This document shows positions 1 through 64,000 of a DNA stretch of 64,000 nt, piece by piece. Position 1 is the first letter of the stretch. Every line of letters begins with the position of its first letter. Below the pieces are notes generated by a model. It made no database searches. It saw only the letters and a program-made list of their open reading frames with translations, and had not been told where the DNA came from. Made by a program: the position numbers and the translations under genes. The stretch is taken from contig CAUDUM010000007.1 of NCBI GenBank assembly GCA_958452575.1, forward strand, positions 87,127 to 151,126, written 5' to 3'. Origin of the DNA: an uncultured Eggerthellaceae bacterium. Lineage in GTDB: Bacteria > Actinomycetota > Coriobacteriia > Coriobacteriales > Eggerthellaceae.

Positions 1-6
1 ACCGCG

Positions 7-1362
7 TTGGAGGCCGCCGATTTCGAGGTCGCCGAAACCAAACCGGAGGGTGTTGCCGAGATCGCCCCGCTTTCCGGGCCGCTGCATGGGACCATCACTG
101 TGCCGGGCGACAAATCGATCTCGCATCGCGCCGTGCTCTTTTCGGCGATGGCGGAGGGCACCAGCCGCGTGATGGGAGTGCTCGATTCCGAGGATGTGCG
201 CTCTTCGATCCGCTGCGTGAGCGCGCTGGGCGCCGAGGTCTCGCTTGAGAAGCAGCCCGACGGCAGCCTTGCCGGCGGCATCACCGGATGGGGAGCCAAG
301 GGCCCCAAGCAGCCCGACGAGCCGTTGGACTGCGGCAACTCGGGCACCACCGCGCGCCTGCTCATGGGCATCCTCGCGCCGTGGGACATCAAGGTGACGC
401 TGTCGGGCGACGACTCGCTTTCGACGCGTCCGATGCGCCGCATCACGGCTCCGCTCATGAAGATGGGCGTGCGCTTCGAACCCGAGGGCCGCGAGCATCT
501 TCCCCTCACCGAGATCGGCAATCGCAGCCTGCGAGCCATTGAGTACGATGCGCCGATGGCATCCGCCCAGCTCAAAACCGCCGTGCTGCTGGCAGGAGCC
601 TATGCCCAGGGCACGACGACCCTGCGCGAGCCGGCTCGCTCCCGCAACCACACCGAGCTCATGCTCCCCGAATTCGGCGTTCCCACCACCGCGTCGGACC
701 TGCTGTCGTCGGTGGAGGGCCCGCGCGTGCTCCAGGCAAGCGAGGTCAACGTTCCGGGCGATCCGTCGTCCGCCGCGTTTCTCGTGTGCGCCGCGGTCCT
801 GCGTCCCGACAGTGCGATCCAGATCGAGAACGTCAGCCTCAACACCGCGCGCATCGGCTTCACGCGCACGCTCGAGCGCATGGGCGCCGAGGTCAGCGTC
901 GCCCGCGGCGGCATCTCCGGCAAAGAGCCCTCGGGCATGATCCAGGTTTGCTACACGCCGCATCTCAAAGGCTGCGAAATCCCCTCCCAGCATATCGCCT
1001 CGGTCATCGACGAGATCCCGATCCTCTCGCTGGTCGCCGCGCACGCCCAGGGCGTGACGGTGTTCCGCGACGTCAGCGAGCTGCGCGTCAAGGAGACCGA
1101 CCGCCTTGCCGCCACGATCGAGGGTTTGGCGCTGCTCGGCGTCGACGCATGGGAGGACGGCGACGACCTCTTCATCGAGGGCCAGCCCGATCTCAAGGTT
1201 CCCGAAGGCATCGTCTTCGACTCCAAGGGCGACCATCGCCTGGCGATGACGTGGGCCGTTGCCGGCATGACGGCAGGCGTTCCCGTCAAGATCAAAGGAT
1301 TCGACTCCGTCAGCATCAGCTATCCCGGATTTTTGGCAGATATGGAAAGGTTGGCACGATGA
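7..1362 (+). CDS. aroA: 3-phosphoshikimate 1-carboxyvinyltransferase (EPSP synthase)
   Basis: 451 aa. Motifs PGDKSISHR and LDCGNSGTTARLL. Non-ATG start close to the window edge, so the true start could lie upstream. Confidence 0.9.
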   Translation: MEAADFEVAETKPEGVAEIAPLSGPLHGTITVPGDKSISHRAVLFSAMAEGTSRVMGVLDSEDVRSSIRCVSALGAEVSLEKQPDGSLAGGITGWGAKGPKQPDEPLDCGNSGTTARLLMGILAPWDIKVTLSGDDSLSTRPMRRITAPLMKMGVRFEPEGREHLPLTEIGNRSLRAIEYDAPMASAQLKTAVLLAGAYAQGTTTLREPARSRNHTELMLPEFGVPTTASDLLSSVEGPRVLQASEVNVPGDPSSAAFLVCAAVLRPDSAIQIENVSLNTARIGFTRTLERMGAEVSVARGGISGKEPSGMIQVCYTPHLKGCEIPSQHIASVIDEIPILSLVAAHAQGVTVFRDVSELRVKETDRLAATIEGLALLGVDAWEDGDDLFIEGQPDLKVPEGIVFDSKGDHRLAMTWAVAGMTAGVPVKIKGFDSVSISYPGFLADMERLAR

Positions 1363-2039
1363 TCATCGCTATCGACGGCCCCAGCGGGGCGGGCAAATCC
1401 ACAGTCGCGAAGGCTGTGGCGCGCAAGCTTGGATTCTCCTGCCTCGACACGGGCGCGATGTACCGCGCCGTGGCATGGCAGGCCGTTCAGAACGGCGTCG
1501 CCTTGGATGACGACGGATCCCTGGGAGAGATCGCGCGCTCCTACGAGATCGAGTTCAAGCACCAGCCGGGCGAGCCCACCCCCTCCGGCGTGTCCATCGG
1601 CGGCGCGGACGTGACCGACGCCATCCGCACCTCCGAGATCGACAGGGCCGTCAGCCCCGTGTCCGCCGCCCCGTCGGTGCGCGAGGCCCTGGTCGAGCAG
1701 CAGCGCCGCATCGGCAACGCGGGCGACTACGTGGTCGAGGGGCGCGACATCGGCACGACCGTGTTCCCCAACGCCGAGGTGAAGGTGTTCCTGACCGCCT
1801 CGGACGAAGAGCGGGCCCATCGTCGCGTGCGCCAGAACGTCGATCGCGGCATCGGGTCCATCGACTACGAGGAAGTGCTTGCCGACCTGCGTCGTCGCGA
1901 CGAGGTTGACTCGTCGCGCGCCACCTCTCCGCTGCGTCCGGCGGACGATGCGGTGATGCTCGACTCCACCGGCCACTTCATCGAGGACATCATCGACCGG
2001 ATCTGCGGTCTTGCCGAATCCGCGCAGACGGGAAAGTAG
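1359..2039 (+). CDS. cmk: cytidylate kinase
   Basis: Internal ATG at 1359 gives MIIAIDGPSGAGKST (P-loop). ATGA overlap with the aroA stop. The upstream part of the long track ORF is Arg-rich shadow. Confidence 0.9.
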   Translation: MIIAIDGPSGAGKSTVAKAVARKLGFSCLDTGAMYRAVAWQAVQNGVALDDDGSLGEIARSYEIEFKHQPGEPTPSGVSIGGADVTDAIRTSEIDRAVSPVSAAPSVREALVEQQRRIGNAGDYVVEGRDIGTTVFPNAEVKVFLTASDEERAHRRVRQNVDRGIGSIDYEEVLADLRRRDEVDSSRATSPLRPADDAVMLDSTGHFIEDIIDRICGLAESAQTGK

Positions 2040-2054
2040 AACGGCGGAACCGCT

Positions 2055-2906
2055 ATGTTTCTTCCTTACGAGAAGATGTGGGACATGCCGCTGGGCGGCA
2101 CGTCCACCGAAAAGCAGATACCCCACTGGTTCGGCAACCTTGTCTGGATCGTGGTAGGCGCCATCTTCAAGCTGTTCTTCCGCTATCGCGTTGACGGTCG
2201 TGAGAACCTGCGCGGGTTCAAGGACAAGCGCGGCGTGCTGGTGGTTGCCAACCACACGTCGTTCCTCGACGTCGCCTTCATGTACCTTGCGGCGCGCCCC
2301 AGCCAGTGGGTGCGGCTTATCGGCCGCGAGAGCCTGTTCGACAACGCGCATGGTCTGGTCGGCCAGATCCTCTCGCGCGTGGGCGCGTTTCCCATCAAGC
2401 GCGACAGCGCCGACCGCACCGCCATCAAGCGTGCAACGCGCATGCTGAAGAACAACGAGTGCGTGGGCATCCTGCCCGAGGGCACGCGCCGCGGCAAGGG
2501 ATCCAAGACCCCCGAGATCCATGCCGGCGCTGTGTTCATCGCCAAGATGGCCAAGGCCCCCATCCTTCCCATGACGGTGCGCAACGCCGAATACGTCAAG
2601 CAGAAGGGCAAGTTCTTCCGCTTTCCCAAGATCACGATCGAATACGGGCAGCCGTTGCTCGTGAGCGATTTCGATTTCCTGCCCAAGGAGGATCGCATGG
2701 ACGGCTGCGCGTGGTACGCGATGCGCGAATGCTTCGCGCTGTCTCAGCGGGTGCCGCGCGAGCAGGTGGACATGAAGGCGCTGTTCCCCACGGGCCGCGA
2801 TTTCAGCGAGGTCTTCGCGCAGCACCCCATCCCCGAACATACGACAGCCGAGTTGACGGGCGAGGACAGGGCGGAGTCCGTCCAGAGCGAAGGCGGTGCG
2901 CGATGA
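2055..2906 (+). CDS. plsC: 1-acyl-sn-glycerol-3-phosphate acyltransferase
   Basis: NHTSFLD (HX4D) and PEGTR acyltransferase motifs. Confidence 0.8.
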   Translation: MFLPYEKMWDMPLGGTSTEKQIPHWFGNLVWIVVGAIFKLFFRYRVDGRENLRGFKDKRGVLVVANHTSFLDVAFMYLAARPSQWVRLIGRESLFDNAHGLVGQILSRVGAFPIKRDSADRTAIKRATRMLKNNECVGILPEGTRRGKGSKTPEIHAGAVFIAKMAKAPILPMTVRNAEYVKQKGKFFRFPKITIEYGQPLLVSDFDFLPKEDRMDGCAWYAMRECFALSQRVPREQVDMKALFPTGRDFSEVFAQHPIPEHTTAELTGEDRAESVQSEGGAR

Positions 2907-3820
2907 AGGTTGTCCGCGCCGAGCAAGCCGGGGCCTGCTACGGCGTGCAGCGCGCGCTCGATCTTGCGATGGAGGCAGTGGAGGACGGCGGCAGGGCGTG
3001 CACGCTCGGCCCGCTCATCCACAATCCACGCGTAGTGGCCCGCTTGGAGGACCATGGCGTGCGCGCGGTGTCTTCTTTAGAGGACGCGTGCGACGACGAG
3101 ACGGTGGTCATACGCAGCCACGGCGTCACGCCCGAGGTCAAGCGCGCGGTTGAGCGCCGCGGGCTTCCGATGGTCGATGCCACCTGCCCGCACGTCGCCC
3201 GCGCGCAAAAAGCCGCGGCATCGCTGGCGCGCGAGGGCATGCAGGTGATCGTCGTGGGCGAAGAGGGCCACCCCGAGGTGGAGGGCCTTGTGGCGCACGC
3301 GCGCGAAGCGGAACGCTCCTTGGTCGAAGCGCAGGGGATCGATGCCGGAGTCGGCGCTGCCGTCGGTTCCGACGGCAAAGGCGCTCCTGCCTCCCGCGTC
3401 ACGGTGGTCGCGGCTCCCGCCGATCTGCCCGAGCGGATCGAGGCGCCCGTGGGCGTGGTCGTCCAGACGACCCAGACCCGTGCTGCGCTCGATGCCGTGC
3501 TGGAAGCGTTGCGCGAGCGGGGAATCGAGCCCACGGTAAAGGACACGATCTGCTTTGCCACGCGTCAGCGCCAGGAGGCGGCAGCGGCGCTTGCCGACGA
3601 GGTGGACGCTTTCGTTGTCATCGGCGGCCGCAACTCGTCCAACACCACGCGCCTTGCCGACATCTGCCGTGCCCGCTGCGGGCGCACGCACCATGTCGAG
3701 AGCGCCGACGAGCTTGACCCTGCCTGGTTCGAAGGCTGCGCGACCGTCGGCGTCACCGCCGGCGCCTCGACCCCCGAAGATCAGATCGCCGCCGTCGAAG
3801 AGGCGTTGCTGGCGCTCTAG
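2903..3820 (+). CDS. ispH: 4-hydroxy-3-methylbut-2-enyl diphosphate reductase
   Basis: ATG at 2903 (ATGA overlap with plsC) gives MKVVRAEQAGACYGVQRAL, a LytB/IspH-like sequence. Conserved Cys positions present. Confidence 0.9.
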   Translation: MKVVRAEQAGACYGVQRALDLAMEAVEDGGRACTLGPLIHNPRVVARLEDHGVRAVSSLEDACDDETVVIRSHGVTPEVKRAVERRGLPMVDATCPHVARAQKAAASLAREGMQVIVVGEEGHPEVEGLVAHAREAERSLVEAQGIDAGVGAAVGSDGKGAPASRVTVVAAPADLPERIEAPVGVVVQTTQTRAALDAVLEALRERGIEPTVKDTICFATRQRQEAAAALADEVDAFVVIGGRNSSNTTRLADICRARCGRTHHVESADELDPAWFEGCATVGVTAGASTPEDQIAAVEEALLAL

Positions 3821-3855
3821 CGGACGGGTAGGAGCTCGTGATGGAGCAGCAAACC

Positions 3856-3875
3856 GGAAACGAGTACTCGTTTCC
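3856..3875. terminator. perfect 20-nt palindrome between convergent ispH and the HD-GYP gene (candidate bidirectional terminator)
   Basis: ggaaacgagt/actcgtttcc read directly from the sequence. No strong U-tract. Confidence 0.45.
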
Positions 3876-3904
3876 AGTTTCCCAGGGTCTCGTCAAAAGC
3901 GTGT

Positions 3905-4993
3905 CTAGCGATACAGCCGATCGATCGCGGGCTCCACCGCCTCGAACGCCTTCAGCAGCTCGGGGTTGAAGGCGCCGCATTCGCCGCCGGTGATCATCTG
4001 CATGACCTTCTCGCGACCGTATGCGTCCTTGTACACGCGCTTGCTGCGCAGGGCGTCGTACACGTCGGCGAGCGCCACCACCTGCGACCACACGCTGATC
4101 TCGTCTCCGACGAGCCCATCGGGGTAGCCCCGCCCGTCCCAGCGCTCATGATGGTGACGCGCGATGTCGACGGCGAAATCGTAGGCATCCAACTGGCGGA
4201 ACTGGGGGATCCGCTCCATCATGTCGGCTCCCACGACCGTATGCGACTTGATCACCTCGAACTCCTCGGGCGTCAGCCGTCCGGGCTTGCACAGGATCGC
4301 GTCGGGGATGGCGATCTTGCCCACATCGTGCATCATCGACGCCATTTCGATCGCGTCGATCTCCTCGGAGGTCAGCGACGCTCCCAGCGGCGTGCCCTCG
4401 AGCATCAGGCGTGTGATCGTGCGGATGCGCCGCACGTGCTCGCCCGACTCGCCGTCGCGGAACTCGATGGCGGCGGCCAACGCCTCGATCATGCCGTTGC
4501 TCAGGGATATGATGCGCTTCGCCTGCTCGAGCAGCTGGGTCTGCTGGCTTTCGACCGTGTTGCTCAACCGCCGCCGCGATTGGTACAGCTCGATGACGGA
4601 TTCGACGCGCCGCTCCACCACGTAGGGCACGATCGGCTTGCCGATGACGTCCATGACCCCCAGGTCGTAGGCGCCGCGCGTCACGTCGAAATCGGTCTCG
4701 GCGGTGATCAGGAACACGGGGATGCGCGCCAGCAGGTCGCGTTTGACAAGGTTTTGCAGCACCTCCAGGCCGTCCATGCCCTCCATGGCAAAGTCGAGGA
4801 GGATGGCGCAGTAGCGCATCGGATCGGCAAGGACCAGCGAGAGCCCCTCGCGACCGTCCTCCGCTTCCTGGATGTCGTGGTTCGATTTGAAGATCTCGCC
4901 GAGCACCAGGCGCGTGATGGGGTCGTCGTCGACGATCAGGATGGTGTTGGGCTCGCTATCCAACGGTCCGAGAGTGATGTCTTCGTGTGCCAT
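3905..4993 (-). CDS. response regulator with HD-GYP phosphodiesterase domain (RpfG-like)
   Basis: REC domain (ILIVDDD...LLDFAMEGMDG) plus HD-GYP (HHERWDGRGYPDGL). Start moved to the ATG at 4993, which is preceded by AAGGAGAG. Confidence 0.85.
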   Translation of the reverse strand: MAHEDITLGPLDSEPNTILIVDDDPITRLVLGEIFKSNHDIQEAEDGREGLSLVLADPMRYCAILLDFAMEGMDGLEVLQNLVKRDLLARIPVFLITAETDFDVTRGAYDLGVMDVIGKPIVPYVVERRVESVIELYQSRRRLSNTVESQQTQLLEQAKRIISLSNGMIEALAAAIEFRDGESGEHVRRIRTITRLMLEGTPLGASLTSEEIDAIEMASMMHDVGKIAIPDAILCKPGRLTPEEFEVIKSHTVVGADMMERIPQFRQLDAYDFAVDIARHHHERWDGRGYPDGLVGDEISVWSQVVALADVYDALRSKRVYKDAYGREKVMQMITGGECGAFNPELLKAFEAVEPAIDRLYR

Positions 4994-5169
4994 GGCTCTC
5001 CTTCGACGCGTCAAGGGGCGATCTTCATCGCTATGGTATGCGTTTACGTTCAACTCCACAACTCCGTCATAATACCGGTGCATTCCTGTTACCCCCCTAT
5101 GCGTTTGATAAAATGAGCCTCGCCGGACGAGAGTGCGGCTAACCGGAAAACGGCAAACAAGAAGGCGCT

Positions 5170-6876
5170 ATGCTTACCAGTGATACCGAGAAACTGTATC
5201 CTTCCGCCAAGACGCTGGTGAAGGATTGCATCGCAAGTCGCATCCATGCAAAGGATGCCTCCGTGTACGACTTCTCCGACGAAGCGCGGGAGTGCGCCGA
5301 GGAGTTCATGGGCTGGACCGATCTTGCCAGCAACCCCCCGTATCCGCTTGAGGAGATCCAGAGATTCGCCGACGAGGTCATCGAGGCGGGGCTCAAGACC
5401 GTCGTCCTCATCGGCCAGGGCGGCTCTACCCAGGCGCCGATGACCATCACCAAATACAACAAGCCGGATTCCACGCGGATCAAGTTCCGCACCATCGACT
5501 CCGACTCGCCGGTCCGCGTGCGCGCGATGCTCGCCGAGATCGATCCCAAAACCACGCTGTTCGTCATCTCGTCGAAAAGCGGCGGCACCATCGAGCCGCG
5601 TCTGATGCTGCGCGCGGTGCGCGAGCAGCTTGCCCCGGTCATGTCCGAAGACGAGATGGTCAAGCATCTCGTCGCGATCACCGATCCCGGCTCCCAGCTC
5701 GAGCAGCAGGCAAAGCAGGAAGGCTGGCGCGCGGTGTTCCCGGGCGAGCCGTCCGTGGGCGGCCGGTTCTCCGCGCTGTCGGTGTTCGGCCTTTTGCCTG
5801 CAGCGTTGGTGGGCATCGACCTGAAGACCTTCGTCGAGCACGGCGCCGAGGCCGAGCGCGTCTGCAGCGAGGACGCCATCGACAACCCGGCAATCGGCTT
5901 GGCGGCGTTCCTGTACGACAACTACCTTGCCGGCCGCAACAAGTTCTCGTTCCTCACGCAGAAGCGCGGCCGCGTTCTGGGCCTGTGGATCGAGCAGCTG
6001 GTGGCGGAAAGCCTGGGCAAGCACGGTCAGGGCATCCTGCCCAACATCGAGATCGATTCGCTGCTTTTGACCAAGGATCCCGGCGACCGCACGGTCGTCA
6101 TGTACCAGACGCGCAACGACCTGTGGGATGAGCGCCACAACTTCGAGATGAGCCTTTCCTACATCGACTCGTCGATTCCGCGCGCCAACTACAAGATCGA
6201 CTCGGTCGAGGAGCTTCCCGAGCACTTTGTGATGTGGGAATACGCCATCGCGATGTGCGGCTATCTGATGAAGATCTGCCCGTTCGACCAGCCTGACGTG
6301 TCGGCCGCCAAGGCGGAGGTGCTCGGCATTCTGCGCGACGGCCATCCCGAGCCCGATTTCGTGCAGGATTTCTTCGGCGACGTCCACATGGGGCAGGCGG
6401 AGGTTCGCCTGGCGCCGTGCTTCAAGGATTGCACCGACATCTACGGCGCCCTCAGCGCGCTTCTCAACAGCATCCAGCCGGGCGACTACTTTGCGCTGAA
6501 CGCGTTTCTCCCGTTCACGGGCGAGGGACGCCGTGAGGCGTTGGAGCAGATCCGCCACGGAGTGGCCGACAAGCGCGGCGTCGCGTCGTGCCTGGAGGTG
6601 GGTCCGCGCTACCTGCATTCGACCGGCCAGCTGCAAAAAGGCGGCCCCAATTCGGGCGTGTTCCTCATCCTGTCCGCCGACGAGCTCAAGGACATCCCGC
6701 TCAAGCAGGAGGCCGAAAGCCTGGGAACGCTGGCAAAGGCTCAGGCCGAAGGCGATCTTCTGACGCTCGCTTCGCGCGGCCGCCGTTGCGTGCACCTGCA
6801 CCTGCCCGACAACTCAAGCGTGACCATCCGCGCTCTGGCGGAGATCATCGACTCCATTCTGGATACGCGCGCCTGA
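5170..6876 (+). CDS. pgi: glucose-6-phosphate isomerase (PGI family, SIS domains)
   Basis: PGI signature VGGRFSALS. Also IGQGGSTQAP and ISSKSGGTIEP SIS motifs. Confidence 0.8.
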   Translation: MLTSDTEKLYPSAKTLVKDCIASRIHAKDASVYDFSDEARECAEEFMGWTDLASNPPYPLEEIQRFADEVIEAGLKTVVLIGQGGSTQAPMTITKYNKPDSTRIKFRTIDSDSPVRVRAMLAEIDPKTTLFVISSKSGGTIEPRLMLRAVREQLAPVMSEDEMVKHLVAITDPGSQLEQQAKQEGWRAVFPGEPSVGGRFSALSVFGLLPAALVGIDLKTFVEHGAEAERVCSEDAIDNPAIGLAAFLYDNYLAGRNKFSFLTQKRGRVLGLWIEQLVAESLGKHGQGILPNIEIDSLLLTKDPGDRTVVMYQTRNDLWDERHNFEMSLSYIDSSIPRANYKIDSVEELPEHFVMWEYAIAMCGYLMKICPFDQPDVSAAKAEVLGILRDGHPEPDFVQDFFGDVHMGQAEVRLAPCFKDCTDIYGALSALLNSIQPGDYFALNAFLPFTGEGRREALEQIRHGVADKRGVASCLEVGPRYLHSTGQLQKGGPNSGVFLILSADELKDIPLKQEAESLGTLAKAQAEGDLLTLASRGRRCVHLHLPDNSSVTIRALAEIIDSILDTRA

Positions 6877-7096
6877 CGGCACGAGCATGCCGCCGACGCT
6901 GCGAAAGGCCTGGCACCGGATCTCGCGGCGATTACGAATGTCCTGCGCAATCAAGTTGCGCAGGACGCGCCCGCTCGGACGTATAGACAGGAATCGAACA
7001 AGCCAGAGGGCTTGTTCGATGCGCACCGGAGTACGCGCGTCCGCGCGATCCCCACGAACCCCGACATCAGGGTCCTTCTCGCTGACGTTGCGAACG
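6877..7096 (+). repeat. intergenic repeat family 1, copy 4 (longest copy, upstream of hypF)
   Basis: 5' anchor GCCGACGCTGC at 6892-6902 and 3' anchor CTCGCTGACGTTGCGAACG at 7078-7096. Contains two extra perfect hairpins, gtcctgcgcaa/ttgcgcaggac and atcgaacaagcc/ggcttgttcgat. Confidence 0.7.
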
Positions 7097-7136
7097 CGAT
7101 GTGAGATGATTGGTGCTGTTGAGAAAGGGGAGCCCA

Positions 7137-9797
7137 ATGCTCGAAGCGCTTGATATTCATGTGACGGGGGTCGTGCAGGGCGTGGGGTTTCGCCCGTTCG
7201 TCTATCGGACGGCCAAGCGCAACCTCGTCAACGGCTGGGTGCTCAATGCGGTCGACGGCGTCGATATCCATGCGGAGGGCGAGTCGCGTCTTTTGGACGC
7301 ATTCGTCATCGAGCTGTCCGAGAACGCCCCTGCGGCAGCGCAAGTCCGCGAGATCGATCTGAAGGAAGTGCCGCTGCGGGGCTGCCAAGGTTTTGAGATC
7401 CGCTTTTCTGAAGACGAAGGCGGGCGCGAGACGACGCTCGTGTCGCCCGATCTGGCCACGTGCGACGATTGCGTGCGCGAGCTGTTTGACCCCGCCGACC
7501 GGCGCTACCGCTATCCGTTCATCAACTGCACCAATTGCGGGCCGCGCTTCACCATCATCGACAAGCTCCCCTATGACCGTCCCGCCACTTCGATGAAGGG
7601 CTTTAAGATGTGCCCGACCTGCGCGGCCGAGTACGCCGATCCTGCCGATCGCCGCTTCCATGCGCAACCCGACGCCTGCTTTGATTGCGGGCCGCGCGTT
7701 TCGTGGAGGCGGGGCGACGGTCCGATCGAATGGGGCGATACGCGCGAGGCAAGCGATGCGATCTTCGCCGAAGCCGTCGAGCTGCTGCTCGCAGGCGGCA
7801 TCGTCGCGGTGAAGGGCCTAGGCGGCTTTCATCTGGTATGCGACGCCTCCAATGCCCAGGCGGTCGCGAACCTTCGCGAGCGCAAGCATCGCGAGGGCAA
7901 GGCGTTCGCCGTGATGATGGGCTCCGCGGATGACGCGCGGCGGGTCTGCCTCGTGAACGATGCCGAGCAACGTCTGCTGGAAGGTCCCCAGCGCCCGATC
8001 GTGCTGCTGCGCAAGCTTCCCGGCGTCTCGTTGACGCCCCGGCTTGCGGACAAGCTGCCCGAGCTGGGCGTGATGCTGCCCTGCACGCCCGTCCAGCATC
8101 TCCTCATGCATGATTTCGCCGAAGCCGTCGCGACGCGCAGGGGAGAAGGGGGCGCTTGCGGGGCGGAGGCGTGCGCCGATGCGGCCGATATTCCCCCGAT
8201 GCTCGTTATGACCTCGGGCAACATCCATGACGAGCCCATCGTCACCGACGACGAGGCGGCCTACGAGCGCCTTGCCGGCGTCGTCGACGCGTTTTTGGGC
8301 AACAACCGTCCCATCCTGTCGCGCTACGACGATTCGGTGGCGCGCATCATCAAGGCGGGTTCGTCGGGCGATGCCGTTCAGATGATCCGCCGCGCGCGCG
8401 GCTATGCTCCCGCCCCCATCGCCGTGGAGCAGGGGGGCGACCCGAATCGCAAGACGCTTTTGGCGGTGGGTCCCGAGCAGAAGAACACGCTTGCCTACGC
8501 GCGCCAGGGCGCGCAGCGTTCGGAAGCGTTCGTCTCGCAGCATATCGGCGATATGGAAAACGCCGAGACCTTCGACGCCTGGCTCGAGGCCAAGGACCGC
8601 TACGCCAGGCTGTTCCGTTTGAACCCGTCGATCTTGGCATGCGATCGCCATCCTGAGTACCTGTCGACCAAATGGGCCCATGAGCAGGCGCTGAACAACG
8701 GCGTCGCGCTCGTGGAGGTGCAGCACCATCACGCCCATATCGCCTCGGTTCTGGGGGAGAACGCGATCGACGACGCGGTGTGCGGCATCGCATTCGACGG
8801 CACGGGATACGGCGTCGACGGCGCCATTTGGGGCGGCGAGGTGCTTTTGGCAAACCGCCAGGCATTCGAGCGCTTCGCCAACTTTGCCTACGTGCCCATG
8901 CCGGGCGGCGCCGCCGCGATCAAAAGCCCCCTGCGCATGGCGTACGGCGCGCTGTGGGAGTTCGACCTTTTGGACCATCCGGCGGCGGAGGGGGCCCTCG
9001 CCCCTCTGGGGAAGGACGCGCTTGAGGTGTGCGACCGCATGATCGAGCGCGGATTGAACACCCCCTACACCTCGTCGGTCGGCCGCCTGTTCGATGCCGC
9101 CAGCGCCCTTTTGGGCATCTGTACCGATCCCTCCTACGAAGGCGAGCCCGCGATCCTGCTTGAGGCAGCGATCGAAGGCGAAAACGAAGGCGTCAACAAT
9201 GCAGGTCCGTCCGCGTCCGCGGAGGATGGAGCGACCGTCTGCACACAAACGAGCCATTCATCTGATTGCAGCAGCGAAGCGCACGAGGCCGAAGGCCGAG
9301 CAGCGAAGCGTCGCGTCGCGGAATCCTCTGCGGACGCGGACGGACCGGACAACTCCAGACGGCTTGTCGCGGAGTCATCCGCCGATGCGGACGCCCGCAC
9401 GCGCTATCGGATCGAGATCGTCAAGAACACCGCCACGTCCGAAAGCACGGCTCAGGACACCTCGGTGCTGTTGCTGGACGCGGCGCCCGTGTTCAAGGCG
9501 TTGCTGGACGATCTTGCCGCCGGCGTGCCGGTCGGCGTGATCGCGCGTCGCTTCCATGACGCGTTCGTCCAGGCGATCGCCGACGTGGCAGAGCTGTGCC
9601 GGGCTTTGTACGGGATTGGGACGGTGGCGCTCTCGGGCGGGGTGTTCATGAACCGCTACCTCATCGAGAACGCGCTTGAGACGCTGGAGCGCGCTGGTTT
9701 CACGGTTGCCGTCAACCGCGAGCTGCCGCCCAACGATGGCTGCGTCTCGTACGGCCAGGCTGTGGTAGCATGGGCCGCGAACGACGAGAAAGCCTGA
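7137..9797 (+). CDS. hypF: [NiFe]-hydrogenase maturation carbamoyltransferase HypF
   Basis: Acylphosphatase-like N-terminus (VTGVVQGVGFRPFVYR), two CxxC zinc-finger pairs, and YrdC-like and Kae1-like regions. Start at the ATG preceded by AAGGGGAG. Confidence 0.9.
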   Translation: MLEALDIHVTGVVQGVGFRPFVYRTAKRNLVNGWVLNAVDGVDIHAEGESRLLDAFVIELSENAPAAAQVREIDLKEVPLRGCQGFEIRFSEDEGGRETTLVSPDLATCDDCVRELFDPADRRYRYPFINCTNCGPRFTIIDKLPYDRPATSMKGFKMCPTCAAEYADPADRRFHAQPDACFDCGPRVSWRRGDGPIEWGDTREASDAIFAEAVELLLAGGIVAVKGLGGFHLVCDASNAQAVANLRERKHREGKAFAVMMGSADDARRVCLVNDAEQRLLEGPQRPIVLLRKLPGVSLTPRLADKLPELGVMLPCTPVQHLLMHDFAEAVATRRGEGGACGAEACADAADIPPMLVMTSGNIHDEPIVTDDEAAYERLAGVVDAFLGNNRPILSRYDDSVARIIKAGSSGDAVQMIRRARGYAPAPIAVEQGGDPNRKTLLAVGPEQKNTLAYARQGAQRSEAFVSQHIGDMENAETFDAWLEAKDRYARLFRLNPSILACDRHPEYLSTKWAHEQALNNGVALVEVQHHHAHIASVLGENAIDDAVCGIAFDGTGYGVDGAIWGGEVLLANRQAFERFANFAYVPMPGGAAAIKSPLRMAYGALWEFDLLDHPAAEGALAPLGKDALEVCDRMIERGLNTPYTSSVGRLFDAASALLGICTDPSYEGEPAILLEAAIEGENEGVNNAGPSASAEDGATVCTQTSHSSDCSSEAHEAEGRAAKRRVAESSADADGPDNSRRLVAESSADADARTRYRIEIVKNTATSESTAQDTSVLLLDAAPVFKALLDDLAAGVPVGVIARRFHDAFVQAIADVAELCRALYGIGTVALSGGVFMNRYLIENALETLERAGFTVAVNRELPPNDGCVSYGQAVVAWAANDEKA

Positions 9798-9855
9798 CGC
9801 GCCTCACCGTCCTCGACGGGCGCTGCGACGCGGGCTCGAAGGGGGAACGATAGCG

Positions 9856-10137
9856 ATGTGCCTTGCCATCCCTGCCAAGATCACCGAGATGAAGGACAAC
9901 CATCTGGCGACGGTCGACATCCTGGGCGTCAAACGCGATATCGCGCTTGATCTGACGCCTCAGGCCGAGCTGGGCGATTTCGTGCTGGTGCATGCCGGCT
10001 TTGCCATCGAGGTGGTCGATCCCGATTACGCTCAGGAGACCATCGACCTCATCATGCGGTTCCCGGAGCTTGCGGGCGATGACGTGCCCCAGCCCGCCGA
10101 AACCGCGCAGTCCGTCGGCGCGGAGGCCGTGCGATGA
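9856..10137 (+). CDS. hypC: hydrogenase assembly chaperone HypC/HupF
   Basis: MCLAIPAKI N-terminus with essential Cys2. 93 aa. Confidence 0.9.
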   Translation: MCLAIPAKITEMKDNHLATVDILGVKRDIALDLTPQAELGDFVLVHAGFAIEVVDPDYAQETIDLIMRFPELAGDDVPQPAETAQSVGAEAVR

Positions 10138-11240
10138 GCGTCGATGCCGCCGCAATGGAAGCCGAGCTGGCGGCGTTCAAGGACCCCAAGCTCGCTCGCG
10201 GGCTCATCGACTCCATCCAAAAGCTCGCACCTGCTGACGGCGCCACGCTGATGGAGGTGTGCGGCACCCATACCGTCGCCATCGCGCGCAACGGCATCCG
10301 CGCGCTCATGCCCGAGGGCGTCAAGCTGTCGTCGGGCCCGGGCTGCCCGGTGTGCGTCACGTCGAACCACGACATCGACGCCGTCATCGCGCTCGCGCGC
10401 GTCCCCGAGGTGACGATTGCCACCTTCGGCGACATGACGCGCGTCCCCGGCTCCACTTCCAGCCTGCTTGCGGAGCAGGCGGCGGGCCGCGACGTCCGCA
10501 TCGTCTATTCCCCGCTGGACGCGCTGGCGCTCGCCCAGAACAATCCCGATCGTCAGGTCGTGTTCGTGGGCGTGGGTTTCGAGACGACCACGCCGCTTTC
10601 GGCGATGGCGATCAAGCGCGCCAAGGCGCTCGGCCTCAAGAACTTCAGCGTGCTCGCCATCCACAAGAACATGCCCAACGCGCTGGAAGTCATCGTCAAC
10701 GACCCCCAGCTGAAGCTCGACGCGCTCATCCTCCCCGGGCACGTGAGCACCATCATCGGCGCGGAGCCGTATCGCTTCCTGGCCCAGAAATACGGCGTCC
10801 CCGGCGTCATCACCGGGTTCGAGGCGGTCGATGTGCTCCAGGGTATCGCCATGATCATGCGCCAGTTGCATGAGGGCCGCGCCGAGATCGAGATCGCCTA
10901 TGCGCGCGGCGTCATGCCCGAGGGCAACTCCGTCGCCCTTGCCGCCATCGACGAGGTGTTCGAGGTGTGCCCGGCGATGTGGCGCGGCTTGGGCGAGATC
11001 CCCGGATCGGGCTACCGCATCCGCGACGAGTTCGCCGCGTTCGATGCCCTGAAGCGCTTCCAACCCGATGTGGAGCCCACGCAGGAGCCCAAGGGCTGCC
11101 GCTGCGGCGATATCCTGCGCGGCGTCATGCCGCCCAGCGAGTGCCCGCTGTTCCGCAAGGTCTGCACGCCCGAGAACCCGGTCGGCCCCTGCATGGTGTC
11201 CAGCGAGGGCAGCTGCGCGGCGTATTACCGCTATTACTAA
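10134..11240 (+). CDS. hypD: hydrogenase formation protein HypD
   Basis: CGTHT, GPGCPVCV and C-terminal Cys-rich motifs. ATGA overlap with hypC. Confidence 0.9.
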   Translation: MSVDAAAMEAELAAFKDPKLARGLIDSIQKLAPADGATLMEVCGTHTVAIARNGIRALMPEGVKLSSGPGCPVCVTSNHDIDAVIALARVPEVTIATFGDMTRVPGSTSSLLAEQAAGRDVRIVYSPLDALALAQNNPDRQVVFVGVGFETTTPLSAMAIKRAKALGLKNFSVLAIHKNMPNALEVIVNDPQLKLDALILPGHVSTIIGAEPYRFLAQKYGVPGVITGFEAVDVLQGIAMIMRQLHEGRAEIEIAYARGVMPEGNSVALAAIDEVFEVCPAMWRGLGEIPGSGYRIRDEFAAFDALKRFQPDVEPTQEPKGCRCGDILRGVMPPSECPLFRKVCTPENPVGPCMVSSEGSCAAYYRYY

Positions 11241-11417
11241 AAATGTTACTAAAAAAATAGCAATTACGCCCTCGTTCGGTGAGGAGGGTGCTACAATGGC
11301 CTCGCGACGCGCGCTCCGCGAGGCCATTGTGCTGCTTCCCGGCCTTCGCGCCACGCCTCGCTTTCATCCGCCGCGCAAGGAGAGACGCGGCGCTGGATAT
11401 GGAAAGGGGGAGGGGAA

Positions 11418-12872
11418 ATGGATTGGCTTGATCCTGTCCTGTTGGGACGCATCCAGTTCACGCTGACGGCGGTCTACCACTTCATCTTCGTACCGCTCTC
11501 GATAGGCATCGGCCTGATCATGGCCATCTTCGAGACAAAGGCGTTCCGCTCGGGATCCGAGAAGGACGCCGCGGCCGCGCGTTTTTGGGTGAAGCTGTTC
11601 ACCGTGACCTTCGCGGTGGGCGTGGCCACCGGCATCACCATGGAGTTCTCGTTCGGAACCAACTGGGCCGACTACTCACGATTCGTGGGCGACATCTTCG
11701 GTGCGCCGCTTGCTGCTGAGGCGCTGCTCGCGTTCTTCCTCGAGTCGGTGTTTTTGGGTGTGCTGCTGTTCGGTCGCGGTCGTGTGGGCAAGAAGTTCTA
11801 CCTGGCCAGCGCATGGCTCGTGTGGTTTGGCTCGTGCCTGTCGGCGCTGTGGATCCTCATCGCCAACTCGTGGATGCAGACGCCCGCCGGTGCCGAGCTC
11901 GCTGCTGACGGGTCGCGTGCCGTCATCACCGACTTCTTGGCCGCCGCTTTCAACCCCTCCACGCTGCCGCGTTACGGTCACACCGTGACGGCGCTGCTGG
12001 TCATGGGCGCGTTCGTCGCTATGGCGATCGGCGGTTACTATCTGCTTAAGAAGCGTCATCAGGACTTTGCCATGAAGGCCGTCAAGATCGGCTCGATCGT
12101 GGGCATCGTCGCCACGTGCGGCCTGCTCGTGTTCGCGCATTCCTCGGCGGTCGAGGTGGCCGAGGAGCAGCCCACCAAGCTGGCAATGATGGAGGGCATG
12201 TACGATTCGGAGGTCCCGCCGCTCTACGCGTTCGGCTGGGTCGATGAGGAAAGCCAGGAAGTGCTGTCGCCCATCGCCATCCCCGGAGGCACGAGCTTCC
12301 TTGCCACCGGCACGTGGGACACCGAGTACATGGGACTCAACGAGCTGGCCGAAACCGAGCAGTACGCCGACCTGTCCGTCGAGGACCTGCCGGTCAACCT
12401 GGTGTTCCAGAGCTACCACCTGATGGTTATCCTGTTCGGCCTCATTCTGATCACCGTCGTGCTGGCGCTGATCTTCCAGCGCGGAGGCAAGCTCAAGGAC
12501 AAGCGTTGGCTGCAGCGCCTGCTGTTCGTGAGCCCGCTGTTCCCGTTTTTCGCCATCGTGACGGGCTGGGTCACCGCCGAGATCGGCCGCCAGCCTTGGG
12601 TCGTCTACCCGTCGACGAGCGGTCCCGAGGGCGTGAGCCTGCTCACCAGCGACGCCATCTCCCAGTCGGTGTCGTCGGTCGAGGTGCTCGTCACCATCGT
12701 GTTGTTCACGCTCATCTACCTGTTCATCTTCGTCGCCTACGTGCGCATCGTCGCCCACTTCATCAAGAAGGGTCCCGATGACGGCGAGGCCGTCGCCCCC
12801 GCGGCGGACGCCAAGGCGACGTCCGGCGCCGCAGTCGTCGCTGCCGCCGGCGCTGCGAAGGACGGTGAGTAA
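11418..12872 (+). CDS. cydA: cytochrome bd oxidase subunit I
   Basis: LGRIQFTLTAVYHFIFVPLSIG N-terminus, Q-loop region, multi-TM. RBS GGGGGAGGGG. Confidence 0.9.
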   Translation: MDWLDPVLLGRIQFTLTAVYHFIFVPLSIGIGLIMAIFETKAFRSGSEKDAAAARFWVKLFTVTFAVGVATGITMEFSFGTNWADYSRFVGDIFGAPLAAEALLAFFLESVFLGVLLFGRGRVGKKFYLASAWLVWFGSCLSALWILIANSWMQTPAGAELAADGSRAVITDFLAAAFNPSTLPRYGHTVTALLVMGAFVAMAIGGYYLLKKRHQDFAMKAVKIGSIVGIVATCGLLVFAHSSAVEVAEEQPTKLAMMEGMYDSEVPPLYAFGWVDEESQEVLSPIAIPGGTSFLATGTWDTEYMGLNELAETEQYADLSVEDLPVNLVFQSYHLMVILFGLILITVVLALIFQRGGKLKDKRWLQRLLFVSPLFPFFAIVTGWVTAEIGRQPWVVYPSTSGPEGVSLLTSDAISQSVSSVEVLVTIVLFTLIYLFIFVAYVRIVAHFIKKGPDDGEAVAPAADAKATSGAAVVAAAGAAKDGE

Positions 12873-12874
12873 TC

Positions 12875-13909
12875 GTGGATATGTCCATCTTCCAATGCCT
12901 GTGGTTCTGCTTGATCTTCGTCCTGATCGCCGGCTACTTCGTGCTCGACGGTTTCGACCTGGGCGCGGGCGTGCTGTATCCGCTCATCGCCAAGACCGAG
13001 GGCGAGAAGGCGGTCGTGCGCCGCAGCGTCGGCCCGGTGTGGGACGGCAACGAGGTGTGGCTGCTCACCGCGGGCGGCGCGCTGTTCGCCGCGTTCCCCA
13101 TGGCCTATGCAACCACGTTCTCGGGGTTTTACCTGGCCATCATGCTGGTGCTGTTCGGCCTGATCGTGCGTGCGATCTCGCTTGAGTTTCGTGCGCACGA
13201 CCCCAAATGGGGCAAGGCGTGGGACGCGTGCTTCATCATTGGCTCGCTGCTGCCGGCGCTGCTGTTCGGCGTGGCGGTCGGCAACATCTACGCCGGCATT
13301 CCGATGGATGCCAACGGCGACTACTCCGGCATCCCCCTGCTGGGTCTCGTGACGCCGTTCACGCTGCTCACCGGCTTGCTGGGTCTGGCGATGTTCTTGG
13401 CTGCCGGCGCCGCTTGGGTGGCGCTCAAGGCCGAGATGGGATCCGAACTGCGTGCACGTGCCGCGAAGCTGCGCATGCCGCTGGGCATCGCGGTCCTGGT
13501 GCTATTCGCGGTCGTATCCGCGTACGGGCACTTCATCATCCAGCCCGCGATGGAGCCCTCGCTCAACATCCTGCGTTGGCTGTTCGCGATCCTGTTCGTC
13601 GTCGCGGTTGTCGCTTCGATGGCGCTCGGCCGTAAGGACTCCGGCGACAAACTAGCGTTTCTGGCGCAGTGCGCCGCCGCGATCATGCTCGTCGGCCTGC
13701 TCGCCGCCTCTATGTTCCCCAACCTGGTCGTCGCCTCGGCTGACAGCGTCGGCGCCAGCATCACGCTGATGAGCGGTTCCGCGACCGATCTGTCGCTGAT
13801 GTGGATGACCGGCATCACCTGCGTCGGCCTGCCGTTCGTGCTCGTCTACCATGTCGTGATCTACCGCACGTTCCGCGGACGCATCTCCGAGAAGGATCTC
13901 GCCCACTAG
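12875..13909 (+). CDS. cydB: cytochrome bd oxidase subunit II
   Basis: Lies immediately after cydA. DGFDLGAG and WDGNEVWL motifs. Confidence 0.9.
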   Translation: MDMSIFQCLWFCLIFVLIAGYFVLDGFDLGAGVLYPLIAKTEGEKAVVRRSVGPVWDGNEVWLLTAGGALFAAFPMAYATTFSGFYLAIMLVLFGLIVRAISLEFRAHDPKWGKAWDACFIIGSLLPALLFGVAVGNIYAGIPMDANGDYSGIPLLGLVTPFTLLTGLLGLAMFLAAGAAWVALKAEMGSELRARAAKLRMPLGIAVLVLFAVVSAYGHFIIQPAMEPSLNILRWLFAILFVVAVVASMALGRKDSGDKLAFLAQCAAAIMLVGLLAASMFPNLVVASADSVGASITLMSGSATDLSLMWMTGITCVGLPFVLVYHVVIYRTFRGRISEKDLAH

Positions 13910-14105
13910 GGCGAGCCGGCGTCGCGTCCGCCTCGTGAAAGAGCAGACACCGTCTGTCGGCCCTGTCCGAGGATGATCCAGAAGCCCGCCTTGTGCGGGC
14001 TTCTGTGTATACTGGCTCCAATGACGAACGGCGCTGCGCGACGGGGAGGGGCTTGCGGTTCTCCGCGAGAACAGCGACGGCATGCCATCTTAAAGGGGGG
14101 CGGCG

Positions 14106-15305
14106 ATGGACGAGCGGCGTGACACCGGATTGAACGACGGCTTCGGCGTGGGCAACGACGAGATGCTCGACGCCTCCCAAACGCCGGTGGTCCAGGTGAT
14201 GGGCGAGGGCATCCAGGATTCTGCGGTGGAGCCGCAAGGTGATATCCACGACGGATGGGCAGTCCAGCCGCAAGGATGGGGCGTGTCCGATGGTGACGGC
14301 GATTCGGAGCAGGAACACCCTGCGCCCGCCGTGCCCGCACCCTCCTCCGCGATGCCGGACGCTTCCTTTTCCGGGGATTCGCACATGCCGGGCGCCGCTT
14401 CCCCCGAGAGTCCTTACGCGCCGGGCGCTCCCTTCGGTCCGCTCGGCGGATCCGCTCCCAGCGCCGCTGCGAAGGCGGGGGCGATGCCGCTTGTGCTGGG
14501 CATCCTGTCCATCGTCACGGCGGGCGTTCCCGTTTTGGGCATCGTGCTGGGCGTTCTTGCCTTGGTGACGTCCGCGCGCGCGATCAAGCGCTACGGCAGA
14601 AATGCCAAGACGGCTGCCGGCAGGGTGTGTGGCATCGTCGGCATCGCCTTTTCGGTGGTGGCGCTTGCCGCGAGCGTCATTGGAACGGCGGCATTCACCT
14701 CGTATCTGTCCGAGTCCACCGCGCCGTCCGACCGGGGATCCTGTTCGTCGAGCACGTTCAATAGGAGCGACCCTTCGGCGTATCTTGCGGATATGGATGC
14801 CGATGATCGCGCCGCCGAGGAGGCGGTCCGCGCCGAACTCGACAAGTTCGCCGCGGGGGATTCCGATCTCGCCGCATGGCTCGCCGCGAAGGCCGACGAG
14901 CTGTTCATGACAAGCGGATACTCCCTTGCCGATATCGGAGTCGATTCTCGCGATGTCGCCGAATGGATGATGGGCGGCTTCTCCTATGAGATGGATGGGG
15001 CATACACGTTCTCGGATGGAACGGGAACGGTGTACGCCGATCTTGAGACGCGCGATATGTTCGAACTGCTCGAAGGGTTCGATGCCGCCTCCCAGGACAT
15101 GATCGACTCGGGTCTGCTCGACGCCATGGACGAGGCGGCGATGCTCGGGCAGTTCGGCCAGGCGTTCGTCGCCTCAATGGGCGCTGCCGAGGATTCTCGC
15201 ATCGATTTTTACGCCGCCTTCGATGTGGTCGAGGAGGACGGCGCGTGGGTGGTCGACCGCGCGTCTTGGGAAGAAGAGCTGAAATACGTGTTCGGCCTGT
15301 TCTAG
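14106..15305 (+). CDS. membrane protein with DUF4190-like double-TM segment and acidic C-terminal domain
   Basis: LGILSIVTAGVPVLGIVLGVLALVTSARAIKRYG...GIVGIAFSVVALAAS. RBS AAAGGGGGG. Confidence 0.5.
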   Translation: MDERRDTGLNDGFGVGNDEMLDASQTPVVQVMGEGIQDSAVEPQGDIHDGWAVQPQGWGVSDGDGDSEQEHPAPAVPAPSSAMPDASFSGDSHMPGAASPESPYAPGAPFGPLGGSAPSAAAKAGAMPLVLGILSIVTAGVPVLGIVLGVLALVTSARAIKRYGRNAKTAAGRVCGIVGIAFSVVALAASVIGTAAFTSYLSESTAPSDRGSCSSSTFNRSDPSAYLADMDADDRAAEEAVRAELDKFAAGDSDLAAWLAAKADELFMTSGYSLADIGVDSRDVAEWMMGGFSYEMDGAYTFSDGTGTVYADLETRDMFELLEGFDAASQDMIDSGLLDAMDEAAMLGQFGQAFVASMGAAEDSRIDFYAAFDVVEEDGAWVVDRASWEEELKYVFGLF

Positions 15306-15314
15306 GGCTTCGGG

Positions 15315-15362
15315 CAACCCTCGCGTCATCGTGCGGACCGCCGCACGATGACGCGAGGGTTG
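15315..15362. terminator. 22-bp perfect hairpin between convergent genes (bidirectional terminator candidate)
   Basis: caaccctcgcgtcatcgtgcgg-accg-ccgcacgatgacgcgagggttg. Confidence 0.6.
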
Positions 15363-15418
15363 CGATGCGACGGCCCCCCGGTTTTATCCAGCTCGCGTTT
15401 CAGCGCCGCTCCGGTGCG

Positions 15419-15862
15419 CTACTGAAGGCGCCCCTGAAGCTCCTTCGCCGCCGCGGCCTTGTCAAAATTGCCGCCGGTCTTCTGCGTGAGCGCGCCCATG
15501 ACGCGCCCCATCTCCTTCTTGGTGGTCGCGCCGGTTTCGGCCAGGGTCGCATCGATCAGCGCGATCAGCTCGTCGCCCGAGATCTGCTTGGGCAGCAGAC
15601 CCTCGAGGATCGCGACCTGCTCGGTGAGCGTGTCGGTGCGCTCCTGGTTGTTGCCCGCCTTGATGGAGCCCTCGAGCGTCTCCTTGGTCTGCTTGATCAC
15701 GCGCTTGAGCATCGCGTCGACGTCGGCGTCGGTCACCTCGCGGCGCTCGTCAACCTCGATGTTCTTCAGCTCGCCGTGCACCTGGCGCAGGATGGACAGG
15801 CGAGTCTTGTCATGCGCCTTCATAGCGTCTTTGATCAGGGATTTCAGCTCGTCGTACGTCAT
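15419..15862 (-). CDS. GatB/YqeY domain protein
   Basis: 147 aa, with the typical YqeY sequence (LKDAMKAHDK..RLSILR...ILEGLLPKQ). Confidence 0.85.
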   Translation of the reverse strand: MTYDELKSLIKDAMKAHDKTRLSILRQVHGELKNIEVDERREVTDADVDAMLKRVIKQTKETLEGSIKAGNNQERTDTLTEQVAILEGLLPKQISGDELIALIDATLAETGATTKKEMGRVMGALTQKTGGNFDKAAAAKELQGRLQ

Positions 15863-16196
15863 ATGCTCCTCGATTCTCCCGTTGCTGTCGCCTTATGGCG
15901 CCGCTCGCCACCCGCCCCGCGTGCGGGGGCGGTCGGCATCGCTTGACTGCGAAACCGAGTATAGCGCAGCTTCGCCCGTCCCTTTCGCGCCGATGGCGCC
16001 AGGCTCTGGCGGCTTGTCGCCCCTTCGCGCCGATGGCGTTGGACTTCAGCGGATCGGAGCGGCGCCAGGAGCGGATTGTCGCGATGCGGTGCAGGATCGG
16101 GAGACGAGGACGATCGTTGGCGAGCCGTAAAGCGCGTGAAACCTAGCGATAAGATGGCTTTGATATGATGAAAGGGCAACCAACCGAAGGAGACCC

Positions 16197-16688
16197 ATGA
16201 AAGAGCTGCCGGCCAACCAGCTGGATCCGCGCGTGAAGACCGTTTGGCGCATCAACGATGCGATATGGATATGCATCCTGTTCCTGTGCTGCGGCATCGC
16301 GTTTCCCATCATTGCCATCGCCGATCCCAATGCCGGTTGGGCGTGGATGGTGACGGGCATCATCGCCACCGTGTGGGCGCTGTGCCTTGTCGTGTGGCTG
16401 GCGATTCTGCCGCCGATCCGGTATGCGCGCTGGCGCTACCAACTGTCCGACGACTACTTGGACATCGCCAAGGGCATCATCTGGCGCAAGCGGTTCATCA
16501 TTCCGTTTATCCGCGTCCAGAACACCGACACGCGGCAGGGGCCGATCCAACGTGCGTTCGGCCTGTCGAGCGTGACCGTCGCCACCGCCGCCGGAGAGCA
16601 CGAGATCCCCGGGCTTGCCTCCGAGGTCGCCGAGCAGCTGCGCGACAAGGCGGCGGAGCTCGCGCGCATCGCCCAGGAGGACGTGTGA
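16197..16688 (+). CDS. bacterial PH-domain (bPH_2, YdbS-like) membrane protein
   Basis: Two TM segments followed by the motif IPFIRVQNTDTRQGPIQRAFGLSSVTV. Confidence 0.75.
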   Translation: MKELPANQLDPRVKTVWRINDAIWICILFLCCGIAFPIIAIADPNAGWAWMVTGIIATVWALCLVVWLAILPPIRYARWRYQLSDDYLDIAKGIIWRKRFIIPFIRVQNTDTRQGPIQRAFGLSSVTVATAAGEHEIPGLASEVAEQLRDKAAELARIAQEDV

Positions 16689-18655
16689 TGGACGAGCGCG
16701 TTCCCCAGGGCGCGCCGGCGCAGGAGCCGCAACACGCTCAGGTTGCGCAGCCCGTGCAGGCGGCGCAATCGGCCGCGTCGCAGCAACCCGCCGCGCCCCA
16801 GCAACCGACCGTGCAGTCCGCGCCTGCCGTGCAGCCTATCGCGGACCCGCAACCCGCCGAGCCCCAGCGCCACTACGTGCATCACAGCTACATCTGGCTG
16901 GGATCGCTGCGCTCCGCCGGCATCATCATCGTGGCGCTTGGCATCTCGCTGTTCTCCTCGATGATCGGCTCGTTCTTTGAAGGAGCGGGTCGTGTCGACG
17001 GATTCATCATGATGGTGGCTGGTCTGGGAATCGCGGCGATCATCGTGGTGGTCTTCCTGCTGTGCCTGCTGTACCAGTGGTGGTCGTACCGCCATCTGTG
17101 GTACGAGATCGGCGACGAGGAGTTCAGCCTGTATTCGGGCATCTTCAACAAAAAGCGTATCCACGTGCCCTACCAGCGCGTCCAGTCGGTCGATCAGCAC
17201 GCCTCGTTGTGGCAACGCGTCTGCGGCGTGTGCACGGTCCACGTCGATACGGCGGGCGGTGCGGCGCATACCGCCGTCACCGTTCCGTACCTGCTCAAAG
17301 ACCAGGCGGAGCATCTGCGCATGGAATTGTATCTGCGCAAGCGCCGCATCCTGGGGCTTGACGAGGATCGCGCGCCCGCCGGTGCCGCTGCGCCCGCTGG
17401 CGCCGCTCCCGGCGTCGCGCCCGTTGTCGTCGTCCCGCTGCAAACCGCACAGCAGCCCGCCTCCGTTCAGCCGGGCAACGTGCTCGACGTCGGCGCCGAG
17501 GTGTGGGACGACGTGCGCGGCCTGTTCGCCGGCGACGAGGTGGATATGGGCGTTTCGTCCTACGAGTACGGCCTCACCAACAAAGAGCTCGCATTCACCG
17601 GGCTTTCCAACAACACCGGGTTCGTCCTGGCGATCGTCGGCGTGCTCGCCACCGTGTTCCAGGTGGTGGGAGGCGTGATGGATGTGGCGGGCGATGCCGC
17701 CGGCGCCGTCGCCGACACCGCCCTTGCCATGGGCTCCACGATCTTCGGCGGCAACCTGGTTTTGCTCGGCATCGTCATCTGCATCGTCGCGGTCGTCATC
17801 CTGTGGGTGCTCTCGGTCGCGGGGACCTGCATCCAGTTCGGCGGCTTCAGGGCACGCCGCCGCGGCAACCGCATCGAGGTCGAGCATGGCCTGCTCCAGC
17901 ATCGCATCCGCGGCGTCGATGTCGACCGCGTCCAGTCGGTCATCGTCAAGCAGAGCGTCATCCGCCGCCTTCTGGGGTATTGCGAGCTGTCGTTGGGCAA
18001 GATCGACGCGGTCGACTCATCCCAGGGCGAGCAGGGGCAAAGCCTCAGCCATCAGGGCCTGGTCATCCACCCGTTCGTCAAGCTCGACCGCGTGCCGCAG
18101 ATACTCGAGGGCATCATCCCCGAGTTCGCCGGCGTGCCCGCTGACGAGACGCCGCTCGCGTCGGTCGCGTTGCGCCGCGCCATCATCCGCCGCGGCATCC
18201 TGCAGGGGGCGGGCTTTTGGATCGCGGTGTGCATCGCCGTGGCCCAGGTGATCATCAACCTGGTGCTTCGCAGCGCCGATCCCGAAGGGCAGATGGCGCT
18301 CGGCTACCTCAACATCGGCGCCTATGCCGGCTACGCCGTGTGCCTGATCGTCTTCGCGCTCGAGGTCGTCGGAGCGGTGCTCTGGGCACGCGGATCGGGA
18401 TTCGCCTACAACCGCCGCTTCATGCGGGTGGTCAACGGGGGACTGGGGTGCGAGTCGGTGAGCTTCCCGCGCCGCAAGATCCAGTTCGGCTACACCAAGA
18501 CCAACCCCTTCCAGCGTCGGGTGCAAACGGCGACGATCGCCGTGCGCACCGCCGCCGGCACAGGGGGAACCACCGTGCGTCTCATCGACGTCTGTGAAGA
18601 TGATGCCCAGGCATGGTTGGAGTGGGTGCGCCCCCGCACGGATGCGGTATCATAG
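16688..18655 (+). CDS. YdbT-like membrane protein with repeated bPH_2 domains
   Basis: ATG at 16688 overlaps the ydbS-like stop by 1 nt, with RBS AGGAGG. Repeated motifs of the type ..VPYQRVQSVDQHASLWQR.. Confidence 0.7.
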   Translation: MDERVPQGAPAQEPQHAQVAQPVQAAQSAASQQPAAPQQPTVQSAPAVQPIADPQPAEPQRHYVHHSYIWLGSLRSAGIIIVALGISLFSSMIGSFFEGAGRVDGFIMMVAGLGIAAIIVVVFLLCLLYQWWSYRHLWYEIGDEEFSLYSGIFNKKRIHVPYQRVQSVDQHASLWQRVCGVCTVHVDTAGGAAHTAVTVPYLLKDQAEHLRMELYLRKRRILGLDEDRAPAGAAAPAGAAPGVAPVVVVPLQTAQQPASVQPGNVLDVGAEVWDDVRGLFAGDEVDMGVSSYEYGLTNKELAFTGLSNNTGFVLAIVGVLATVFQVVGGVMDVAGDAAGAVADTALAMGSTIFGGNLVLLGIVICIVAVVILWVLSVAGTCIQFGGFRARRRGNRIEVEHGLLQHRIRGVDVDRVQSVIVKQSVIRRLLGYCELSLGKIDAVDSSQGEQGQSLSHQGLVIHPFVKLDRVPQILEGIIPEFAGVPADETPLASVALRRAIIRRGILQGAGFWIAVCIAVAQVIINLVLRSADPEGQMALGYLNIGAYAGYAVCLIVFALEVVGAVLWARGSGFAYNRRFMRVVNGGLGCESVSFPRRKIQFGYTKTNPFQRRVQTATIAVRTAAGTGGTTVRLIDVCEDDAQAWLEWVRPRTDAVS

Positions 18656-18660
18656 ACGCC

Positions 18661-19515
18661 ATGAGTGCACAAGCAACACCGACTGCCGATGGAGGTGGCC
18701 GAAGTAGCCGTCTGCAAAAGGCTCCTTCGCAACCGATGGGTTCTGCCGCGCCGACCGGCCGGCAGGATGATCCTGCGCACGATTGGACTCCCTCGCAATT
18801 CCGCCCCCGCACGGCGCGCGACGCCTACACGCATCGCGACGAGCACGCCAACACCCCCGCCAACCTCAAGCAACGCAAGCGCAACGTCCGCGAGTACACG
18901 CTGGGCGAGGAGATCGCCAATTCGATCAGCCATGGCGTGGGCGCCCTGCTCGCCATCGCGGCGATCCCGATCCTGGTGGTCGCGTCCTTGGATGCGGGCG
19001 GCGGGATATACCTGGTCACCGCATTGGTGTACACCGTCACGATGCTGCTGGAATACACCATGTCGACGCTCTACCACGCCATCGCCGTCGACAAGGCCAA
19101 GCGCGTGTTCAAGGTGCTCGACCACAGCTGCATCTACCTGTTCATCGCTGGCACGTACACACCGTTCTGCCTGATCACGCTCGCTCCGTTCGGAGGGATG
19201 TGGCTCTGCGCGGCGGTGTGGGCGATCGCGTTGGCGGGCGTGGCGTGCGAGGCGTTCTGGGTGTTCAGGCCGCGATGGGTGTCCGCGGTGCTCTACCTTG
19301 CGCTGGGTTGGTGCGTCGTGTGGTTCCTGCCCGACCTGGTCGCCGCGCTTCCGCCCTCGGGACTGGGGCTTCTGGTCGCGGGCGGCCTGTGCTACACCAT
19401 CGGGTGCGTGTTCTACGTCCTGAAGAAGATCCGTTATATGCACACGCTGTTCCACCTGTGGGTTCTGGCGGGAAGCGTGTGCCATTTCCTAGCCGTTTTG
19501 TTTTACGTCATGTAG
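18661..19515 (+). CDS. hemolysin III / PAQR family channel protein
   Basis: EEIANSISHGVGALLA, 7 TM, and the HLWVLAGSVCHF C-terminal motif. Confidence 0.85.
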   Translation: MSAQATPTADGGGRSSRLQKAPSQPMGSAAPTGRQDDPAHDWTPSQFRPRTARDAYTHRDEHANTPANLKQRKRNVREYTLGEEIANSISHGVGALLAIAAIPILVVASLDAGGGIYLVTALVYTVTMLLEYTMSTLYHAIAVDKAKRVFKVLDHSCIYLFIAGTYTPFCLITLAPFGGMWLCAAVWAIALAGVACEAFWVFRPRWVSAVLYLALGWCVVWFLPDLVAALPPSGLGLLVAGGLCYTIGCVFYVLKKIRYMHTLFHLWVLAGSVCHFLAVLFYVM

Positions 19516-19566
19516 GCCGCAGGGGCATGTGCGCCAAGGGCCGACGAAGGAGTTGAGAACAGCCAT

Positions 19567-20931
19567 ATGGACATAGGCATTAGCATCGTCGTCACGTTCA
19601 TCCTCGTGCTGGTGAACGGCTATTTCTCCATGTCGGAGATGGCGCTGGTGAATGCCAAGCAGGTCATGCTGCAAAAGGAGGCGGACGAGGGCGATCGGCG
19701 CGCCACGCGCGCGCTTGCGCTGGCAAGCGACTCGAGCAGCTTCCTTGCCACGATCCAGGTGGCCATCACGCTGGTGGGCTTCGCCGCATCGGCGGCCGCG
19801 TCCACGAACCTCTCCGCTCCGCTGGCGGGTTGGCTGTCCAGCTTCGGTATCGACTGGCTGACCTTTATCGCCCCCGGTCTGGCGCCGGTTCTGATCACGC
19901 TTGCCGTCTCGTATCTGAGCATCGTGGTGGGCGAGCTGGTGCCCAAGCGCATCGCGCTTTCGAACGCCGAATCCGTGAGCAAGATGGTCGCCGGACCCCT
20001 CAACGTGTTCCGTGCGATCGCCAAGCCGCTGGTGTGGTTCACCTCGGCTTCCGCCAACGGTTTGTCGCGCTTGTTCGGCATCAAGAGCTCCGACGACCGC
20101 CAGAACGTGTCCGAAGAGGAGATCAAATACATCGTCAAGGACAACGACGAGCTGCTCGACGACGAGAAGCGCATGATCCACGACATCCTGGATCTGGGCG
20201 ACATGACCGTGCGCGAGGTGATGCAGCCGCGCGTCGACATGATGTTCGTCGAGGATGTCGAGACCGTGCGCCAGGCGGTGGACCGTATGCGCGGGACCGG
20301 CTATTCCCGCCTGCCCGTCTACCACGAGGACTACGACACCATCGTGGGCATCGTCAACTACAAGGACCTGGTGGCGCCCATCCTCGACGGCAAGGGCGAC
20401 GAGCCGGTCGGACCGTACGCCTACGAGGCGCTGTTCGTCCCCGAAACCAAGGACATCTATCCGCTGCTCTCGGAGATGCAAACGAATCGTCAACAGATGG
20501 CCATCGTCGTGGACGAGTACGGCGGCACCGATGGTTTAATTACCGTCGAGGATATCCTGGAGGAGATCGTCGGCGAGATCGGCGACGAGACCGACGTAGA
20601 GGACGGCAAGTTCGTCTCGACCGTCGCCGAGGGCGAGTGGGTCGTGGACGGGCGCCTTCCGGCGGAGGATGCGGCCGAGTTGGGCTGGCCGGTTTCGGAA
20701 TCGGATGACTACGAGACGATCGCCGGCTGGCTGATGGACACCATCGACGTCGTGCCGTCGATGGGCGACGAATTCGAGATCGAAGGCTACCGCTTCAAGA
20801 TCCAGGCCATGCGCCGCCGCCGCATCTCGACCATCCGGGTCAGCCGCATCGAACCATGCACCGACGAGCAGGACGGTTCCTGCGACGACGGGGCAGACGA
20901 GGACGCGGTTTCCAGCAAAGACGCCGAATAG
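19567..20931 (+). CDS. CNNM/DUF21-CBS-CorC_HlyC family transporter-associated protein
   Basis: DUF21 TM region, a CBS pair, and a C-terminal CorC_HlyC domain (ETIAGWLMD...G). Confidence 0.85.
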   Translation: MDIGISIVVTFILVLVNGYFSMSEMALVNAKQVMLQKEADEGDRRATRALALASDSSSFLATIQVAITLVGFAASAAASTNLSAPLAGWLSSFGIDWLTFIAPGLAPVLITLAVSYLSIVVGELVPKRIALSNAESVSKMVAGPLNVFRAIAKPLVWFTSASANGLSRLFGIKSSDDRQNVSEEEIKYIVKDNDELLDDEKRMIHDILDLGDMTVREVMQPRVDMMFVEDVETVRQAVDRMRGTGYSRLPVYHEDYDTIVGIVNYKDLVAPILDGKGDEPVGPYAYEALFVPETKDIYPLLSEMQTNRQQMAIVVDEYGGTDGLITVEDILEEIVGEIGDETDVEDGKFVSTVAEGEWVVDGRLPAEDAAELGWPVSESDDYETIAGWLMDTIDVVPSMGDEFEIEGYRFKIQAMRRRRISTIRVSRIEPCTDEQDGSCDDGADEDAVSSKDAE

Positions 20932-21018
20932 CGGCAAAGCGGGGCGGCCGATGCCCCTGCGGACGGGATCGAACGCCGCGACGCGGTTGCGTGCGGGCGC
21001 GGCGATCGGGGAGGCATT

Positions 21019-22044
21019 GTGACGAAAAGACGGTGGCAACGATCGCGCGACGCGGTGGCGGGCGGCGTATGCGCCGGCTTTGCCGACATCTTGGGCGTCG
21101 ATGCCGTCGTCGTCCGCATCCTTGCCGTGCTTTTGTGCTTGATGACGGCAGGTCTGGGCGTCATCGTCTATATCGTTTTGTGGATGCGCATGCCGCTTGC
21201 GCCCGAGGATCCGCTGCCGCTTGACGTGAAGCCGCATGAGGCGACGTCGGAAACCTACGGCGCCATCGATATCGTATCGGACGAGGGTCCGGCAAAGGGC
21301 GCCTCCGCTCCGTCCAAGGCGGACATCGCCGCGCGCCGCGATGTGTACGCCGCCGCCGGGCATGTGCCGCCTCAGCCCCCGCTGGGGGCGCAGGCAGCCG
21401 CGGCCGCGGTCGCCTCCCGGATCGCCGCGGGCGTCTCTCCGACAGGCGACTATCCGTCTCCTTCCGCATCCGCCGTCCCCGAAGGGGCCGTTGCGGAAAG
21501 CGCCCCGGCCTCCGCTGATTCCACGCCGGTCGCGCCGCGCAAGGTCCTGGCGCTTTCGCCGGTTGCGCGCTCGCTGCTGCTGTGGGCGTTTCTGGCCGTT
21601 GCGTTTGTCGGGCTGCTCCGCCTGCTGGGACTGGTCGTCCAGGGCGCCAGCTGGTGGCGTTTCTGGCCGCTGTTCTTCGTTTTGTCGGGCATCGCGGTGA
21701 TGGCGGTTCCGGGCAAGAAGGGCGTTCGCATGGCCCATGCGGTCACGGGCTGGTTCATGGTGATGGCGGGAATCGTCGTCCTTCCCATGAGCGTGGGTTT
21801 GGTCCGCTGGATGTCGTTGGCCCCGTGGCTTGCGGCACTGTGGCCGCTGGCGTTGTTCGCGATCGCGTTCCTCGTCGTGGCGTGGATGCGCCGCTCGTGG
21901 CCCTGGGCGCTTGGAGCCGGCGTGCTGTTCGCGGTGTTCTGCGTGGTGGGTTTGCTGTTGTTCGCCGAACCGGGCGCGACGCCGTCCATCATCCTCGACC
22001 TGCCGCTCGGCCGCGACGTCGAGATCGCCTATCCGTTCAAGTAG
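21019..22044 (+). CDS. PspC domain membrane protein
   Basis: GVCAGFADILGVDAVVVRILAVLL PspC motif, a Pro/Ala-rich linker and C-terminal TM bundle. GTG start. Confidence 0.7.
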   Translation: MTKRRWQRSRDAVAGGVCAGFADILGVDAVVVRILAVLLCLMTAGLGVIVYIVLWMRMPLAPEDPLPLDVKPHEATSETYGAIDIVSDEGPAKGASAPSKADIAARRDVYAAAGHVPPQPPLGAQAAAAAVASRIAAGVSPTGDYPSPSASAVPEGAVAESAPASADSTPVAPRKVLALSPVARSLLLWAFLAVAFVGLLRLLGLVVQGASWWRFWPLFFVLSGIAVMAVPGKKGVRMAHAVTGWFMVMAGIVVLPMSVGLVRWMSLAPWLAALWPLALFAIAFLVVAWMRRSWPWALGAGVLFAVFCVVGLLLFAEPGATPSIILDLPLGRDVEIAYPFK

Positions 22045-22274
22045 AGGTTGATCGGTTTCGGCTTCGAATGACGACCTGCGGAAGCGTGATTATGCGCCCT
22101 GTCAAGCGAACAAATGATGGAGAGCGTCTCCACAAAACTTTGCGATTCCCCAGCCCCCTACGGTAAAATATCACCTGTCAAAACAGCATAGCGCTCTGTC
22201 TATTGCAGCAATCACACCCCCACAATCCAATAAGCTGCTCGACGCCCGTCTCGACGGGTTGGTGCTAGTGCTGC

Positions 22275-23102
22275 GTGGAAAGGCAGTGTTTTTTGGCTAG
22301 TAAACGATATAAGCAGCGCAAGTCGAGCGTTGTCGTCAAGATGGTCATGGTGGCGTGCGTCTCCCTGATCATGGCGGGCTTCATCGGCTTCGGCATCGCC
22401 TCGGCAGGCAATGCGACCGCCAACGGCGGCGCGTTCGGCCTGAACGACGCGGTGTCAAAGAGCGCGGCGGAGGATCGTTCCATCATCGTGTCGGGCACCA
22501 GCGCGGCAACGGACGACTCTGTTCTCACCAACACCTCTCAACGAGACATCTCCCTCAACGTCCAAGCGATCGAGGAGCAGCTCGAGGCCGAGCGCCGTGC
22601 TGCCGAGGAGCTCGCACGTGCCGAGGAGCAGGCTCGTATCGCCGCCGCCGAGGAGGCCAAGGCGGTGCAGCAGGCCGCAGCCGCGCAGGATGCCGCCGCG
22701 GCGGATCTTGCCGCCCTGCCCGATGTCGACTGGAGCGTGGGCAAAGACGCCTTCGTCGCCGAGTGGACCGCCCGCATCGACGCCTATCTGGCAGGATCGC
22801 CCTTGGCGGGCATGGGATCCGTGTTCGCCCAGGCCGCATGGGACAACGGTGTCGACCCCCGTTTCTCCCCGGCCATCTCCAACACCGAAAGCTCCAAGGG
22901 CGCGCATTGCTTCCTCCCCCACAACGCATGGGGTTGGGGCAGCAGCGGCTGGAGCAGCTGGGAAGAGGCCATCAACGCGCATGTGGCCGGCTTGGCGAAC
23001 GGCTACGGCTACTCGCTGACGTATGCGGCGGCGCAGAAGTACTGTCCGCCGAACTACGACAACTGGTTCCACAACACGCTCTCGCAGATGATGATCATCT
23101 AA
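22275..23102 (+). CDS. exported coiled-coil protein with a possible peptidoglycan-hydrolase-like C-terminal domain
   Basis: Signal anchor, an Ala/Glu coiled coil, and a C-terminal segment AQAAWDNGVDPRFSPAISNTESSKG...NAWGWG that weakly resembles glucosaminidase/lysozyme-like folds. The functional call is tentative. Confidence 0.35.
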   Translation: MERQCFLASKRYKQRKSSVVVKMVMVACVSLIMAGFIGFGIASAGNATANGGAFGLNDAVSKSAAEDRSIIVSGTSAATDDSVLTNTSQRDISLNVQAIEEQLEAERRAAEELARAEEQARIAAAEEAKAVQQAAAAQDAAAADLAALPDVDWSVGKDAFVAEWTARIDAYLAGSPLAGMGSVFAQAAWDNGVDPRFSPAISNTESSKGAHCFLPHNAWGWGSSGWSSWEEAINAHVAGLANGYGYSLTYAAAQKYCPPNYDNWFHNTLSQMMII

Positions 23103-23152
23103 CCGTCGATCGTGCGGAGTGCCGGGGCGCAGAACGGAGCTGGACGCACCAA

Positions 23153-23185
23153 GGGGTTGCAGCTGAGGGCTGCAGCCCCTTTTTT
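23153..23185 (+). terminator. rho-independent terminator
   Basis: ggggttgcagc...gctgcagcccc followed by TTTTTT. Confidence 0.75.
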
Positions 23186-23265
23186 CGTGGCGCGTGCGGT
23201 AGAATTGGCGCTGCGCCGTGCGTCGCCCGACGCGCGGCGGATATGAGCTTTGGGAAGGGAGCCGT

Positions 23266-23928
23266 GTGAGCAGCAACGTCATCGTGGTGGGATGCGGACG
23301 AGTGGGTTCGCAGCTTGCCAACATGCTTTCCGACAACGGCGACAACGTATGTGTGATCGACCGAAACGCCGATGCGTTCGCCAATCTGGGCCGCAACTTC
23401 AACGGCGCCACCGTCCAGGGGATCGGCACCGACAGCGACACGCTTGAGAAAGCCGGCGTCGAGGAGTGCGATGTGCTGGCGGCCGTCACGCAGTTCGACA
23501 ACACCAATTTGATGGTGGCGCGCGTGGGAGGCCTGCTTTACGACGTCCCCCACGTGATCGCCCGCCTTTACAACCCCGATCACGAGCGCGCTTACATGCA
23601 GCTCGGCATCGACTACGTGTGCGGCACCTCCCTTGTGGCCGAGGACGTGTTCGGCAAGATCGTTTCCGGCCATGGATCCCACCTGGACACGTTCGGGGAG
23701 TTCGAGGTGCTGCGCTTCTCGCTTGATCTGAGCTGGGCGGACAAGCGCACCGTGCGCGCCGGCGAGCTGGAGCGCGACCACGATATCCGCGTGGTGGCTT
23801 TCGAGCGCAGCGATGGCTCGGCAAGCTCCATCCCCACCAAGGACTCCATCCTCTACCATGGCGATTCGCTGCTGGTGTGCATCAGGCACGACCTCATCGA
23901 TTCGTTCTCCAAATACATCCAGGAATGA
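23266..23928 (+). CDS. trkA: TrkA-family K+ transport NAD-binding protein (N+C domains)
   Basis: GTG start after GGGAAGGGAG. VIVVGCGRVGSQLA Rossmann motif. Confidence 0.8.
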   Translation: MSSNVIVVGCGRVGSQLANMLSDNGDNVCVIDRNADAFANLGRNFNGATVQGIGTDSDTLEKAGVEECDVLAAVTQFDNTNLMVARVGGLLYDVPHVIARLYNPDHERAYMQLGIDYVCGTSLVAEDVFGKIVSGHGSHLDTFGEFEVLRFSLDLSWADKRTVRAGELERDHDIRVVAFERSDGSASSIPTKDSILYHGDSLLVCIRHDLIDSFSKYIQE

Positions 23929-23930
23929 GG

Positions 23931-24081
23931 GGTTCCGCCGACTTGCCAGCCGGCGGAACCTGCCGACGCTGCAGCGTTCTTCGGCACCGCGCCTCGCGGC
24001 GATGACGGGGGCTCGCGTACCGAAGTGCGCTTCGCCTCCACCGTCCCCACGATTCGCGGCACCGGAGAAGCCCTCGCTGAC
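23931..24081 (+). repeat. intergenic repeat family 1, copy 1 (between the two trkA genes)
   Basis: Hairpin GGTTCCGCCG...CGGCGGAACC, then GCCGACGCTGC (23962-23972), GCGTACCGAAGTGCGCTTCGCCT, and CTCGCTGAC (24073-24081). Confidence 0.75.
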
Positions 24082-24119
24082 AGCATGGGCAAATGCATAT
24101 CAAACCAGGAGGTGGTTGT

Positions 24120-24791
24120 ATGTACGTAGTCATCATGGGCGGCGGCAAGGTGGGCGAATACCTTGCGACGGTCCTTCTGAACAGCGGCAACGAAGTGGCT
24201 TTGATCGAGAACGATCTGGCGACGGCAGACAAGCTCTCCATCGTGCTGCAGGGCAGCTACATGGTCATCCACGGCGACGGCTGCGATTCCAAATACCAGG
24301 AAGACGCCGGTATCCGCCGCGCCGATGTGTTCGTGGCCGCCACCGGCCAGGACGACAACAATCTGGTGTCGTGCGAGATCGCGCAGCGCGTGTTCAGCGT
24401 GCCGCGCTGCATCGCGCGCGTCAACCACCCCAAAAACCTGCGCATCTTCAAGGAGGTGGGCATCGAGTGCGTCTCGTCGACCACCCTCATCGCCAACCTC
24501 ATCGAAGAGGAGACGCTTCTGGGCAGCGTGAGCGTCGCGTCATCGCTCACGCACGGCAACGTCGTGCTGACCGAGATCCGCGTTCCGCGCATGCGCCTGC
24601 ATTCCAACGAGACCGGCGTCCGCGCGCTCGACATGCCCATGCCCGAGAACAGCCTGATCGTGGCCGTTTCCACGACCGACGACGTGCAGGTGGTGGGCGA
24701 GGACACCTATCTGATGCCGGGCGACACCGCCATCATCGCGGCCGACAACGAGGTCCTCGACGAGGTGCGCTCCCTCTTCCGCGGACTGTAG
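24120..24791 (+). CDS. trkA: TrkA-family K+ transport NAD-binding protein (second copy)
   Basis: ATG after AGGAGGTGG. VVIMGGGKVGEYLA Rossmann motif. Confidence 0.8.
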   Translation: MYVVIMGGGKVGEYLATVLLNSGNEVALIENDLATADKLSIVLQGSYMVIHGDGCDSKYQEDAGIRRADVFVAATGQDDNNLVSCEIAQRVFSVPRCIARVNHPKNLRIFKEVGIECVSSTTLIANLIEEETLLGSVSVASSLTHGNVVLTEIRVPRMRLHSNETGVRALDMPMPENSLIVAVSTTDDVQVVGEDTYLMPGDTAIIAADNEVLDEVRSLFRGL

Positions 24792-24860
24792 GAGCAACGC
24801 GCCGCGTCGGGCAGGGTATAATCAGCACAGCATGTATCAAGGCGAGGGAAAGGCACGCTG

Positions 24861-26204
24861 GTGATCAACCGCTACACGCGCCCCGAGATGGGGCATATCT
24901 GGACGCTTCAGAACAAGTTCGACATCTGGCAGGAGATCGAGGTGCTGGCGTGCGAGGCCCAGGCCGAGCTGGGCCAGGCGGGCATCACCAAAGAGGAGGC
25001 CAAATGGATCCGCGATCATGCCGGCTGCACGGCCGAGCGCATCGCCGAGATCGAGAAGGTCACCAACCACGACGTTATCGCCTTCACCACCGACATGGCC
25101 GAGCACATCGACGCTGACGTGCCCGAGGGCGAGCCCAAGCCGAGCCGCTGGGTCCACTACGGCATGACCTCGTCCGATCTGGGCGACACGGCACTTTCCT
25201 ATCAGATCACGCAGGCGATCGACATCATCCTGGCCGACATCAAGCAGTTGGGCGAGACGTGCAAGCGCCGCGCGTTCGAATTCAAAGACACCCTGTGCGT
25301 GGGACGCACGCACGGCATTCACGCCGAGCCGATGACCTTCGGCATGAAGTTCGGCAGCTGGGCGTGGGCGCTCAAGCGCGCGCAGACCCGCATGGAGCAG
25401 GCGCGCGAGGTTGCCGCGACGGGCGCCATCAGCGGTGCGGTGGGAACGTATTCCAGCATCGATCCGTTCATCGAGCAGTATGTGTGCGAGAAGCTGGGCC
25501 TCACGCCCGACCCGCTGTCGACGCAGGTGCTCGCGCGCGACCGCCACGCCCAGGTGATGTGCGGCCTTGCCACCGTCGCCGCCACGCTCGAGTCCATCGC
25601 GATGCAGGTGCGCCTGCTGCAGCAGTCCGACGTCATCGAGGCGGAGGAGCCGTTCGCCAAGGGCCAGAAGGGCTCTTCGGCCATGCCCCACAAGCGCAAC
25701 CCCATCACCGCCGAGCGCGTGTGCGGCCTGGCGCGCGTGGTCAAAGCCAACGCCCAGGTGGCGCTTGACAACGTGGCGCTGTGGTACGAGCGCGACATCA
25801 GCCATTCCGGCACCGAGCGCGTTGCGTTGGCCGACAGCTTCACGGCGCTGGACTACATGTTCGGCAAGATGCAGTGGATGCTGGACGGTCTGCAGACCTA
25901 TCCCGACAAGATGGAGCACAACCTGTGGCGCACCCGCGGTTTGATCTTCAGCTCCAAGGTGCTGCTGGCGCTGGTGCAGACGGGCATCACGCGCGAGGAG
26001 GCCTACGTCATCGTGCAGCGCAACGCCATGAAGGTGTGGGCGGACATCCAAAACGCCGTCGACGGGCCGACGTATCGCGAGAACCTCGAAGCGGATCCGG
26101 AGGCGAACCTGTCCCAGGATACCCTCGACGAGATCTTCGATCCGTGGGACTTCCTCACCCGCAAGGACGCTGTGTTCGAGCGTTTGGAGAAGCTGGAGTT
26201 CTAG
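24861..26204 (+). CDS. purB: adenylosuccinate lyase
   Basis: INRYTRPEM N-terminus and the GSSAMPHKRNP fumarate-lyase signature. Confidence 0.92.
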   Translation: MINRYTRPEMGHIWTLQNKFDIWQEIEVLACEAQAELGQAGITKEEAKWIRDHAGCTAERIAEIEKVTNHDVIAFTTDMAEHIDADVPEGEPKPSRWVHYGMTSSDLGDTALSYQITQAIDIILADIKQLGETCKRRAFEFKDTLCVGRTHGIHAEPMTFGMKFGSWAWALKRAQTRMEQAREVAATGAISGAVGTYSSIDPFIEQYVCEKLGLTPDPLSTQVLARDRHAQVMCGLATVAATLESIAMQVRLLQQSDVIEAEEPFAKGQKGSSAMPHKRNPITAERVCGLARVVKANAQVALDNVALWYERDISHSGTERVALADSFTALDYMFGKMQWMLDGLQTYPDKMEHNLWRTRGLIFSSKVLLALVQTGITREEAYVIVQRNAMKVWADIQNAVDGPTYRENLEADPEANLSQDTLDEIFDPWDFLTRKDAVFERLEKLEF

Positions 26205-26238
26205 CAGCACGGCCTTGGCTGCGAAGTTCTGGTTGCGT

Positions 26239-26272
26239 GGGAGCCGCCCCTTGTCGTGCAGGGGCGGCTCCC
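26239..26272 (+). terminator. 12-bp GC hairpin after purB
   Basis: gggagccgcccc-N10-ggggcggctccc. No U-tract. Confidence 0.45.
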
Positions 26273-26289
26273 GTGGCGCGGAAACAGAA

Positions 26290-26510
26290 GCGAAAATCTC
26301 GCAGTTTTGAGCATTGCCTTCAAAACTGCGAGATAACTCGCAAAAATGAGCCGAAGGGGGCAGGGAATCGATCCTTGCCCCCTTCGGCTTTGCGATAGGT
26401 AGCTGCGTTTTGGTTGGACAGCACGTTCCCTGCTGTCATCTGTGCTCAAAGCCGCGAATTAACTCGTCGTTTTGAGCATGATGTTCATTTTTGCGAGATA
26501 TCTGCTCAGC
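26290..26510. repeat. cluster of about 6 copies, in both orientations, of a TCGCA-N4-TGAGC-like motif plus a 17-bp hairpin, in AT-richer DNA
   Basis: tctcgcagttttga (26297-26310) pairs with tcaaaactgcgaga (26320-26333). Further copies are ctcgcaaaaatgagc, ctcgtcgttttgagca and tcatttttgcgaga. Hairpin at 26350-26388. Confidence 0.65.
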
Positions 26511-26528
26511 AATGCTCGGGGCTCGGGG

Positions 26529-26846
26529 TTACAGCCCTTTCAGATCCTCGTCAGTGAAGTCGTACAGGTCGCGGATCGCGTTGATCTTCTGGTTGGCGCG
26601 GACGAACTTCTGAACCCCCAAGCCGAGCACGCCGCAGGCGCACACGGCGGTGGCGAACGTGACGATGCTGATGATCATGTTCTCATACGGCAGGATTCCG
26701 TTGCTTTGCAGCACCGGGATGCCCATGATGGCAACGACGGCCAGGATGCCGCCGACGGCGGTGAGCATGATGCCGCTGCGGCGATTGGCCCTCAGACGGG
26801 GGATTTCCATCAACGCGCGGTCGCGGCGCATCTTCTTTTTGGACAT
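26529..26846 (-). CDS. small two-TM membrane protein (hypothetical)
   Basis: Start MSKKKM preceded by AAGGAG. Two hydrophobic helices. Lies downstream of the SpoVA-like gene on the same strand. Confidence 0.4.
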   Translation of the reverse strand: MSKKKMRRDRALMEIPRLRANRRSGIMLTAVGGILAVVAIMGIPVLQSNGILPYENMIISIVTFATAVCACGVLGLGVQKFVRANQKINAIRDLYDFTDEDLKGL

Positions 26847-27020
26847 GCGGTGCTCCTTCTCGAAGGAAAACGGGGCGTCCGCCGCGCTCATCCTTCCGTC
26901 ATCGTTGTGCGCATGCAGGCCATTCTAGCGGAAAGCCGCCCCGCCCGAAAGGACGGCGCGGCTTTCCGAAACGTTGCCGATGGCCGTTGCCGGACGCTGC
27001 GGCGATGCCGCGCGTTCGAC

Positions 27021-27911
27021 TTACGCCTTCCTGTCGGTAAGCTGGGCCTCGAAGCCGAGATGCTCGAGCGAGGTCAGCGCCTGCTGCTTGTGCACCTCGC
27101 GCAGCGGCGTGCGGCCGAACTTGGCGTTGTAGATGAAGAAGGTGAACAGGGCCGTGATAGCCAGGCCGGCAACCGCGAGCAGGAACGAGCCCAGGTGCAG
27201 CAACGCGGTGTCGACATGGCCGAGGAACAGGTCCAGGCCGACGTTGTACATGTTGTAGCCGCCGACGGTGATCATGACCGAGAAGCCCTCGCCGGAGAAG
27301 TTGGCAAGCGCCGTGGAGATGCCCGAGGGGGCCAGGATGCAGCCAACCATCCAGGCAGTGATCAGGATGTGCAGGTGATTGACCTTGGGCGTGATGCGCT
27401 GGACGACCATGTACAGGCACTGGAAGATCGCGGCGAGCAGGCCGCCCACGACGAACGCCCAGAAGAACAGCATGCCGCCCTCGGTCTTGGGCACCTCGAT
27501 GATGTGGTTGTTCAGGCCGGTGGCGCCGCAGGCGAAGCCGATGGCGATGCAGATGGCGGCGAACAGCACGTTGAACCACACGACGAACCACACGCAGTTC
27601 CACACGCACTTGCCGAACTTCTCGTTGGCGGTGGTCCAGGGGCCGACGGCCTTCATGCCCACGGCCATGGCGAAGCCGGAGAACGGAAGCAGTGCGCCGA
27701 AGTCGCCCCACTCCTCAACATGCTGGTACACGGCGAAGCCGCCCAGGATGCAGCCGATGACGCCCATGCTCACAAGCGTCGCACCGCCCGTGAAAAACTC
27801 CATGGGGGTGCCGGTCAGGGCGAACTGCCAGAACGACAGGATCGCCTGGGCGATAAGCGCGAACATACCGCCGATCAAAAATGCGTACACGATGCTTTTA
27901 GGCTGTTTCAT
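27021..27911 (-). CDS. tandem SpoVAC/SpoVAEb-family membrane protein
   Basis: First half: VYAFLIGGMFALIAQ...LLPFSGFAMAV, like SpoVAC. Second half: MLFFWAFVVGGLLAAIFQCLYMVVQRITP...GFSVMITVGGYNM, like SpoVAEb (compare MIFLWAFLVGGAICVVGQ recalled from Bacillus). Confidence 0.6.
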   Translation of the reverse strand: MKQPKSIVYAFLIGGMFALIAQAILSFWQFALTGTPMEFFTGGATLVSMGVIGCILGGFAVYQHVEEWGDFGALLPFSGFAMAVGMKAVGPWTTANEKFGKCVWNCVWFVVWFNVLFAAICIAIGFACGATGLNNHIIEVPKTEGGMLFFWAFVVGGLLAAIFQCLYMVVQRITPKVNHLHILITAWMVGCILAPSGISTALANFSGEGFSVMITVGGYNMYNVGLDLFLGHVDTALLHLGSFLLAVAGLAITALFTFFIYNAKFGRTPLREVHKQQALTSLEHLGFEAQLTDRKA

Positions 27912-28285
27912 ACATCTCCCTCCCAGATAATGAAGCCTTAGCCTTGGATGTGCCTGATAACAGGCGATTCAATTGTGTGCCGGCTTGCGACGTGCCGGCG
28001 CGTCGACGCCGCCCCTCCCATGGCGCGGCGCATAAGCGACGCTTAATTATAACGGGCGTATGCCGATTGTCACGTGGGGAAACGCAACTTATCGGCGTGT
28101 TTTTCAGGTAAAAGCGGAAAACGCCGCCACCGTCAGGCTTAGAGGATGGGCGAGCCTTTGAACTGAACCCCGATAGCGGGACCGGAAACAAAAGTTTTCA
28201 GTCCCGCGTGTCTTTGAGGGATGATTCCTTGAAGCAAGGAACGGAGGTCAGGGCCGAAGCGGCGAGGAGCCGATGCCCTTCGCTG

Positions 28286-29095
28286 CTAGATGCCGAAAGA
28301 CAGCCCGTCTGAGGCGGCGCGCACGCGGCCGTCGTATTGGCGCAGGAACTCCTCCAGCTCGCTCAGCGTGATGGGCTCGGCGTAGTGCATGCACAGATGC
28401 GTGAGGAAGATCGTGCCTGCCTCGAGCTCCAGGCCCTCTTCGATGGTCTCCTGGACGCTGTGATGCTGATCGGTGGGGCAGCTTTTCCAATAAGTGGCGT
28501 CCAGGGCAAGGAAGTCGACGCCGCGCACGCGCTCTGCGGTGGCCTCGGGCAGCTTGCCGGTATCCGAGGCGTAGAACAGGCGCTTGGCCGGCGTTTCGAT
28601 CAGGTACCCGTAGGTGCCGGGCGCATGGTGCACGGGCAGCGCGGTGTAGCGCACGTCATCGATCTCGATCGACTCGTAGGGCATGATCTCGTGCGTGTCC
28701 AGGCAGTACGTCATGTAGTGGTACTCGTGCGCGATGGTTTCGAGCGTGCCGGGGCTGGCATAGGTCGGCAAGGGGGATTTGGTGCGCAGCTGGACCATGT
28801 ACTCGAGCTCCTCCATGCCGCCGATGTGGTCGGAATGCCCGTGCGTCACCAGCAGCCGATCGATCGCGCGCACACCCTCGCGGTTGAGCTGGTGGCGCAC
28901 GTCGGGCGGCGTGTCGATGAGCGTCGTGGGCCCGCCTTCGCCGACCCTTCGCACCATCGCGCCGCAGTCGCCGCGCCGGGCCTGCGGATGCATGCGCGCC
29001 TCTTGGCAGGCGGGGCACTCGCAGAAAAACGCCGGCACGCCGCAACCGGCGCCGGTCCCCATGAACGTGAAAGTGTGGGTGAGGCTCTCTGCCAT
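28286..29095 (-). CDS. MBL-fold hydrolase, PhnP-like
   Basis: Start at MAESLTHTFTFMGTGAGCGVPAFFCECPACQEA, preceded by GAGGAAGGG. THGHSDHIGG metal motif. Confidence 0.7.
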   Translation of the reverse strand: MAESLTHTFTFMGTGAGCGVPAFFCECPACQEARMHPQARRGDCGAMVRRVGEGGPTTLIDTPPDVRHQLNREGVRAIDRLLVTHGHSDHIGGMEELEYMVQLRTKSPLPTYASPGTLETIAHEYHYMTYCLDTHEIMPYESIEIDDVRYTALPVHHAPGTYGYLIETPAKRLFYASDTGKLPEATAERVRGVDFLALDATYWKSCPTDQHHSVQETIEEGLELEAGTIFLTHLCMHYAEPITLSELEEFLRQYDGRVRAASDGLSFGI

Positions 29096-29270
29096 GGCAG
29101 CCCTTCCTCTCGGACCAACGTGGCAGGAGGCGCCCCCCGCTGCCACATTTGAATAACGCGGCAGGGAGCGTCCCCTGCCGCATGCGCTTCGGTTCAATGG
29201 ACGAGTATAGGCGCAAAGCGCTCTCCGCTTCGAATTTTCATCGCAAAACGCTTGCAAGGGTGGTCTGCCC

Positions 29271-29309
29271 TTGACGCAATGGCTATAATCGACTAGCCGA
29301 TTGCGTCAA
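29271..29309. promoter_or_regulatory. inverted repeat TTGACGCAAT-N19-ATTGCGTCAA bracketing a TATAAT hexamer (candidate operator/promoter)
   Basis: Read directly, with TATAAT at 29284-29289. Lies in the 577-nt divergent region between the MBL gene and the Mo-enzyme operon. Confidence 0.4.
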
Positions 29310-29672
29310 CCATATTCATGTGGAGGATGCGGGGCTTTGCGTACCGAGACGCGCGGGGGCGTGGCTCGGGAACGGGGAGACACATAGCGGAGGCGGTGCC
29401 CCGTCGCCGCGCGAATAATGCGACTCAAAAGGCTGGCCGCGGCGAGCGGTCGGCCTAATGCGGTATTCGGCGCACCTCGTACCGAAAGGTTTACCCGTTC
29501 ATACGATTTAAAGCCCCAAGAGCGATGTGCAAGTTCAGGGCGTTCTATAAACTTGCACCGTTTGCGGGCTGTCTTGAGTCATGGCGGCGGCCCATGCGGC
29601 ATGCGGCCGTGGAAAGACGGCAATGACAATGTAGGTAAAGGCAAGCATGACGAGTAGAAGAGGGGAAGGTAG

Positions 29673-32573
29673 ATGGCGGAGATTTCCAAGGAGTCGCACG
29701 GCCTGAAGGACCTGATGTGTCCCGATATCGTGTCGACCGAAGTCGATGTCAACGCTCCTGGCGTCGAGATGATCAAGTCGCTGTGCTATTTCTGCCACGC
29801 GAACTGCGGTGTTCTCGCATACGTCAAAGACGGTGACGTCATCAAGATCAAAGGCGATCCCGACTACAGCAACAAGGGAGGCCTGTGCTGCCGCGGCACC
29901 AGCGCGCTGCTGCACGTCAATCATCCCGCCCGCGTCAACCACGTGCTCAAGCGCGTCGGCGAGAAGGGCGAGGGCAAGTGGGAGCAGATCCCGTACGATC
30001 AGGGCATCCAGGAGGTCGCTGACCGCCTGAACCAGATCAAGGCCGAAAGCGGCGCCGAGGCTGTCGCCTCCGCCGGCGGCACCACGCGCACCGACGACTT
30101 CGCCCGTCGTCGTTTCCTGAACCTGTTCGGCACCCCGAACGGCTTCCACAACGCGCTGCTGTGCTGGATCCCCACGTTCATGACCGAGACCTGCGTGTGC
30201 GGTTGGTCCCCGTTCGAGACCGACCTGGGCGCTGCGAAGAGCCTGATCCTGTGGGGCATGAACCCCGGCGCCTCCTCGCTGCCCAGCATGCGCGGCTACA
30301 CCGACCTGCAGATGCAGACCGGCCTGAAGATCATCATGGTCGATCCTCGCTACTCCGAGACTGCCTCCAAGGCCGACCTGTGGCTGCCGCTGCGTCCCGG
30401 CTCCGACTCCGCTCTGGCGCTGGCGCTGCTGCACACCATCATCTTCGAGGGCCTGTACGACTGGGAGTTCGTCGAGCAGTGGTGCGACGGCTTCGAGGAG
30501 CTGCAGGATCGCATGGTCGACTACAGCCCCGAGTGGGCATCGACCATCACCTGGCTTGATCCCGAGCAGATCCGCGCCGCCGCGCGCCTGTACGCGATGA
30601 ACAAGCCCGGCTGCATCCAGTGGGGCTGCACGTGGGATCAGATGGGCCGCGCGTCCACCACGGTCGCCCATGCGCTCACGCTCATCCGCGCCATCTGCGG
30701 CAACCTGGACGTCCCCGGCGGCGACGGCATGCCCGGCCCGGCCATCAACTACCTCACCGACGAGGAGATGGAACTCAACGAGCGCCTGCCCGAGGAGCAG
30801 AAGGCCAAGCAGATCGGCTCCAACAAGTTCAAGCTGACCTCCTGGCCCGGCTACCAGCTGATCTCCGACAACGCCAAGCGCACGTGGGGCAAGACCCTGC
30901 CTGCCGAGTGGTTCTGCGAGGCCCACGGCCCCAGCGTCTTCAAGGCGATTCTCACCGGCGATCCGTACCAGGTGCGCGCGCTCATCGTGAACGCCACCAA
31001 CCCGGTGAACTCCTACGGCGACTCCAAGATGACGCTCGCCGCCCTTAAGAAGGTCGAGTTCCTGGTCACCGTCGAGTACTGGATCACCCCGACCGCGCTG
31101 CTGTCCGATTACGTGTTCCCGGCTGCCGGCGCGCTCGAGCGTCCGATCATCGTCACCCACTACGGCGCCACCGACTCCGTCATGGGCGGCCGCCGCGCCA
31201 TCCAGCCCAAGTACGACCGCCACGACGACTTCACCTTCTGGCGCAAGCTGGGCCTGGCCTGCGGTCAGTCCGAGGAGGATTGGCCTTGGGAGACCATCGA
31301 GGAGGCCTACTCCGCGATCATCGCGCCGCTGGGTCTGCCGATCTCCGGTTGGGACGAGTTCGTCGACAACTTCCGCATGTACTATCCGCCGCTGCACCAG
31401 AGCAAGTTCATCAACAACAACGGCTTCTGGACCCCGACGGGCAAGATCGAGTGCAACTCGACCATCATGCGCCAGCTGGGCTACGACGGCATGCCGTCCT
31501 ACACGGGCACTGCCGAGAACCCCGAGGACACGCCGGAGCTGCTGGAGGAGTACCCGCTGGTGCTCACCACGGGCGGCGGCTTCATGCCGTTCCATCACTC
31601 CGAGCACTTCAACATGCCCAACATCCGCTACCTGTATCCGGATCCGTACTTCTACATCAACCCGGAGAAGGCCGCCGAGCTCAACATCGTCCGCGGCGAC
31701 TGGTGCTGGATCGAGACCCGTCGCGGCCGCATCAAGATGCGCGCCAGCGTGGAGCCCATCGTCGATCCTCGCGTGATCATGTGCCCGCGCGGCTGGTGGT
31801 TCCCCGAGCGCGACGGTTCCGCCGACCTGGACAACCCGTTCGGCTGCCTGGAGTCCAACGTCAACACGCTGACCTCCGTCGATGACGAGGACTGCGATCC
31901 CATGGGCGGCTCCTGGTCCAACCGCGGCATGCTGTGCAAGGTCTACAAGTGCGGCGACTTCGACAACGTCTTCAAGCCTGAAGACGCCCAGTTCTCCATC
32001 CCCAGCTCCGCCAAGGAGCCCGGCATCCATGTGATGCCCAGCGAGCAGAAGCTGTGCAAGGAGAAGATCCCGTTCGAGATGCCCGAGTGCACCAAGGAAG
32101 TTCCCGAGGGCTACTACTGGGTGTGGCAGAACGACGGCATCTACCAGAAGGACACGCACTTCAAGCTGGACGACTCCGGCTGGCTGATTGACCCCAAGAC
32201 CAAGGCCTACATCGACCCGCACACCGGTTGGCGCTACGACGGCAACGAGCAGTGCCTGGTCGACGACGCCACGGGCAAGAAGTACACGATGGAGCGCGTC
32301 GAGATCACCTACGTCGCCGGCGTGCGCACCTATCCCGGCCAGGACGCGCCGTACGCGGTGCCCGAGCAGCTGACCTGGGATCAGGAGAAGGGCTACGCCG
32401 TCTTGGGCGACAAGCCGTACGTGTACGATCCCAACAGCGGCTGGATGCTCGATCCCGCTACGGGCGCCTACCATGACGCCTACTACGGCTGGCTGTACGA
32501 CGCCGCGGGCAACTGCCTGGTGGACGAGGCGACGGGCAACCGTTACGACATGTCGTACCAGCCCCTTCAGTAA
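29673..32573 (+). CDS. molybdopterin (bis-PGD) oxidoreductase catalytic subunit, signal-less, with a C-terminal extension of about 200 aa
   Basis: N-terminal CxxCxxxC...C [4Fe-4S] motif (CYFCHANC...CCRG), FGTPN...LLCW region, and molybdopterin and dinucleotide-binding domain-like blocks (GDWCWIETRRGRI). A TAG stop immediately precedes the ATG. Confidence 0.85.
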   Translation: MAEISKESHGLKDLMCPDIVSTEVDVNAPGVEMIKSLCYFCHANCGVLAYVKDGDVIKIKGDPDYSNKGGLCCRGTSALLHVNHPARVNHVLKRVGEKGEGKWEQIPYDQGIQEVADRLNQIKAESGAEAVASAGGTTRTDDFARRRFLNLFGTPNGFHNALLCWIPTFMTETCVCGWSPFETDLGAAKSLILWGMNPGASSLPSMRGYTDLQMQTGLKIIMVDPRYSETASKADLWLPLRPGSDSALALALLHTIIFEGLYDWEFVEQWCDGFEELQDRMVDYSPEWASTITWLDPEQIRAAARLYAMNKPGCIQWGCTWDQMGRASTTVAHALTLIRAICGNLDVPGGDGMPGPAINYLTDEEMELNERLPEEQKAKQIGSNKFKLTSWPGYQLISDNAKRTWGKTLPAEWFCEAHGPSVFKAILTGDPYQVRALIVNATNPVNSYGDSKMTLAALKKVEFLVTVEYWITPTALLSDYVFPAAGALERPIIVTHYGATDSVMGGRRAIQPKYDRHDDFTFWRKLGLACGQSEEDWPWETIEEAYSAIIAPLGLPISGWDEFVDNFRMYYPPLHQSKFINNNGFWTPTGKIECNSTIMRQLGYDGMPSYTGTAENPEDTPELLEEYPLVLTTGGGFMPFHHSEHFNMPNIRYLYPDPYFYINPEKAAELNIVRGDWCWIETRRGRIKMRASVEPIVDPRVIMCPRGWWFPERDGSADLDNPFGCLESNVNTLTSVDDEDCDPMGGSWSNRGMLCKVYKCGDFDNVFKPEDAQFSIPSSAKEPGIHVMPSEQKLCKEKIPFEMPECTKEVPEGYYWVWQNDGIYQKDTHFKLDDSGWLIDPKTKAYIDPHTGWRYDGNEQCLVDDATGKKYTMERVEITYVAGVRTYPGQDAPYAVPEQLTWDQEKGYAVLGDKPYVYDPNSGWMLDPATGAYHDAYYGWLYDAAGNCLVDEATGNRYDMSYQPLQ

Positions 32574-32603
32574 GTAAGCATCGAGTAGGAGAAAGGATAG
32601 GAA

Positions 32604-33182
32604 ATGACTCGTTACGTTATGGTCATCGACCAGCGTCGTTGCATCGGCTGCCACTCCTGCACGGTTGCTTGCCGTGTGTGGAACAAGCTCCCGCTTGACA
32701 TCATTTACAACCCGGTCGTCTCCGAGGGCGTTCAGGGCACCTGGCCCAACGTCCATCGCAACTGGACGCCGCTTTTGTGCATGCACTGCGAGAACCCCGA
32801 GTGCGTGCCCTGCTGCCCCTCCGGCGCAAGCCAGCAGGACGACGACGGCACCGTTTGGGTGGATCCCAAGAAGTGCCTGTCCTGCAAGGTGTGCGTGAAC
32901 GCGTGCCCCTACGGCATGCGCGACGCCTCCCACCTGGAGAACCGCATGCATCGCTTCGTGCGCAAGTGCACGTTCTGCCGTGACAAGCGCCAGCTCGATC
33001 CGGATGCCCAGCCCTACTGCGTGGAGACCTGCCACCAGAAGGCCCGTATCTTCGGCGATCTGGACGATCCGAACAGCGAAGTGTCCAAGCTCATCGGCTC
33101 GGTCAAGACCGACCGCATCTTCACCGAGTTCGGCACCGATCCTCAGATCTACTACATTCCGTGTTTGGGAGGTCAGGCATAA
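32604..33182 (+). CDS. 4x[4Fe-4S] ferredoxin-type electron-transfer subunit (DmsB/PsrB/NrfC-like)
   Basis: Four Cys groups: CIGCHSCTVAC, CMHCENPECVPCCP, CLSCKVCVNACP and CTFC...CVETC. Confidence 0.85.
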   Translation: MTRYVMVIDQRRCIGCHSCTVACRVWNKLPLDIIYNPVVSEGVQGTWPNVHRNWTPLLCMHCENPECVPCCPSGASQQDDDGTVWVDPKKCLSCKVCVNACPYGMRDASHLENRMHRFVRKCTFCRDKRQLDPDAQPYCVETCHQKARIFGDLDDPNSEVSKLIGSVKTDRIFTEFGTDPQIYYIPCLGGQA

Positions 33183-34162
33183 TGAAACATCATTACTGGG
33201 AACCGCCTATCGCCCTGTACCTGTTCCTAGGCGGTCTGGCTGGCGGCATTCTGTTCCTGTCTGCCATTTTCAACAGCTTCGTGATCCCGGGCTATGGCGA
33301 GATCTTCGCCTTCCCGGTGCTCATCGCGCTGATCTGCGTGGCTATCGGCTGCGTGTTCCTGATCATCGACCTGGGCCAGCCCGGCGTGTTCTGGCGCGTG
33401 TGGACCACGGCGACCTCCATCATCAAGTGGGGCGCCACCTTCCTGGTCATCGCCGCCGTGTTCGCGCTGCTGTACCTGCTCGCGTTCCTCGATCAGGCGT
33501 GGCCGATCTTCGGCGGGCTTTCGCAGTTCCTGCTGCCTGCCGCTGACTTCTTCCTGATCGTCGCGGGCTTCTTCGGCCTGTGCATCATGATGTACACCGG
33601 CATCATGCTGTCGACCCTGAAGGCGCATGCGTTCTGGGCCACCCCTGCTCTGCCCGTGCTGTTCACGATCTCCGCTATCTCCACCGGCTGCGCCGCCATC
33701 GTGCTGTCCATCGGCGGTTGGCCGGCTCAGATCACGCTCGAGAGCCTGCTGGCTGCAGCGCTCGTGCTGGAGATCCTGCACATCGTCGACATCGTGCTGG
33801 TCATCGCCGAGCTCATCGTGCTGCTGACCATGGTCCTGTCCTTCGCGGGCGCCGGCAACGTGACCGCCAAGAAGGCCGCGATGCGCTGGATCAAGGGCAA
33901 TTACGCCCTGCTGTTCTGGGTGGGCATGGTCTTCCTGGGCCTGCTCGTCCCGCTGATGATGTACATCGGCGGCGGCCACTCCGCTGCTGCTCAGATCGTG
34001 GCTCCCGTGCTGGTTCTGTGCGGCGGCTGCCTGCTGCGCTTCATGGTCGTCAACACCGACGATCGTGCGGACATCCCGGGCGAGATCCGCTACTACAACC
34101 GTGTTGCCAAGCCTGACGCCGAGTTCGTCAAGAAGTGGGAATACGGCAAGAACCTCTTCTAA
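33182..34162 (+). CDS. NrfD/PsrC-type polytopic membrane anchor
   Basis: ATG overlaps the preceding stop (TAATG). MKHHYWEPPIALYLFLGGLAGG N-terminus, about 8 TM. Confidence 0.75.
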   Translation: MKHHYWEPPIALYLFLGGLAGGILFLSAIFNSFVIPGYGEIFAFPVLIALICVAIGCVFLIIDLGQPGVFWRVWTTATSIIKWGATFLVIAAVFALLYLLAFLDQAWPIFGGLSQFLLPAADFFLIVAGFFGLCIMMYTGIMLSTLKAHAFWATPALPVLFTISAISTGCAAIVLSIGGWPAQITLESLLAAALVLEILHIVDIVLVIAELIVLLTMVLSFAGAGNVTAKKAAMRWIKGNYALLFWVGMVFLGLLVPLMMYIGGGHSAAAQIVAPVLVLCGGCLLRFMVVNTDDRADIPGEIRYYNRVAKPDAEFVKKWEYGKNLF

Positions 34163-34166
34163 TTTC

Positions 34167-34253
34167 GTTCCGCCGGCCTGACGGCCGGCGGAACTGGCCG
34201 CCGCTGCGACCGCCTGAGGCACCTCAGGCGCTCTCGCTGACGTTACGAACGAC
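34167..34253 (+). repeat. intergenic repeat family 1, copy 2 (short form)
   Basis: Hairpin GTTCCGCCGGCC-TGAC-GGCCGGCGGAAC, GCCGCCGCTGC, and 3' anchor CTCGCTGACGTTACGAACGAC (34233-34253). Confidence 0.75.
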
Positions 34254-34312
34254 AAGGGAGGCAATGGCGGTCGAGGGTGATAATTTCGGGGGTGCGACCT
34301 TGCGGTCGGGCC

Positions 34313-34388
34313 CCCGTTTGTTTAGGCTCGCCGTCCTGGTGGGATGCTGCGGCACCCGGCGGCAGGACGGCGGCCCTAGGCAAACGGG
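34313..34388 (+). promoter_or_regulatory. 26-bp imperfect hairpin abutting the RBS of the CCG-protein gene (candidate RNA leader structure)
   Basis: cccgtttgtttaggctcgccgtcctg pairs with caggacggcggccctaggcaaacggg. Three positions are G-U on the + strand RNA only. Confidence 0.5.
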
Positions 34389-34403
34389 AAAAGGGGGTTG
34401 GCA

Positions 34404-35360
34404 ATGTCTGGATACGTGTACGACGACGCGCTGACAGGGAGCCGAGTCACCTGCGGCTATCCAGAACTTTCGGCGTGGGTGGAGCCCGCGCGCGCATCCG
34501 AGGGGGATGCCGCTCCGGTCAAGTCGTTGTATTTCCCGGGGTGCTCGTTCATCAACTACTCGCTGCCGCTTGTCCAGGCGGTGTACGATCTGCTAAAGGG
34601 CGCCGGTCGCGTGGATGGCGTGTCGCTGGTGTGCTGCGGCAAGATCCTGCAGTACGAGCCCAATGGCAAGGAGGTTCGCGCGGCGCACGAAGCGCAGCTG
34701 CGCGAGCACATCCTGAGCACCGGAGTCGAGCGCATCATTACGGCTTGCCCTAATTGCGTGAAGGCGCTGCGCGCCTTGCTGGCGGCCGATGAGCGCACCG
34801 CCGACGTTGAGGTCGTGCCGCTGCCGGTGGAGTTGGCGGAGATGGGCTACCGCATCGATGCCGAGGTGGCTCGCAAGATGGTCGCCACCGCCGTGCCGGA
34901 GTCCGACGCCGCGGCCGGTGGGCTGCCTCATTTCGCCCCGCACGATTCCTGTCCCGATCGCGATACGGGCGAGTTCGCTGACGGCGTTCGCGCTTTGCTT
35001 CCCGAAGGAACGATCCGCGAGGCCGAGCACAACCGACACCGGTCGTTCTGCTGCGGCAGCCTGCTGCGCGCGGCGGGCAAACCGGAGCGCGCATCGGAGC
35101 AGTCGCGCAAGCATGGCCAAGAGGCGGTCGCCGCACAGGCGGATGCCATCGTGACCGCCTGCATGAGCTGCACGTTCCTGCTGTCAAAGGAGCAGCGTGA
35201 CGTTCCGGTGTTCCACTATCTTGAACTGCTGTACGACTGGCGCATCGATTGGGACAACACCCCGCCTTATATGACGCTGCGTTTCCTGTTCGACGAGCCC
35301 GCGCCTTCGGAGGAGTCGCGCCGGACGTTCGTCGGCCTGGATTCCGCCAACGCTGAGTAG
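34404..35360 (+). CDS. (Fe-S) oxidoreductase with two CCG (Cys-rich) domains, HdrB/LutA/GlpC-like
   Basis: PGCSF...VCCGKIL...TACPNC and HDSCPD...SFCCGSL...TACMSC. ATG at 34404 after AAAAGGGGG. Confidence 0.75.
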   Translation: MSGYVYDDALTGSRVTCGYPELSAWVEPARASEGDAAPVKSLYFPGCSFINYSLPLVQAVYDLLKGAGRVDGVSLVCCGKILQYEPNGKEVRAAHEAQLREHILSTGVERIITACPNCVKALRALLAADERTADVEVVPLPVELAEMGYRIDAEVARKMVATAVPESDAAAGGLPHFAPHDSCPDRDTGEFADGVRALLPEGTIREAEHNRHRSFCCGSLLRAAGKPERASEQSRKHGQEAVAAQADAIVTACMSCTFLLSKEQRDVPVFHYLELLYDWRIDWDNTPPYMTLRFLFDEPAPSEESRRTFVGLDSANAE

Positions 35361-35381
35361 AATCGACGGAGCCTCGCGACA

Positions 35382-37619
35382 ATGCAAGAGATCAAACCTA
35401 CGAACTGCCACTACTGCGGATACTGCTGCGCCTTTTTGGCGACGGTGGAGGACGGCCGCGTGATCGACCTTCAGCCTGATCCCACGCGCTATCCGTACGA
35501 CGATCGCATCCTTGCCGGATGCCGTCGCTGGCGCATGAACCTGGCTGCCCTCGACGGGGACGACCGCGTCAACCACCCGCTGCGTCGCGTTGGCGAGCGC
35601 GGCGCCAATCAGTGGGAACGTGTGAGCTGGGATGAGGCGCTCGACGATATCGCGATGCGTTTGCGCGAGCTGGCGGATCAGCATGGCCCCGAAACGCTTG
35701 CCAGCGCCATCGGCGGGCCGCACGCATCGTTTTGGCCGCTCCATCGCTTCATGAACCTGTTCGGCAGCCCCAACAACATGGGTATCGGCCAGATCTGCTG
35801 GAACCCGCGCATCTGGATGGATGCGCTTACGTTCGGATGGACGGTCGAGGCCGACATCACACCCGGTTTGACGGAGTGCCTGTTCATATGGGGCACCAAT
35901 CCCGCGCAATCGGACAACTCGGCGTTCTGGCGCGCCATCATCCAATTCTCCAAGACCGAGGCGTCGCTCGTCGTCATCGACCCGCGCCGCACGCAGGTCG
36001 CGGCGCTGGCGGATATCTGGCTGCCGGTCCGCCCCGGCACCGATTGCACGCTCGCACTGGCCTTCATGCACGTGATCATCGAGGAGGGGTTGGTCGACCG
36101 GGCGTTCCTCGATGAGTGGTGCCATGGGTTCGACGAGCTCGCCGATCACGTGAAGCCCTACACTCCGGCGCGCGCGGCTCGCGAGTGCGGCGTTTCCGAG
36201 GACGACATCGTGCGCGCGGCGCGTCTGTTCGGTGGCGCGCGGGCGGCAGCGCTCGTGTCGGGACGCGGCATCGACCAGGTGGGCGTGAACGTTGCGCCCA
36301 CGCACCGCGCGATCTGCTGTTTGCGTGCCATCACGGGCAACGTCGACAAGCAGGGCGCCTGCGTTTTGGCGGAAGCGAGCGACTTCATCCCCGAGGTCGA
36401 TATGGAGATGACCGACGCGCTGGCTCCCGAGCATCGCGCCCGCTGTCTCAATACGCAGCGCACGCCGCTGCAGTGTTATGAGGGGTACGCGAAGGCGCGC
36501 GAGCTCACCGAGAAGCTGGGGCGCCGTCTGCCGGAGCGCTACCTGACCTCCGCTGCACCCGATCTGGTGCTTCGCGCGATGGAGACGGGCGAGCCGTATC
36601 CGGTGCGCGCGCTCATCGTCAACGCCACCAACCCGCTTATCACTTACGCCGACACCCACCGCGTCTTCAAGGCGTTCATGGGGCTTGACCTTATCGTGGT
36701 GCTCGACTACTACATGACCCCCACGGCGAGCATCGCCGACTATGTTCTGCCGATCGCCGGCGCCATCGAACGCCCGATCTTCCAGGTGCACGGCGGCGTG
36801 GCGAACAACGGCTACGGCGGTCCCGCGGCGGTCGAGCCGTATTACGAACGTCGCACCGATTACGAGGTGTTCCGCGAGTTGGGCCTGCGCCTGGGGCAGG
36901 CCGATGCCTGGCCTCAGGAGACGCTGGAGGATGCGTTTGCCGCGCAGCTGGCCCCTACGGGGATGGATTGGGAAACCTATTGCCAGATCGGCCTGTACTA
37001 TCAACCGCCCGCGTACGAGAAGCACCTGATCACCGGACCGGACGGCGTACCTCGGGGCTTCGCCACCACCACGGGCAAGATCGAGCTTGCCAGCGAGTTT
37101 CTGCCGCAAGTCGGCGGGACGCGGCTCCCCGAGCCGGGTGGGCATCTCTCACTGTGCTCGCCGGAGCTGATCGAGCGCGTCCAGGCGGAAGGCGGAGCGC
37201 ATCTGCGCATGATCACGGGTTCGCGCAAGCAGCCGTACAACGCGTCGATGTACTTCAACAATCCCGAGTTCCGCGCCAAATCGCCTATGCCGGTCGCCGA
37301 GGTCAGCGAGGCGACGGCAGCGCGTCTGGGTCTGGCGGCGGGCGACACGGTGGAGATCGCCACCGACCAGGGCAGCGCGCGGTTCGAGCTGGCGACGGCG
37401 CGGATGCGCGATGATCTGGTCAACGTCGATTACGGTTGGTGGCATCCCGAATGGGAGCCGGGCGCGCCCGATTTCGGCGGCATGTGGGAGTCCAATGTGA
37501 ACTGTCTGACCACCTGCGAGCTGGCTGAGCCGATGATCGGCACCTGGAGCTACAATGACATCGATTGCGTCATCAAGCGCGTCGAAGAGCCGATCAGCTG
37601 GCAGAAAGATCGCCAGTAG
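35382..37619 (+). CDS. second molybdopterin (bis-PGD) oxidoreductase, signal-less, 745 aa
   Basis: CHYCGYCC...C N-terminal Fe-S motif, FGSPNNMGIGQICW, WGTNPAQS, and C-terminal GDTVEIATDQGSARF beta-barrel domain. Confidence 0.85.
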   Translation: MQEIKPTNCHYCGYCCAFLATVEDGRVIDLQPDPTRYPYDDRILAGCRRWRMNLAALDGDDRVNHPLRRVGERGANQWERVSWDEALDDIAMRLRELADQHGPETLASAIGGPHASFWPLHRFMNLFGSPNNMGIGQICWNPRIWMDALTFGWTVEADITPGLTECLFIWGTNPAQSDNSAFWRAIIQFSKTEASLVVIDPRRTQVAALADIWLPVRPGTDCTLALAFMHVIIEEGLVDRAFLDEWCHGFDELADHVKPYTPARAARECGVSEDDIVRAARLFGGARAAALVSGRGIDQVGVNVAPTHRAICCLRAITGNVDKQGACVLAEASDFIPEVDMEMTDALAPEHRARCLNTQRTPLQCYEGYAKARELTEKLGRRLPERYLTSAAPDLVLRAMETGEPYPVRALIVNATNPLITYADTHRVFKAFMGLDLIVVLDYYMTPTASIADYVLPIAGAIERPIFQVHGGVANNGYGGPAAVEPYYERRTDYEVFRELGLRLGQADAWPQETLEDAFAAQLAPTGMDWETYCQIGLYYQPPAYEKHLITGPDGVPRGFATTTGKIELASEFLPQVGGTRLPEPGGHLSLCSPELIERVQAEGGAHLRMITGSRKQPYNASMYFNNPEFRAKSPMPVAEVSEATAARLGLAAGDTVEIATDQGSARFELATARMRDDLVNVDYGWWHPEWEPGAPDFGGMWESNVNCLTTCELAEPMIGTWSYNDIDCVIKRVEEPISWQKDRQ

Positions 37620-37699
37620 AACTGTTAAGAGACACCGGCGACGAACGCGCGGCGCCCGTGCGGGGTCGCCGCGCCGATAGACGAGGAGGAACAAGCCGT

Positions 37700-38578
37700 A
37701 TGGCGGAAAAGAAGCAAGCGTTGCTGCTGTTCAGCAAGCCCCCGGTTTCGGGCAGGGTCAAGACCCGCCTGACCATCGAACATGGCGGGTTCATGACGCC
37801 CGACGAGGCGGCCGATTTCTACAAGCGCTGCCTGTACGATGTGTCCGAGCTGTGCATGCATTCGCTCATCGAGATGCAGCGCGCCAATGACGCCGCGGTC
37901 GCGGCGGATCCGTCCGTGGACAAGATCACCTACGATTTCTTCGTGTCGACGCCCGCTGCCGACATCGACATCATGAAGGCGACCTACGACGAGATCGGCC
38001 CATGGCCCATGGAGATCCACTACCTCACCGACAAGGGTGCCACGTTCGACGATCACTTCGATTACGCTTTCAAGCAGATCTTCGACGAGGGCTACGAGCA
38101 CATCGTATCGGTCGGCGGCGACATCCCCACGCTGCCCAAGTCCCACATCAAGCAGGCGTTCCAGTGGCTCGACTACTTCCAGGCCTGCGGCACGCCGGGC
38201 TTCGTGCAGGCGCCGTGCCAGGAATGCGGCACGTCGCTGGTGGGTTTCAGCTACAACACGCCCATCAACCATCAGGGCATCTATTACAACATGGACGGCC
38301 GTCCCGCGCTCGACGGCTACGTCGAGAAGCTGAAGGCGGCCAACATCCCGTCTGCGTACTTCTCGCCGGTTGCCGATATCGACGAGCGTACCGACCTGGC
38401 CCACGCCATCTCCTGCATGCGCGCGATCGCCGAAGCGGGCAAGTACCAAAACGACGTGTTTGTTCCCCAGCGCGTGCTCGATTGGGTCGACTGGTATGGC
38501 ATCACCGTGTCCACCCCTCCCAACGAGGAGCACGACCCGCGCCAGTACCTCGACGAGGTTGAGGACGAGGAAGAGTAG
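37700..38578 (+). CDS. DUF2064-like (TIGR04282-type) nucleotide-diphospho-sugar-transferase-fold protein
   Basis: ALLLFSKPPVSGRVKTRL N-terminal motif. RBS GAGGAGGA. Confidence 0.6.
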   Translation: MAEKKQALLLFSKPPVSGRVKTRLTIEHGGFMTPDEAADFYKRCLYDVSELCMHSLIEMQRANDAAVAADPSVDKITYDFFVSTPAADIDIMKATYDEIGPWPMEIHYLTDKGATFDDHFDYAFKQIFDEGYEHIVSVGGDIPTLPKSHIKQAFQWLDYFQACGTPGFVQAPCQECGTSLVGFSYNTPINHQGIYYNMDGRPALDGYVEKLKAANIPSAYFSPVADIDERTDLAHAISCMRAIAEAGKYQNDVFVPQRVLDWVDWYGITVSTPPNEEHDPRQYLDEVEDEEE

Positions 38579-38739
38579 TTCCGTTGGCCTACCGGCCAAC
38601 GGAACGAGCCGACGCTGCGGGGAGCCCCCGCACCGAATCTTCGCGCGATCCTGCAGGCTTACGTACCAAAGTGCGCTTCGCCTGCACGATCCCATGAATC
38701 TTCGGCACGGGGGCTCCCCTCGCTGACGTTACGAACGAC
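38578..38739 (+). repeat. intergenic repeat family 1, copy 3
   Basis: Hairpin GTTCCGTTGGCC-TACC-GGCCAACGGAAC, GCCGACGCTGC (38608-38618), TACGTACCAAAGTGCGCTTCGCCT, and CTCGCTGACGTTACGAACGAC (38719-38739). Confidence 0.75.
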
Positions 38740-38741
38740 CA

Positions 38742-40142
38742 GTGAGAAAAGAGATTGTCTTGGCTATTCCAAACAACAACGATTCCGTGAAGGTGGCGCA
38801 CGTTGCCCAGGAGGGCAGCGCGCCGCGCGTTGCCGGGCATCGGCACCTGCACAACACGATCGGCCTGTGCCCGGAGTGCCTGCGCGAGCTGAAGGCCGAC
38901 GTCTACGCCGACGACGAGGGCACCGTGTGGATGGAACGCACCTGCCCCGACCACGGGCCGCTCACCACGCGCGTGTGGCCCGACGCAGACCATTACCAGT
39001 GGCTGCTGTCCGAGGCGTTCCCCAAGACCAAGCCGCAAAACACCATCCCGGCCGGCGCGCCGTGCCCCTTCGGCTGCGGCACGTGCTCGCGCCACGAGCG
39101 TCGCGGCACGCTGCTCGAGATCGAAGTGACCAAAAGCTGCAATCTGCATTGCCCCGTGTGTTTCATGAGCTCCGAGAACGGCGATGACGATCCCACGATG
39201 GATGAGATCGACGCCATGTACGACGTCATCGCCAACGCTGTGGGCACCGACGGCGCCGTTCAGCTGACCGGCGGCGAGCCGACCTGCCGCAAGGATCTGC
39301 CCGAGATCATCTACCATGGCCGCGAGAAGGGCTTCTGGGGCATCGAGGTGAACACGAACGGCCTGGTCATCGCCTCGCGTCCGGGATATCTGGAGGATCT
39401 GGTGGGCGCGGGCCTGACCGGCGTGTACCTGTCGTTCGACGGGCTGACCGGCGATGTGTACGAAGGTACGTGCGGGCGCGACATCCTCGATATCAAGCTG
39501 CGCGTCATCGAGCGCTGCCGCGAGGTGGGCATCCAGTGCGTGCTGTCGGTCGCCGTGGTCGCGGGTCTCAACGACGGTCAGCTGGGCGATCTTCTGCGCT
39601 TCAGCTTGGAGAATTCCGATGTGGTCGCCGGTCTGGCGCTGCAGCCCGCGTTCGTGTCCGGCCGCTTCGAGGCCGAGCGCGCGATGCAGCTGACGGCGGG
39701 CGATGTCATCTTCAAGCTGGCCGAGCAGTCCGACGGGCTCATCGAGCCGCGCGACATCTGGCCGCTCGGCTGCTCCAACCCGTTGTGCGACACCGGCGTG
39801 TTTTTGGTGCGCACCGACGAGGCCGTGCATAAGAGCGGGTTTGTTCCGGCGACGCAGCTGCTCACGCCCGAGGAATACCGCGAAGGCTACAGTCCCGACA
39901 GTCCCCAGGGCTCGGTGTTCCTGGACATCCTGTCCAAACGCGGCGTCAAGGTGAAGGACGGTTTGTCCGTCATCATCATGAACTACATGGACGCCTGGTC
40001 GATGGACGTGCAACGCCTGCGCGAGTGTTCGATGATGGTGACCGTCCCCGACGGCCGCGCCATCCCGTTCTGCTCGTACCACTTGACCGACGCCGACGGC
40101 CGCCGCGTGTATCCGCCCTGGTGCAAGGAAGAGCTGCGTTAA
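38742..40142 (+). CDS. radical SAM enzyme with N-terminal zinc ribbon (COG1964-like architecture)
   Basis: GLCPECL...TCPDHG zinc ribbon, CNLHCPVC (Cx3Cx2C) and a C-terminal IMNYMDAWSMD...PFCSYH block. The exact start codon is uncertain because there is no clear SD. Confidence 0.8.
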   Translation: MRKEIVLAIPNNNDSVKVAHVAQEGSAPRVAGHRHLHNTIGLCPECLRELKADVYADDEGTVWMERTCPDHGPLTTRVWPDADHYQWLLSEAFPKTKPQNTIPAGAPCPFGCGTCSRHERRGTLLEIEVTKSCNLHCPVCFMSSENGDDDPTMDEIDAMYDVIANAVGTDGAVQLTGGEPTCRKDLPEIIYHGREKGFWGIEVNTNGLVIASRPGYLEDLVGAGLTGVYLSFDGLTGDVYEGTCGRDILDIKLRVIERCREVGIQCVLSVAVVAGLNDGQLGDLLRFSLENSDVVAGLALQPAFVSGRFEAERAMQLTAGDVIFKLAEQSDGLIEPRDIWPLGCSNPLCDTGVFLVRTDEAVHKSGFVPATQLLTPEEYREGYSPDSPQGSVFLDILSKRGVKVKDGLSVIIMNYMDAWSMDVQRLRECSMMVTVPDGRAIPFCSYHLTDADGRRVYPPWCKEELR

Positions 40143-40151
40143 TCGTGCGGG

Positions 40152-40271
40152 CGCGGAGCGGAAGGGGCGGGGCTCCGTGCTCAAACAGGTCCTGAGCTCG
40201 CACGAAACGCCCACTGGGCGTTTCGGCTCGTGCGGATACTGCGCGCGGAGCCCCGCCCCTTCCGCTCCGCG
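40152..40271. repeat. palindromic element family 2, copy A
   Basis: 25-bp perfect outer stem (40152-40176 with 40247-40271) enclosing a 70-nt core that is shared, inverted, with 60918-60993. Confidence 0.85.
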
Positions 40272-40408
40272 GCGAGATTATCTTGCTCAGGGACGGGGGT
40301 GTTCGCGCTTTGCGCGAATTGCGGAGGGCCGATTTTGCGCGTCTCTTTCTTATAAGATATGGTCTACTATGCATGAAGCAAGAAGAGTGACCAAGACGAG
40401 AGGTTTAC

Positions 40409-41383
40409 ATGGCTGACTATAGGATTCTTCATGACGACGCCCGTTGCGTGAAGTGCGGGTTGTGCGTGGCGTTTTGTCCATGCAACGTGTTGGAGATGAA
40501 CGACGAGGGGTTCCCGTACGGGGCGCATCCCGATCAGTGCGTCGGGTGCCAGACATGCTCGGGCAACTGCCCTCAGCGCGCGCTGACGATCGAGGCTACG
40601 GGCGACGCCGTTTATGATCCGTTCGCGGACGAGCCGCGCGCCGAGCCTCTGGACAAGGATCGCCGCGCCGAGCTGGCGGAATACCAGCGCGTCATCATGG
40701 ACAAGCTCGGCCTGCGCTGGCAGCCGGTTGCCGTGAGCCTGGTCGAGGCGGACGAGCTGCTGCCCGATGTGCCGATGCCTCCGGAGAACCTGCGCTTCTG
40801 CCAGGCTATGATGGCGGCCCGCCGCGGTGCGAGCATCCTCATGCCTCCCAACAAGCATTCCTGCCCCGATGGCACGTCCATCTTCGGCATGACCGGCGTT
40901 CCCGAGAAGCTTGCCACTGGCGAGATCTACGTGCTGTTCCACAAGCTCGACACCGCCGAAGCGGCTGCGCAGATGGTTGCCGAGCGCCCCACGCTGCCGC
41001 CGCATAGCCGCCGCGCCACCTACGTTGCGCCGCTGAACAAGACGGTGCGTGAGCCGGAGGTGATCGTGTTCACCGGCACGCCCGAGCAGATGATGTGGCT
41101 GTGCATGTCGATGAGCTACTACACCGGCCATCGCTTCGACTTCCATGCGTCGGGCTACAACTCCATGTGCGTGGAGGCAGTGCTCATCCCGATGCGCGAC
41201 AACGAGCCCAACATCACGTTCGGCTGCTACGGCTGCCGCGCGGCAAGCGACATCGGCGAGGACATGATGTTCATGGGCATTCCCACCGACAAGCTGCCCA
41301 CCGTGGTGCGCGGTCTGACCGAGCTTGCGAAAAAGGCGATCCCGCACTCCCGCATGAAGATCTACGTCCCCCCGATCATGTAG
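40409..41383 (+). CDS. 2x[4Fe-4S] ferredoxin domain fused to a DUF169-like domain
   Basis: CVKCGLCVAFCP and CVGCQTCSGNCP, followed by about 260 aa with LRFCQAMMAARRG...HSCPDG (DUF169/COG2043-like). Confidence 0.65.
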   Translation: MADYRILHDDARCVKCGLCVAFCPCNVLEMNDEGFPYGAHPDQCVGCQTCSGNCPQRALTIEATGDAVYDPFADEPRAEPLDKDRRAELAEYQRVIMDKLGLRWQPVAVSLVEADELLPDVPMPPENLRFCQAMMAARRGASILMPPNKHSCPDGTSIFGMTGVPEKLATGEIYVLFHKLDTAEAAAQMVAERPTLPPHSRRATYVAPLNKTVREPEVIVFTGTPEQMMWLCMSMSYYTGHRFDFHASGYNSMCVEAVLIPMRDNEPNITFGCYGCRAASDIGEDMMFMGIPTDKLPTVVRGLTELAKKAIPHSRMKIYVPPIM

Positions 41384-41392
41384 GGAGTCGGG

Positions 41393-41827
41393 ATGTCCGA
41401 TCTGTTCACGCTGCGTGATGCATCGGCGGATGATCTGCCCACGCTCAACGCGTACAACTACAACGAGGGGATGGATGCCTTTTCCTCCGCTGATAACATC
41501 CGCGTCGCGGTGAATGCGGCGGGGGAGATTGTGGGCTACCTGCGCCTGGCATTCAGCCCCGAGGGCGTCGCGCATGTGAACCCCGTGGTCACCTATCCTA
41601 CTTGGCGGGGCTATGGTGTGGGACGAGCGCTCATGGACGAGGCGCTCGAGCGTCATGGCGAGCTGCGGTTCGTGGCGCGCGGCGCATCGGTGGGCTTCTA
41701 CGAGAAGCTGGGCTACCGCGTCATTCCGTGGGAGGACGTGTGCTTGGATGTGGCCGAGGATTGCCGCATCTGCACGCTGGTGGACGAGTGCAAGCCCCAG
41801 CCGATGGGGAAGAAGCTGGGAGAGTAG
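41393..41827 (+). CDS. GNAT family N-acetyltransferase
   Basis: VTYPTWRGYGVGRALMDEALE acetyl-CoA binding motif. Confidence 0.75.
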   Translation: MSDLFTLRDASADDLPTLNAYNYNEGMDAFSSADNIRVAVNAAGEIVGYLRLAFSPEGVAHVNPVVTYPTWRGYGVGRALMDEALERHGELRFVARGASVGFYEKLGYRVIPWEDVCLDVAEDCRICTLVDECKPQPMGKKLGE

Positions 41828-41863
41828 ACCGGCGTCGATCGCGCCATTGCTCTTGTGGCAAGA

Positions 41864-41901
41864 TGGGGTCGGTTTCGCTGATGCGAAGCCGACCCCTGTT
41901 T
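41864..41901. terminator. hairpin plus T-run between convergent GNAT and flavin reductase genes
   Basis: ggggtcggtttcgc-tgat-gcgaagccgacccc followed by tgtttt. Confidence 0.65.
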
Positions 41902-41906
41902 TGTCG

Positions 41907-42488
41907 TCAGTCTAGCTTTACCGTGGCGAACAGATCGTGCTGCACGCACAGCAGAGCGTCGGTGGCGTCGATGCGGCTGCGCTCATCCGATCCTGCGCGC
42001 GACCAAGCGCGATCCACATATCCGATCACCAGCATGTGATCGCCTGCGGGGTCGAGGTGATCGACGCGGCATTCGAACGCGGTCAGCGCACCTGCCAGAG
42101 CGGGCAGCGGCTCACGCGCGCTCTGTTCGGCGGCAGGCAGGAGCCGCCAGTCGACCAACGCGCTTTTGTCGATGACGTTGCCGGTCTTGTTACCGCACGT
42201 CTCGACGGTTGCGACCGCGTCATCCAAATTCGCATCGAGGACGCTGATCGTAAAGCGGCGTGTCGCTCGCACAAGGCCGAACGTATGCGATTTGGTGCGC
42301 AGCGCGAAAGCGACCATGGGCGGAGTGTGCGAGACGGGCGTCGCCCAAGCGACGGTGGCGAATCCGACCTCATCCCCGTCGCGTGCGCCGATGACGGCGA
42401 TCGGCCGCGGCCCCAGCGAAGCGGCGATATCGCGCCCCTCGATAAGGCGCATCGACAGGTCGAGATCCCGTTTGGCCTTCGCGTCCAT
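41907..42488 (-). CDS. flavin reductase-like (FMN-binding split-barrel) protein
   Basis: Start MDAKAK after AAGGAGAAG. IAVIGARDGDEVGFATVAWATPVSHTPPMVAFAL. Confidence 0.7.
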   Translation of the reverse strand: MDAKAKRDLDLSMRLIEGRDIAASLGPRPIAVIGARDGDEVGFATVAWATPVSHTPPMVAFALRTKSHTFGLVRATRRFTISVLDANLDDAVATVETCGNKTGNVIDKSALVDWRLLPAAEQSAREPLPALAGALTAFECRVDHLDPAGDHMLVIGYVDRAWSRAGSDERSRIDATDALLCVQHDLFATVKLD

Positions 42489-42621
42489 AGCTTCTCCTTG
42501 CTGCCCTATCTTGAAAAACCGCGCGTTTCTTCCCGGAACAGAGGCACTATCGGCGCCGATTCGGGAAGAAGCGCGCAAAGTTTGGTGCTCGTGCGTGCGA
42601 TGTCGCCGGAAACGGCGGCTC

Positions 42622-43059
42622 TTACTCTTCGTGCGAGCAGATCGGAGCGTCAGGCAGGTCGATGCCGAGCGCCTGGGCCGCTTGACCGCGCAGCTCCTCA
42701 AGCGTCAACTCGTAGCAGGCCAGCGCATCGATCCAGCGGCGCAGGCAGTGGCGCCCCTTGTCGGTCAGCGTGAACAGACGCTTGGCGGAACCCTCCTCGG
42801 GGGTCTCCCACTCGGAGGTCACCAGTTCGGCTTCCTCCATGCGCTTAAGCGCGCGGTAGATGCCGGTGGCGTCGGGCTTTTTGCCGCCGAACATGGGTGA
42901 ATGGGCTGCTTGCTGCACGATGATGTAGCCGTGCATGGGTTTGTCGTTGGCGGCAAGCAGCGTGAGAATGGTGGGCTGGGACAGGCGGTTGAGCGATTTG
43001 CCCAGCTCGGCGCATTCTTTCAGATCTTCATCGGACTTCGGATGGCAAGAGCTCCACAT
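42622..43059 (-). CDS. PadR family transcriptional regulator
   Basis: PMHGYIIVQQ...GIYRALKRMEEAELVTSEWE...KRLFTLTDKGR. Confidence 0.8.
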   Translation of the reverse strand: MWSSCHPKSDEDLKECAELGKSLNRLSQPTILTLLAANDKPMHGYIIVQQAAHSPMFGGKKPDATGIYRALKRMEEAELVTSEWETPEEGSAKRLFTLTDKGRHCLRRWIDALACYELTLEELRGQAAQALGIDLPDAPICSHEE

Positions 43060-43311
43060 AACGATTCCCCCTCGGGACACAGCGCGCTTCGCTGCTCGCG
43101 GCATCGTGGCGATGCGTAGGCGGCGAAAGCGCGGCAATTCGGTCGGATAGCACGATGACTATCATCCCATAACTATTATCCTAACGCCAATAGTTTCTCG
43201 GAATAATAGAATGTTCCCAAGAATAGTGGAACGTCCCCATGCGGCTGAAGCGCCTCAGGTCGCAAGACGCCCGTTGCGGAGCGCCTGCGCAAGGCGGGAT
43301 TTCCGCCGCAC

Positions 43312-44328
43312 TCAGTCGGCGAGGCGGTAGCGGCGGATGCCATCCCCATCCGTGCGCGCTTCGACCAGGCCGCGCAGCTCCAGATGGCGCAGGAACGCCG
43401 CGCCGATCTCCATCAGCGTCAGCCGCTGCACGCATGAGACGTCTTCCCAGGTTTTGTGGGGCAGGTTGAACCCGATCAGCTTCGTGATCTCGAAGCCGGT
43501 GGCGTCGGGATGCTCGCCCACCAGCGACAGCACGCGTTCGGCACGCTCGCGTTGATGCTCCGAAAGCCATGCGATGCGCTCGTCGATATCCTCGCGCAGC
43601 GGCCCGTGCGAATGGAACAGCGCGGTGGGCGCCAACGCGCGCACCTTCTCGAGGTTGTCCAGATAGGTTTGGACGCTGTCCCCAGCGCTTGCGGGCGCGC
43701 CGGATTCCGGAAGGAACAAGCCGATGCTGGGCGACAGGACGAACAGCACGTGGTCTCCGCCGAACAGGATTCCCGATGCGGGATCGTAGAGCGCTTGGTG
43801 CCCCGGCGTGTGCCCGGCCGTGTCGACGACGCGCAGCGTGCGGCTTCCGACGCGGATCCCGTCACCGTCCTCCGTGAAAACGAGCCGATGCGGTTCGTGG
43901 ATGATGTGCGAGAACTGGCTGCGCGACTCGATCGAGCAACGCGCGGAATCGGGGTCGGCGCCCTCGGCGACCAGCGTGCGGTACAGGCGCTCGTAGCGGC
44001 GCTGCACCTCTTCGGGCTGCGTGCGCTTGTAGTCGCGCTCGTTGAGGTAAAGCGGGGCGTCGGGCGGCACCAACGCGTCGACGAGCCCTGCGTGATCCAA
44101 ATGCAGGTGGGTGAGGAAGAACGAGGCACGGTCGAAGTCCACGTGCAGCTCTTCGAGCGCGGCGGCAAGGTAGGCGCGTCCCTCTTCGGAAGGCGCACCG
44201 GTGTCGACCACCAGCGTCTCGCCCTCGTCGATCACCGCATAGCAGTTGGTCGAGTCCAGCTTGTAGTTGCTGAACGGAACTTGGATCAGGTAGACATCGG
44301 GATCGGTATGTACGCGGATGTGATGCAT
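43312..44328 (-). CDS. MBL-fold metallohydrolase with a C-terminal winged-helix-like tail
   Basis: FFLTHLHLDHAGL metal motif and HTPGH. The C-terminal 80 aa are helix-rich. Confidence 0.7.
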   Translation of the reverse strand: MHHIRVHTDPDVYLIQVPFSNYKLDSTNCYAVIDEGETLVVDTGAPSEEGRAYLAAALEELHVDFDRASFFLTHLHLDHAGLVDALVPPDAPLYLNERDYKRTQPEEVQRRYERLYRTLVAEGADPDSARCSIESRSQFSHIIHEPHRLVFTEDGDGIRVGSRTLRVVDTAGHTPGHQALYDPASGILFGGDHVLFVLSPSIGLFLPESGAPASAGDSVQTYLDNLEKVRALAPTALFHSHGPLREDIDERIAWLSEHQRERAERVLSLVGEHPDATGFEITKLIGFNLPHKTWEDVSCVQRLTLMEIGAAFLRHLELRGLVEARTDGDGIRRYRLAD

Positions 44329-44720
44329 GTTGCGCGGATCTTCCTCTGCTCGCGTCGTTTCTCAGGAGAACCTTACCGCATGCGGAGGGAAAGCGGGCTG
44401 CTTGCGCGGCAAAGCACACCGTATCGACCGATGAGCGCGTTTCACCGCCGCCGGCCGCTTTCCGTCGCCTGCGCCGGTTGCCGTTGTTGCTGTTGCCGTT
44501 GCCGTCGCCTGGTGTCGCCCGGCGCTGGCTACGGCCGCCTGATCTCGCCCGGCGTCGCTACGGCAGCCTGTTGCCGCTGTCGCTTGCCGCCGCATTCTCC
44601 GGAACCATCATCGGGTAGGTGCCGTTTCGTCGTAAATAAGCCCGCCGTAGCCCGGTCGCGGGGTATCATTTTCCTTTGCAGGATCGAAGGCAAGCCGAGG
44701 AGGACGCCGTGTCGGCATCG

Positions 44721-45110
44721 ATGCAAGAACTGATCGTCAACTGCCTGTGCGTGGGCGCGGGCGGCTGCGTTGGCGCGATCGCCCGCTACCTGATGGGGCT
44801 TGTCGTTCCCGCGCATCAGTCGTGCTTTCCGCTGGGGACGTTCGCCGTCAACGTCATCGGCGCCTTCGCGATCGCCTTCATCGCCACCTGGTTCCTGCGC
44901 CACGTCGGCCTCGACGGCCGCCTGCTGCTGTTCCTCATGACGGGCGTGTGCGGCGGCTTCACCACGTTCTCTTCGTTCACCTGGGAGTCGCTGCAACTCA
45001 TACAGCGAGGTGACGTGCTCATTGCCGGCGCCTACATTATCGGCAGCTGTGCTCTGTGCCTGGCGGCGGCGCTCGCAGGTCAGCAGCTGGCGACGCGGCT
45101 CGGATTGTAG
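44721..45110 (+). CDS. crcB: fluoride ion channel CrcB/FluC
   Basis: GAGGCVGAIARY, FAVNVIGAFAI and GVCGGFTTFSSF motifs. The start could be a few codons upstream. Confidence 0.85.
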   Translation: MQELIVNCLCVGAGGCVGAIARYLMGLVVPAHQSCFPLGTFAVNVIGAFAIAFIATWFLRHVGLDGRLLLFLMTGVCGGFTTFSSFTWESLQLIQRGDVLIAGAYIIGSCALCLAAALAGQQLATRLGL

Positions 45111-45201
45111 CGCCCTCGGAAGACGCGGGGTGGGGTGTGGCGCACCGCTCTGTGTGGGCGGCATCTCCAAAAGCGGTCGGGAAAAGGCTCCTCCGAATAC
45201 G

Positions 45202-45239
45202 GAAACGGCCTCCTGCAACGAGCTGCAGGAGGCCGTTTC
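45202..45239. terminator. 16-bp perfect hairpin between convergent crcB and the aquaporin gene
   Basis: gaaacggcctcctgca-acgagc-tgcaggaggccgtttc. Confidence 0.65.
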
Positions 45240-45301
45240 GTCTACCAGAAGCTGCGGGGTAGTCGCGGATCGCAGCTTCTCGGCGTCGAAAAGCTGTGGG
45301 G

Positions 45302-46018
45302 CTACTCGCCCTTGTCGGCCTTAGCCTTGAAAGCGGCGAAGATGCCGGCGGCCAGCGCGGCGCCCACCAGCGGGGCAACGATGAACACCCACACCTGGGA
45401 CAGCGCGGTGGCATCGCCCTGCGTCAGCATGGCGAGAGCGGGTCCGAAGCTGCGGGCGGGGTTGACGGAGGTGCCCGTCAGCGGAATGCCCATGATGTGC
45501 ACGAAGGTCAGCGTCAGGCCGATGATGATGCCGGCGAAGGGAGCCGTCTTGGCGTCGGCGGTGGAGCCCAGCACGGCAAGCACGAAGATGCAGGTCAGGA
45601 TGATCTCGACGACGACGGCGCCGATCATGCTCAGGCCAGTGGTGGACGCCTCGTCAAAGCCGTTGCAGCCCAGGCCGGTCACTAGCGCGCCGCCGAGGGT
45701 GGTGCAGTTGACGATCAGCAGCAGCACGAACGCGGCGATGATGGCGCCGACGAACTGCGCGATCCAGTAGCCGATGAGATCCTTGCCCGACAGGCGCTTG
45801 TCCAAAAACAGGCCCAGCGAGACGGCGGGGTTAATGTGGCAGCCCGACACGTTGCCGATGACGAACGCCATGGCGATGATGGACAGGCCGAACGCGAACG
45901 CGATGCCCAGCGTGCCCAGCGTGGCGCCGGCGATGGCGGCGCTGCCGCAGCCGAACAGCGTCAGGACGAACGTGCCGAGCGCCTCGGCGCCGTACTTCTT
46001 CATCGAAGATGCTTCCAT
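45302..46018 (-). CDS. MIP-family aquaporin / glycerol facilitator
   Basis: Two NPA boxes (HINPAVSLG and SVNPARSFGP). Start MEASSMKKYG after GAGGAAG. The rest of the 399-aa track ORF is upstream shadow. Confidence 0.9.
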   Translation of the reverse strand: MEASSMKKYGAEALGTFVLTLFGCGSAAIAGATLGTLGIAFAFGLSIIAMAFVIGNVSGCHINPAVSLGLFLDKRLSGKDLIGYWIAQFVGAIIAAFVLLLIVNCTTLGGALVTGLGCNGFDEASTTGLSMIGAVVVEIILTCIFVLAVLGSTADAKTAPFAGIIIGLTLTFVHIMGIPLTGTSVNPARSFGPALAMLTQGDATALSQVWVFIVAPLVGAALAAGIFAAFKAKADKGE

Positions 46019-46637
46019 TGTCTTCCTCTCTATCCTTAAAAAATGCGCCGGACAATAATGAGGAAAGCTCTGAACTGCGTCAATGCGTTCAATTTTAATT
46101 TGAAACCTCATCGGTGACATTAAGGAAGGGAAGGTTTGACGCCGGGGAGGGGGGTTGGGGCATACGCCCGCGATGCTGCGCCGTCGACTGTGTTGCCGTC
46201 CCCGGCCGCTGCCCGTACTGCCGGACAGATGCCCGCGCCGCCACCCCAGGCCGCTGCCTGTGCCCTTCGGGCAGCCGCTCACGCCGCAGCCCGTGTTGTC
46301 GTCCCAGACCGCTGCCAGCACTGCCGTCCGTGTTGCCCTGTCCCGTCGCCTGTTCGCTCTCGCACGCCTTCGGGGTACCGCGCGCCTTGCAAGGCCACCG
46401 CCCGAACCCCGCCCGAACCCCGCCCACCTTGATTTTCGCTTGCGCTTTACCGGTTCGAGGATGGCCGACGTCGTGCATCGCCTACAATAGCCAACGGTCA
46501 CGGCAGCACCGCCGTTTCGGATCGAAGGCGAGAGGCGTCTGGAGGGCCGCTTTCAGCGACGCCCGATCAGCCGCAGGATGCGCTCCGGTCGCGTGACGGG
46601 CGGCGCGCCTCGTTTCGGGCGCAAAGGAGATTCGCAT

Positions 46638-48491
<1,854 letters not shown>

Positions 48492-48580
48492 GGGAGGGGG
48501 CGGAGTCCGAAACGGCGTGCGGACGCGGTGCAGGACGCCGCCTCGCGGATGATGGGGTCTCCGATCGCGGAAAGGGAGCC

Positions 48581-49114
48581 ATGGAAGACAATCTGGGCAT
48601 CGAGGGCCAGGTCGGCTTAGGGGTCGACATCGTCGAGATCGAGCGGATGAAGCGGATCCTCGCGCGCACGCCGAGCTTCCGCACGCGCATGTTCTCGGAA
48701 GACGAGCGCGCCTACTGCGATGCGAAGGCGACGCCCGAAGTGCACTACGCGACGCGCTTCGCCGCCAAGGAGGCCGTGCTCAAGGCTCTGGGCACGGGTT
48801 TCACGCGCGGGATCAATCCCCGCGACATCGAGGTCAAGCGCACATCGAAGGGGCGCCCCTACGTGTCGCTCACGGGTCGTGCGCGCGAGGTGGCGCACGA
48901 GGCGGGCGTGCGCGAGCTGCCGATCTCGCTGTCGTTCACACATTCCGAAGCGGTCGCCTGCGCCATGGCGATCACTGAAGAGAGCATCCGCGCCTCCGAA
49001 AAACGCGTCGACCCCATGGCAGAGCTGGCCCAGCAGTTCAAGGAGGCCCGCGCCCTCCTAGACGAGATGGATGCCCCAGACGTTCAATCCCCGACTTCGC
49101 AGCCCGTCGATTAA
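48581..49114 (+). CDS. acpS: holo-ACP synthase (4'-phosphopantetheinyl transferase) with C-terminal extension
   Basis: GVDIVEIERM and FAAKEAVLKALGTG. About 50 extra C-terminal residues. Confidence 0.85.
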   Translation: MEDNLGIEGQVGLGVDIVEIERMKRILARTPSFRTRMFSEDERAYCDAKATPEVHYATRFAAKEAVLKALGTGFTRGINPRDIEVKRTSKGRPYVSLTGRAREVAHEAGVRELPISLSFTHSEAVACAMAITEESIRASEKRVDPMAELAQQFKEARALLDEMDAPDVQSPTSQPVD

Positions 49115-49185
49115 TTGGTCCGATGTTTTGCGATCTCGGTACTTCGTACCGCTCTTCATGAGGTTTTGCGTTTCGAGCGGCGCTT

Positions 49186-49248
49186 CCGACCCCCGAATAA
49201 CGCTTTTTCTGGATATTCGAGTCAAAAAAGACGTTATTCGGGGGTCGG
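49186..49248. repeat. 17-bp perfect inverted repeat unit (CCGACCCCCGAATAACG ... CGTTATTCGGGGGTCGG)
   Basis: Arms at 49186-49202 and 49232-49248, with an AT-rich 29-nt spacer. Confidence 0.8.
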
Positions 49249-49384
49249 CTCTTCAAAAAAACGCCCGAGCTGGCTCGCGGGTTTGAAGCGTCGACGGATG
49301 ACGGACTCCTGAACTGGCGTTTTGGTTATGTGCAGGAAGCCTCCCGAAACAGGTTCTCTACGAAAAGGTCAATGCGGGCTGATC

Positions 49385-49440
49385 GACCCCGAAAAACGCA
49401 AATAATGGCTGGGTTATCCAAAAAATGCGTTATTTGGGGT
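49385..49440. repeat. second, degenerate copy of the same inverted repeat unit
   Basis: ACCCCGAAAAACGCA pairs with TGCGTTATTTGGGGT (13/15 complementary). Same CCCCGAATAACGC-type half-site. Confidence 0.65.
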
Positions 49441-49529
49441 GCGACGGGAGTCCTGGACCGCGATCGGATGATTTTGCGTGCCGAGACCCCATCGCACTTC
49501 AATCCGTGGAGTTTTGCTAGATCGTGGCG

Positions 49530-50519
49530 TTACGATAAAGGGTGAAAGCGCTTACGCTCTTCCCACTCGGGGCTTCGATAGAACAAGTCTCTGAGAGCCC
49601 GCTGCTTCGCTCCGTAGTCCCTGCAACGCGGGCGGAACTGCGTTCCGAGTAGTTTAGCCAGCTCTTTTGCTATCGCCGTCATCTGGGGGAGGTTGTTGTA
49701 TTGCATTCGCGTAACGGTGATCACTGTCGTGTTCGCAAAAGCGAGGGCTCCTCTCCGCGCGGCGTCTGAGGCGATTCTTGCAGAACCCGTATGTTCCATA
49801 TCGCTGTCGTATTTGATGCCCAGCTTGCCGCTTTCCCAATAAAGGTCGCATTTGACGAAACCCCTCCCGGCAATCATCCGCTCTGACGGGGTCAGATTCA
49901 ATCGGTAGTTCAGGGTTGGGCGCGGCAGGCCAAAGCCGCCTAGATTACAGGGAAGCGAAAGCAGCATCGCCAAGCGTGTTTCCGCCGGCGATGCCGAGTT
50001 AGGCAGGACGTAGCGCAGTGCGCGCAAAGCGTTTTTTCTGCCATGAGCCCTTGGTGAATTTTCGAGGAACGTCTGCAGTTTCCGGGGGGTTATGAGCTGC
50101 CTTCTTTTGAAGAAGCCCCCTTCAGAGCGCTCCGATAATGAATAAGTACCGCAAAGCTCGTATCCGAGCCTGATGAGATCAAGGAGCGCCAAAGAGTTTG
50201 CCACCTGCTCGAATGCGAGCTCGACGGAGCATGTATACAGGTCGTTGCCGATACGGTAAAACGAACGGGCGGAGGATCTCGCCGAGTGAAGGTGATGGAT
50301 GACAAGATCGGGTCTTTCGTTTTTCACGGCGGTGCTGGTTGTCGCGTGAACGGGGAGGCTGAACGTGTGCGGCAGCAGAGCGCCAAGGTTTGCGAGATCG
50401 CTTGCGTGAGCGGTTTTCGAGGGGAGCTTGAAAGAAGAGGAAACGATGCCGGCCGATGGCTTTCTGGGCGGGGAAAGCCAGTACTCGAGGGCGGTGATAT
50501 GTCCGAGAACCATGGTCAT
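49530..50519 (-). CDS. hypothetical protein with a DUF559/restriction-endonuclease-like C-terminal domain
   Basis: ASPAETRLAMLL...LPRPTLNY...VKCDLYWESGKLGIKYDSDMEH...D..R pattern. The only minus-strand gene here, with locally lower GC and no clear SD. Confidence 0.5.
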   Translation of the reverse strand: MTMVLGHITALEYWLSPPRKPSAGIVSSSFKLPSKTAHASDLANLGALLPHTFSLPVHATTSTAVKNERPDLVIHHLHSARSSARSFYRIGNDLYTCSVELAFEQVANSLALLDLIRLGYELCGTYSLSERSEGGFFKRRQLITPRKLQTFLENSPRAHGRKNALRALRYVLPNSASPAETRLAMLLSLPCNLGGFGLPRPTLNYRLNLTPSERMIAGRGFVKCDLYWESGKLGIKYDSDMEHTGSARIASDAARRGALAFANTTVITVTRMQYNNLPQMTAIAKELAKLLGTQFRPRCRDYGAKQRALRDLFYRSPEWEERKRFHPLS

Positions 50520-50918
50520 GATTTGGCGAGTATATCACGGCAAAATGCCTGGTGAAACGGTGAATTTAGCCGCTGCGGAAAAATGATGGCCGCGTTGGAT
50601 CGGGGCTGGATCGGCGTTGTTTCCGCGCAAGATCGGTGCAAGATCGGCATGGAACCGATGTGGGATCCGCGCTAGGTTATTGCGGCTATCATGCGAGGAT
50701 GCGGCAAAGCGGATGCGGATGCGGGCAACAGGAAGGCGATGGGGTGCTCGTGGGCGAAGCGGACGGTCTGCGAGAACGGTGGCTGGCTGTTAGGACGAGG
50801 CTGGCTGCTGGGAGCGAAACATGCGGTCAACGGGAGAGGTCGGCGCTGAGCGCGGTCGCGGAGCGCTATACTTGAATTGGATGCTGGGGCGCCAAAACGG
50901 TGCCGGGAGGAGGTCGCC

Positions 50919-52073
50919 ATGATCGAGATCCAAGGACCAGAGTCGATCGAGAAGATGCCGATCAAAACAGACGAAGCCGAGCTCGAGAGCTGCCTTGCCG
51001 ATCAAGGCGATCTCGAAAGTAGCGAGGACCTTGTCGAGCGAAACGATCTCGAAAGTAGCGAGGGCCTTGTCGAGCAGGGCGATCTTGAAAGCAGCGACGA
51101 CCTTGCCGATCAGGTTGACGCGGGCGCCGAAGACGGCCACGAGTCCGATTCCGACACGACCCAAGATCTCGATCCCTCTGCGTCCGCTTGCGTCTACGAT
51201 GCGGCGCGGCTTGCCTCCCTTCTTCCCGGGCCGGCGTCGGATGCTCACAAATACTCGCGCGGCAAGCTGACCATCGTCGGCGGCGCTGCCGCGTATCCTG
51301 GTGCAGCGTGCCTTGCGGCGGCGGCCTCGCAGCGCATGGGTGCGGGATACACCGAGGTCGTCTGCGCTCCGGAGTCGGTGCCGACGGTGCGTGCGTTTCG
51401 CGCATCGCTCGTCGTGCGTTCGTGGGAGGATCTCGATTCCTCGTCGTTCGCGGACGCGCGTCCGGGGCGGCCTGTCGCCTACGCGGTCGGCAGCGGCCTC
51501 GATGCGGCGGGTGATTCCGCCGTCGAGGCCAAGCGCCTCGTCCACCGTGCGCTCAAGCATGCCCACGCCCCTCTTCTCGTGGACGGAGGCGGTTTGACGA
51601 CGCTCGCCTCCGACAAGGGGCGCCGTCTGATGCGTCGGCGTTTCGTCAACGGGTGGCCGACCGTCATCACGCCCCATGCGGGAGAGGCTGCCCGCCTTGC
51701 CGCACCGCTTGACCTGCCGACCGACGATTCGGAGCGGCTCGCCCGTCTTCTGGCGCTCGCCTACGGTGCGATCGCCGTGGTCAAGGGCCCCGACACGTTC
51801 GTCTCGGACGGCGAGGGTGTCGTGCGCGTGACCGAGGGCACTGCCGCGCTTGCCAAGGCGGGCACGGGCGACGTCCTTGCGGGGATACTGGGCGCGCTGC
51901 TCGCGCAGGGGCTCAACCCCTTCGACGCGTCGGTTCTCGCCGTCACGCTCCATGCGCGCGCCGGGCGCCTTGCCGCCGATCGCCTGACCGCCATCAGCGT
52001 CATCGCCGAGGACGTCGTCGCAATGATCCCTGCCGCTATCCGCTCCGTGGCGGACAAACGCATCCCGCGATAG
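50919..52073 (+). CDS. nnrD: ADP-dependent NAD(P)H-hydrate dehydratase (YjeF C-terminal domain) with an acidic repeat N-terminus
   Basis: KYSRGKLTIVGG, VITPHAGEAARL and AKAGTGDVLAG. ATG at 50919 after GGGAGGAGG. Confidence 0.8.
   Translation: MIEIQGPESIEKMPIKTDEAELESCLADQGDLESSEDLVERNDLESSEGLVEQGDLESSDDLADQVDAGAEDGHESDSDTTQDLDPSASACVYDAARLASLLPGPASDAHKYSRGKLTIVGGAAAYPGAACLAAAASQRMGAGYTEVVCAPESVPTVRAFRASLVVRSWEDLDSSSFADARPGRPVAYAVGSGLDAAGDSAVEAKRLVHRALKHAHAPLLVDGGGLTTLASDKGRRLMRRRFVNGWPTVITPHAGEAARLAAPLDLPTDDSERLARLLALAYGAIAVVKGPDTFVSDGEGVVRVTEGTAALAKAGTGDVLAGILGALLAQGLNPFDASVLAVTLHARAGRLAADRLTAISVIAEDVVAMIPAAIRSVADKRIPR
51009..51116 (+). repeat. 3 x 36-nt in-frame tandem repeat (DLESSEDLVERN-type)
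   Basis: gatctcgaaagtagcgagg(a/g)ccttgtcgagc... is repeated, and the third copy is diverged. Confidence 0.85.
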
Positions 52074-52079
52074 GCTTTC

Positions 52080-52135
52080 GCAAGCCGCAAGCCGCAAGCC
52101 GCAAGCCGCAAGCCGCAAGCCGCAAGCCGCAAGCG
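52080..52135. repeat. heptanucleotide microsatellite (GCAAGCC)x7 plus one imperfect unit
   Basis: Perfect tandem copies counted from 52080 to 52128. The tract begins 7 nt after the nnrD stop. Confidence 0.95.
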
Positions 52136-52293
52136 CTCGCTCGTCGTCGGCCGTCAGCGCCCGCCGTCCGTTGCCCCGCGATGTGTCGGTTCGTCAACGG
52201 ATCCCGATCGCGCCGCAGCATCCTCAAACGTCCCTATAATGAAATCAGCGGGAAACCTCCCGCAGCTCCATGCTTCCCAGGAAGGGGAATCTC

Positions 52294-52818
52294 ATGTACA
52301 CCGAAAACAAACGAGATTGGGGCGTCATCATCGCGGGCGTCCTGCTGGTCATCTGCGCGTTCGTCTGCCTTTTGATGCCGGGGGTCACCTTGGTCACGAT
52401 CACCATGATCGCCGGCGCGGGCTTTTTGGTCTCGGGCATCATGGACGTCATCGAATATGCGCGCTTCCGCAAGCAGCTGATGCTTTCGGGATGGGTGCTC
52501 GCCTACGCCATCCTCGACATCCTGATCGGCGCGATGTTCCTGCTGCATCCGCTGGCGTTCTCGGTGGTGCTGCCGTGGCTCATCGGCGGTTTTTTCATCG
52601 CGTTCGGCGTCTTCGAGATCGTCATGGCGGTCCGCGGCCGCTCCGCCGGCATGCCGATGTGGGGCTGGGCGGTGTTCTCGGGCATCGTCGGCGTGCTGTG
52701 CGGCCTGACGTTCTTCCTCAGCCCGGCGACACTGTCCATCTTCATCGCGCTGTTCATGATCATGCGCGGCGCGACGCTTCTGGTGTTCGGCTGGAACGCG
52801 GGGCGCATGCTCCTCTAA
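52294..52818 (+). CDS. HdeD/DUF308 family membrane protein
   Basis: WGVIIAGVLLVICAFVCLLMPGVTLVTITMIAGAGFLVSGI, 6 TM. ATG after AGGAAGGGGA. Confidence 0.7.
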   Translation: MYTENKRDWGVIIAGVLLVICAFVCLLMPGVTLVTITMIAGAGFLVSGIMDVIEYARFRKQLMLSGWVLAYAILDILIGAMFLLHPLAFSVVLPWLIGGFFIAFGVFEIVMAVRGRSAGMPMWGWAVFSGIVGVLCGLTFFLSPATLSIFIALFMIMRGATLLVFGWNAGRMLL

Positions 52819-55065
<2,247 letters not shown>

Positions 55066-55194
55066 GCGCGGTTTTGACGACAACGAAAGAGGCGCGGTGC
55101 GGCGCTGGCGGCAGAGCGCATCGCGCACACCCGACCGCAGGACGGACGCGGCGGAGGAGCGTGGCGGGAATTATTGCGATTTCGAAAAATAATA

Positions 55195-55204
55195 CCCCCC
55201 CCCC
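55195..55204. repeat. homopolymeric C10 tract
   Basis: Counted directly. Sits in an AT-richer patch just upstream of the gene fragment. Confidence 0.9.
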
Positions 55205-55280
55205 GGTGATATTTGCCCATATAGGATGCTAAAAAGCGCACCCATGCGCTCTTCGTCGTCGACCACGACGCGCTCGACGC

Positions 55281-55760
55281 CATCTTGAGACGGTCAACGA
55301 GGAGCTGCAGGCAGCCAACGAGGAGCTGCTCACCACCAACGAGGAGCTGCAGGCTGCCAACGAGGAGCTCTACACGGTCAACGCCGAGTACGAGCAAAAG
55401 CTCGACGAGCTCACCGACACCACCAACGACCTGACGAACTTCCTGTCGTCCACGATGATCGGCATCCTGTTCTTGGACAACAATCTCAATATCCGCAAAT
55501 TCACCGAATACGTGGGCCGCGAGTTCAACATCATGGCGCATGACGTGGGTCGCAGCATCCAGATCGTCGCGCATCTGTTCCAGGACATCGACATCGTGGA
55601 GGATGCGGAGGCGGTTCTGCGCAGCCTCATGCCCATCGACAAGGAGGTCACGACCGTCGACGGCAAAAACTACACGCTGCGCATTGCGCCGTACCGCACG
55701 ACGGAGAACAGCATCGAGGGTCTGGTGCTCACCATCATTGACAGCATCGGCGAGAAGTAG
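55281..55760 (+). pseudogene. 5'-truncated remnant of a CheB/CheR-PAS type signalling protein (coiled-coil plus PAS only)
   Basis: The open frame from 55233 encodes ...LETVNEELQAANEELLTTNEELQAANEELYTVNAEYEQKL..NDLTNFLSSTMIGILFLDNNLNIRKFT... and then a PAS-like 100 aa. There is no methyltransferase or esterase part and no start/RBS at the homology boundary. Confidence 0.6.
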
Positions 55761-55810
55761 GGACTCGTCGGTTTTCCCGACAGACCAGGCGAAGATTCCC
55801 GGTTGCAAAG

Positions 55811-55853
55811 AGAGCCGATCCCAGAACCCCTCCGGGATCGGCTCTTTCCGTTT
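55811..55853 (+). terminator. rho-independent terminator after the PAS fragment
   Basis: agagccgatccc-N11-gggatcggctct followed by ttccgttt. Confidence 0.7.
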
Positions 55854-55931
55854 GCCCTGCTTTCGGTTCGGCGGATCCTTTCGTTTTGAATATTGGCGAT
55901 CGAAAATAAACCTTTTGGGAAACATAATCGC

Positions 55932-55965
55932 TTGACTATATAATTAAACAAGAATAATATTCTTG
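55932..55965 (+). promoter_or_regulatory. candidate modA promoter (TTGACT-N17-TAATAT) overlapped by the 8+1+8 palindrome CAAGAATA-A-TATTCTTG
   Basis: Read directly. -35 at 55932-55937, -10 at 55955-55960, palindrome at 55949-55965. Confidence 0.5.
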
Positions 55966-56037
55966 AACGTGGTACCGACGGGACGTCCTGTCCTTTCGGG
56001 ACAGGAAGGGAATGGACCGAAAAAGGAAGGGATCGAG

Positions 56038-56928
56038 ATGAAAAAACCCATGCGCATCGTCACGGCTTCGGTGTGCGCGCTGGCGCTGGCGGGGTCGTTC
56101 GCGATGTTCGGCTGCTCGTCCAACACCGAGACCGCCGAGGAGCCCAAGGCCCAGGAGCAGGCAGCCGAGCCTGCCGAGCAGGTCGAGCTGCAGATCTTCG
56201 CTGCCAACTCGCTTGAGAAGGCGCTCAATGAGGTTCAGGCCCTCTACACCGAGCAGACCGGTGTGACCTTCGCCGACACGCAGTACGAGGCCTCCGGCAC
56301 GCTGAACGAGATGCTGGGCGGTGGCGCCACCGCCGATATCGAGATCACGGCGTCCAAGGGTACGATGGACACCGCCGTCAAGGAGGGCTATGTCGATGAG
56401 GGCACCCGCTTCGACATGTTCACCAACGACCTGGTGATCGTTGCCGGCACTGACTCCGATATCGACGAGATGACGCTTGAGGAGGCCGCTTCCGGCAACT
56501 ACAAGATCGCCGTGGGCGATGACAACGTCCCCGCGGGCAACTACGCCAAGCAGGCGCTGTCCACCGTGGGCGCGTGGGTCGACGATGAGGGCACGGTCGG
56601 CGCCGAGTCCGACGGCAAGGGCGGCACGTTCGAAGGCACCCCGCTTGAGGGCATGGTGACCGAGGGCAAGTCCGTGGGCGATGTGTGCTCCTATGCCAAC
56701 ACCGGCGATGTCGACCTGGCGTTCGTCTACAGCTCCGACGTGTACCGCTTCGGCAACGTGAAGATCGTGGGCACGGTGCCCGCCGACGCCTGCAAGGCGA
56801 TCGTGTACCCGGCCGCCGTGTGCGCCGAGACCGACAATGCCGAGGCTGCCCAGGAGTTCCTGGATTGGGCCGTCAGCGACGAGGATGCGCTGAAGATCTG
56901 GCAGGAGTGGGGCTTCGAGCTGGCGTAA
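56038..56928 (+). CDS. modA: molybdate ABC transporter substrate-binding lipoprotein
   Basis: Lipobox (AMFGCSS), LQIFAANSL and GDVDLAFVYSSD ModA-type motifs. Confidence 0.85.
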   Translation: MKKPMRIVTASVCALALAGSFAMFGCSSNTETAEEPKAQEQAAEPAEQVELQIFAANSLEKALNEVQALYTEQTGVTFADTQYEASGTLNEMLGGGATADIEITASKGTMDTAVKEGYVDEGTRFDMFTNDLVIVAGTDSDIDEMTLEEAASGNYKIAVGDDNVPAGNYAKQALSTVGAWVDDEGTVGAESDGKGGTFEGTPLEGMVTEGKSVGDVCSYANTGDVDLAFVYSSDVYRFGNVKIVGTVPADACKAIVYPAAVCAETDNAEAAQEFLDWAVSDEDALKIWQEWGFELA

Positions 56929-56946
56929 GCCAGAGCATGCCCGTTT

Positions 56947-57087
56947 GCTCCCGGGGCCGGCCTTCCTGAGAGGGCCGGCCCCGGGAGAAAAGGAGGATGG
57001 GTGAGGTTTTTGCACCCATCCTCCTTTGCGTATAATGTGAAGGCTTCGCGTGCCGGGCGCTTCGGAGGGAAGCTTCCGGCACGCGAA
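56947..57087 (+). repeat. three consecutive perfect hairpins (15, 15 and 13 bp) in the modA-modB spacer
   Basis: Stems pair 56947-56961 with 56972-56986, 56988-57002 with 57012-57026, and 57043-57055 with 57075-57087. A TATAAT lies at 57030-57035. Confidence 0.8.
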
Positions 57088-57178
57088 GGCGCGCCGCCTC
57101 GTCGCGGACGCGCCGCCTGCCATCCGCCTTCCGCAAGGGGCGGGTCGGCGGGGCCTGAGAGGGGAACCGGGAGGATCG

Positions 57179-58609
57179 ATGACGGTAGAGCTGAAGGCGG
57201 CGAAGGGTTTGGCGGCACGCGCCGCCGCCCTGGTGATCGCCGCTGTTTTGGGCATGGCGCTTGCGCTGCCCTCCGTCGCCGTGGCGGCGGAGGGGGAGGG
57301 AGCCTCTTCGAGCGCGAGCGCGCAGTCTTCGTCAGATGCGACGGCGTCCGACGAGGCGGCTTCCGGCGAGGTGACGGTGTCGGCTGAGGCAGACGCGGCG
57401 CTTGCCGAGGGCGCGTCGTTCGCGCTCGCGGACTTCTCCCGCGCCCAGAAGGGCTCCAACCGCGATGTCGACGGCGCCTACATCGGCTACAGCTACTACC
57501 AGGGCGGGGACGCCGACTACCTGGTCGCCGTGGTGACGGACGATTACGTGATCGTGCACGTCCCCCAAAGCGCGGCAGCACTCTGCGATATCTCCGATCC
57601 CTCCGTCCAGAGCATGCTGAAAAGCTGCCTGATCTCCCTTGACGAAGCATCCGTCAACGGCGGCGTGGTGGCCGACGCCGACGTGCCATGGGAATTCACG
57701 TCCGAGGGCTCCTGGGAGCAGGATGGCATCGTGTACTCGTTCGGGGTGGAGGCGGGCGAGGGCCGCTATTACACGACGGTCGCCGGCGCCGATGGAAGCG
57801 ACATCGTGAGCGCCACATCCAACGCGGCGCGCCCCCTCTATGTGGACTTCGCGCACGTCGCGGCGCCTTCCGAGGTCGACATCGTCCTGCCTGCGACGGG
57901 CATCGCTGCGGTGGGCGAGTTTCTTGCCAACCTGGACTGGAGTCCCTTGTGGGTGACGCTCAAGACCACGGGCGTTGCGATCGTGTTCATCTTCATCCTG
58001 GGCTTGGCAGCGGCCTACTTCAGCCTGCGCATCCCCAAGCGCGCCCAGGACATCGCCGACACGCTGTTCACCATCCCGATGGTCCTGCCGCCCACCGTTT
58101 GCGGCTTCATCTTGCTGCTCGCCTTGGGCAACAACTCGCCGGTGGGCTGCTGGTTCATCGATCATGGACTGCCGCTCGTGTTCAGCTGGCCGGCCACGGT
58201 CATCGCCGCCGTGGTGGTGGCGTTTCCTCTGATGTACCGCAGCGCACGCGGCGCGTTCGAGAACATCGATCCGCTCATGCTCGACGCGGCGCGCACGCTT
58301 GGATGGAGCAACGCGCGCATCTTCTTCCGACTGATGATGCCCTTGGCATGGAGCTCGATTGCCGCCGGCGCGGTGCTGGCGTTCGCGCGCGCTTTGGGCG
58401 AGTTTGGCGCGACGCTGTTTTTGGCGGGCAACTACGCGGGCATCACGCGCACCATCCCCATCGCGATCTACTTCGAGTGGATGGGCGGCGATATGGATGC
58501 GGCGCTGTTCTGGACCGGCGTGGTGATCGTGTTCAGCTTCGTCGTCATCCTGTTCATCAACCTGTGGGGCAGGCGCACCACCAAGTATCGCCGCGGTTCG
58601 GAGGAATAG
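57179..58609 (+). CDS. modB: molybdate ABC transporter permease fused to an N-terminal exported domain of about 250 aa
   Basis: The C-terminal 225 aa are colinear with ModB (PMVLPPTVCGFILL, FARALGEFGATLF, RTIPIAIY). The N-terminus has a signal/anchor helix, a Ser/Ala linker and a globular segment. Confidence 0.85.
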   Translation: MTVELKAAKGLAARAAALVIAAVLGMALALPSVAVAAEGEGASSSASAQSSSDATASDEAASGEVTVSAEADAALAEGASFALADFSRAQKGSNRDVDGAYIGYSYYQGGDADYLVAVVTDDYVIVHVPQSAAALCDISDPSVQSMLKSCLISLDEASVNGGVVADADVPWEFTSEGSWEQDGIVYSFGVEAGEGRYYTTVAGADGSDIVSATSNAARPLYVDFAHVAAPSEVDIVLPATGIAAVGEFLANLDWSPLWVTLKTTGVAIVFIFILGLAAAYFSLRIPKRAQDIADTLFTIPMVLPPTVCGFILLLALGNNSPVGCWFIDHGLPLVFSWPATVIAAVVVAFPLMYRSARGAFENIDPLMLDAARTLGWSNARIFFRLMMPLAWSSIAAGAVLAFARALGEFGATLFLAGNYAGITRTIPIAIYFEWMGGDMDAALFWTGVVIVFSFVVILFINLWGRRTTKYRRGSEE

Positions 58610-58612
58610 CGC

Positions 58613-59722
58613 ATGAGTCTGGAAGTCGATATCAAAAAAGAGTTCAAGACGTTCACGCTTGATGTGTCGTTTTCCGCCGGTGACGAGACGCTGGGGTTTC
58701 TGGGCGCGTCGGGCTGCGGCAAAAGCCTCACGCTGCGCTGCATTGCCGGCATAGAGACGCCCGATGAGGGGCGCATCGTCGTCAACGACAAGGTGTTCTT
58801 CGATTCCGAGCACAAGATCAACCTCACGCCGCAGGAGCGCAAGACGGCGCTGCTGTTCCAGAACTACATGCTGTTCCCCAACCTCACGGTGGCGCAGAAC
58901 GTGGCGGCGGGCATCGGCAAGGAAGTGTCCAAAGCCGATCGCGATGGCATCGTCGGCCGCGAGCTGAAGCGCTTCGGATTGGAGGGCTTCGGCAAGCGCT
59001 ATCCCGCCCAGCTGTCCGGCGGCCAGCAGCAGCGTGTGGCGCTTGCGCGCATGCTGGCGGCACGGCCGGGCATCCTGATGCTCGACGAGCCGTTCTCGGC
59101 GCTCGATGCGCATCTCAAAGAGGTGCTCGAGCAGAACCTCGTGAGCCTGTTCGACGCCTTCGGTGGCACCGTGCTCTATGTCAGCCACGACATCGACGAG
59201 GCGCTGCGCTTCTGCGATCGCATCGCGGTGGTGGACGCCGGCCATATCATGGAGATCGATTCGGGTGACGACTTGGTCAACAACCCGCGCTCGGTGGCGG
59301 CGCTCAAGCTGTCGGGCTGCAAGAACGCCACGCCCGTCGAACGCGTGGATGACGGTCATGTCTGGTCCGCCAAATGGGGCGTCACCATCGAGGTGGACGG
59401 TCCCGTCGCTGACGATGTCGCCTATCTGGGCGTGCGCGCCCGCTATCTGGAGCAGGTTGACGGTCCGGGTCTCAACTGCTTCCGCATGCGCGTCGACCGT
59501 GCGAGCGACTCACGTTTCGAGAGGACGGTGCTGCTGGGGTTCCTCGATCGCGACGAGCGCGAGGTTCCCACGGTGGGACAGGACGAGGACGAGATGAAGT
59601 ACCTGCATCAGCATATGTTCTGGCGTGTGCCCAAGGCGGGGTATGCGCGGCGCCTGCCCGAGGTCGGCGACGAAGTGTGGATCCGCATCCCCACCGACCG
59701 CATCTATCTGGTGGCGCGGTAG
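58613..59722 (+). CDS. modC: molybdate ABC transporter ATP-binding protein
   Basis: Walker A GASGCGKS, signature LSGGQQQR, Walker B LMLDEP and a C-terminal TOBE-like domain. Confidence 0.9.
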
Positions 59723-59871
59723 CGCGCATTGGCGGGGTGACGTTCCGGCGACCCTGTGGAAGCTCCGGAGCGCGCGTGCGCTGCGCAGTCGCCGCGCATT
59801 GGCTAACCAGCCCCTTTTCCACAGAGAAATGCTTTATACTTGCATGCGATAAAACCGCAAAAGGAGGGCCT

Positions 59872-60873
<1,002 letters not shown>

Positions 60874-60896
60874 CCGAAACGATTAAAGGCAATGCA

Positions 60897-61014
60897 GGGT
60901 CGTCCCCGGGCGAGGGGTTCGCGCGCAGTATCCGCACGAGCCGAACCGTCCACTGGACGGTTCGTGCGAGCTCAGGACCTGTTTGAGCACGAGCCCCTCG
61001 CCCGGGGACGACCC
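60897..61014. repeat. palindromic element family 2, copy B (inverted relative to copy A)
   Basis: 21-bp perfect outer stem (60897-60917 with 60994-61014). The core at 60918-60993 is the reverse complement of 40177-40246, with 5 differences. Confidence 0.85.
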
Positions 61015-61059
61015 GGACGGGTGAAGGGGCTCCATCAGCCAAGCCATAAGGAGAACGCT

Positions 61060-61581
61060 ATGACCGATCAAAAACTCACCCACATCGACGACAAGGGCGA
61101 CGTCCGCATGGTGGACGTTTCGCAAAAGGCCGACACCGAGCGCGTTGCGGTCGCCGAGGGCTCCATCCTCATGCATCCCGAGACGCTGGCGCTCATCGTC
61201 GAGGGCAAAGCCGCCAAGGGCGACGTGCTGGCATGCGCGCGTGTGGCTGGCGTCATGGGCGCCAAGCAGACGTCCAGCCTCATCCCCATGTGCCATCCAC
61301 TCAACATCACCAAGGCCAAGGTTGACTGCGAGCCCATCCAGCCCGGCGATCGCGAGGACGGCCGCGTGGGCATCCATGTGACCACCACCTGCGGCGTCAC
61401 CGGCAAGACGGGCATCGAGATGGAAGCGCTCACGGCCGCGTCCATCGCCTGCCTCACGGTATACGACATGTGCAAGGCGGTCGACCGCGGCATGGAGATC
61501 GTGGACGTGCGCCTGCTCAAGAAGGACGGCGGCAAAACCGGCCTGTGGCTGCGCGAGGAGCATCCGGAAGAGCTCAGCTAA
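61060..61581 (+). CDS. moaC: cyclic pyranopterin monophosphate synthase
   Basis: [23 protein letters not shown] and [14 protein letters not shown] after AAGGAGA. Confidence 0.92.
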
Positions 61582-61680
61582 ACAACCCCTCCGGCACCTT
61601 TCGTGCGCATCGCCATTTCGCCTGACGGCACGTATAATGGACAGGCTGTGTCAAAACGCATGCGCGTGAAGGGGAGGGGT

Positions 61681-63135
61681 ATGGCACGCAAAACCAAGAT
61701 AATCTGCACGCTGGGGCCGGCCGTCGACGATGAAGCCACCTTGCGTGATCTGTTGGACGCCGGCATGAACGTCGCGCGCCTGAACTTCAGCCATGGCTCT
61801 CACCAGGAGCATGCGGCGCGCATCGCCGCCATCAAAAAGCTGCGCGATGAGACGGGCATCCCCTGCGCCATCATGCTGGACACCAAAGGGCCCGAAATCC
61901 GCACAGGTCTGCTTGACGATGGTCAGTCGATTCAGCTTTCCGCAGGCCAGACGCTCATCCTCACTTCGGACGAGACTGCAGACGGCTCCGATGGGCGCGT
62001 GTTCCAGAGCTGCCCTGCTTTGGCGGGAAGCCTTTCGTTGGGAACGCGCCTTCTGCTTGACGATGGCCTGATCGAGCTTACCGTCACGCGCTTTGTCGGC
62101 GACGACATCGAATGCATGGTGGAAAACGACGGCGTGCTTGGTCGGCGCAAATCCATCAACATCCCTGGTGCGCAGTTGCCGCTGCCCGCCGTCACCGATC
62201 AAGACCGCGCCGACCTTCTGTTCGGCATCGAGCAGGGCGTCGACGTGGTGGCGGCATCGTTCATTCGCGACGGTGCGGGCGTGCGCGAGATAAAGCGCTT
62301 CCTCGAGGAAAACGGCGGCGCTGGCATCGGCGTGGTCGCGAAGATCGAGGCCGCGGGTGCCTTGGACAACATCGACGACATCGTGCGCGAGGCCGACGGC
62401 ATCATGGTGGCGCGCGGCGATTTGGGTGTTGAGGTGCCCGCGTACCGAGTACCCTACCTGCAAAAGGAGATCATCCACCGGTGCAATCGCGAGTCGAAGC
62501 CGGTGATCACCGCCACGCAGATGCTCGATTCCATGATGCGAAACCCGCGTCCCACGCGTGCCGAAGTGGCCGATGTCGCAAACGCCATCTACGATGGCAC
62601 CGACTGCGTCATGCTTTCGGGCGAGACCGCCTCGGGCAAACATCCTGTGGAAGCCGTGCGAACCATGGCGCGCATCGCTTGCGAAACCGAACCGCACCTG
62701 TTCGACAAGCACGCACCCGACCGCAGCCGCACCCACGCACGCGCGTCGCTGGCGGTAGGCATCGCCGCTGTCCAGACAGCCGAAACGCTTGATGCCGCCT
62801 GCATCATCGCGCCCACGGTGTCCGGACGTACGGCGCGGCTTATTTCGAATTTGCGTCCGCGTATGCCCATCTATGCCGTCACGCCTGACGAGCGCGTGAT
62901 GCGCCGCATGCTGATGTGCTGGGGCGTAACCCCGTTGCTCGACGACATGCAGGGCGCTCGCCGCCAAGTGGTGGACAACGCCATCGCGAAGGCGCGTGCC
63001 GCCGGCTACGTCAAAGCGGGCGATCTGGCGGTCATCACCACCGGAGACGCCGCAACCGCTCCCGACGAGGACATCCGCCCCGGCGTCACCGGCATCGCCC
63101 CCACCAACGTGATGCAAGTGGTGCAGGTCCGCTGA
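61681..63135 (+). CDS. pyk: pyruvate kinase
   Basis: KIICTLGPA, MNVARLNFSHG and MVARGDLGVE. Confidence 0.95.
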   Translation: MARKTKIICTLGPAVDDEATLRDLLDAGMNVARLNFSHGSHQEHAARIAAIKKLRDETGIPCAIMLDTKGPEIRTGLLDDGQSIQLSAGQTLILTSDETADGSDGRVFQSCPALAGSLSLGTRLLLDDGLIELTVTRFVGDDIECMVENDGVLGRRKSINIPGAQLPLPAVTDQDRADLLFGIEQGVDVVAASFIRDGAGVREIKRFLEENGGAGIGVVAKIEAAGALDNIDDIVREADGIMVARGDLGVEVPAYRVPYLQKEIIHRCNRESKPVITATQMLDSMMRNPRPTRAEVADVANAIYDGTDCVMLSGETASGKHPVEAVRTMARIACETEPHLFDKHAPDRSRTHARASLAVGIAAVQTAETLDAACIIAPTVSGRTARLISNLRPRMPIYAVTPDERVMRRMLMCWGVTPLLDDMQGARRQVVDNAIAKARAAGYVKAGDLAVITTGDAATAPDEDIRPGVTGIAPTNVMQVVQVR

Positions 63136-63200
63136 GAAATGCTGCTGCTCGCCGACGCGGCGCCCTTTCTGCAGTTCCTGAGAAGGGTTTACGAGTAGTA

Positions 63201-63228
63201 TTGGCTCGTGCCGCGCATGTGTTAAAAT
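63201..63228 (+). promoter_or_regulatory. candidate promoter TTGGCT-N16-TAAAAT with TGt extended -10
   Basis: Read directly, about 37 nt upstream of the yebC start. Confidence 0.45.
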
Positions 63229-63264
63229 CTCCGGTCGGCAATAGCATCATCGAAAGGGACGGTT

Positions 63265-64000
63265 ATGTCTGGGCATTCAAAATGGGCAACCACGAAGCAT
63301 CGTAAGGCGGCACAGGACGCGAAGCGCTCCGCCTTGTTCTCCAAGCTGTCGCGCAACATCACGGTAGCTGCAAAGGAGGGCGGTGACCCGAATCCCGACA
63401 ACAACGCCTCTCTGGCAGCCGCCATCGAGAAGGCCAAGGGCTACTCCCTGCCCAAGGACAAGATCAAGACCGCCATCGACAAGGCGTTCGGCAGCGGCAA
63501 GGACGCGGCCAACTACGAGACCGTCGTGTACGAGGGCTACGGTCCCGCCGGCATCGCCGTGTACTGCGAGGCGCTGACCGACAACCGCAACCGCACCGCC
63601 GCCGACGTGCGCAGCGCGTTCACGCACGCGGGTGGCAGCCTGGGCACCTCCGGCTCCGTCGCGTTCCAGTTCGAGCGCAAGGGCCAGATCATGATCCCCA
63701 AGGAGATCGAGGGCGAGGGTAAGAAGGCCGGCATGGAGCCCAACGGCGCTGCCGCCGACGAGGATGAATTCATGATGGCCGTCGCCGAGGCCGGTGGCGA
63801 CGATTACGAGGACGCCGAGGACGAGTGGATCGTCTACACCAGCCCCACCGAGCTCATGGCCGTCAAGAAGGCTATCGAGGAGCAGGGCATCCAGGTGAAG
63901 GGCGCCGAGATGACCATGGAGCCCACCACTCCCACCGAGGTGAGCGTGGCGGATGCCAAGAAGGTCATGCGCCTCATCGATAAGCTCGAGGAGCTCGAGG
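63265..64000 (+). CDS. yebC: YebC/PmpR family DNA-binding regulator (3' end beyond the window)
   Basis: MSGHSKWATTKHRKAAQDAKR N-terminus, open to the window end. Absent from the ORF track because no stop falls within the window. Confidence 0.9.
   Translation, partial: MSGHSKWATTKHRKAAQDAKRSALFSKLSRNITVAAKEGGDPNPDNNASLAAAIEKAKGYSLPKDKIKTAIDKAFGSGKDAANYETVVYEGYGPAGIAVYCEALTDNRNRTAADVRSAFTHAGGSLGTSGSVAFQFERKGQIMIPKEIEGEGKKAGMEPNGAAADEDEFMMAVAEAGGDDYEDAEDEWIVYTSPTELMAVKKAIEEQGIQVKGAEMTMEPTTPTEVSVADAKKVMRLIDKLEELE

Follow-up and report, generated by a model that had tools for sequence, protein, structure and literature searches.

What does a cluster do that couples two cytoplasmic Mo/W enzymes with a lipid-synthase-like radical SAM protein and several proteins of unknown function, and is it a unit at all? 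We addressed these questions for a gene block in a 64,000-nucleotide stretch of DNA (the window) from an uncultured Eggerthellaceae bacterium. Nine + strand genes, all in the high-GC3 frame, were found, and a Pfam search reproduced the domain calls for 9/9 of them. Thus, the gene coordinates and all domain calls of the initial annotation, which had been made without database searches, held, and every domain that it had listed for an HMM check was recovered; its count of ten + strand genes did not hold. Its description of the neighbours as convergent failed upstream, where an MBL-fold hydrolase gene on the - strand is transcribed divergently from the first block gene; a PadR regulator and a flavin reductase do lie downstream on the - strand, as described. 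We count all three into the system; therefore, the limits given earlier (29673-41827) were too narrow, and the block in the window comprises about 12 genes (28286-43137):

28286..29257, - strand, PhnP-like MBL-fold hydrolase (Lactamase_B_2, PF12706)
29673..32573, + strand, Mo1, Mo/W-bisPGD catalytic subunit of 966 aa (PF04879, PF00384, PF01568)
32604..33182, + strand, Fe-S subunit with four [4Fe-4S] clusters, PsrB/DmsB/NrfC type, no signal peptide (PF13247)
33161..34162, + strand, NrfD/PsrC-type integral membrane quinol-interacting subunit (PF03916, 114 bits)
34404..35360, + strand, double-CCG (HdrB/LutA-like) Fe-S protein (PF02754, twice)
35382..37619, + strand, Mo2, soluble Mo/W-bisPGD enzyme of 745 aa, member of the minimal core (PF04879, PF00384, PF01568)
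37700..38578, + strand, DUF2064 protein with a GT-A, CofC- and MobA-like nucleotidyl-/glycosyl-transferase fold (PF09837)
38742..40142, + strand, radical SAM enzyme with an N-terminal zinc ribbon and two CX3CX2C motifs (PF23545 and PF04055)
40409..41383, + strand, 2x[4Fe-4S] ferredoxin-DUF169 fusion (ferredoxin domain and PF02596, 189 bits)
41393..41827, + strand, small GNAT acyltransferase, the last + strand gene of the block (Pfam)
41907..42701, - strand, flavin reductase, HpaC/HsaB-like (PF01613, NCBIfam)
42622..43137, - strand, PadR-family regulator (Pfam)
55963-61581, ModA/B/C-like genes, moaA and moaC, downstream of the block as previously noted

Probable start codons are the ATGs at 29095 (MBL hydrolase), 33182 (NrfD, overlapping the stop codon of the Fe-S gene), 42488 (flavin reductase) and 43058 (PadR). 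The DUF2064 gene most likely starts at ATG 37700, which is preceded by a GAGGAGG ribosome-binding site, and not at 37565. The annotated start of the radical SAM gene is not secure: orthologues do not align with residues 1-25, the structural model shows this stretch as disordered, and the real start probably lies 10-30 codons downstream.

Whether these genes belong together was assessed in 143 related loci with the radical SAM gene as anchor, the denominators differing for each gene. Mo2 was present in 90/91 and DUF2064 in 112/113 loci, followed by CCG (84/88), NrfD (77/82), the Fe-S subunit (76/81), Mo1 (72/77), ferredoxin-DUF169 (98/105) and GNAT (93/101); PadR adjoined the block in 66/94 loci, with 63-97% identity. 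The block is vertically conserved across genera at 70-83% identity. However, because gene order in Eggerthellaceae is conserved past the block limits, with the flanking genes syntenic too, synteny within this family alone is weak evidence, and the argument for co-inheritance rests on deeper lineages. Distant Coriobacteriia, whose radical SAM proteins are only 50-58% identical, keep the gene set between unrelated flanks, and in these lineages block genes overlap by 4-8 nt. The order is permuted in locus L138 (MBL, Mo1, Fe-S, NrfD, radical SAM, Mo2, DUF2064, ferredoxin-DUF169, GNAT). In L081-type contigs the operon ends with a GNAT::MBL fusion, the MBL half of which is 45% identical to our hydrolase, and a flavin reductase homologue lies inside the operon in the same direction; in L092 this homologue lies downstream and PadR is co-directional. 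The MBL gene is directly upstream of Mo1 and co-directional in L089 and L138, and L084, L090 and L092 carry a minimal core without the Mo1 module. These results showed that the two-molybdoenzyme and radical SAM cluster is inherited in Coriobacteriia, a class of gut Actinobacteria, as a single functional unit and that the adjacency of its genes is far beyond chance. Its minimal core consists of Mo2, DUF2064, the Tes-fold radical SAM enzyme, ferredoxin-DUF169 and GNAT, and its usual partners are the Mo1/four-cluster Fe-S/NrfD membrane module, the CCG protein, the PhnP-like MBL hydrolase, the flavin reductase and PadR.

Both Mo enzymes belong to the acetylene-hydratase clade. Placed by bit score against known catalytic subunits, Mo1 matched acetylene hydratase (2e7z) with 366 bits over aa 37-760, compared with 195 bits for the runner-up Psr/Phs, and Mo2 matched it with 326 bits; acetylene hydratase is by far their closest structural relative, much nearer than ArrA, Psr or Ttr. 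In Mo1, the alignments of orthologues (66-67 covering each position) show no variation at Cys38, Cys41, Cys45, Cys72, the ligand Cys164 or His42. In Mo2, Cys9, Cys12, Cys16 and Cys47 likewise never vary, and 107/109 alignments retain the ligand Cys139. The two enzymes thus retain the residues required for a functional metal site, their activity being inferred from sequence alone; the cluster cysteines and the metal-ligand cysteine are kept, and the hydratase Asp is missing. Mo1 carries in addition a C-terminal extension of ~200 aa, made up of two OCRE-like repeats and kept in orthologues. The earlier description of both enzymes as signal-less held: by sequence inspection of these two and the Fe-S subunit, the stretch ahead of the first cluster cysteine (residue 38 of Mo1, 9 of Mo2, 13 of the Fe-S subunit) is too short in all three for a Tat or Sec signal, and no RR motif is present. 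Export signals are absent from every catalytic part of the block.

The Fe-S subunit shows four Cys groups in its sequence, and the NrfC, ArrB, TtrB and DsrO models all scored under cut-off against it. The CCG protein is the fastest-evolving member of the block, only 26-31% identical to its L081 and L083 counterparts (the latter bearing an additional ferredoxin domain), and it is dispensable, being absent from L084 and L138; a "dicluster near Sec" model matches it below cut-off. In the ferredoxin-DUF169 fusion, Cys131, His150, Cys152, Cys254 and Cys273 were invariant in an alignment of 12 orthologues, and neither sequence search nor profile search found a solved structural relative.

The radical SAM enzyme is predicted to have the tetraether-synthase (GDGT-MAS/Tes) fold. 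Its family profile matched 7tol over the full length with 422 bits, its AF2 model (pLDDT 87.7) matched 7tom at TM 0.79, and its C-terminal domain is conserved. It nevertheless missed the cut-offs of both the Tes and the TrsS family (348 bits against 490 for TrsS, 297 against 450 for Tes). After Tes, its best relatives were MoaA models and structures (TM about 0.4). The fusion partners of its near relatives are AMP-binding domains, methyltransferases or a MobA-like nucleotidyltransferase, the last found both with and without an HD domain; from these fusions we concluded that a transferase and this radical SAM enzyme form a recurrent pair. TrsS, the nearest named family, is often fused or paired with a "metal-binding" MbdU/DUF5714 protein. 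Haloarchaeal relatives adjoin a methyltransferase, and in one genome the neighbours are an ArsC-like LMWPc protein, thioredoxin, DsrE and TauE; the function of haloarchaeal Tes homologues is unknown (PMC8941075). The DUF2064 protein reached 59.9 bits against TIGR04282 (cut-off 134), and 3cgx was its sole PDB relative. The MBL hydrolase was also under cut-off with its best NCBIfam models, GPMC-system MBL (118.6 bits) and PhnP (114.7 bits).

For none of the nine proteins (0/9) did a curated NCBIfam equivalog reach its cut-off, no characterised operon orthologous to the block was found, and the open-access literature searched neither described this gene combination nor mentioned DUF2064. The earlier statement that the block fits no known pathway therefore held. 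Of the two findings that had been named as refuting the earlier reading, orthology to a characterised operon was not seen, and a lack of co-conservation is contradicted by the joint retention of the genes across genera and deep Coriobacteriia lineages. Since nothing like the block has been characterised, its product and substrate are not known. Its surroundings are of a housekeeping kind (hypF/hypD, cydAB, purB, glmS, ligA, mod/moa), and no conserved transporter adjoined it in any lineage examined; soluble Gordonibacter dehydroxylases, in contrast, adjoin MFS transporters (PMC7028382). Because of this setting, the vertical conservation and the lack of a conserved transporter, we favour an endogenous over a dietary substrate.

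Thus, as a low-confidence best guess with a probability of roughly 0.4, we proposed that the block encodes a pathway, cytoplasmic and linked to menaquinone, for modifying a membrane lipid or cofactor precursor made by the cell itself; respiratory reduction of a dietary compound would then not be its role. The DUF2064 transferase would add a nucleotide or sugar-phosphate handle, and the Tes-fold enzyme, reduced by the ferredoxin domain of the DUF169 fusion, would perform a radical reaction at an unactivated carbon. Mo2 and Mo1 would carry out oxygen-atom chemistry of the acetylene-hydratase/dehydroxylase type (hydration, hydroxylation or reductive dehydroxylation), Mo2 exchanging electrons with ferredoxin or CCG partners and Mo1 with the menaquinone pool via the Fe-S and NrfD subunits. 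The PhnP-like phosphodiesterase may take the handle off, GNAT may acylate an amine and PadR may control expression of the block. Every catalytic step is an inference, because no component has a characterised orthologue. Three points speak against this proposal: the only characterised same-family members of the Mo-enzyme clade are catabolic catechol dehydroxylases; a PadR regulator and an HpaC-like flavin reductase typically belong to responses to phenolic or toxic compounds; and some Tes homologues, such as the methyltransferase-paired haloarchaeal ones, have roles that are unknown or do not concern lipids. In addition, Eggerthella lenta possibly lacks the block, on an indirect reading of published work, which, if so, would make an essential housekeeping role less likely.

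The main rival, which remains possible, holds that the block serves the catabolism or respiration of an aromatic compound from outside the cell, by catechol- or phenol-type reductive dehydroxylation. Mo1/Fe-S/NrfD would be fed by menaquinol, Mo2 would be a soluble Cldh/Dodh-like dehydroxylase, the radical SAM enzyme, DUF2064, GNAT and MBL would activate or process the substrate, and PadR would sense the phenolic. In its favour, acetylene hydratase is nearest to both Mo enzymes, and Eggerthellaceae catechol dehydroxylases are reported to be placed in that clade; Gordonibacter has signal-less soluble dehydroxylases with a small Fe-S partner (PMC7028382), and PadR and the HpaC/HsaB-like reductase are linked to the block. 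However, known dehydroxylases differ among strains and genera, whereas the block is class-wide and vertically inherited; a membrane-anchored enzyme facing the cytoplasm would require substrate import; and no dehydroxylase locus is, to our knowledge, known to contain a Tes-type radical SAM enzyme, DUF2064 or DUF169. The initial annotation had tentatively put forward an aromatic or phenolic substrate, labelled as pure inference, and this was neither confirmed nor excluded: the enzyme clade and PadR fit it, but a diet-specific substrate is made less likely by the class-wide vertical conservation, by the absence of any transporter and by partners of a biosynthetic type.

It is unlikely that the accessory genes instead mature a variant pterin cofactor or special metal-site ligand used only by Mo1 and Mo2, which would reduce the actual pathway to the two Mo enzymes. 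The MoaA relatives, the MobA/CofC-like fold of DUF2064, the fusion of close radical SAM relatives to MobA-like NTP_transf_3, the resemblance of the MBL enzyme to the cyclic-phosphate phosphodiesterase PhnP, the constant adjacency of the accessory set to Mo2 and the naming of the Pfam zinc-ribbon family after a pterin C-methylase all support this view. Against it, the MoaA likeness is one that radical SAM cores share in general (TM about 0.4 versus 0.79 for Tes), standard moaA and moaC are already in the window, no role is left for GNAT, flavin reductase or PadR, and a modified bis-PGD cofactor is not known to have precedent. Even less probable is organo-metalloid or other inorganic-element chemistry (As, Se, Te or S), with the Mo enzymes reducing an oxyanion in the cytoplasm, the radical SAM enzyme and transferase making a carbon-element compound, and GNAT and the hydrolase finishing or detoxifying it. 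The MbdU association of TrsS, the haloarchaeal neighbourhoods and the "dicluster near Sec" match of the CCG protein point this way, as does the annotation of the sole named DUF2064 family as arsenosugar biosynthesis; that family adjoins the radical SAM protein ArsS and a phosphoesterase. However, every supporting family score is under cut-off, no MbdU, methyltransferase, ArsC, or ars/sel genes were found in or beside the block, the Mo enzymes are far more like acetylene hydratase than ArrA, Psr or Ttr, and the analogy is built on annotation names rather than experiments. Chance adjacency of unrelated operons in a slowly rearranging region is all but excluded. The syntenic flanks in Eggerthellaceae and the hairpin-bearing gaps, which break up the block in this genome without obvious coupling, would be compatible with it, but it is already contradicted by the recurrence of the gene set with unrelated flanks and overlapping reading frames, by its permuted order and by the fusion of GNAT and MBL in one protein.

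The noncoding features of the block were as follows:

29096..29672, no strand, control region separating the divergently transcribed MBL and Mo1 genes (alignment of 8 species)
34163..34403, + strand, gap with two hairpins, one terminator-like (34168-34195) and one long (34313-34388), and a REP-like 20-mer (34234-34253)
38579..38741, + strand, gap with a 40-nt-arm hairpin (38619-38719) and a REP-like 20-mer (38720-38739)
40143..40408, + strand, gap with a 32-nt-arm hairpin (40152-40271, z = -9.6)
41865..41896, + strand, intrinsic terminator with a 14-bp stem followed by a T run, closing the + strand block

The structured repeats previously noted in the gaps were confirmed: the hairpins at 34313-34388, 38619-38719 and 40152-40271 fold much better than shuffles (z -3.6 to -9.6), and the 20-mer of the first gap recurs in the second. 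The division into about four transcription units that had been drawn from these gaps is plausible in this genome; it is lineage-specific, because the same genes overlap elsewhere and the hairpin repeats, which are mobile and REP-like, occupy different gaps in different species. In the control region, neither covariation support for an RNA structure nor an Rfam match was found, and sequence blocks were conserved across the 8 species aligned. Two palindromes, at about 29276-29306 and 29528-29557, span TATAAT-/TATAAA-like boxes there, and the second occurs only once in the window.

Between window positions 29673 and 41827, nine + strand ORFs with high third-position G+C were found, in a window of ~64% G+C. 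The initial annotation had counted ten genes between convergent neighbours, and both points failed, as there are nine genes and the upstream neighbour is divergent. Its domain calls all held, with Pfam reproducing each named domain, as did the structured repeats in the gaps (long inverted repeats lie in all three internal gaps and fold far better than shuffled controls), the flavin reductase and PadR regulator directly downstream on the - strand, and the molybdate and cofactor genes (ModABC-like genes, moaA and moaC, ~14 kb downstream). The signal-less character of the enzymes was likewise upheld, in that Mo1, Mo2 and the Fe-S subunit have no room for an export signal and no RR motif. The statement that no known system has this combination also stood: no NCBIfam equivalog cut-off was reached, and the gene combination is undescribed in the literature searched.

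Genes of the block and its immediate neighbours. Domains are from Pfam; fractions give presence among the loci whose fetched DNA covers the expected gene position.
28286-29257, - strand: MBL, PhnP-like metallo-beta-lactamase-fold hydrolase; likely start 29095
29673-32573, + strand: Mo1, Mo/W-bisPGD enzyme, 966 aa; Fe4S4, molybdopterin and dinucleotide-binding domains and two C-terminal OCRE-like repeats; 72/77
next gene, + strand: Fe-S subunit, four-cluster ferredoxin type; 76/81
next gene, + strand: NrfD anchor; 77/82
next gene, + strand: CCG, Fe-S protein with two CCG domains; 84/88
35382-37619, + strand: Mo2, Mo/W-bisPGD enzyme, 745 aa; the three molybdoenzyme domains of Mo1; 90/91
from 37700, + strand: DUF2064 protein; 112/113
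38742-40142, + strand: rSAM, N-terminal zinc ribbon and radical SAM domain; start uncertain
next gene, + strand: Fd-DUF169, ferredoxin-DUF169 fusion; 98/105
last + strand gene: GNAT, followed by a good intrinsic terminator; 93/101
41907-42701, - strand: flavin reductase
42622-43137, - strand: PadR regulator

Elsewhere the window carries common core-chromosome genes (hypF, hypD, cytochrome bd oxidase, trkA, purB, glmS, acpS and ligA). Upstream, hypF, hypD and cytochrome bd oxidase subunits I and II at 7110-13909 provide a respiratory housekeeping context. After PadR, positions 43312-45110 encode another MBL-fold hydrolase, unrelated to the first (Strvi_7410-like, - strand), and a CrcB fluoride channel, and a short overlapping ORF at 43181-43570 was matched in only 3 of the 80 genome loci used for comparison.

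We compared all block proteins by tblastn with loci anchored on rSAM, comprising 80 species-level genome loci (80 of 193 genome hits; among them Gordonibacter, Adlercreutzia, Ellagibacter, Raoultibacter, Enterorhabdus and Parvibacter) and 75 metagenome loci. Exact or near-exact copies of the block proteins occur in Eggerthellaceae, and the nearest genome locus, from Candidatus Aphodovivens avicola, showed 98-100% identity. Synteny within Eggerthellaceae alone is weak evidence, because the flanks are syntenic there too; deeper lineages were found through a 1.8-billion-protein representative search and a follow-up search. Three loci (L081, L082 and L083) carried the whole gene set within quite different flanks, with rSAM 54-58% identical to that of the window, and in L083 stop and start codons overlap between block genes. 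Loci L084, L090 and L092 kept only Mo2, DUF2064, rSAM, Fd-DUF169 and GNAT (L090 additionally CCG), and this gene set therefore defines the minimal core. In L138 the genes were permuted and tightly packed, in the order MBL, Mo1, Fe-S subunit, NrfD, rSAM, Mo2, DUF2064, Fd-DUF169 and GNAT, without CCG and without the tail of Mo1. The gene set is thus co-conserved across genera and deep lineages, and chance adjacency is virtually eliminated by the deep-lineage loci with other flanks, the permuted order of L138 and a gene fusion. We concluded that the block genes are inherited together as a single unit that has a defined core. The membrane module of Mo1, Fe-S subunit and NrfD was absent from its usual place in 5 of the 77 loci with a full upstream flank (L043, L047, L048, L077 and L092), with the rest of the block intact, and is probably separable from the other genes. 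Eggerthella lenta may lack the block altogether, a possibility that rests on an indirect reading of PMC7028382 and is not confirmed. Separately, a 14-kb metagenome contig bears an rSAM orthologue (L132:4428-5741) 71% identical to that of the window, and no other block gene was found on this contig.

In L081-type contigs, the operon continues into a flavin reductase, 34% identical to the window gene at 41907-42701, and then into a single protein whose N-terminal half is GNAT and whose C-terminal half is 45% identical to the window MBL hydrolase. The MBL gene of the window is divergent and upstream of Mo1; in L089 and L138 it is co-directional and directly upstream of Mo1. PadR adjoins the block in 66 of 94 loci, and in L092 both PadR and the flavin reductase lie co-directionally downstream of the block. 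Because of this fusion, the co-directional MBL and flavin reductase genes and the adjoining PadR in other loci, we placed the functional unit at 28286-43137. The MBL hydrolase is most similar to PhnP-type phosphodiesterases, below the cut-off of the curated PhnP family (TIGR03307; 114.7 bits against 272).

Both Mo1 and Mo2 met the DMSO reductase superfamily architecture, with PF04879, PF00384 and PF01568 above gathering cut-offs, and the best solved relative of both was acetylene hydratase (PDB 2e7z; 366 bits for Mo1 and 326 for Mo2), with far lower scores for Psr/Phs (195 and 164 bits, respectively). Alignment to 2e7z assigned the cluster ligands to Cys38/41/45/72 and the metal ligand to Cys164 in Mo1, and to Cys9/12/16/47 and Cys139 in Mo2. 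The four cluster cysteines are invariant in the orthologues of both enzymes, and the metal-ligand cysteine is kept in 66 of 68 Mo1 and 107 of 109 Mo2 alignments. The catalytic Asp13 of acetylene hydratase, which neighbours a cluster cysteine and activates the water ligand, is absent, its place being taken by His42 in Mo1 and Gly13 in Mo2, which are invariant in orthologues. Because the cluster and ligand cysteines are kept and the catalytic aspartate is replaced, Mo1 and Mo2 are very probably active Mo/W enzymes but not acetylene hydratases, with metal, bis-pterin cofactor and activity all inferred from sequence. No RR motif was found in Mo1 or its orthologues, in which just 22-37 residues precede the first cluster cysteine. 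Mo1 is thus unusual in being an anchored-type enzyme without a Tat signal, which therefore implies that the complex faces the cytoplasm. As read from the sequence, the enzymes are cytoplasmic, each of the two Mo sites is intact, and Mo1 is the Mo enzyme connected to a quinol-type membrane subunit. The end of Mo1 (window ~32070-32570, residues ~800-966) carries two Tyr/Trp/Asp-rich repeats matching eukaryotic OCRE (PF17780, E = 6e-16); orthologues retain the tail, in L083 (1048 aa) with three copies of the repeat, but L138 lacks it.

The rSAM protein did not meet the curated families for tetraether lipid synthase (Tes/GDGT-MAS; NF045702, 296.8 bits against a cut-off of 450) or TrsS (NF045646, 348 bits against 490), and its TrsS match covers only profile positions 2-330 of 441. 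A profile of 58 rSAM sequences matched GDGT-MAS/Tes over the full length (422 bits). The AF2 model of rSAM was confident (pLDDT 87.7), and in Foldseek it aligned with 7tom at TM 0.79/0.74 over 480 columns with 29% identity, the next folds scoring ~0.4. These results demonstrated that rSAM, as predicted by the model, has the whole-chain Tes fold of zinc ribbon, radical SAM core and C-terminal domain. Its next relatives (35-40% identity) are true TrsS proteins that pass the cut-off, some fused to MbdU/DUF5714; in other relatives the fusion partner is a MobA-like nucleotidyltransferase (with or without an HD domain), a methyltransferase or an AMP-binding domain. TrsS properties were inferred from NCBIfam and Pfam scans of relatives, and Pfam revealed no DUF5714 domain in any block protein. 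An identity of MbdU with DUF169 was considered and rejected, as DUF169 showed no similarity to the MbdU part of one such fusion (P0226).

For the DUF2064 protein, the Pfam family was met (48 bits against a cut-off of 25.8), the 'arsenosugar' family TIGR04282 was not (59.9 bits against 134), and the only solved relative has an uncharacterised nucleotide-diphospho-sugar transferase fold; no mention of DUF2064 was found in the literature searched. DUF169 has Cys and His residues that are invariant in orthologues. Sequence and profile searches of the PDB found no solved relative of DUF169, a PDB search returned nothing for the CCG protein, and the literature searched held only incidental mentions of DUF169. 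A single-sequence AF2 model of Fd-DUF169 (pLDDT 35) was discarded, and a PHROGs scan of this protein was not relevant.

Among known systems, acetylene hydratase of Pelobacter/Syntrophotalea acetylenica aligns with the whole catalytic core of Mo1 and Mo2; like them it is cytoplasmic, has an N-terminal [4Fe-4S] motif and uses Cys as metal ligand. However, it is a stand-alone monomer, whereas Mo1 is accompanied by the Fe-S subunit and NrfD and extended by an OCRE-like tail, and Mo2 is partnered by CCG and ferredoxin proteins. The published phylogeny places the Eggerthellaceae catechol dehydroxylases (anchored Dadh, Hcdh and Cadh; soluble Cldh and Dodh) by acetylene hydratase and distinguishes a Tat-exported, anchored type from a small, signal-less soluble type adjoining MFS transporters (PMC7028382). 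These enzymes come from the same bacterial family as the block and have both architectures in common with it, three-subunit (Mo, Fe-S, anchor) and soluble signal-less. However, the anchored dehydroxylases have Tat signals and Mo1 does not; the soluble ones occur in few genera beside MFS transporters, whereas the block is class-wide and without a transporter; and, unlike either, the block has linked rSAM, DUF2064 and DUF169 genes. That Dadh, Hcdh, Cadh, Cldh and Dodh share a clade with Mo1 and Mo2 rests on the published phylogeny rather than on direct sequence comparison. The alpha/beta/gamma organisation of the Psr/Phs/Ttr complexes matches Mo1, Fe-S subunit and NrfD as adjacent genes, and the best NCBIfam matches were PhsA for Mo1, NrfC/ArrB/TtrB for the Fe-S subunit and NrfD for the anchor; however, the catalytic subunit resembles acetylene hydratase rather than Psr, Tat export is lacking, and the scores fell far short of equivalog level (PhsA 281.7 bits against a cut-off of 694; TtrA 79.8 against 1750). 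The signal-less and, by inference, cytoplasm-facing arrangement of Mo1 resembles that of SoeABC.

The rSAM protein shares with Tes/GDGT-MAS (7tol/7tom) and TrsS a zinc ribbon, two CX3CX2C motifs and a C-terminal 'MDA...IPFC.Y' motif, but it lacks the GDGT-MAS C-terminal insertion of ~60 residues, as well as the selenocysteine and the MbdU/DUF5714 partner of TrsS. The host is not known to make archaeol lipids. As in the block, the ArsS/TIGR04282 'arsenosugar' neighbourhood combines a radical SAM protein with a DUF2064-type transferase and a phosphoesterase, and the PhnO-PhnP part of the C-P lyase operon sets a GNAT beside a PhnP-like MBL phosphodiesterase, whose block counterparts are even fused in L081. 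However, the block rSAM belongs to a Tes-like family, unlike ArsS or PhnJ, and all arsenosugar and PhnP scores were below cut-off; no ars or phn genes were found near the block, and to our knowledge neither system includes Mo enzymes. Metallopterin ergothioneine synthase was rejected as a model for being too distant and without a desulfurase partner, and the bacterial lipid synthase Mss is not a Tes homologue and hence lends no support.

We proposed that the block encodes a pathway whose substrate is an endogenous lipid or cofactor precursor, a reading that is inferred, to which we assign a probability of only ~0.4; no functional claim has been tested experimentally. In this view, the DUF2064 protein would tag a precursor molecule, rSAM, supplied with electrons by the ferredoxin domain of Fd-DUF169, would modify the tagged molecule in a radical reaction, and Mo2 and Mo1 would hydrate, hydroxylate or dehydroxylate it, with Mo1 exchanging electrons with menaquinone; the PhnP-like hydrolase would then untag the molecule and GNAT would acylate it. 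Nucleotidyl- or glycosyl-transferase-like and phosphodiesterase-like proteins are constant companions of the block. An endogenous substrate is favoured because the inheritance is class-wide and vertical (70-83% identity), and because the neighbourhood is of a housekeeping kind, no transporter is conserved and the partners are of biosynthesis type. The main rival, a reductase for an exogenous aromatic compound, remains possible, and the Mo-enzyme clade, PadR and the HpaC-like flavin reductase fit it; the points that favour an endogenous substrate stand against it. It is unlikely that the genes serve as dedicated cofactor maturation for Mo1 and Mo2, and a role in metalloid or organo-element chemistry is more doubtful still; both proposals rest on analogies and sub-threshold family matches.

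A bolder form of the endogenous-pathway reading, which we put forward as a conjecture that may well fail, is a previously unknown, Coriobacteriia-specific pathway in which a Tes-fold rSAM and two acetylene-hydratase-type Mo/W enzymes would jointly build or remodel an endogenous molecule, one Mo/W enzyme being wired to menaquinone from the cytoplasmic side; candidates for this molecule are a new membrane lipid, a quinone and a pterin-type cofactor. The parts of the block belong to known superfamilies, with Mo1/Fe-S/NrfD representing a new cytoplasm-facing form of complex iron-sulfur molybdoenzymes, and no counterpart to the association with a Tes-fold rSAM, DUF2064 and DUF169 has been described. 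If correct, the proposal would give this acetylene-hydratase-type clade its first biosynthetic role in gut Actinobacteria, place DUF2064, DUF169 and a bacterial 'Tes homologue' in a functional context for the first time, and add a cytoplasm-facing, menaquinone-linked Mo/Fe-S/NrfD complex to the known respiratory-type architectures. Eggerthellaceae are prominent gut transformers of drugs and dietary compounds, and their many acetylene-hydratase-type molybdoenzymes are currently all taken as candidate catechol dehydroxylases. Two such enzymes belong here to an old, vertically inherited, class-wide module with biosynthesis-type partners and no transporter, and if this module produces or alters a lipid or cofactor, some of the enzyme family would have to be re-annotated. 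Should it instead prove to reduce a common gut compound, most Eggerthellaceae would metabolise that compound. Direct testing is feasible because genetic tools are available for these bacteria (PMC9734109).

Two observations concern relatives of rSAM. The archaeal, mostly haloarchaeal relatives (L085:7503-10164, L086:3175-5297 and L087:8001-10165) in every case precede a translationally coupled SAM methyltransferase, and the Halorarius Tes homologue also adjoins an ArsC-like LMWPc protein, PadR, thioredoxin, DsrE and TauE. Haloarchaeal Tes homologues have no known function (PMC8941075), and this neighbourhood may hint at one. In addition, the 90%-identity clusters of two rSAM proteins (P0110 and P0117) list a DUF169 protein (P0559) and a DUF2064 protein (P0574) as members; blastp identified the latter two as neighbouring gene products, and the mixed clusters could stem from a database artefact, or else from read-through or fused gene calls.

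The divergent region between MBL and Mo1 (29096-29672, ~580 nt) contains sequence blocks conserved across species, with two palindromes spanning TATAAT-/TATAAA-like boxes (~29276-29306 and 29528-29557) and an invariant ribosome-binding region; these conserved blocks are likely operators and promoters. The palindromes ahead of Mo1 are unlike the one that precedes padR, and we make no claim of a shared PadR operator. A riboswitch or other structured RNA in the leader and gaps was rejected on the results of Rfam and RNAalifold: Rfam found no match at gathering thresholds in the whole window and, at permissive E-values, only meaningless miRNA/snoRNA matches in 29000-42200, and the RNAalifold covariation term for the conserved Mo1 leader was positive (unfavourable). 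The gap hairpins were also rejected as block-specific regulators, as a 19-20-mer associated with them varies between species in the block gap that it occupies and also occurs once upstream of hypF. This element, in the window the 20-nt motif TCGCTGACGTTACGAACGAC directly 3' of long GC-rich hairpins, is probably REP-like, mobile and intergenic rather than a regulator of the block operon. Its copies are as follows.

Copies of the TCGCTGACGTTACGAACGAC motif.
34234-34253, window: exact
38720-38739, window: exact
7079-7098, window: three mismatches
9920-9938, L001: motif in a related locus
11498-11516, L002: motif in a related locus
5589-5607, L011: motif in a related locus
5430-5448, L026: motif in a related locus

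Follow-up and report, generated by a model that had tools for sequence, protein, structure and literature searches.

Within the window, the whole 64,000-nucleotide stretch analysed here from an uncultured Eggerthellaceae bacterium, three genes on one strand encode a 966-aa Mo/W-bisPGD subunit, a 192-aa four-cluster ferredoxin and a 326-aa NrfD/PsrC-type anchor (Table 1). The catalytic ORF, whose translation begins MAEISKESHGLKDLMCPDIVSTE, follows a Shine-Dalgarno sequence and an in-frame TAG that abuts its ATG, so that an upstream in-frame leader is excluded. The Fe-S subunit has the N-terminus MTRYVMVIDQRRCIGCHSC, and the anchor ATG overlaps the TAA of the Fe-S gene (TAATG; ggcaTAATGaaa). The gene starts given in a preliminary description of the locus, i.e., a stop codon that leaves no room for a hidden leader, a Fe-S subunit that begins at its first Cys cluster and a translationally coupled anchor gene, thus agreed with the sequence. 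An identical 326-aa anchor product is annotated on public contigs. The hairpin found by RNA folding downstream of the anchor gene (-33.2 kcal/mol, z -4.5 versus shuffles) likely represents the end of a three-gene transcript; a simple terminator scan did not call it because it lacks a T run.

Table 1. Features of the trio and of its neighbourhood (positions counted from the first nucleotide of the window).
Feature	Position	Strand	Basis
MBL-fold metallohydrolase (PhnP/GPMC-MBL-like), divergent conserved neighbour	28286..29095	-	Pfam, NCBIfam
Shine-Dalgarno GAGGGGAAGG (29660-29669), then TAG (29670-29672)	29660..29672	+	sequence reading
Catalytic subunit (MoA here), 966 aa, acetylene-hydratase-like clade, without Tat/Sec leader	29673..32573	+	Pfam, PDB match, orthologues
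FS0 [4Fe-4S] motif Cys38-x2-Cys41-x3-Cys45 ... Cys72	29784..29888	+	2e7z alignment, Cys positions
Cys164 codon, predicted Mo/W ligand	30162..30164	+	alignment
C-terminal extension of catalytic subunit, residues 761-966	31953..32570	+	Pfam OCRE, AF2
Four-cluster ferredoxin subunit, 192 aa, leaderless	32604..33182	+	Pfam, NCBIfam, Cys count
NrfD/PsrC-type membrane anchor, 326 aa, 8 transmembrane helices, termini predicted cytoplasmic	33182..34162	+	Pfam, AF2, Foldseek, hhalign, charge bias
Perfect 12-bp G+C-rich hairpin, 5 nt past anchor stop codon, without U tract	34167..34194	+	RNA fold
CCG-domain protein	34404-35360	+	Pfam
Second acetylene-hydratase-like Mo enzyme, 745 aa, leaderless	35382-37619	+	Pfam, phmmer

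The catalytic subunit combined the Pfam domains Molybdop_Fe4S4, Molybdopterin, Molydop_binding and OCRE, while no NCBIfam model scored at or above its cut-off. Its best PDB match was acetylene hydratase (2e7z, E 3.4e-108), with residues 37-760 aligning to residues 5-727 of that structure; PsrA (2vpw) matched with E 1e-56 and NarG distantly (E about 1e-7). PsrA was rejected as the closest relative, since acetylene hydratase is nearer, and the term PsrABC-like used in the preliminary description therefore holds for the architecture of the trio but not for its catalytic subunit. Cys164 (in FGTPNGFHNALLCW) aligned with the metal-ligand Cys of both acetylene hydratase and Thermus PsrA, in line with the Mo-ligand position initially proposed for a Cys of this protein. 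In the FS0 motif, His42 occupies the position of Asp13 of acetylene hydratase (CYFCHANC versus CQSCDINC), the catalytic residue, which adjoins the second FS0 Cys. The conserved ligand Cys and FS0 cluster, together with a best solved match that extends over the full catalytic domain, would suit a non-redox hydratase like acetylene hydratase, to the catalysis of which the Fe-S and NrfD genes would be irrelevant. The exchange of Asp13 for His42 argues against such an activity. Moreover, acetylene hydratase is a partnerless monomer, whereas in the loci compared here the ferredoxin and NrfD genes always came next after the catalytic gene. We thus consider a hydratase extremely unlikely.

The C-terminal extension of the catalytic subunit consists of a linker of ~45 residues, followed by Tyr/Asp/Gly-rich, OCRE-like beta-hairpin repeats (Pfam OCRE, PF17780: 58.6 bits, cut-off 24.7, two stretches). 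The AF2 model reached pLDDT >90 over tail residues 50-210 and displayed beta-hairpin repeats with short strands only. A significant fold match of the tail was not found in the PDB: the best OCRE structure match, 5mf9 (RBM5), was weak (E 0.33, probability 0.72, 48 columns), and Foldseek matches to Rhs/YD, glucansucrase/glucan-binding and choline-binding repeats were equally weak and non-significant. The tail varies from 126 to 939 aa among orthologues and is missing from the Firmicutes orthologues. In style, its variable beta-hairpin repeats resemble bacterial extracellular repeats, which is a point against an inward-facing enzyme.

None of the three subunits carried a Tat or Sec leader. Neither the catalytic nor the Fe-S subunit contained a hydrophobic stretch (19-residue Kyte-Doolittle maxima of 1.21 and 0.75, respectively). 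The 'RR' of the Fe-S subunit, a Fer4_11 protein (Pfam) with 16 Cys and four cluster motifs, is part of a conserved motif preceding the first Cys cluster and not a leader. Furthermore, in NCBIfam alignments the two proteins matched the profiles of Tat-bearing relatives only from positions about 37-45 on (PhsA, DmsA and ArrA for the catalytic subunit; NrfC, TtrB and DsrO for the Fe-S subunit, which aligned to NrfC/ArrB/TtrB/DsrO-like profiles from position about 37-42 on), indicating that the part they lack is the leader segment. No RR leader was found in any of 120 orthologues (62-100% identity), which rules out a sequencing artefact; their N-termini differ in length. The Firmicutes orthologues likewise showed no RR leader. 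The absence of a leader is a family-wide trait, kept across two phyla. Translations, orthologues, hydropathy and profile starts thus bore out the preliminary claim that all three subunits are devoid of export signals, and the proviso that a sequencing error or frameshift might conceal a Tat signal was not upheld. Among the nearest 50%-cluster representatives of the acetylene-hydratase-like clade, a leader was absent from 91 of 96; the five that possess one all exhibited textbook RR motifs, demonstrating that leader detection works, and the motif search found clear Tat leaders in control loci as well. A missing Tat leader is the norm in this clade, and the unusual element is the recruited NrfD anchor. 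The loss of the leader, at first regarded as an oddity, is one among NrfD-anchored Mo enzymes but the rule among the closest relatives of the catalytic subunit.

The majority of NrfD-anchored Mo enzymes face outward, and the trio could be conceived as an outward-facing complex like PsrABC or the catechol dehydroxylases of E. lenta, exported by an unrecognised signal or by Tat hitch-hiking. Hitch-hiker export is possible in principle, and the variable beta-hairpin tail recalls surface-protein repeats (weak matches). However, the soluble subunits are leaderless in all 120 orthologues and in a second phylum, and a conserved Tat-bearing neighbour, such as the partner envisaged in the preliminary description, was not found within 7 kb in 48 loci. 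In one locus (L012), where an unrelated gene has a typical leader, this 7-kb scan did detect it. The orientation of the anchor bears on the same question. This protein matched Pfam NrfD (E 1e-32), and its AF2 model (pLDDT 80) comprised eight long helices. Foldseek revealed similarity to ActC (TM 0.63-0.69) and PsrC (2vpw_C, TM 0.72 normalised to PsrC), and hhalign matched the anchor to E. coli NrfD helix for helix (probability 99.2%). Because no NrfD-like PDB chain was detectable by sequence, residues of the anchor and of PsrC were equated via their similar folds and via E. coli NrfD. The face that bears both termini holds 15 Lys and Arg residues versus none on the other face. All 119 anchor family members were biased alike (mean Lys+Arg 14.1 versus 0.5), whereas four NrfD proteins with Tat-bearing partners showed the reverse bias (E. 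coli NrfD 5:13, L074 6:11, L088 5:18, L119 3:19). Column conservation was 0.76 on the Lys/Arg-rich face versus 0.49 on the other, near-invariant columns numbered 23 of 99 versus 1 of 47, and insertions and deletions clustered on the Lys/Arg-poor face. The termini-side loops harbour the invariant polar residues His3/His4, Lys147 and His149. In PsrC, the two termini are on the face to which PsrB binds and where the quinone site lies (PMC8076601). The Lys/Arg-rich termini face would thus correspond to the Fe-S/quinone face of PsrC and should face the cytoplasm here, an argument that presupposes a docking face for the Fe-S subunit identical to that of PsrC and ActC and that draws on the positive-inside rule, which is statistical. 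The anchor is accordingly modelled as inverted relative to PsrC and NrfD, with both termini predicted to lie inside. Given the charge bias opposite to that of the four anchors with Tat-bearing partners, an outward-facing complex would need docking on the variable, insertion-rich face, and we regard this arrangement as very unlikely.

Catalytic, Fe-S and NrfD genes follow one another in this order in ~48 Eggerthellaceae loci as well as in four Desulfitobacterium/Peptococcaceae loci. The trio family belongs to the conserved core of Eggerthellaceae and is not an accessory reductase confined to particular strains. The MBL-fold gene lies upstream of the trio in nearly all loci. The pair of CCG-domain protein and second Mo enzyme (34404..37619) is syntenic in Eggerthellaceae; the Mo paralogue (phmmer 2.3e-134 against the catalytic subunit) also occurs in the Desulfitobacterium loci. 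Within the neighbourhood of the trio, we found no substrate, regulator or transporter hint at function. In Desulfosarcina/Desulfococcus loci, more distant relatives are accompanied by Fe-S and CCG partners but not by NrfD. These relatives, as well as the mostly soluble and leaderless members of the acetylene-hydratase-like clade (PMC7028382), would be compatible with a soluble cytoplasmic enzyme of catalytic and Fe-S subunits, of the kind proposed for Gordonibacter Dodh. In that case, the enzyme would not reach quinone through the NrfD protein, which would instead serve only as a tether, translocate ions while having no quinone site, in the manner of ActF, or belong to a different system. Such a division is at odds with the overlap of the anchor start with the Fe-S stop, with strict synteny in two phyla and with a full four-cluster ferredoxin of the PsrB/NrfC type, the kind through which NrfD anchors are usually wired. 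In addition, the invariant loop residues of the anchor lie where the quinone sites of PsrC are located (PMC8076601). A soluble enzyme is thus an unlikely explanation.

In light of the absent leaders, the lack of a conserved Tat partner in the loci scanned, the inverted charge bias and the conserved loops on the positive face, we favour the assumption that the trio is a heterotrimeric, membrane-bound Mo/W-bisPGD oxidoreductase with a cytoplasmic soluble part and an inverted, quinone-wired anchor (probability roughly 0.75). The cytoplasm-facing, membrane-bound Mo enzyme first suggested for this locus thereby gains support, as a prediction, from the charge bias, the conserved face and the family-wide absence of leaders. 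What the sequences show is the gene structure, the lack of leaders, the homology, the synteny and the inverted charge bias; assembly of the three subunits into one complex, quinone binding by the anchor and the substrate are what we infer. The catalytic subunit, with the metal on Cys164 and one FS0 [4Fe-4S] cluster, and the ferredoxin would fold, gain their cofactors and remain in the cytoplasm. Both would dock on the 8-helix anchor, inserted with both termini inside and with its conserved docking/quinone face turned to the cytoplasm. Electrons would travel from the menaquinone pool via a quinone site near the inner anchor face and four [4Fe-4S] clusters to FS0 and finally to Mo/W. Although the direction of electron flow is not readable from sequence, the closest redox relatives so far characterised are reductases. 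We therefore lean towards a reaction in which menaquinol reduces a small molecule in the cytoplasm, by dehydroxylation or O-atom transfer. By analogy to SoeABC, the opposite flow in a substrate:menaquinone dehydrogenase would be nearly as likely. A far more tentative extension, which we consider doubtful, would see here a second, independently evolved 'upside-down' NrfD lineage, in which an acetylene-hydratase-like Mo enzyme of an otherwise soluble kind became connected to the menaquinone pool from inside. In this view, the trio, the ever-adjacent pair of CCG-domain protein and second Mo enzyme, and the MBL hydrolase would constitute one core intracellular, quinone-mediated redox pathway for a metabolite, common to Eggerthellaceae and Desulfitobacterium, and the eukaryote-like OCRE repeat tail would serve to recruit proteins in the cytoplasm.

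Among known systems, the respiratory nitrate reductase NarGHI faces the cytoplasm and, as a complex iron-sulfur molybdoenzyme, is linked to quinol and dispenses with Tat export, but it is anchored by a di-haem cytochrome b (NarI) instead of a cofactor-less NrfD protein. Psr/Phs/Nrf-type molybdoenzymes share with the trio a Mo-bisPGD subunit with FS0 and a protein ligand, a four-cluster ferredoxin and a cofactor-less anchor of 8-10 helices; the trio lacks their twin-arginine leader and, as predicted, their outside location of termini and docking face. Acetylene hydratase of Pelobacter acetylenicus (2e7z) is likewise cytoplasmic and leaderless with FS0 and a ligand Cys; it is, however, a soluble non-redox monomer with Asp13, whereas the catalytic subunit of the trio has His42 at this position, a tail of 200 aa and, as partners, a ferredoxin and an NrfD protein. 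PsrABC of Thermus thermophilus (PDB 2vpw-2vpz) resembles the trio in its three subunits, FS0 and Cys-ligated Mo, four-cluster ferredoxin and anchor fold. Yet PsrA bears a Tat leader, and PsrAB and both PsrC termini are located outside (PMC8076601), while the trio is leaderless with termini inside, as judged by charge bias. The cytoplasm-facing Mo/Fe-S/NrfD layout is rare, yet already known from SoeABC, a sulfite:quinone oxidoreductase with signal-less A and B subunits placed in the cytoplasm, a predicted inverted SoeC and a quinone site expected near the inner face (PMC8076601, PMC6335251). The topology initially termed unusual is therefore rare but has a precedent. SoeABC (Allochromatium vinosum, Aquifex aeolicus, Ruegeria pomeroyi) also comprises Mo-bisPGD and Fe-S subunits and an 8-helix NrfD/PsrC-like anchor; A and B subunits of the trio similarly lack a signal peptide, and its 8-helix anchor appears inverted, by charge bias only. 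In contrast, the catalytic subunit of the trio is acetylene-hydratase-like and not identifiable as SoeA, and acetylene hydratase as the nearest solved relative argues against SoeA orthology. SoeABC belongs to sulfur oxidisers, the trio to gut Coriobacteriia and Firmicutes, and the trio adds an OCRE-like tail. The catechol dehydroxylases of gut actinobacteria come from the same bacterial family and, being Mo enzymes of the acetylene-hydratase-like kind, pair with a 4Fe-4S protein; Dadh, Cadh and Hcdh of E. lenta combine a Tat leader with an anchor and face outward, whereas Gordonibacter Dodh is soluble, with a small Fe-S protein and neither Tat leader nor anchor (PMC7028382). Compared with these enzymes as described (PMC7028382), the trio represents a third combination, an anchor without Tat, and is kept across genera instead of being strain-variable.

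The trio genes are listed in the table with their surroundings. Pfam assigned Molybdop_Fe4S4, Molybdopterin and Molydop_binding domains, together with an OCRE match, to the catalytic subunit, Fer4_11 to the Fe–S subunit and NrfD (E 1e-32) to the anchor, and accession look-up returned only the generic name 'molybdopterin-dependent oxidoreductase' for proteins of the trio family. What the preliminary description had read from the sequence (the N-termini, the TAG before the first ATG, the TAATG overlap and a Cys in ...NALLCW) proved correct throughout. The in-frame TAG occupies 29670–29672, with a ribosome-binding site (GAGGGGAAGG) read from the sequence just 5′ of it, and the identical 326-aa anchor product is called in public contigs. 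A hairpin behind the anchor gene (RNA fold: –33 kcal/mol, z –4.5), overlooked by a simple terminator scan, probably serves as one of the factor-independent terminators common in high-G+C Actinobacteria; the trio thus looks like a separate transcription unit. The G+C content of the window DNA is 64%. An antisense ORF of 1166 aa (29535–33035, minus strand) overlaps the catalytic gene, is absent from the calls of all public contigs and is most simply explained as a high-G+C artefact.

Features of the trio locus and its surroundings (positions in the window)
Feature	Position	Strand	Description
MBL-fold metallohydrolase	28286–29095	–	PhnP/GPMC-MBL-like, below curated cut-offs; divergent, upstream of trio
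Catalytic subunit	29673–32573	+	966 aa; N-terminus MAEISKESHGLKDLMCPDIVSTE
Tail of catalytic subunit	31953–32570	+	residues 761–966; linker and Tyr/Asp/Gly-rich beta-hairpin repeats
Fe–S subunit	32604–33182	+	192 aa; N-terminus MTRYVMVIDQRRCIGCHSC
Anchor	33182–34162	+	326 aa; ATG at 33182 overlaps TAA of Fe–S gene
Hairpin	34167–34194		5 nt 3′ of anchor stop; perfect 12 bp, G+C-rich, without U tract
Downstream block	34404–38578		CCG-domain protein, second Mo enzyme, DUF2064/TIGR04282-like protein
Radical SAM protein, then DUF169 and ferredoxin-domain protein	38760–41383		closest model TrsS (seleno)protein, 348 bits (cut-off 490)

Among solved structures, the catalytic subunit matched acetylene hydratase best (E 3.4e-108, entire catalytic domain), followed by PsrA of Thermus thermophilus polysulfide reductase (PsrABC; 1e-56) and then by formate dehydrogenases. 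Cys164, the Cys in ...NALLCW that had been suspected to be a Mo ligand, aligned with the metal-ligand Cys of both acetylene hydratase and PsrA. The designation of the trio as PsrABC-like holds for the catalytic subunit in architecture only; it is no close relative of PsrA. The cysteines of the N-terminal [4Fe–4S] cluster (FS0) and the Lys/Arg beside the fourth of them are retained, and His42 stands at the position of the catalytic Asp13 of acetylene hydratase.

An RR leader was present in none of 120 orthologues (62–100% identity), demonstrating that its absence is not a sequencing artefact; 17 to about 55 residues precede the FS0 motif in these proteins. A hydropathy scan revealed no hydrophobic segment in the catalytic or Fe–S subunit, and the RR in the N-terminus of the latter is part of a conserved motif before the first cluster. 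NCBIfam alignments of the two subunits begin at about profile positions 37–45 of Tat-bearing relatives (PhsA, DmsA and ArrA for the catalytic, NrfC, TtrB and DsrO for the Fe–S subunit), indicating that the absent part is exactly the leader. An upstream ORF (29418–29657, 79 aa) was rejected as a hidden leader: it lies in another frame, lacks an RR motif with a hydrophobic stretch behind it and is uncalled in public contigs. When 1.84 billion cluster representatives were searched, 91 of the 96 nearest ones with intact N-termini were leaderless, while five had a clear leader. Judged from these sequences, the clade around the catalytic subunit is overwhelmingly leaderless, so that the oddity would lie in an inverted NrfD anchor on a normally soluble enzyme type rather than in loss of Tat. 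A missing leader alone would also be compatible with hitch-hiker export on a Tat-bearing partner, the objection raised in the preliminary description. No conserved Tat-bearing neighbour was found in the 7-kb flanks of 48 loci; the same scan did detect a typical leader in one locus (L012), where it belongs to an unrelated gene. Because the absence of a leader by itself does not settle this point, we examined the anchor.

PDB sequence searches with the single anchor sequence, a 20-sequence profile or E. coli NrfD gave no match, and the comparison with PsrC was therefore made by fold search and by hhalign to E. coli NrfD instead of residue-level mapping. The AF2 model (pLDDT 80) showed eight long helices and matched ActC of alternative complex III (TM 0.63–0.69) and PsrC (TM 0.72, normalised to PsrC), and the 20-orthologue profile aligned helix-for-helix with E. 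coli NrfD (probability 99.2%, residues 2–293 versus 10–313). In PsrC, both termini lie on the outer (P) side, as do PsrAB and the quinone site (Calisto & Pereira, PMC8076601). Loop charges were counted with explicit, AF2-guided helix definitions; an automatic helix finder was dropped because it broke up helix 6 and left the loop limits indistinct, which made biases misleadingly weak. The termini face (N-tail, loops 2–3, 4–5 and 6–7, C-tail) carried 15 Lys and Arg residues and the opposite face none, a distribution with a chance of ~0.003 if 15 charges were randomly placed (99 versus 47 loop residues). Over 119 family members, Firmicutes included, the means were 14.1 versus 0.5, with the bias in the same direction in every one. 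No Tat-positive control was found within the window; controls were taken from E. coli and from metagenome loci retrieved with Tat-bearing relatives as seeds, E. coli DmsC being left out owing to its different Pfam family and very few charges. The ratio of termini to opposite face was 5:13 for E. coli NrfD, whose partner NrfC has a Tat leader, and 6:11, 5:18 and 3:19 for NrfD from three metagenome loci (L074, L088 and L119, respectively), the textbook leaders of their catalytic partners reading GIKRRDFLKATA..., RISRRRFLKLAA... and RIGRRTFVKASA..., respectively. A plasmid tblastn for further anchors or for SoeC, the anchor of sulfite:quinone oxidoreductase (SoeABC), yielded only enterobacterial nrfD and three weak matches.

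Conservation, too, favours the K/R-rich face: column conservation is 0.76 versus 0.49 opposite, near-invariant columns number 23/99 versus 1/47, insertions and deletions cluster in the opposite loops, and an invariant STLKAHAFWATPALP loop and an N-terminal HHYW motif lie on the K/R-rich side. The face that binds the Fe–S subunit and quinone in solved relatives is thus predicted to look into the cytoplasm here. The inverted charge bias supports the cytoplasm-facing reading of the trio separately from the missing leader. Four metagenome loci (L074, L088, L119 and L128) encode Tat-bearing acetylene-hydratase-like Mo enzymes with Fe–S and NrfD partners; three of these four anchors have a 10-helix form with additional K/R-rich outer tails. 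Set against the trio, these loci show that the enzyme clade includes both anchor orientations.

A protein 99% identical to the catalytic subunit is encoded on a contig from 'Candidatus Aphodovivens avicola' (Eggerthellaceae), a MAG from chicken gut, and counterparts with 76–96% identity occur in Gordonibacter, Adlercreutzia, Raoultibacter, Ellagibacter, Enterorhabdus and Paraeggerthella. The order catalytic–Fe–S–NrfD recurred in essentially all recovered Eggerthellaceae loci (L004–L051 and three further contigs) and in four Desulfitobacterium/Peptococcaceae loci (57–58% identity), whose N-termini are MKK(V/I)DLEQEG... (catalytic) and MARYA...RRC (Fe–S). Distant Desulfosarcina loci hold Mo, Fe–S and CCG genes without NrfD; the MBL-fold gene lies upstream in nearly all loci examined, these included. 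Across Eggerthellaceae, the downstream block keeps its synteny with the trio, and its second Mo enzyme (745 aa, leaderless, acetylene-hydratase-like; 2.3e-134 to the catalytic subunit, phmmer) is retained in the Firmicutes (Desulfitobacterium) loci. The synteny of this enzyme and the CCG protein with the trio hints at a two-enzyme pathway. A literature search on the TrsS-like radical SAM neighbour found nothing informative on function. As a side observation, a 296-aa protein (27021–27911, minus strand) matches the Pfam family SpoVAC/SpoVAEB, a spore dipicolinate-channel family, in an apparent Coriobacteriia genome.

The tail repeats of the catalytic subunit score above the Pfam cut-off of OCRE, a domain familiar from eukaryotic RNA-binding proteins, and were modelled at pLDDT >90 (AF2). 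A structure search with the tail model gave no significant PDB match; it resembled RBM5 OCRE weakly, and Rhs, glucansucrase and choline-binding repeats equally weakly. The tail varies in length between orthologues, from 126 to 939 aa, and is absent in Firmicutes orthologues; all homologues retrieved with it were C-terminal fragments of this enzyme family, with no other architectures. The sole observation that speaks, weakly, against a cytoplasmic location is that, in style, the tail recalls extracellular repeat modules. In the literature we found no description of this Eggerthellaceae family or of OCRE on a bacterial molybdoenzyme.

The analysis establishes the gene structure, homology, lack of leaders, synteny and inverted charge bias. 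Beyond these, we infer that the three proteins form one complex at the inner membrane face, in which menaquinone at a site on that face, four [4Fe–4S] clusters, FS0 and Mo/W would make up the electron path. Reductases are the closest redox relatives that have been characterised, which tips the balance slightly towards a menaquinol-dependent enzyme that reduces a cytoplasmic substrate; a dehydrogenase working in the SoeABC-like direction is almost as probable. If quinone binds at the inner face, the complex would add no redox half-loop of its own and would need either outward-facing partners (hydrogenase or formate dehydrogenase) or proton movement by NrfD. Eggerthellaceae are studied for their large sets of outward-facing Mo and flavin reductases, whose substrates include drugs, compounds from the diet and metabolites of the host. 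Since surveys pick such reductases by signal peptide (bioRxiv 10.1101/2022.12.26.521950), a leaderless membrane-wired Mo enzyme that is conserved throughout the family would escape them. If the predicted topology is right, the trio is a core link from the menaquinone pool to a cytoplasmic reaction in Eggerthellaceae.

NarGHI likewise faces inward, but its anchor is a cytochrome b, whereas that of the trio is NrfD. The inward-facing Mo/Fe–S/NrfD layout is shared with SoeABC, a cytoplasm-facing heterotrimer of a Mo subunit, an Fe–S subunit and the NrfD/PsrC-like SoeC (PMC8076601; PMC6335251); a review expects an inverted SoeC whose quinone site lies at the inner face (PMC8076601). The topology had been called unusual, but SoeABC was already described as a precedent, and an inward-facing NrfD-anchored Mo complex is no new principle. 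The trio would offer a second test case after SoeABC for inverted NrfD anchors, their inner-face quinone site and the consequences for proton coupling. The catechol dehydroxylases of the same bacterial family occur either with Tat, Fe–S subunit and anchor (Dadh, Cadh and Hcdh of E. lenta) or without Tat and anchor and with a small Fe–S protein (Gordonibacter Dodh; PMC7028382). Compared with these, the trio represents a third combination, without Tat but with an anchor.

Follow-up and report, generated by a model that had tools for sequence, protein, structure and literature searches.

Genes and repeats at the locus

The window, by which we mean the whole analysed stretch of 64,000 nucleotides, contains the following genes and repeats around two molybdenum or tungsten enzymes:

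28286..29257, minus strand: PhnP-like MBL-fold metallohydrolase with an N-terminal GVPxFFCxCxxC motif (Pfam Lactamase_B_2, 110 bits)
29673..32573, plus strand: Mo1, a bis-MGD-type molybdo/tungsto-enzyme catalytic subunit of 966 aa (Pfam domains)
32604..33182, plus strand: PsrB/DsrO-like four-cluster Fe-S subunit (Fer4_11)
33161..34162, plus strand: NrfD/PsrC-type, quinone-facing membrane subunit (Pfam NrfD, 114 bits)
34398..35360, plus strand: HdrB/HdrD-like protein with two complete CCG motifs (Pfam CCG, two copies)
35382..37619, plus strand: Mo2, a second, soluble-type bis-MGD enzyme of 745 aa (Pfam domains)
37700..38578, plus strand: DUF2064 protein with a CofC/MobA-fold nucleotidyltransferase-like core (Pfam DUF2064, 48.5 bits, cut-off 25.8)
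38578-38605: perfect 12-nt hairpin, ahead of the following inverted repeat
38619..38719: imperfect inverted repeat whose 40-nt arms are 80% complementary, shortly ahead of the radical SAM gene
38742..40142, plus strand: GDGT-MAS/Tes-like radical SAM protein, start codon uncertain within ~50 nt (Pfam Zn_ribbon_HMPTM, 56 bits; Radical_SAM, 76 bits)
40152..40271: inverted repeat, 32-nt arms, 94% complementary, between the radical SAM and ferredoxin-DUF169 genes
40409..41383, plus strand: 2x[4Fe-4S] ferredoxin fused to DUF169 (DUF169, 189 bits, cut-off 27)
41393..41827, plus strand: GNAT acyl-CoA-binding fold with RGYGVGRAL (Acetyltransf_1/7/10 domains)
41907..42488, minus strand: flavin-reductase-like (flavoredoxin-type) protein (Pfam Flavin_Reduct, 99 bits)
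42622..43137, minus strand: PadR-family regulator (Pfam PadR)

The first-pass annotation had singled out the DUF2064, radical SAM, ferredoxin-DUF169 and GNAT genes; all four open reading frames are present on the plus strand with the coordinates and motifs it gave, Pfam profile matches bear out its family calls for all four proteins, and both of the directly upstream genes in which it saw pterin-dependent enzymes encode molybdopterin oxidoreductases. A GAGGAGG sequence lies ahead of the ATG start of the DUF2064 gene, and the likely start of the flavin-reductase-like gene is the Met at 42488, its reading frame continuing to 42701. The 32-nt-arm inverted repeat encloses a perfect 11-nt hairpin; its arm sequence has no other copy within the window, and Rfam holds no family matching it.

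A gene unit inherited together in distant anaerobes

The four genes are the accessory part of a unit of about eleven genes built around the two molybdenum or tungsten enzymes, rather than the quartet that had been described; its further members are the PhnP-like MBL protein, Mo1, the PsrB-like Fe-S subunit, NrfD, the HdrB/D-like CCG protein, Mo2 and the flavin-reductase-like protein. This co-travelling gene set was seen at 36 loci in genomes and 80 in metagenomes. The block recurs in Eggerthellaceae, environmental Coriobacteriia, Desulfuromonadales, Syntrophorhabdales, Anaerolineales and other deltaproteobacteria; its genes are inherited together in gut Eggerthellaceae and in several distant anaerobic lineages. 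Recurrence in other genomes had been set beforehand as a test of the association, and it is clearly present: DUF2064, ferredoxin-DUF169 and Mo2 all occur at 20 of the 22 genome loci that were anchored on the radical SAM gene and had sufficient flank. At the metagenome loci anchored on ferredoxin-DUF169 the radical SAM gene and Mo2 are each found at 21 of 21, a detectable GNAT at 18 and DUF2064 at 17. As these occupancy counts show, the arrangement is not due to chance.

Between lineages the gene content of the unit is maintained and its order rearranged. Eggerthellaceae have the order Mo1, Fe-S subunit, NrfD, CCG, Mo2, DUF2064, radical SAM, ferredoxin-DUF169, GNAT; Desulfuromusa kysingii and two further genomes have MBL, Mo1, Fe-S subunit, NrfD, CCG, radical SAM, Mo2, DUF2064, ferredoxin-DUF169, flavin reductase, GNAT; and the environmental Coriobacteriia show a third order. 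The proposed functional tie of the four genes to the two upstream molybdoenzymes is upheld by this co-localisation in at least five distant lineages despite the changed order. The MBL gene, divergently transcribed in the window, is the first of the conserved unit and leads the operon in loci L034, L035 and L037, where the CCG and radical SAM genes overlap at stop and start by 4 bp and the DUF2064 and ferredoxin-DUF169 genes by 8 bp; in these three loci and in L038 the flavin-reductase-like gene lies directly 3' of ferredoxin-DUF169. Conservation of the DUF2064, radical SAM and ferredoxin-DUF169 proteins matches that of the catalytic subunits, with 75-81% identity among Eggerthellaceae genera and 47-50% to a Chloroflexia locus. 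One lineage (L114, L115, L117 and L118) is without the cluster-type DUF2064 gene.

Genes for FmdE and DUF364 repeatedly adjoin the unit, and in D. kysingii it is directly followed by MoaA-MoaE-MoaC-MoeA-ModABC. The PadR gene adjoins the cluster at 41 loci (57-97% identity), and as a neighbour of the unit in Eggerthellaceae, lying outside the cross-phylum core, it is a candidate regulator. We found no account of the eleven-gene unit in the searchable literature.

Affinities of the encoded proteins

Mo1 and Mo2, which share ~34% identity, fall in the acetylene-hydratase/catechol-dehydroxylase clade. The closest solved structure to Mo1 is acetylene hydratase (2E7Z, E 3e-108), which Mo2 also matches (E 5e-96), and C164 of Mo1 and C139 of Mo2 align with its tungsten ligand Cys141; the metal-ligating cysteine is thus kept in both, whereas the catalytic Asp13 is lost. 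At its C terminus Mo1 is extended by ~200 aa with OCRE-like repeats. It has no Tat signal, the RR motif being missing from the N-termini of its orthologues; both enzymes lack an export signal, and none of the inspected orthologues has a Tat motif. The Fe-S subunit scores 143-158 bits against the NrfC, TtrB and DsrO profiles, each time under the profile's own cut-off, and the MBL protein likewise stays below the NCBIfam cut-offs for PhnP (115 against 272 bits) and GPMC MBL (119 against 360). In the CCG protein, the cysteines of both motifs (C49...C79-C80-G81...C117xxC120 and C185...C218-C219-G220...C255xxC258) are invariant in 21 orthologues; distant orthologues have an extra N-terminal Fer4 domain.

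The DUF2064 protein reads LLFSKPPVSGRVKTRL at residues 8-23 and displays a K..KTRL loop, G139-G140-D141-x-P143 and a conserved tail ending in TPPN..HDPR, with an additional invariant C173xxC176 on the CofC-like core (CofC profile, E 0.002; PDB 3CGX, E 1e-7). Its supposed membership of TIGR04282 has to be given up, since its 60.6 bits fall short of the cut-off of 134.

The radical SAM protein contains CPEC...TCPDHG, CPFGCGTC, CNLHCPVC, MNYMDAW and PFCSYH motifs, which resolve into a rubredoxin-type site (C43xxC46...C68xxH71), an N-terminal auxiliary cluster (C108x3C112xxC115 with H118), the radical SAM cluster proper (C133x3C137xxC140) and a C-terminal cluster region (C349, C429, C444, M413). 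Its closest solved homologue is the tetraether synthase GDGT-MAS (E 2e-71); judged by the motifs published for that enzyme (PMC9433317), all four metal centres are kept and a methionine aligns with the labile Met439. The nearest profile is that of the selenoprotein family TrsS, an identity that we rejected at 348 bits against a curated cut-off of 490; in a representative library of 1.84 billion proteins, the protein and its relatives form a compact, separate clade.

The ferredoxin-DUF169 protein (AlphaFold2 model, pLDDT 89) has CxxCxxCxxxC motifs at C13-C23 and C44-C54, and C131, H150, C152, C254, C273 and C276 are invariant in its DUF169 part, a domain that is modelled with confidence but whose fold has no structural neighbour in the PDB and yielded no functional lead. 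The GNAT protein ends in an invariant C124xxC127x5C133-x-P tail, and in one lineage (L023) it is part of a GNAT-Fer4-CCG-CCG fusion protein.

Proposed partner proteins of the two molybdoenzymes and competing readings

Based on these observations we tentatively propose, with a probability of roughly 0.4, that the four genes encode obligate partner proteins of a self-contained two-enzyme molybdenum or tungsten system rather than an independent tailoring pathway. The unit would comprise a membrane arm of the MBL protein, Mo1, the Fe-S subunit, NrfD, the CCG protein and the radical SAM protein, and a soluble arm of Mo2, DUF2064, ferredoxin-DUF169, the flavoredoxin-like protein and GNAT. By analogy with the catechol-dehydroxylase clade, Mo1 and Mo2 may (de)hydroxylate a single small substrate in the cytoplasm by redox chemistry linked to quinone and ferredoxin, with ferredoxin-DUF169 and flavoredoxin supplying low-potential electrons to Mo2. 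DUF2064 might place a nucleotide on a cofactor or co-substrate that carries a phosphate and is required at Mo2; the radical SAM protein, together with or supplied by the CCG protein, might activate an otherwise unactivated C-H bond in a hydrophobic group via a carbon-cluster sulfur intermediate, as in GDGT-MAS; and GNAT could give the CCG thiol/disulfide module a CoA-binding site. The four proteins would serve the Mo1/Mo2 pair specifically, in its maturation, in electron transfer and in the handling of co-substrates.

Co-localisation despite order shuffling, the gene overlaps, the L023 fusion, the Mo/W-handling neighbours and equal conservation all argue for this reading, as do the place of both enzymes in the acetylene-hydratase clade, the kept cysteine ligand, the lost Asp13, the lack of a Tat motif, the radical SAM metal motifs and the invariant CCGs. 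A precedent is provided by the catechol dehydroxylases, the closest characterised enzymes, which require several cluster-encoded accessory proteins and are active in Gordonibacter urolithinfaciens but inactive in E. coli (PMC11887054); G. urolithinfaciens is itself a carrier of the unit. Against it count the absence of Eggerthella lenta, which makes active dehydroxylases, among the named matches of our non-exhaustive searches, the failure of the DUF169 fold to give a functional lead, the absence of the cluster-type DUF2064 from the L114-type lineage and the interspersion of accessory genes among the enzyme genes; chaperone genes usually lie at the operon end. Furthermore, ordinary bis-MGD is present in the acetylene hydratase crystal structure, and there is therefore no demand for a tailored pterin. 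It also counts against this reading that GDGT-MAS, the one relative of the radical SAM protein to have been characterised, acts on membrane lipids and not on enzymes or cofactors (PMC9433317).

A further objection comes from kinase and nucleosidase genes reminiscent of 5'-deoxyadenosine salvage that recur near the unit and suggest sustained radical SAM turnover, not one-off maturation. Genes for an APH-type kinase and a nucleoside hydrolase or phosphorylase adjoin the unit in L035, L037, L038, L078, L093 and L109, and they fit a possible, though doubtful, alternative in which the unit is an anaerobic, SAM-consuming route for making or modifying a free small molecule, for instance a phenolic metabolite or a cofactor of the quinone-like or thiol type. 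Here the Mo enzymes would perform oxygen-independent (de)hydroxylation and the radical SAM protein C-C or C-S bond formation, while DUF2064 would nucleotidylate a phosphorylated intermediate, the MBL protein cut the phosphodiester and GNAT acylate the product. A radical SAM protein, a CofC-like transferase, a PhnP/PqqB-like MBL protein and a GNAT do resemble a cofactor-biosynthesis set, and the unit contains more redox equipment than a single reductase would need; conserved catabolic downstream enzymes or a core transporter were looked for in the loci and none was found; pyrogallol-hydroxytransferase-like alpha/beta pairs adjoin the unit at five loci in three lineages, and an aromatic-acid/H+ symporter family transporter lies within it in L114-L118. 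However, this route has no known candidate product, biosynthesis would not usually involve a pair of large Mo enzymes of respiratory type with a quinone anchor, the adjoining genes vary by lineage, and the regulators (a sigma-54/PAS activator in Desulfuromonas, PadR in Eggerthellaceae) equally suit an inducible function.

We consider it unlikely that the four genes modify the molybdopterin cofactor, for instance through methylation of its pterin or through formation of an alternative dinucleotide. The MobA/CofC fold and KTRL-type phosphate loop of DUF2064 would suit this role, MobA is not among the cofactor genes that follow the unit in D. kysingii, and a MobA-like NTP_transf_3 gene adjoins DUF2064 in L038 and L110. 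Nevertheless, DUF2064 has no MobA-family match in Pfam and curated profile searches, the cluster-type gene is absent from the L114-type lineage, and canonical MoaA and MoaC are encoded in the same window (59677-61581). The pterin link drawn in the first-pass annotation is weak: the resemblance of the radical SAM protein to a tetraether synthase stands, but the archaeal pterin methyltransferase named beside it is no separate enzyme, both being MJ0619, which was annotated as a 'pterin methylase' and is GDGT-MAS; Lloyd et al. 2022, who saw a lipid-binding tunnel in it, were unable to corroborate the methylase activity (PMC9433317), and the pterin methylase precedent no longer stands.

The homology to GDGT-MAS could instead point to a bacterial Tes-type cross-linker of lipids or isoprenoid-quinone tails, its adjacency to the Mo enzymes reflecting membrane co-function or coincidence, which we regard as distinctly unlikely. 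The retained metal sites and labile Met speak for it, Mo1 is membrane-anchored, and bacterial Tes homologues have been proposed as makers of membrane-spanning lipids (PMC8941075); yet the enzyme so far identified as the source of such lipids in bacteria is a different one, Mss (PMC13159169). Moreover, Tes identity is rejected at 297 bits against a curated cut-off of 450, the segment from the core to the C-terminal cluster is ~60 aa against ~118 aa in GDGT-MAS, lipid-synthesis genes occur at none of 118 loci, and the gene is linked instead to Mo2, CCG and DUF169 (20-21 of 21-22 loci).

Very unlikely is organo-arsenic or organo-selenium chemistry, in which adenosyl adducts derived from SAM would be handled by DUF2064 and the radical SAM protein, as happens when arsenosugars are made, and the Mo enzymes would reduce or oxidise metalloid species. 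In its favour, a true ArsS (423 bits, cut-off 300) lies between the halves of the unit in L114, L115, L117 and L118, accompanied by an ArsM-like methyltransferase and a TIGR04282-like gene; an ArsS-like gene is flanked by the flavin-reductase-like and GNAT genes in L112, and in L086 one occurs close to the unit; and the curated family nearest DUF2064 is the arsenosugar transferase as TrsS is for the radical SAM protein. Against it, both scores are far under the cut-offs, ArsS occurs at only 6 of about 118 loci, at no Eggerthellaceae locus and not in the window, the DUF2064-like gene of L114 is no orthologue of the cluster type, with which it shares 33% identity over 78 aa and whose CxxC it lacks, and Mo1 and Mo2 only weakly resemble ArrA, the arsenate reductase (86-110 bits against a cut-off of 1600). 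As to the substrate of the two molybdoenzymes, the evidence hints weakly at phenolics and at ArsS-type chemistry.

Composition and distribution of the gene unit

The four genes flagged in the first-pass annotation at 37700-41827 were all recovered when the ORFs of the window were read, at the positions claimed and with every quoted motif. Pfam profiles likewise bore out the family calls, namely DUF2064 (PF09837, 48.5 bits; gathering threshold 25.8), Zn_ribbon_HMPTM plus Radical_SAM, a 2x[4Fe-4S] ferredoxin fused to DUF169 (Fd-DUF169; PF02596, 189 bits over 206 residues; gathering threshold 27) and GNAT (Acetyltransf_1, 7 and 10). Upstream of these genes are encoded the Mo/W enzyme Mo1, a PsrB-like Fe-S subunit (FeS), NrfD, an HdrB/D-like protein with two CCG domains and a second Mo/W enzyme, Mo2; the two ends of the unit lie on the opposite strand.

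28286-29257, opposite strand: PhnP-like metallo-beta-lactamase fold protein (MBL)
29673-32573, + strand: Mo1, bis-MGD enzyme, 966 aa
35382-37619, + strand: Mo2, bis-MGD enzyme, 745 aa
37700-41827: DUF2064, radical SAM (38742-40142), Fd-DUF169 and GNAT genes
41907-42488, opposite strand: flavin-reductase-like gene

The window proteins were searched by tblastn against three locus sets (handles beginning with L): 31 related genome loci reached through the radical SAM protein, five reached through exact Fd-DUF169 homologs and 80 metagenome loci reached through an Fd-DUF169 alignment; two further loci from the radical SAM scan, L032 and L033, hold a distant radical SAM protein only (27% identity). 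The block Mo1-FeS-NrfD-CCG-Mo2-DUF2064-radical SAM-FdDUF169-GNAT is syntenic in Gordonibacter, Paraeggerthella, Adlercreutzia, Enterorhabdus and Parvibacter, and single proteins of it also match sequences named Raoultibacter and Ellagibacter; the locus nearest to the window is that of Candidatus Aphodovivens avicola (98% protein identity). Among the named matches of these non-exhaustive searches the unit was not seen in Eggerthella lenta. Equal gene content in other orders was found in Desulfuromusa kysingii, two further large genomes, environmental Coriobacteriia, Syntrophorhabdales, Desulfuromonas, other deltaproteobacteria and Anaerolineales/Chloroflexia. Outside Eggerthellaceae the genes most often run in the order PhnP-like MBL, Mo1, FeS, NrfD, Fer4-CCG, radical SAM, Mo2, DUF2064, Fd-DUF169, flavin-reductase-like and GNAT.

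Number of loci in which each gene occurs, counting only loci with long enough flanks (metagenome set: 21 loci, with Fd-DUF169 as anchor; genome set: 22 loci, with the radical SAM gene as anchor)
Gene: metagenome loci; genome loci
Radical SAM: 21/21; anchor
Fd-DUF169: anchor; 20/22
Mo2: 21/21; 20/22
Fe-S subunit: 21/21; 18/22
NrfD: 20/21; 18/22
Mo1: 19/21; 18/22
CCG protein: 19/21; 20/22
GNAT: 18/21; 19/22
DUF2064: 17/21; 20/22
Flavin-reductase-like: 16/21; 8/22

A divergent GNAT was found in the locus L114 and is present in its relatives L115, L117 and L118 (81-92% identity). The constancy of this content despite reordering is strong evidence that the genes form one functional unit. The proposed tie between the flagged genes and the Mo enzymes thus holds up in other genomes, where they are co-located, but the unit is bigger than the four genes first singled out. 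Every family in it was known already, and no description of a unit with this combination was found in the searchable literature; a complex iron-sulfur molybdoenzyme operon joined to this accessory set is unprecedented. We considered the Gordonibacter 21-dehydroxylation cluster as its identity and set it aside, given that the papers found draw no link and that the unit occurs in sediment bacteria too. All-against-all clustering of the flanking ORFs was mostly uninformative, with shadow ORFs in the high-GC DNA (window GC ~64%).

Overlaps, a fusion and split units together resolve the genes into two arms. Each of L034, L035 and L037 shows an overlap of 4 bp between the CCG and radical SAM genes and one of 8 bp between the DUF2064 and Fd-DUF169 genes, while an Eggerthellales MAG locus (L023, 4644-6446) encodes a 600-aa fusion of GNAT, Fer4 and two CCG domains. 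In loci with a split unit, Mo1-FeS-NrfD keep the radical SAM gene beside them (L025, L027), and DUF2064 plus Fd-DUF169 remain behind Mo2 (L023, L030, L031). Accordingly, we define a membrane arm of MBL, Mo1, FeS, NrfD, CCG and radical SAM, and a soluble arm of Mo2, DUF2064, Fd-DUF169, the flavoredoxin-like protein and GNAT.

The molybdoenzymes and their electron-transfer subunits

Among solved structures acetylene hydratase (2E7Z) is the top match of both Mo1 (E 3e-108) and Mo2 (E 5e-96). Alignment shows its tungsten-ligating Cys141 to be retained as C164 in Mo1 and C139 in Mo2, but its catalytic Asp13, beside the second cluster Cys, is replaced by His and Gly respectively, for which reason we reject acetylene hydratase as the identity of either enzyme. 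Its clade also holds the gut catechol dehydroxylases (Maini Rekdal et al. 2020). The likeness of Mo1 and Mo2 to the latter is at clade level, being seen through acetylene hydratase alone: the catechol dehydroxylase clusters (Dadh, Hcdh, Cadh, Cldh) and acetylene hydratase share with them a common bis-MGD clade, and Mo1 has the same layout as those clusters, with a catalytic subunit, a 4Fe-4S subunit and a membrane anchor. Dadh-type catechol dehydroxylases catalyze the para-dehydroxylation of catechols and have their catalytic subunit exported by Tat. Unlike these clusters, the unit shows no twin-arginine signal on Mo1 or the Fe-S subunit in any lineage inspected, and hence a cytoplasmic orientation is predicted for the Mo1 complex. 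The accessory sets also differ wholly, with radical SAM, DUF2064, DUF169, GNAT, CCG, MBL and flavoredoxin proteins in the unit as opposed to a helicase-like protein, a TorD-like chaperone and membrane ferredoxins; moreover, the unit is kept across whole lineages and phyla whereas the catechol dehydroxylase clusters are strain-variable.

Both five-cysteine CCG motifs of the CCG protein, which in Hdr-type enzymes constitute the thiol/disulfide active site, are invariant in the ortholog alignment, and in most of the distant orthologs a ferredoxin domain precedes them at the N terminus, as it does in HdrD. The adjoining PsrB-like Fe-S, NrfD-like and HdrD-like CCG trio, with both motifs intact, recalls the HmcBCF, DsrOPK and HdrDE modules; it differs from them in being joined to a molybdoenzyme, in the Fe-S subunit having no export signal, in the coupling of CCG to the radical SAM protein and, in one lineage, its fusion to GNAT, and in having no cytochrome subunits.

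Mo1 of the window further bears a C-terminal extension of ~200 aa (residues ~770-966, window 32000-32573) made up of aromatic-rich GW..DP.TG..YD repeats, which Pfam assigns to OCRE domains (58.6 bits). Orthologs outside Eggerthellaceae end at ~750 aa and match only ~77% of the query.

The radical SAM protein and its soluble partners

The top solved homolog of the radical SAM protein is GDGT-MAS (7TOL, E 2e-71). Alignment to 7TOL and to the published motifs (PMC9433317) recovers all four metal sites of the Tes/GDGT-MAS enzymes, near-invariant across 29 sequences: C43/C46/C68/H71 (rubredoxin CX2C..CX2H), C108/C112/C115/H118 (CX3CX2C plus His), C133/C137/C140 (the radical SAM CX3CX2C) and C349/C429/C444 with M413 (the C-terminal cluster), M413 aligning with the labile Met439 of GDGT-MAS. 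The Tes/GDGT-MAS profile NF045702 gives it 296.8 bits, below the cut-off of 450, as are six relatives from other loci (285-331 bits). The highest-scoring curated profile is TrsS (NF045646), at 348 bits against a cut-off of 490 and with a similar length; six orthologs or paralogs from other loci score 327-389 bits, again all below it. TrsS is reportedly a radical SAM (seleno)protein family, described by Haft and Tolstoy in 2025. Selenocysteine read-through of the TrsS kind is rejected here, since the ORF at 38742-40142 is uninterrupted, has no in-frame TGA and ends in TAA. Neither of these cut-offs was reached, and the match to a characterized family of unrelated role, such as a maturase, that the first-pass annotation had named as the counter-case to its idea did not appear; sulfatase and peptide maturases were dismissed, with the StsB, PqqE, AhbC/D and mycofactocin profiles at 42-48 bits against cut-offs of 265-650 and no SPASM domain found by Pfam. 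In a representative library of 1.84 billion proteins, the top full-length match reaches 492 bits with 53% identity, the other full-length representatives reach at most 277 bits and 42% identity, and the few others above 277 bits are mostly fragments; the radical SAM protein is of a separate, sharply bounded clade.

Several observations touch on this gene. Another Eggerthellaceae MAG locus (L019, 10010-11467) encodes a paralog or ortholog of 67% identity where the other ten genes are absent; it aligns end-to-end with the TrsS profile at only 327 bits, and ORF translations suggest that chorismate synthase and other shikimate-pathway genes adjoin it, with ribosomal-protein and RNA-polymerase genes farther along. 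Two 90%-identity clusters with radical SAM representatives (P0020, P0027) include 341-aa DUF169 and 287-aa DUF2064 proteins, which could reflect ORFs fused or mis-called in some assemblies or a clustering artefact. The gene is flanked by GC-rich inverted repeats at 38578-38719 upstream (40-nt arms) and 40152-40271 downstream (32-nt arms; the arm sequence occurs at this single site in the window). As the spacer between the radical SAM and Fd-DUF169 genes varies from ~5 to ~480 nt across related genomes, the repeats resemble inserted stem-loop elements, terminators or RNA-processing sites. A riboswitch or other known intergenic RNA was rejected, with no Rfam match at gathering thresholds in the whole window and chance-level matches only for 28000-43500 at E up to 1. 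We also rejected a cofactor made from a peptide, of RiPP or PQQ-like type, which would call for a small precursor gene: the gene junctions of L035 and L037 are tight or overlapping and leave no conserved small ORF.

The DUF2064 protein had been described as a MobA-fold transferase of a kind paired with radical SAM enzymes. The GT-A/MobA-like core (PDB 3CGX, E 1e-7) and the pairing stand, but membership in TIGR04282, the arsenosugar-associated transferases, does not, at 60.6 bits against a cut-off of 134, and neither MobA nor NTP_transf_3 profiles match the protein. It shares with TIGR04282, CofC and MobA the CofC-like N-terminal K..KTRL loop and GGDxP, to which are added an invariant CxxC and a conserved C-terminal domain of ~100 aa ending in TPPN..HDPR. 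Unlike in TIGR04282, its radical SAM partner is Tes-like rather than ArsS (TIGR04167), which is absent from the window, and it is translationally coupled with the ferredoxin-DUF169 protein. The locus L038 has a separate NTP_transf_3 gene adjoining DUF2064.

We know of no function for DUF169. AlphaFold2 gave two confident models, one of the full-length protein and one of the domain alone (pLDDT ~90 for the domain), and Foldseek found no PDB structural neighbor for the domain (best E 0.45, TM-score 0.2) and only the ferredoxin domain for the full-length model; six Cys/His residues are invariant in DUF169 and hint at a metal site. The GNAT protein has the acyl-CoA loop R-G-Y-G-V-G-R-A, with G75, V76, G77 and A79 invariant and in agreement with Q/RxxGxG/A, and an invariant CxxCx5C tail.

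Within Eggerthellaceae Fd-DUF169 comes in two forms, ~80% and ~55% identical to that of the window (L011, L014, L021, L026, L078, L079, L091, L093), while the adjoining radical SAM and DUF2064 proteins stay at 66-82% identity, which suggests that Fd-DUF169 was replaced on its own in some members. Three loci (L096, L104, L105) have two Fd-DUF169 matches each.

Possible functions and genomic context

The evidence firmly shows that the four genes are co-inherited, partly translationally coupled or fused parts of a two-molybdoenzyme system. We favor the explanation that their products are dedicated partners of Mo1 and Mo2, with a probability of roughly 0.4. Under such a scheme Fd-DUF169 and the flavoredoxin-like protein would deliver electrons, DUF2064 would transfer a nucleotidyl group onto a phosphate-bearing cofactor or co-substrate, the radical SAM protein with the CCG module would perform C-H activation on a hydrophobic group, and GNAT would bind CoA. 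The closest experimental precedent is that of the characterized catechol dehydroxylases, which require several cluster-encoded accessory proteins, cannot be produced in active form in E. coli (PMC7028382, PMC11887054) and are active in G. urolithinfaciens (PMC11887054), an organism that carries the unit. As a tentative extension we posit that the unit could be a so far unrecognized molybdoenzyme machine, in which accessory proteins produce or regenerate a non-protein partner specific to the two Mo/W enzymes; the makers would, again tentatively, be the Tes-type radical SAM protein, the CofC-like nucleotidyltransferase, the novel-fold DUF169 Fe-S protein and the CoA-binding GNAT/HdrD module, and candidates for the partner are a new cofactor, a thiol co-substrate and a lipid-linked group.

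If true, this would provide the first function for the bacterial Tes homologs, DUF169 and this DUF2064 clade, three orphan groups that share one conserved, testable context. Branched tetraether lipid synthesis by bacterial Tes homologs has so far been a guess, and such lipids are used as paleoclimate proxies; were the Tes-like clade to serve molybdoenzymes and not lipids, counts of Tes homologs would overestimate the tetraether producers among bacterial genomes. Furthermore, Gordonibacter, Adlercreutzia, Ellagibacter and relatives transform dietary polyphenols and drugs, with enzymes of the Mo1/Mo2 clade whose production in foreign hosts is notoriously difficult. Gordonibacter urolithinfaciens is genetically tractable and bears the unit, which opens the question to gene deletion.

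As the main rival to this partner model we consider a pathway that consumes SAM to build or modify a free small molecule, a possible but doubtful account. Stoichiometric use of SAM argues against bulk catabolism and is compatible with biosynthesis. Neighboring genes offer clues to function. Toward phenolics, pyrogallol-hydroxytransferase-like alpha/beta pairs adjoin the unit in organisms closely related to that of the window and in two deltaproteobacterial/Syntrophorhabdales loci (L003 ~16510, L005 ~5077, L006 ~15881, L025 1581-5107, L030 1-3275), with no such pair in the window; an aromatic-acid/H+ symporter family transporter lies within it in L114-L118; and a PadR regulator adjoins it in 41 loci. 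Toward the handling of nucleosides and SAM by-products, APH-type kinases and nucleoside hydrolase or phosphorylase genes are beside it in six loci. Neither these clues nor those toward Mo/W handling and metalloids given below are universal, and so the neighbors do not fix the substrate.

Other neighbors point to Mo/W handling. MoaA, MoaE, MoaC, MoeA and ModABC lie directly behind the unit in D. kysingii, FmdE is a recurrent neighbor (six loci) and DUF364 another (L034, L035, L037). The window itself encodes a ModA-like binding protein, an ABC permease, an ATPase, MoaA and MoaC at 55963-61581, ~14 kb downstream of the unit, which places canonical Moco synthesis and a molybdate/tungstate-type transporter near it; with canonical MoaA and MoaC at 59677-61581, the radical SAM protein is not a MoaA substitute. 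Direct tailoring of molybdopterin by the four genes is unlikely. The likeness to pterin methyltransferases earlier drawn for the radical SAM protein fell with its precedent: MJ0619, named HMPTM pterin C-methyltransferase in UniProt, has been reassigned as GDGT-MAS, its pterin methylase activity not having been corroborated (Lloyd et al. 2022, PMC9433317), which leaves the pterin analogy without experimental footing and the Pfam name Zn_ribbon_HMPTM a historical one.

Lipid cross-linking by the radical SAM protein, to which its metal sites might point, is quite unlikely. GDGT-MAS combines a narrow hydrophobic lipid tunnel with three [4Fe-4S] clusters and a rubredoxin-type iron (PMC9433317); unlike GDGT-MAS/Tes (MJ0619), the protein of the window is bacterial, strictly linked to Mo enzymes and has no lipid genes nearby, and the stretch from its core to the C-terminal cluster spans ~60 aa versus ~118 aa in 7TOL (~58 shorter). 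For the two lipid-binding pockets and the Csp3-Csp3 coupling of lipid tails that mark Tes/GDGT-MAS, this difference in length is an indirect indication.

Metalloid chemistry is very unlikely, ArsS-type genes being embedded in the unit or adjoining it in only 6 related loci, which belong to three lineages (the L114 group, L112 and L086). True ArsS, an ArsM-like methyltransferase and a TIGR04282-like gene lie between the unit halves in L114 (11692-14877), L115, L117 and L118; L114 lacks DUF2064 of the cluster type, to which its TIGR04282-like gene is not orthologous. L112 has an ArsS-like gene (11539-12540) between its flavin-reductase-like and GNAT genes.

Elsewhere in the window, positions 7110-13909 encode the hydrogenase maturation proteins HypF and HypD and, behind them, subunits I and II of cytochrome bd oxidase.
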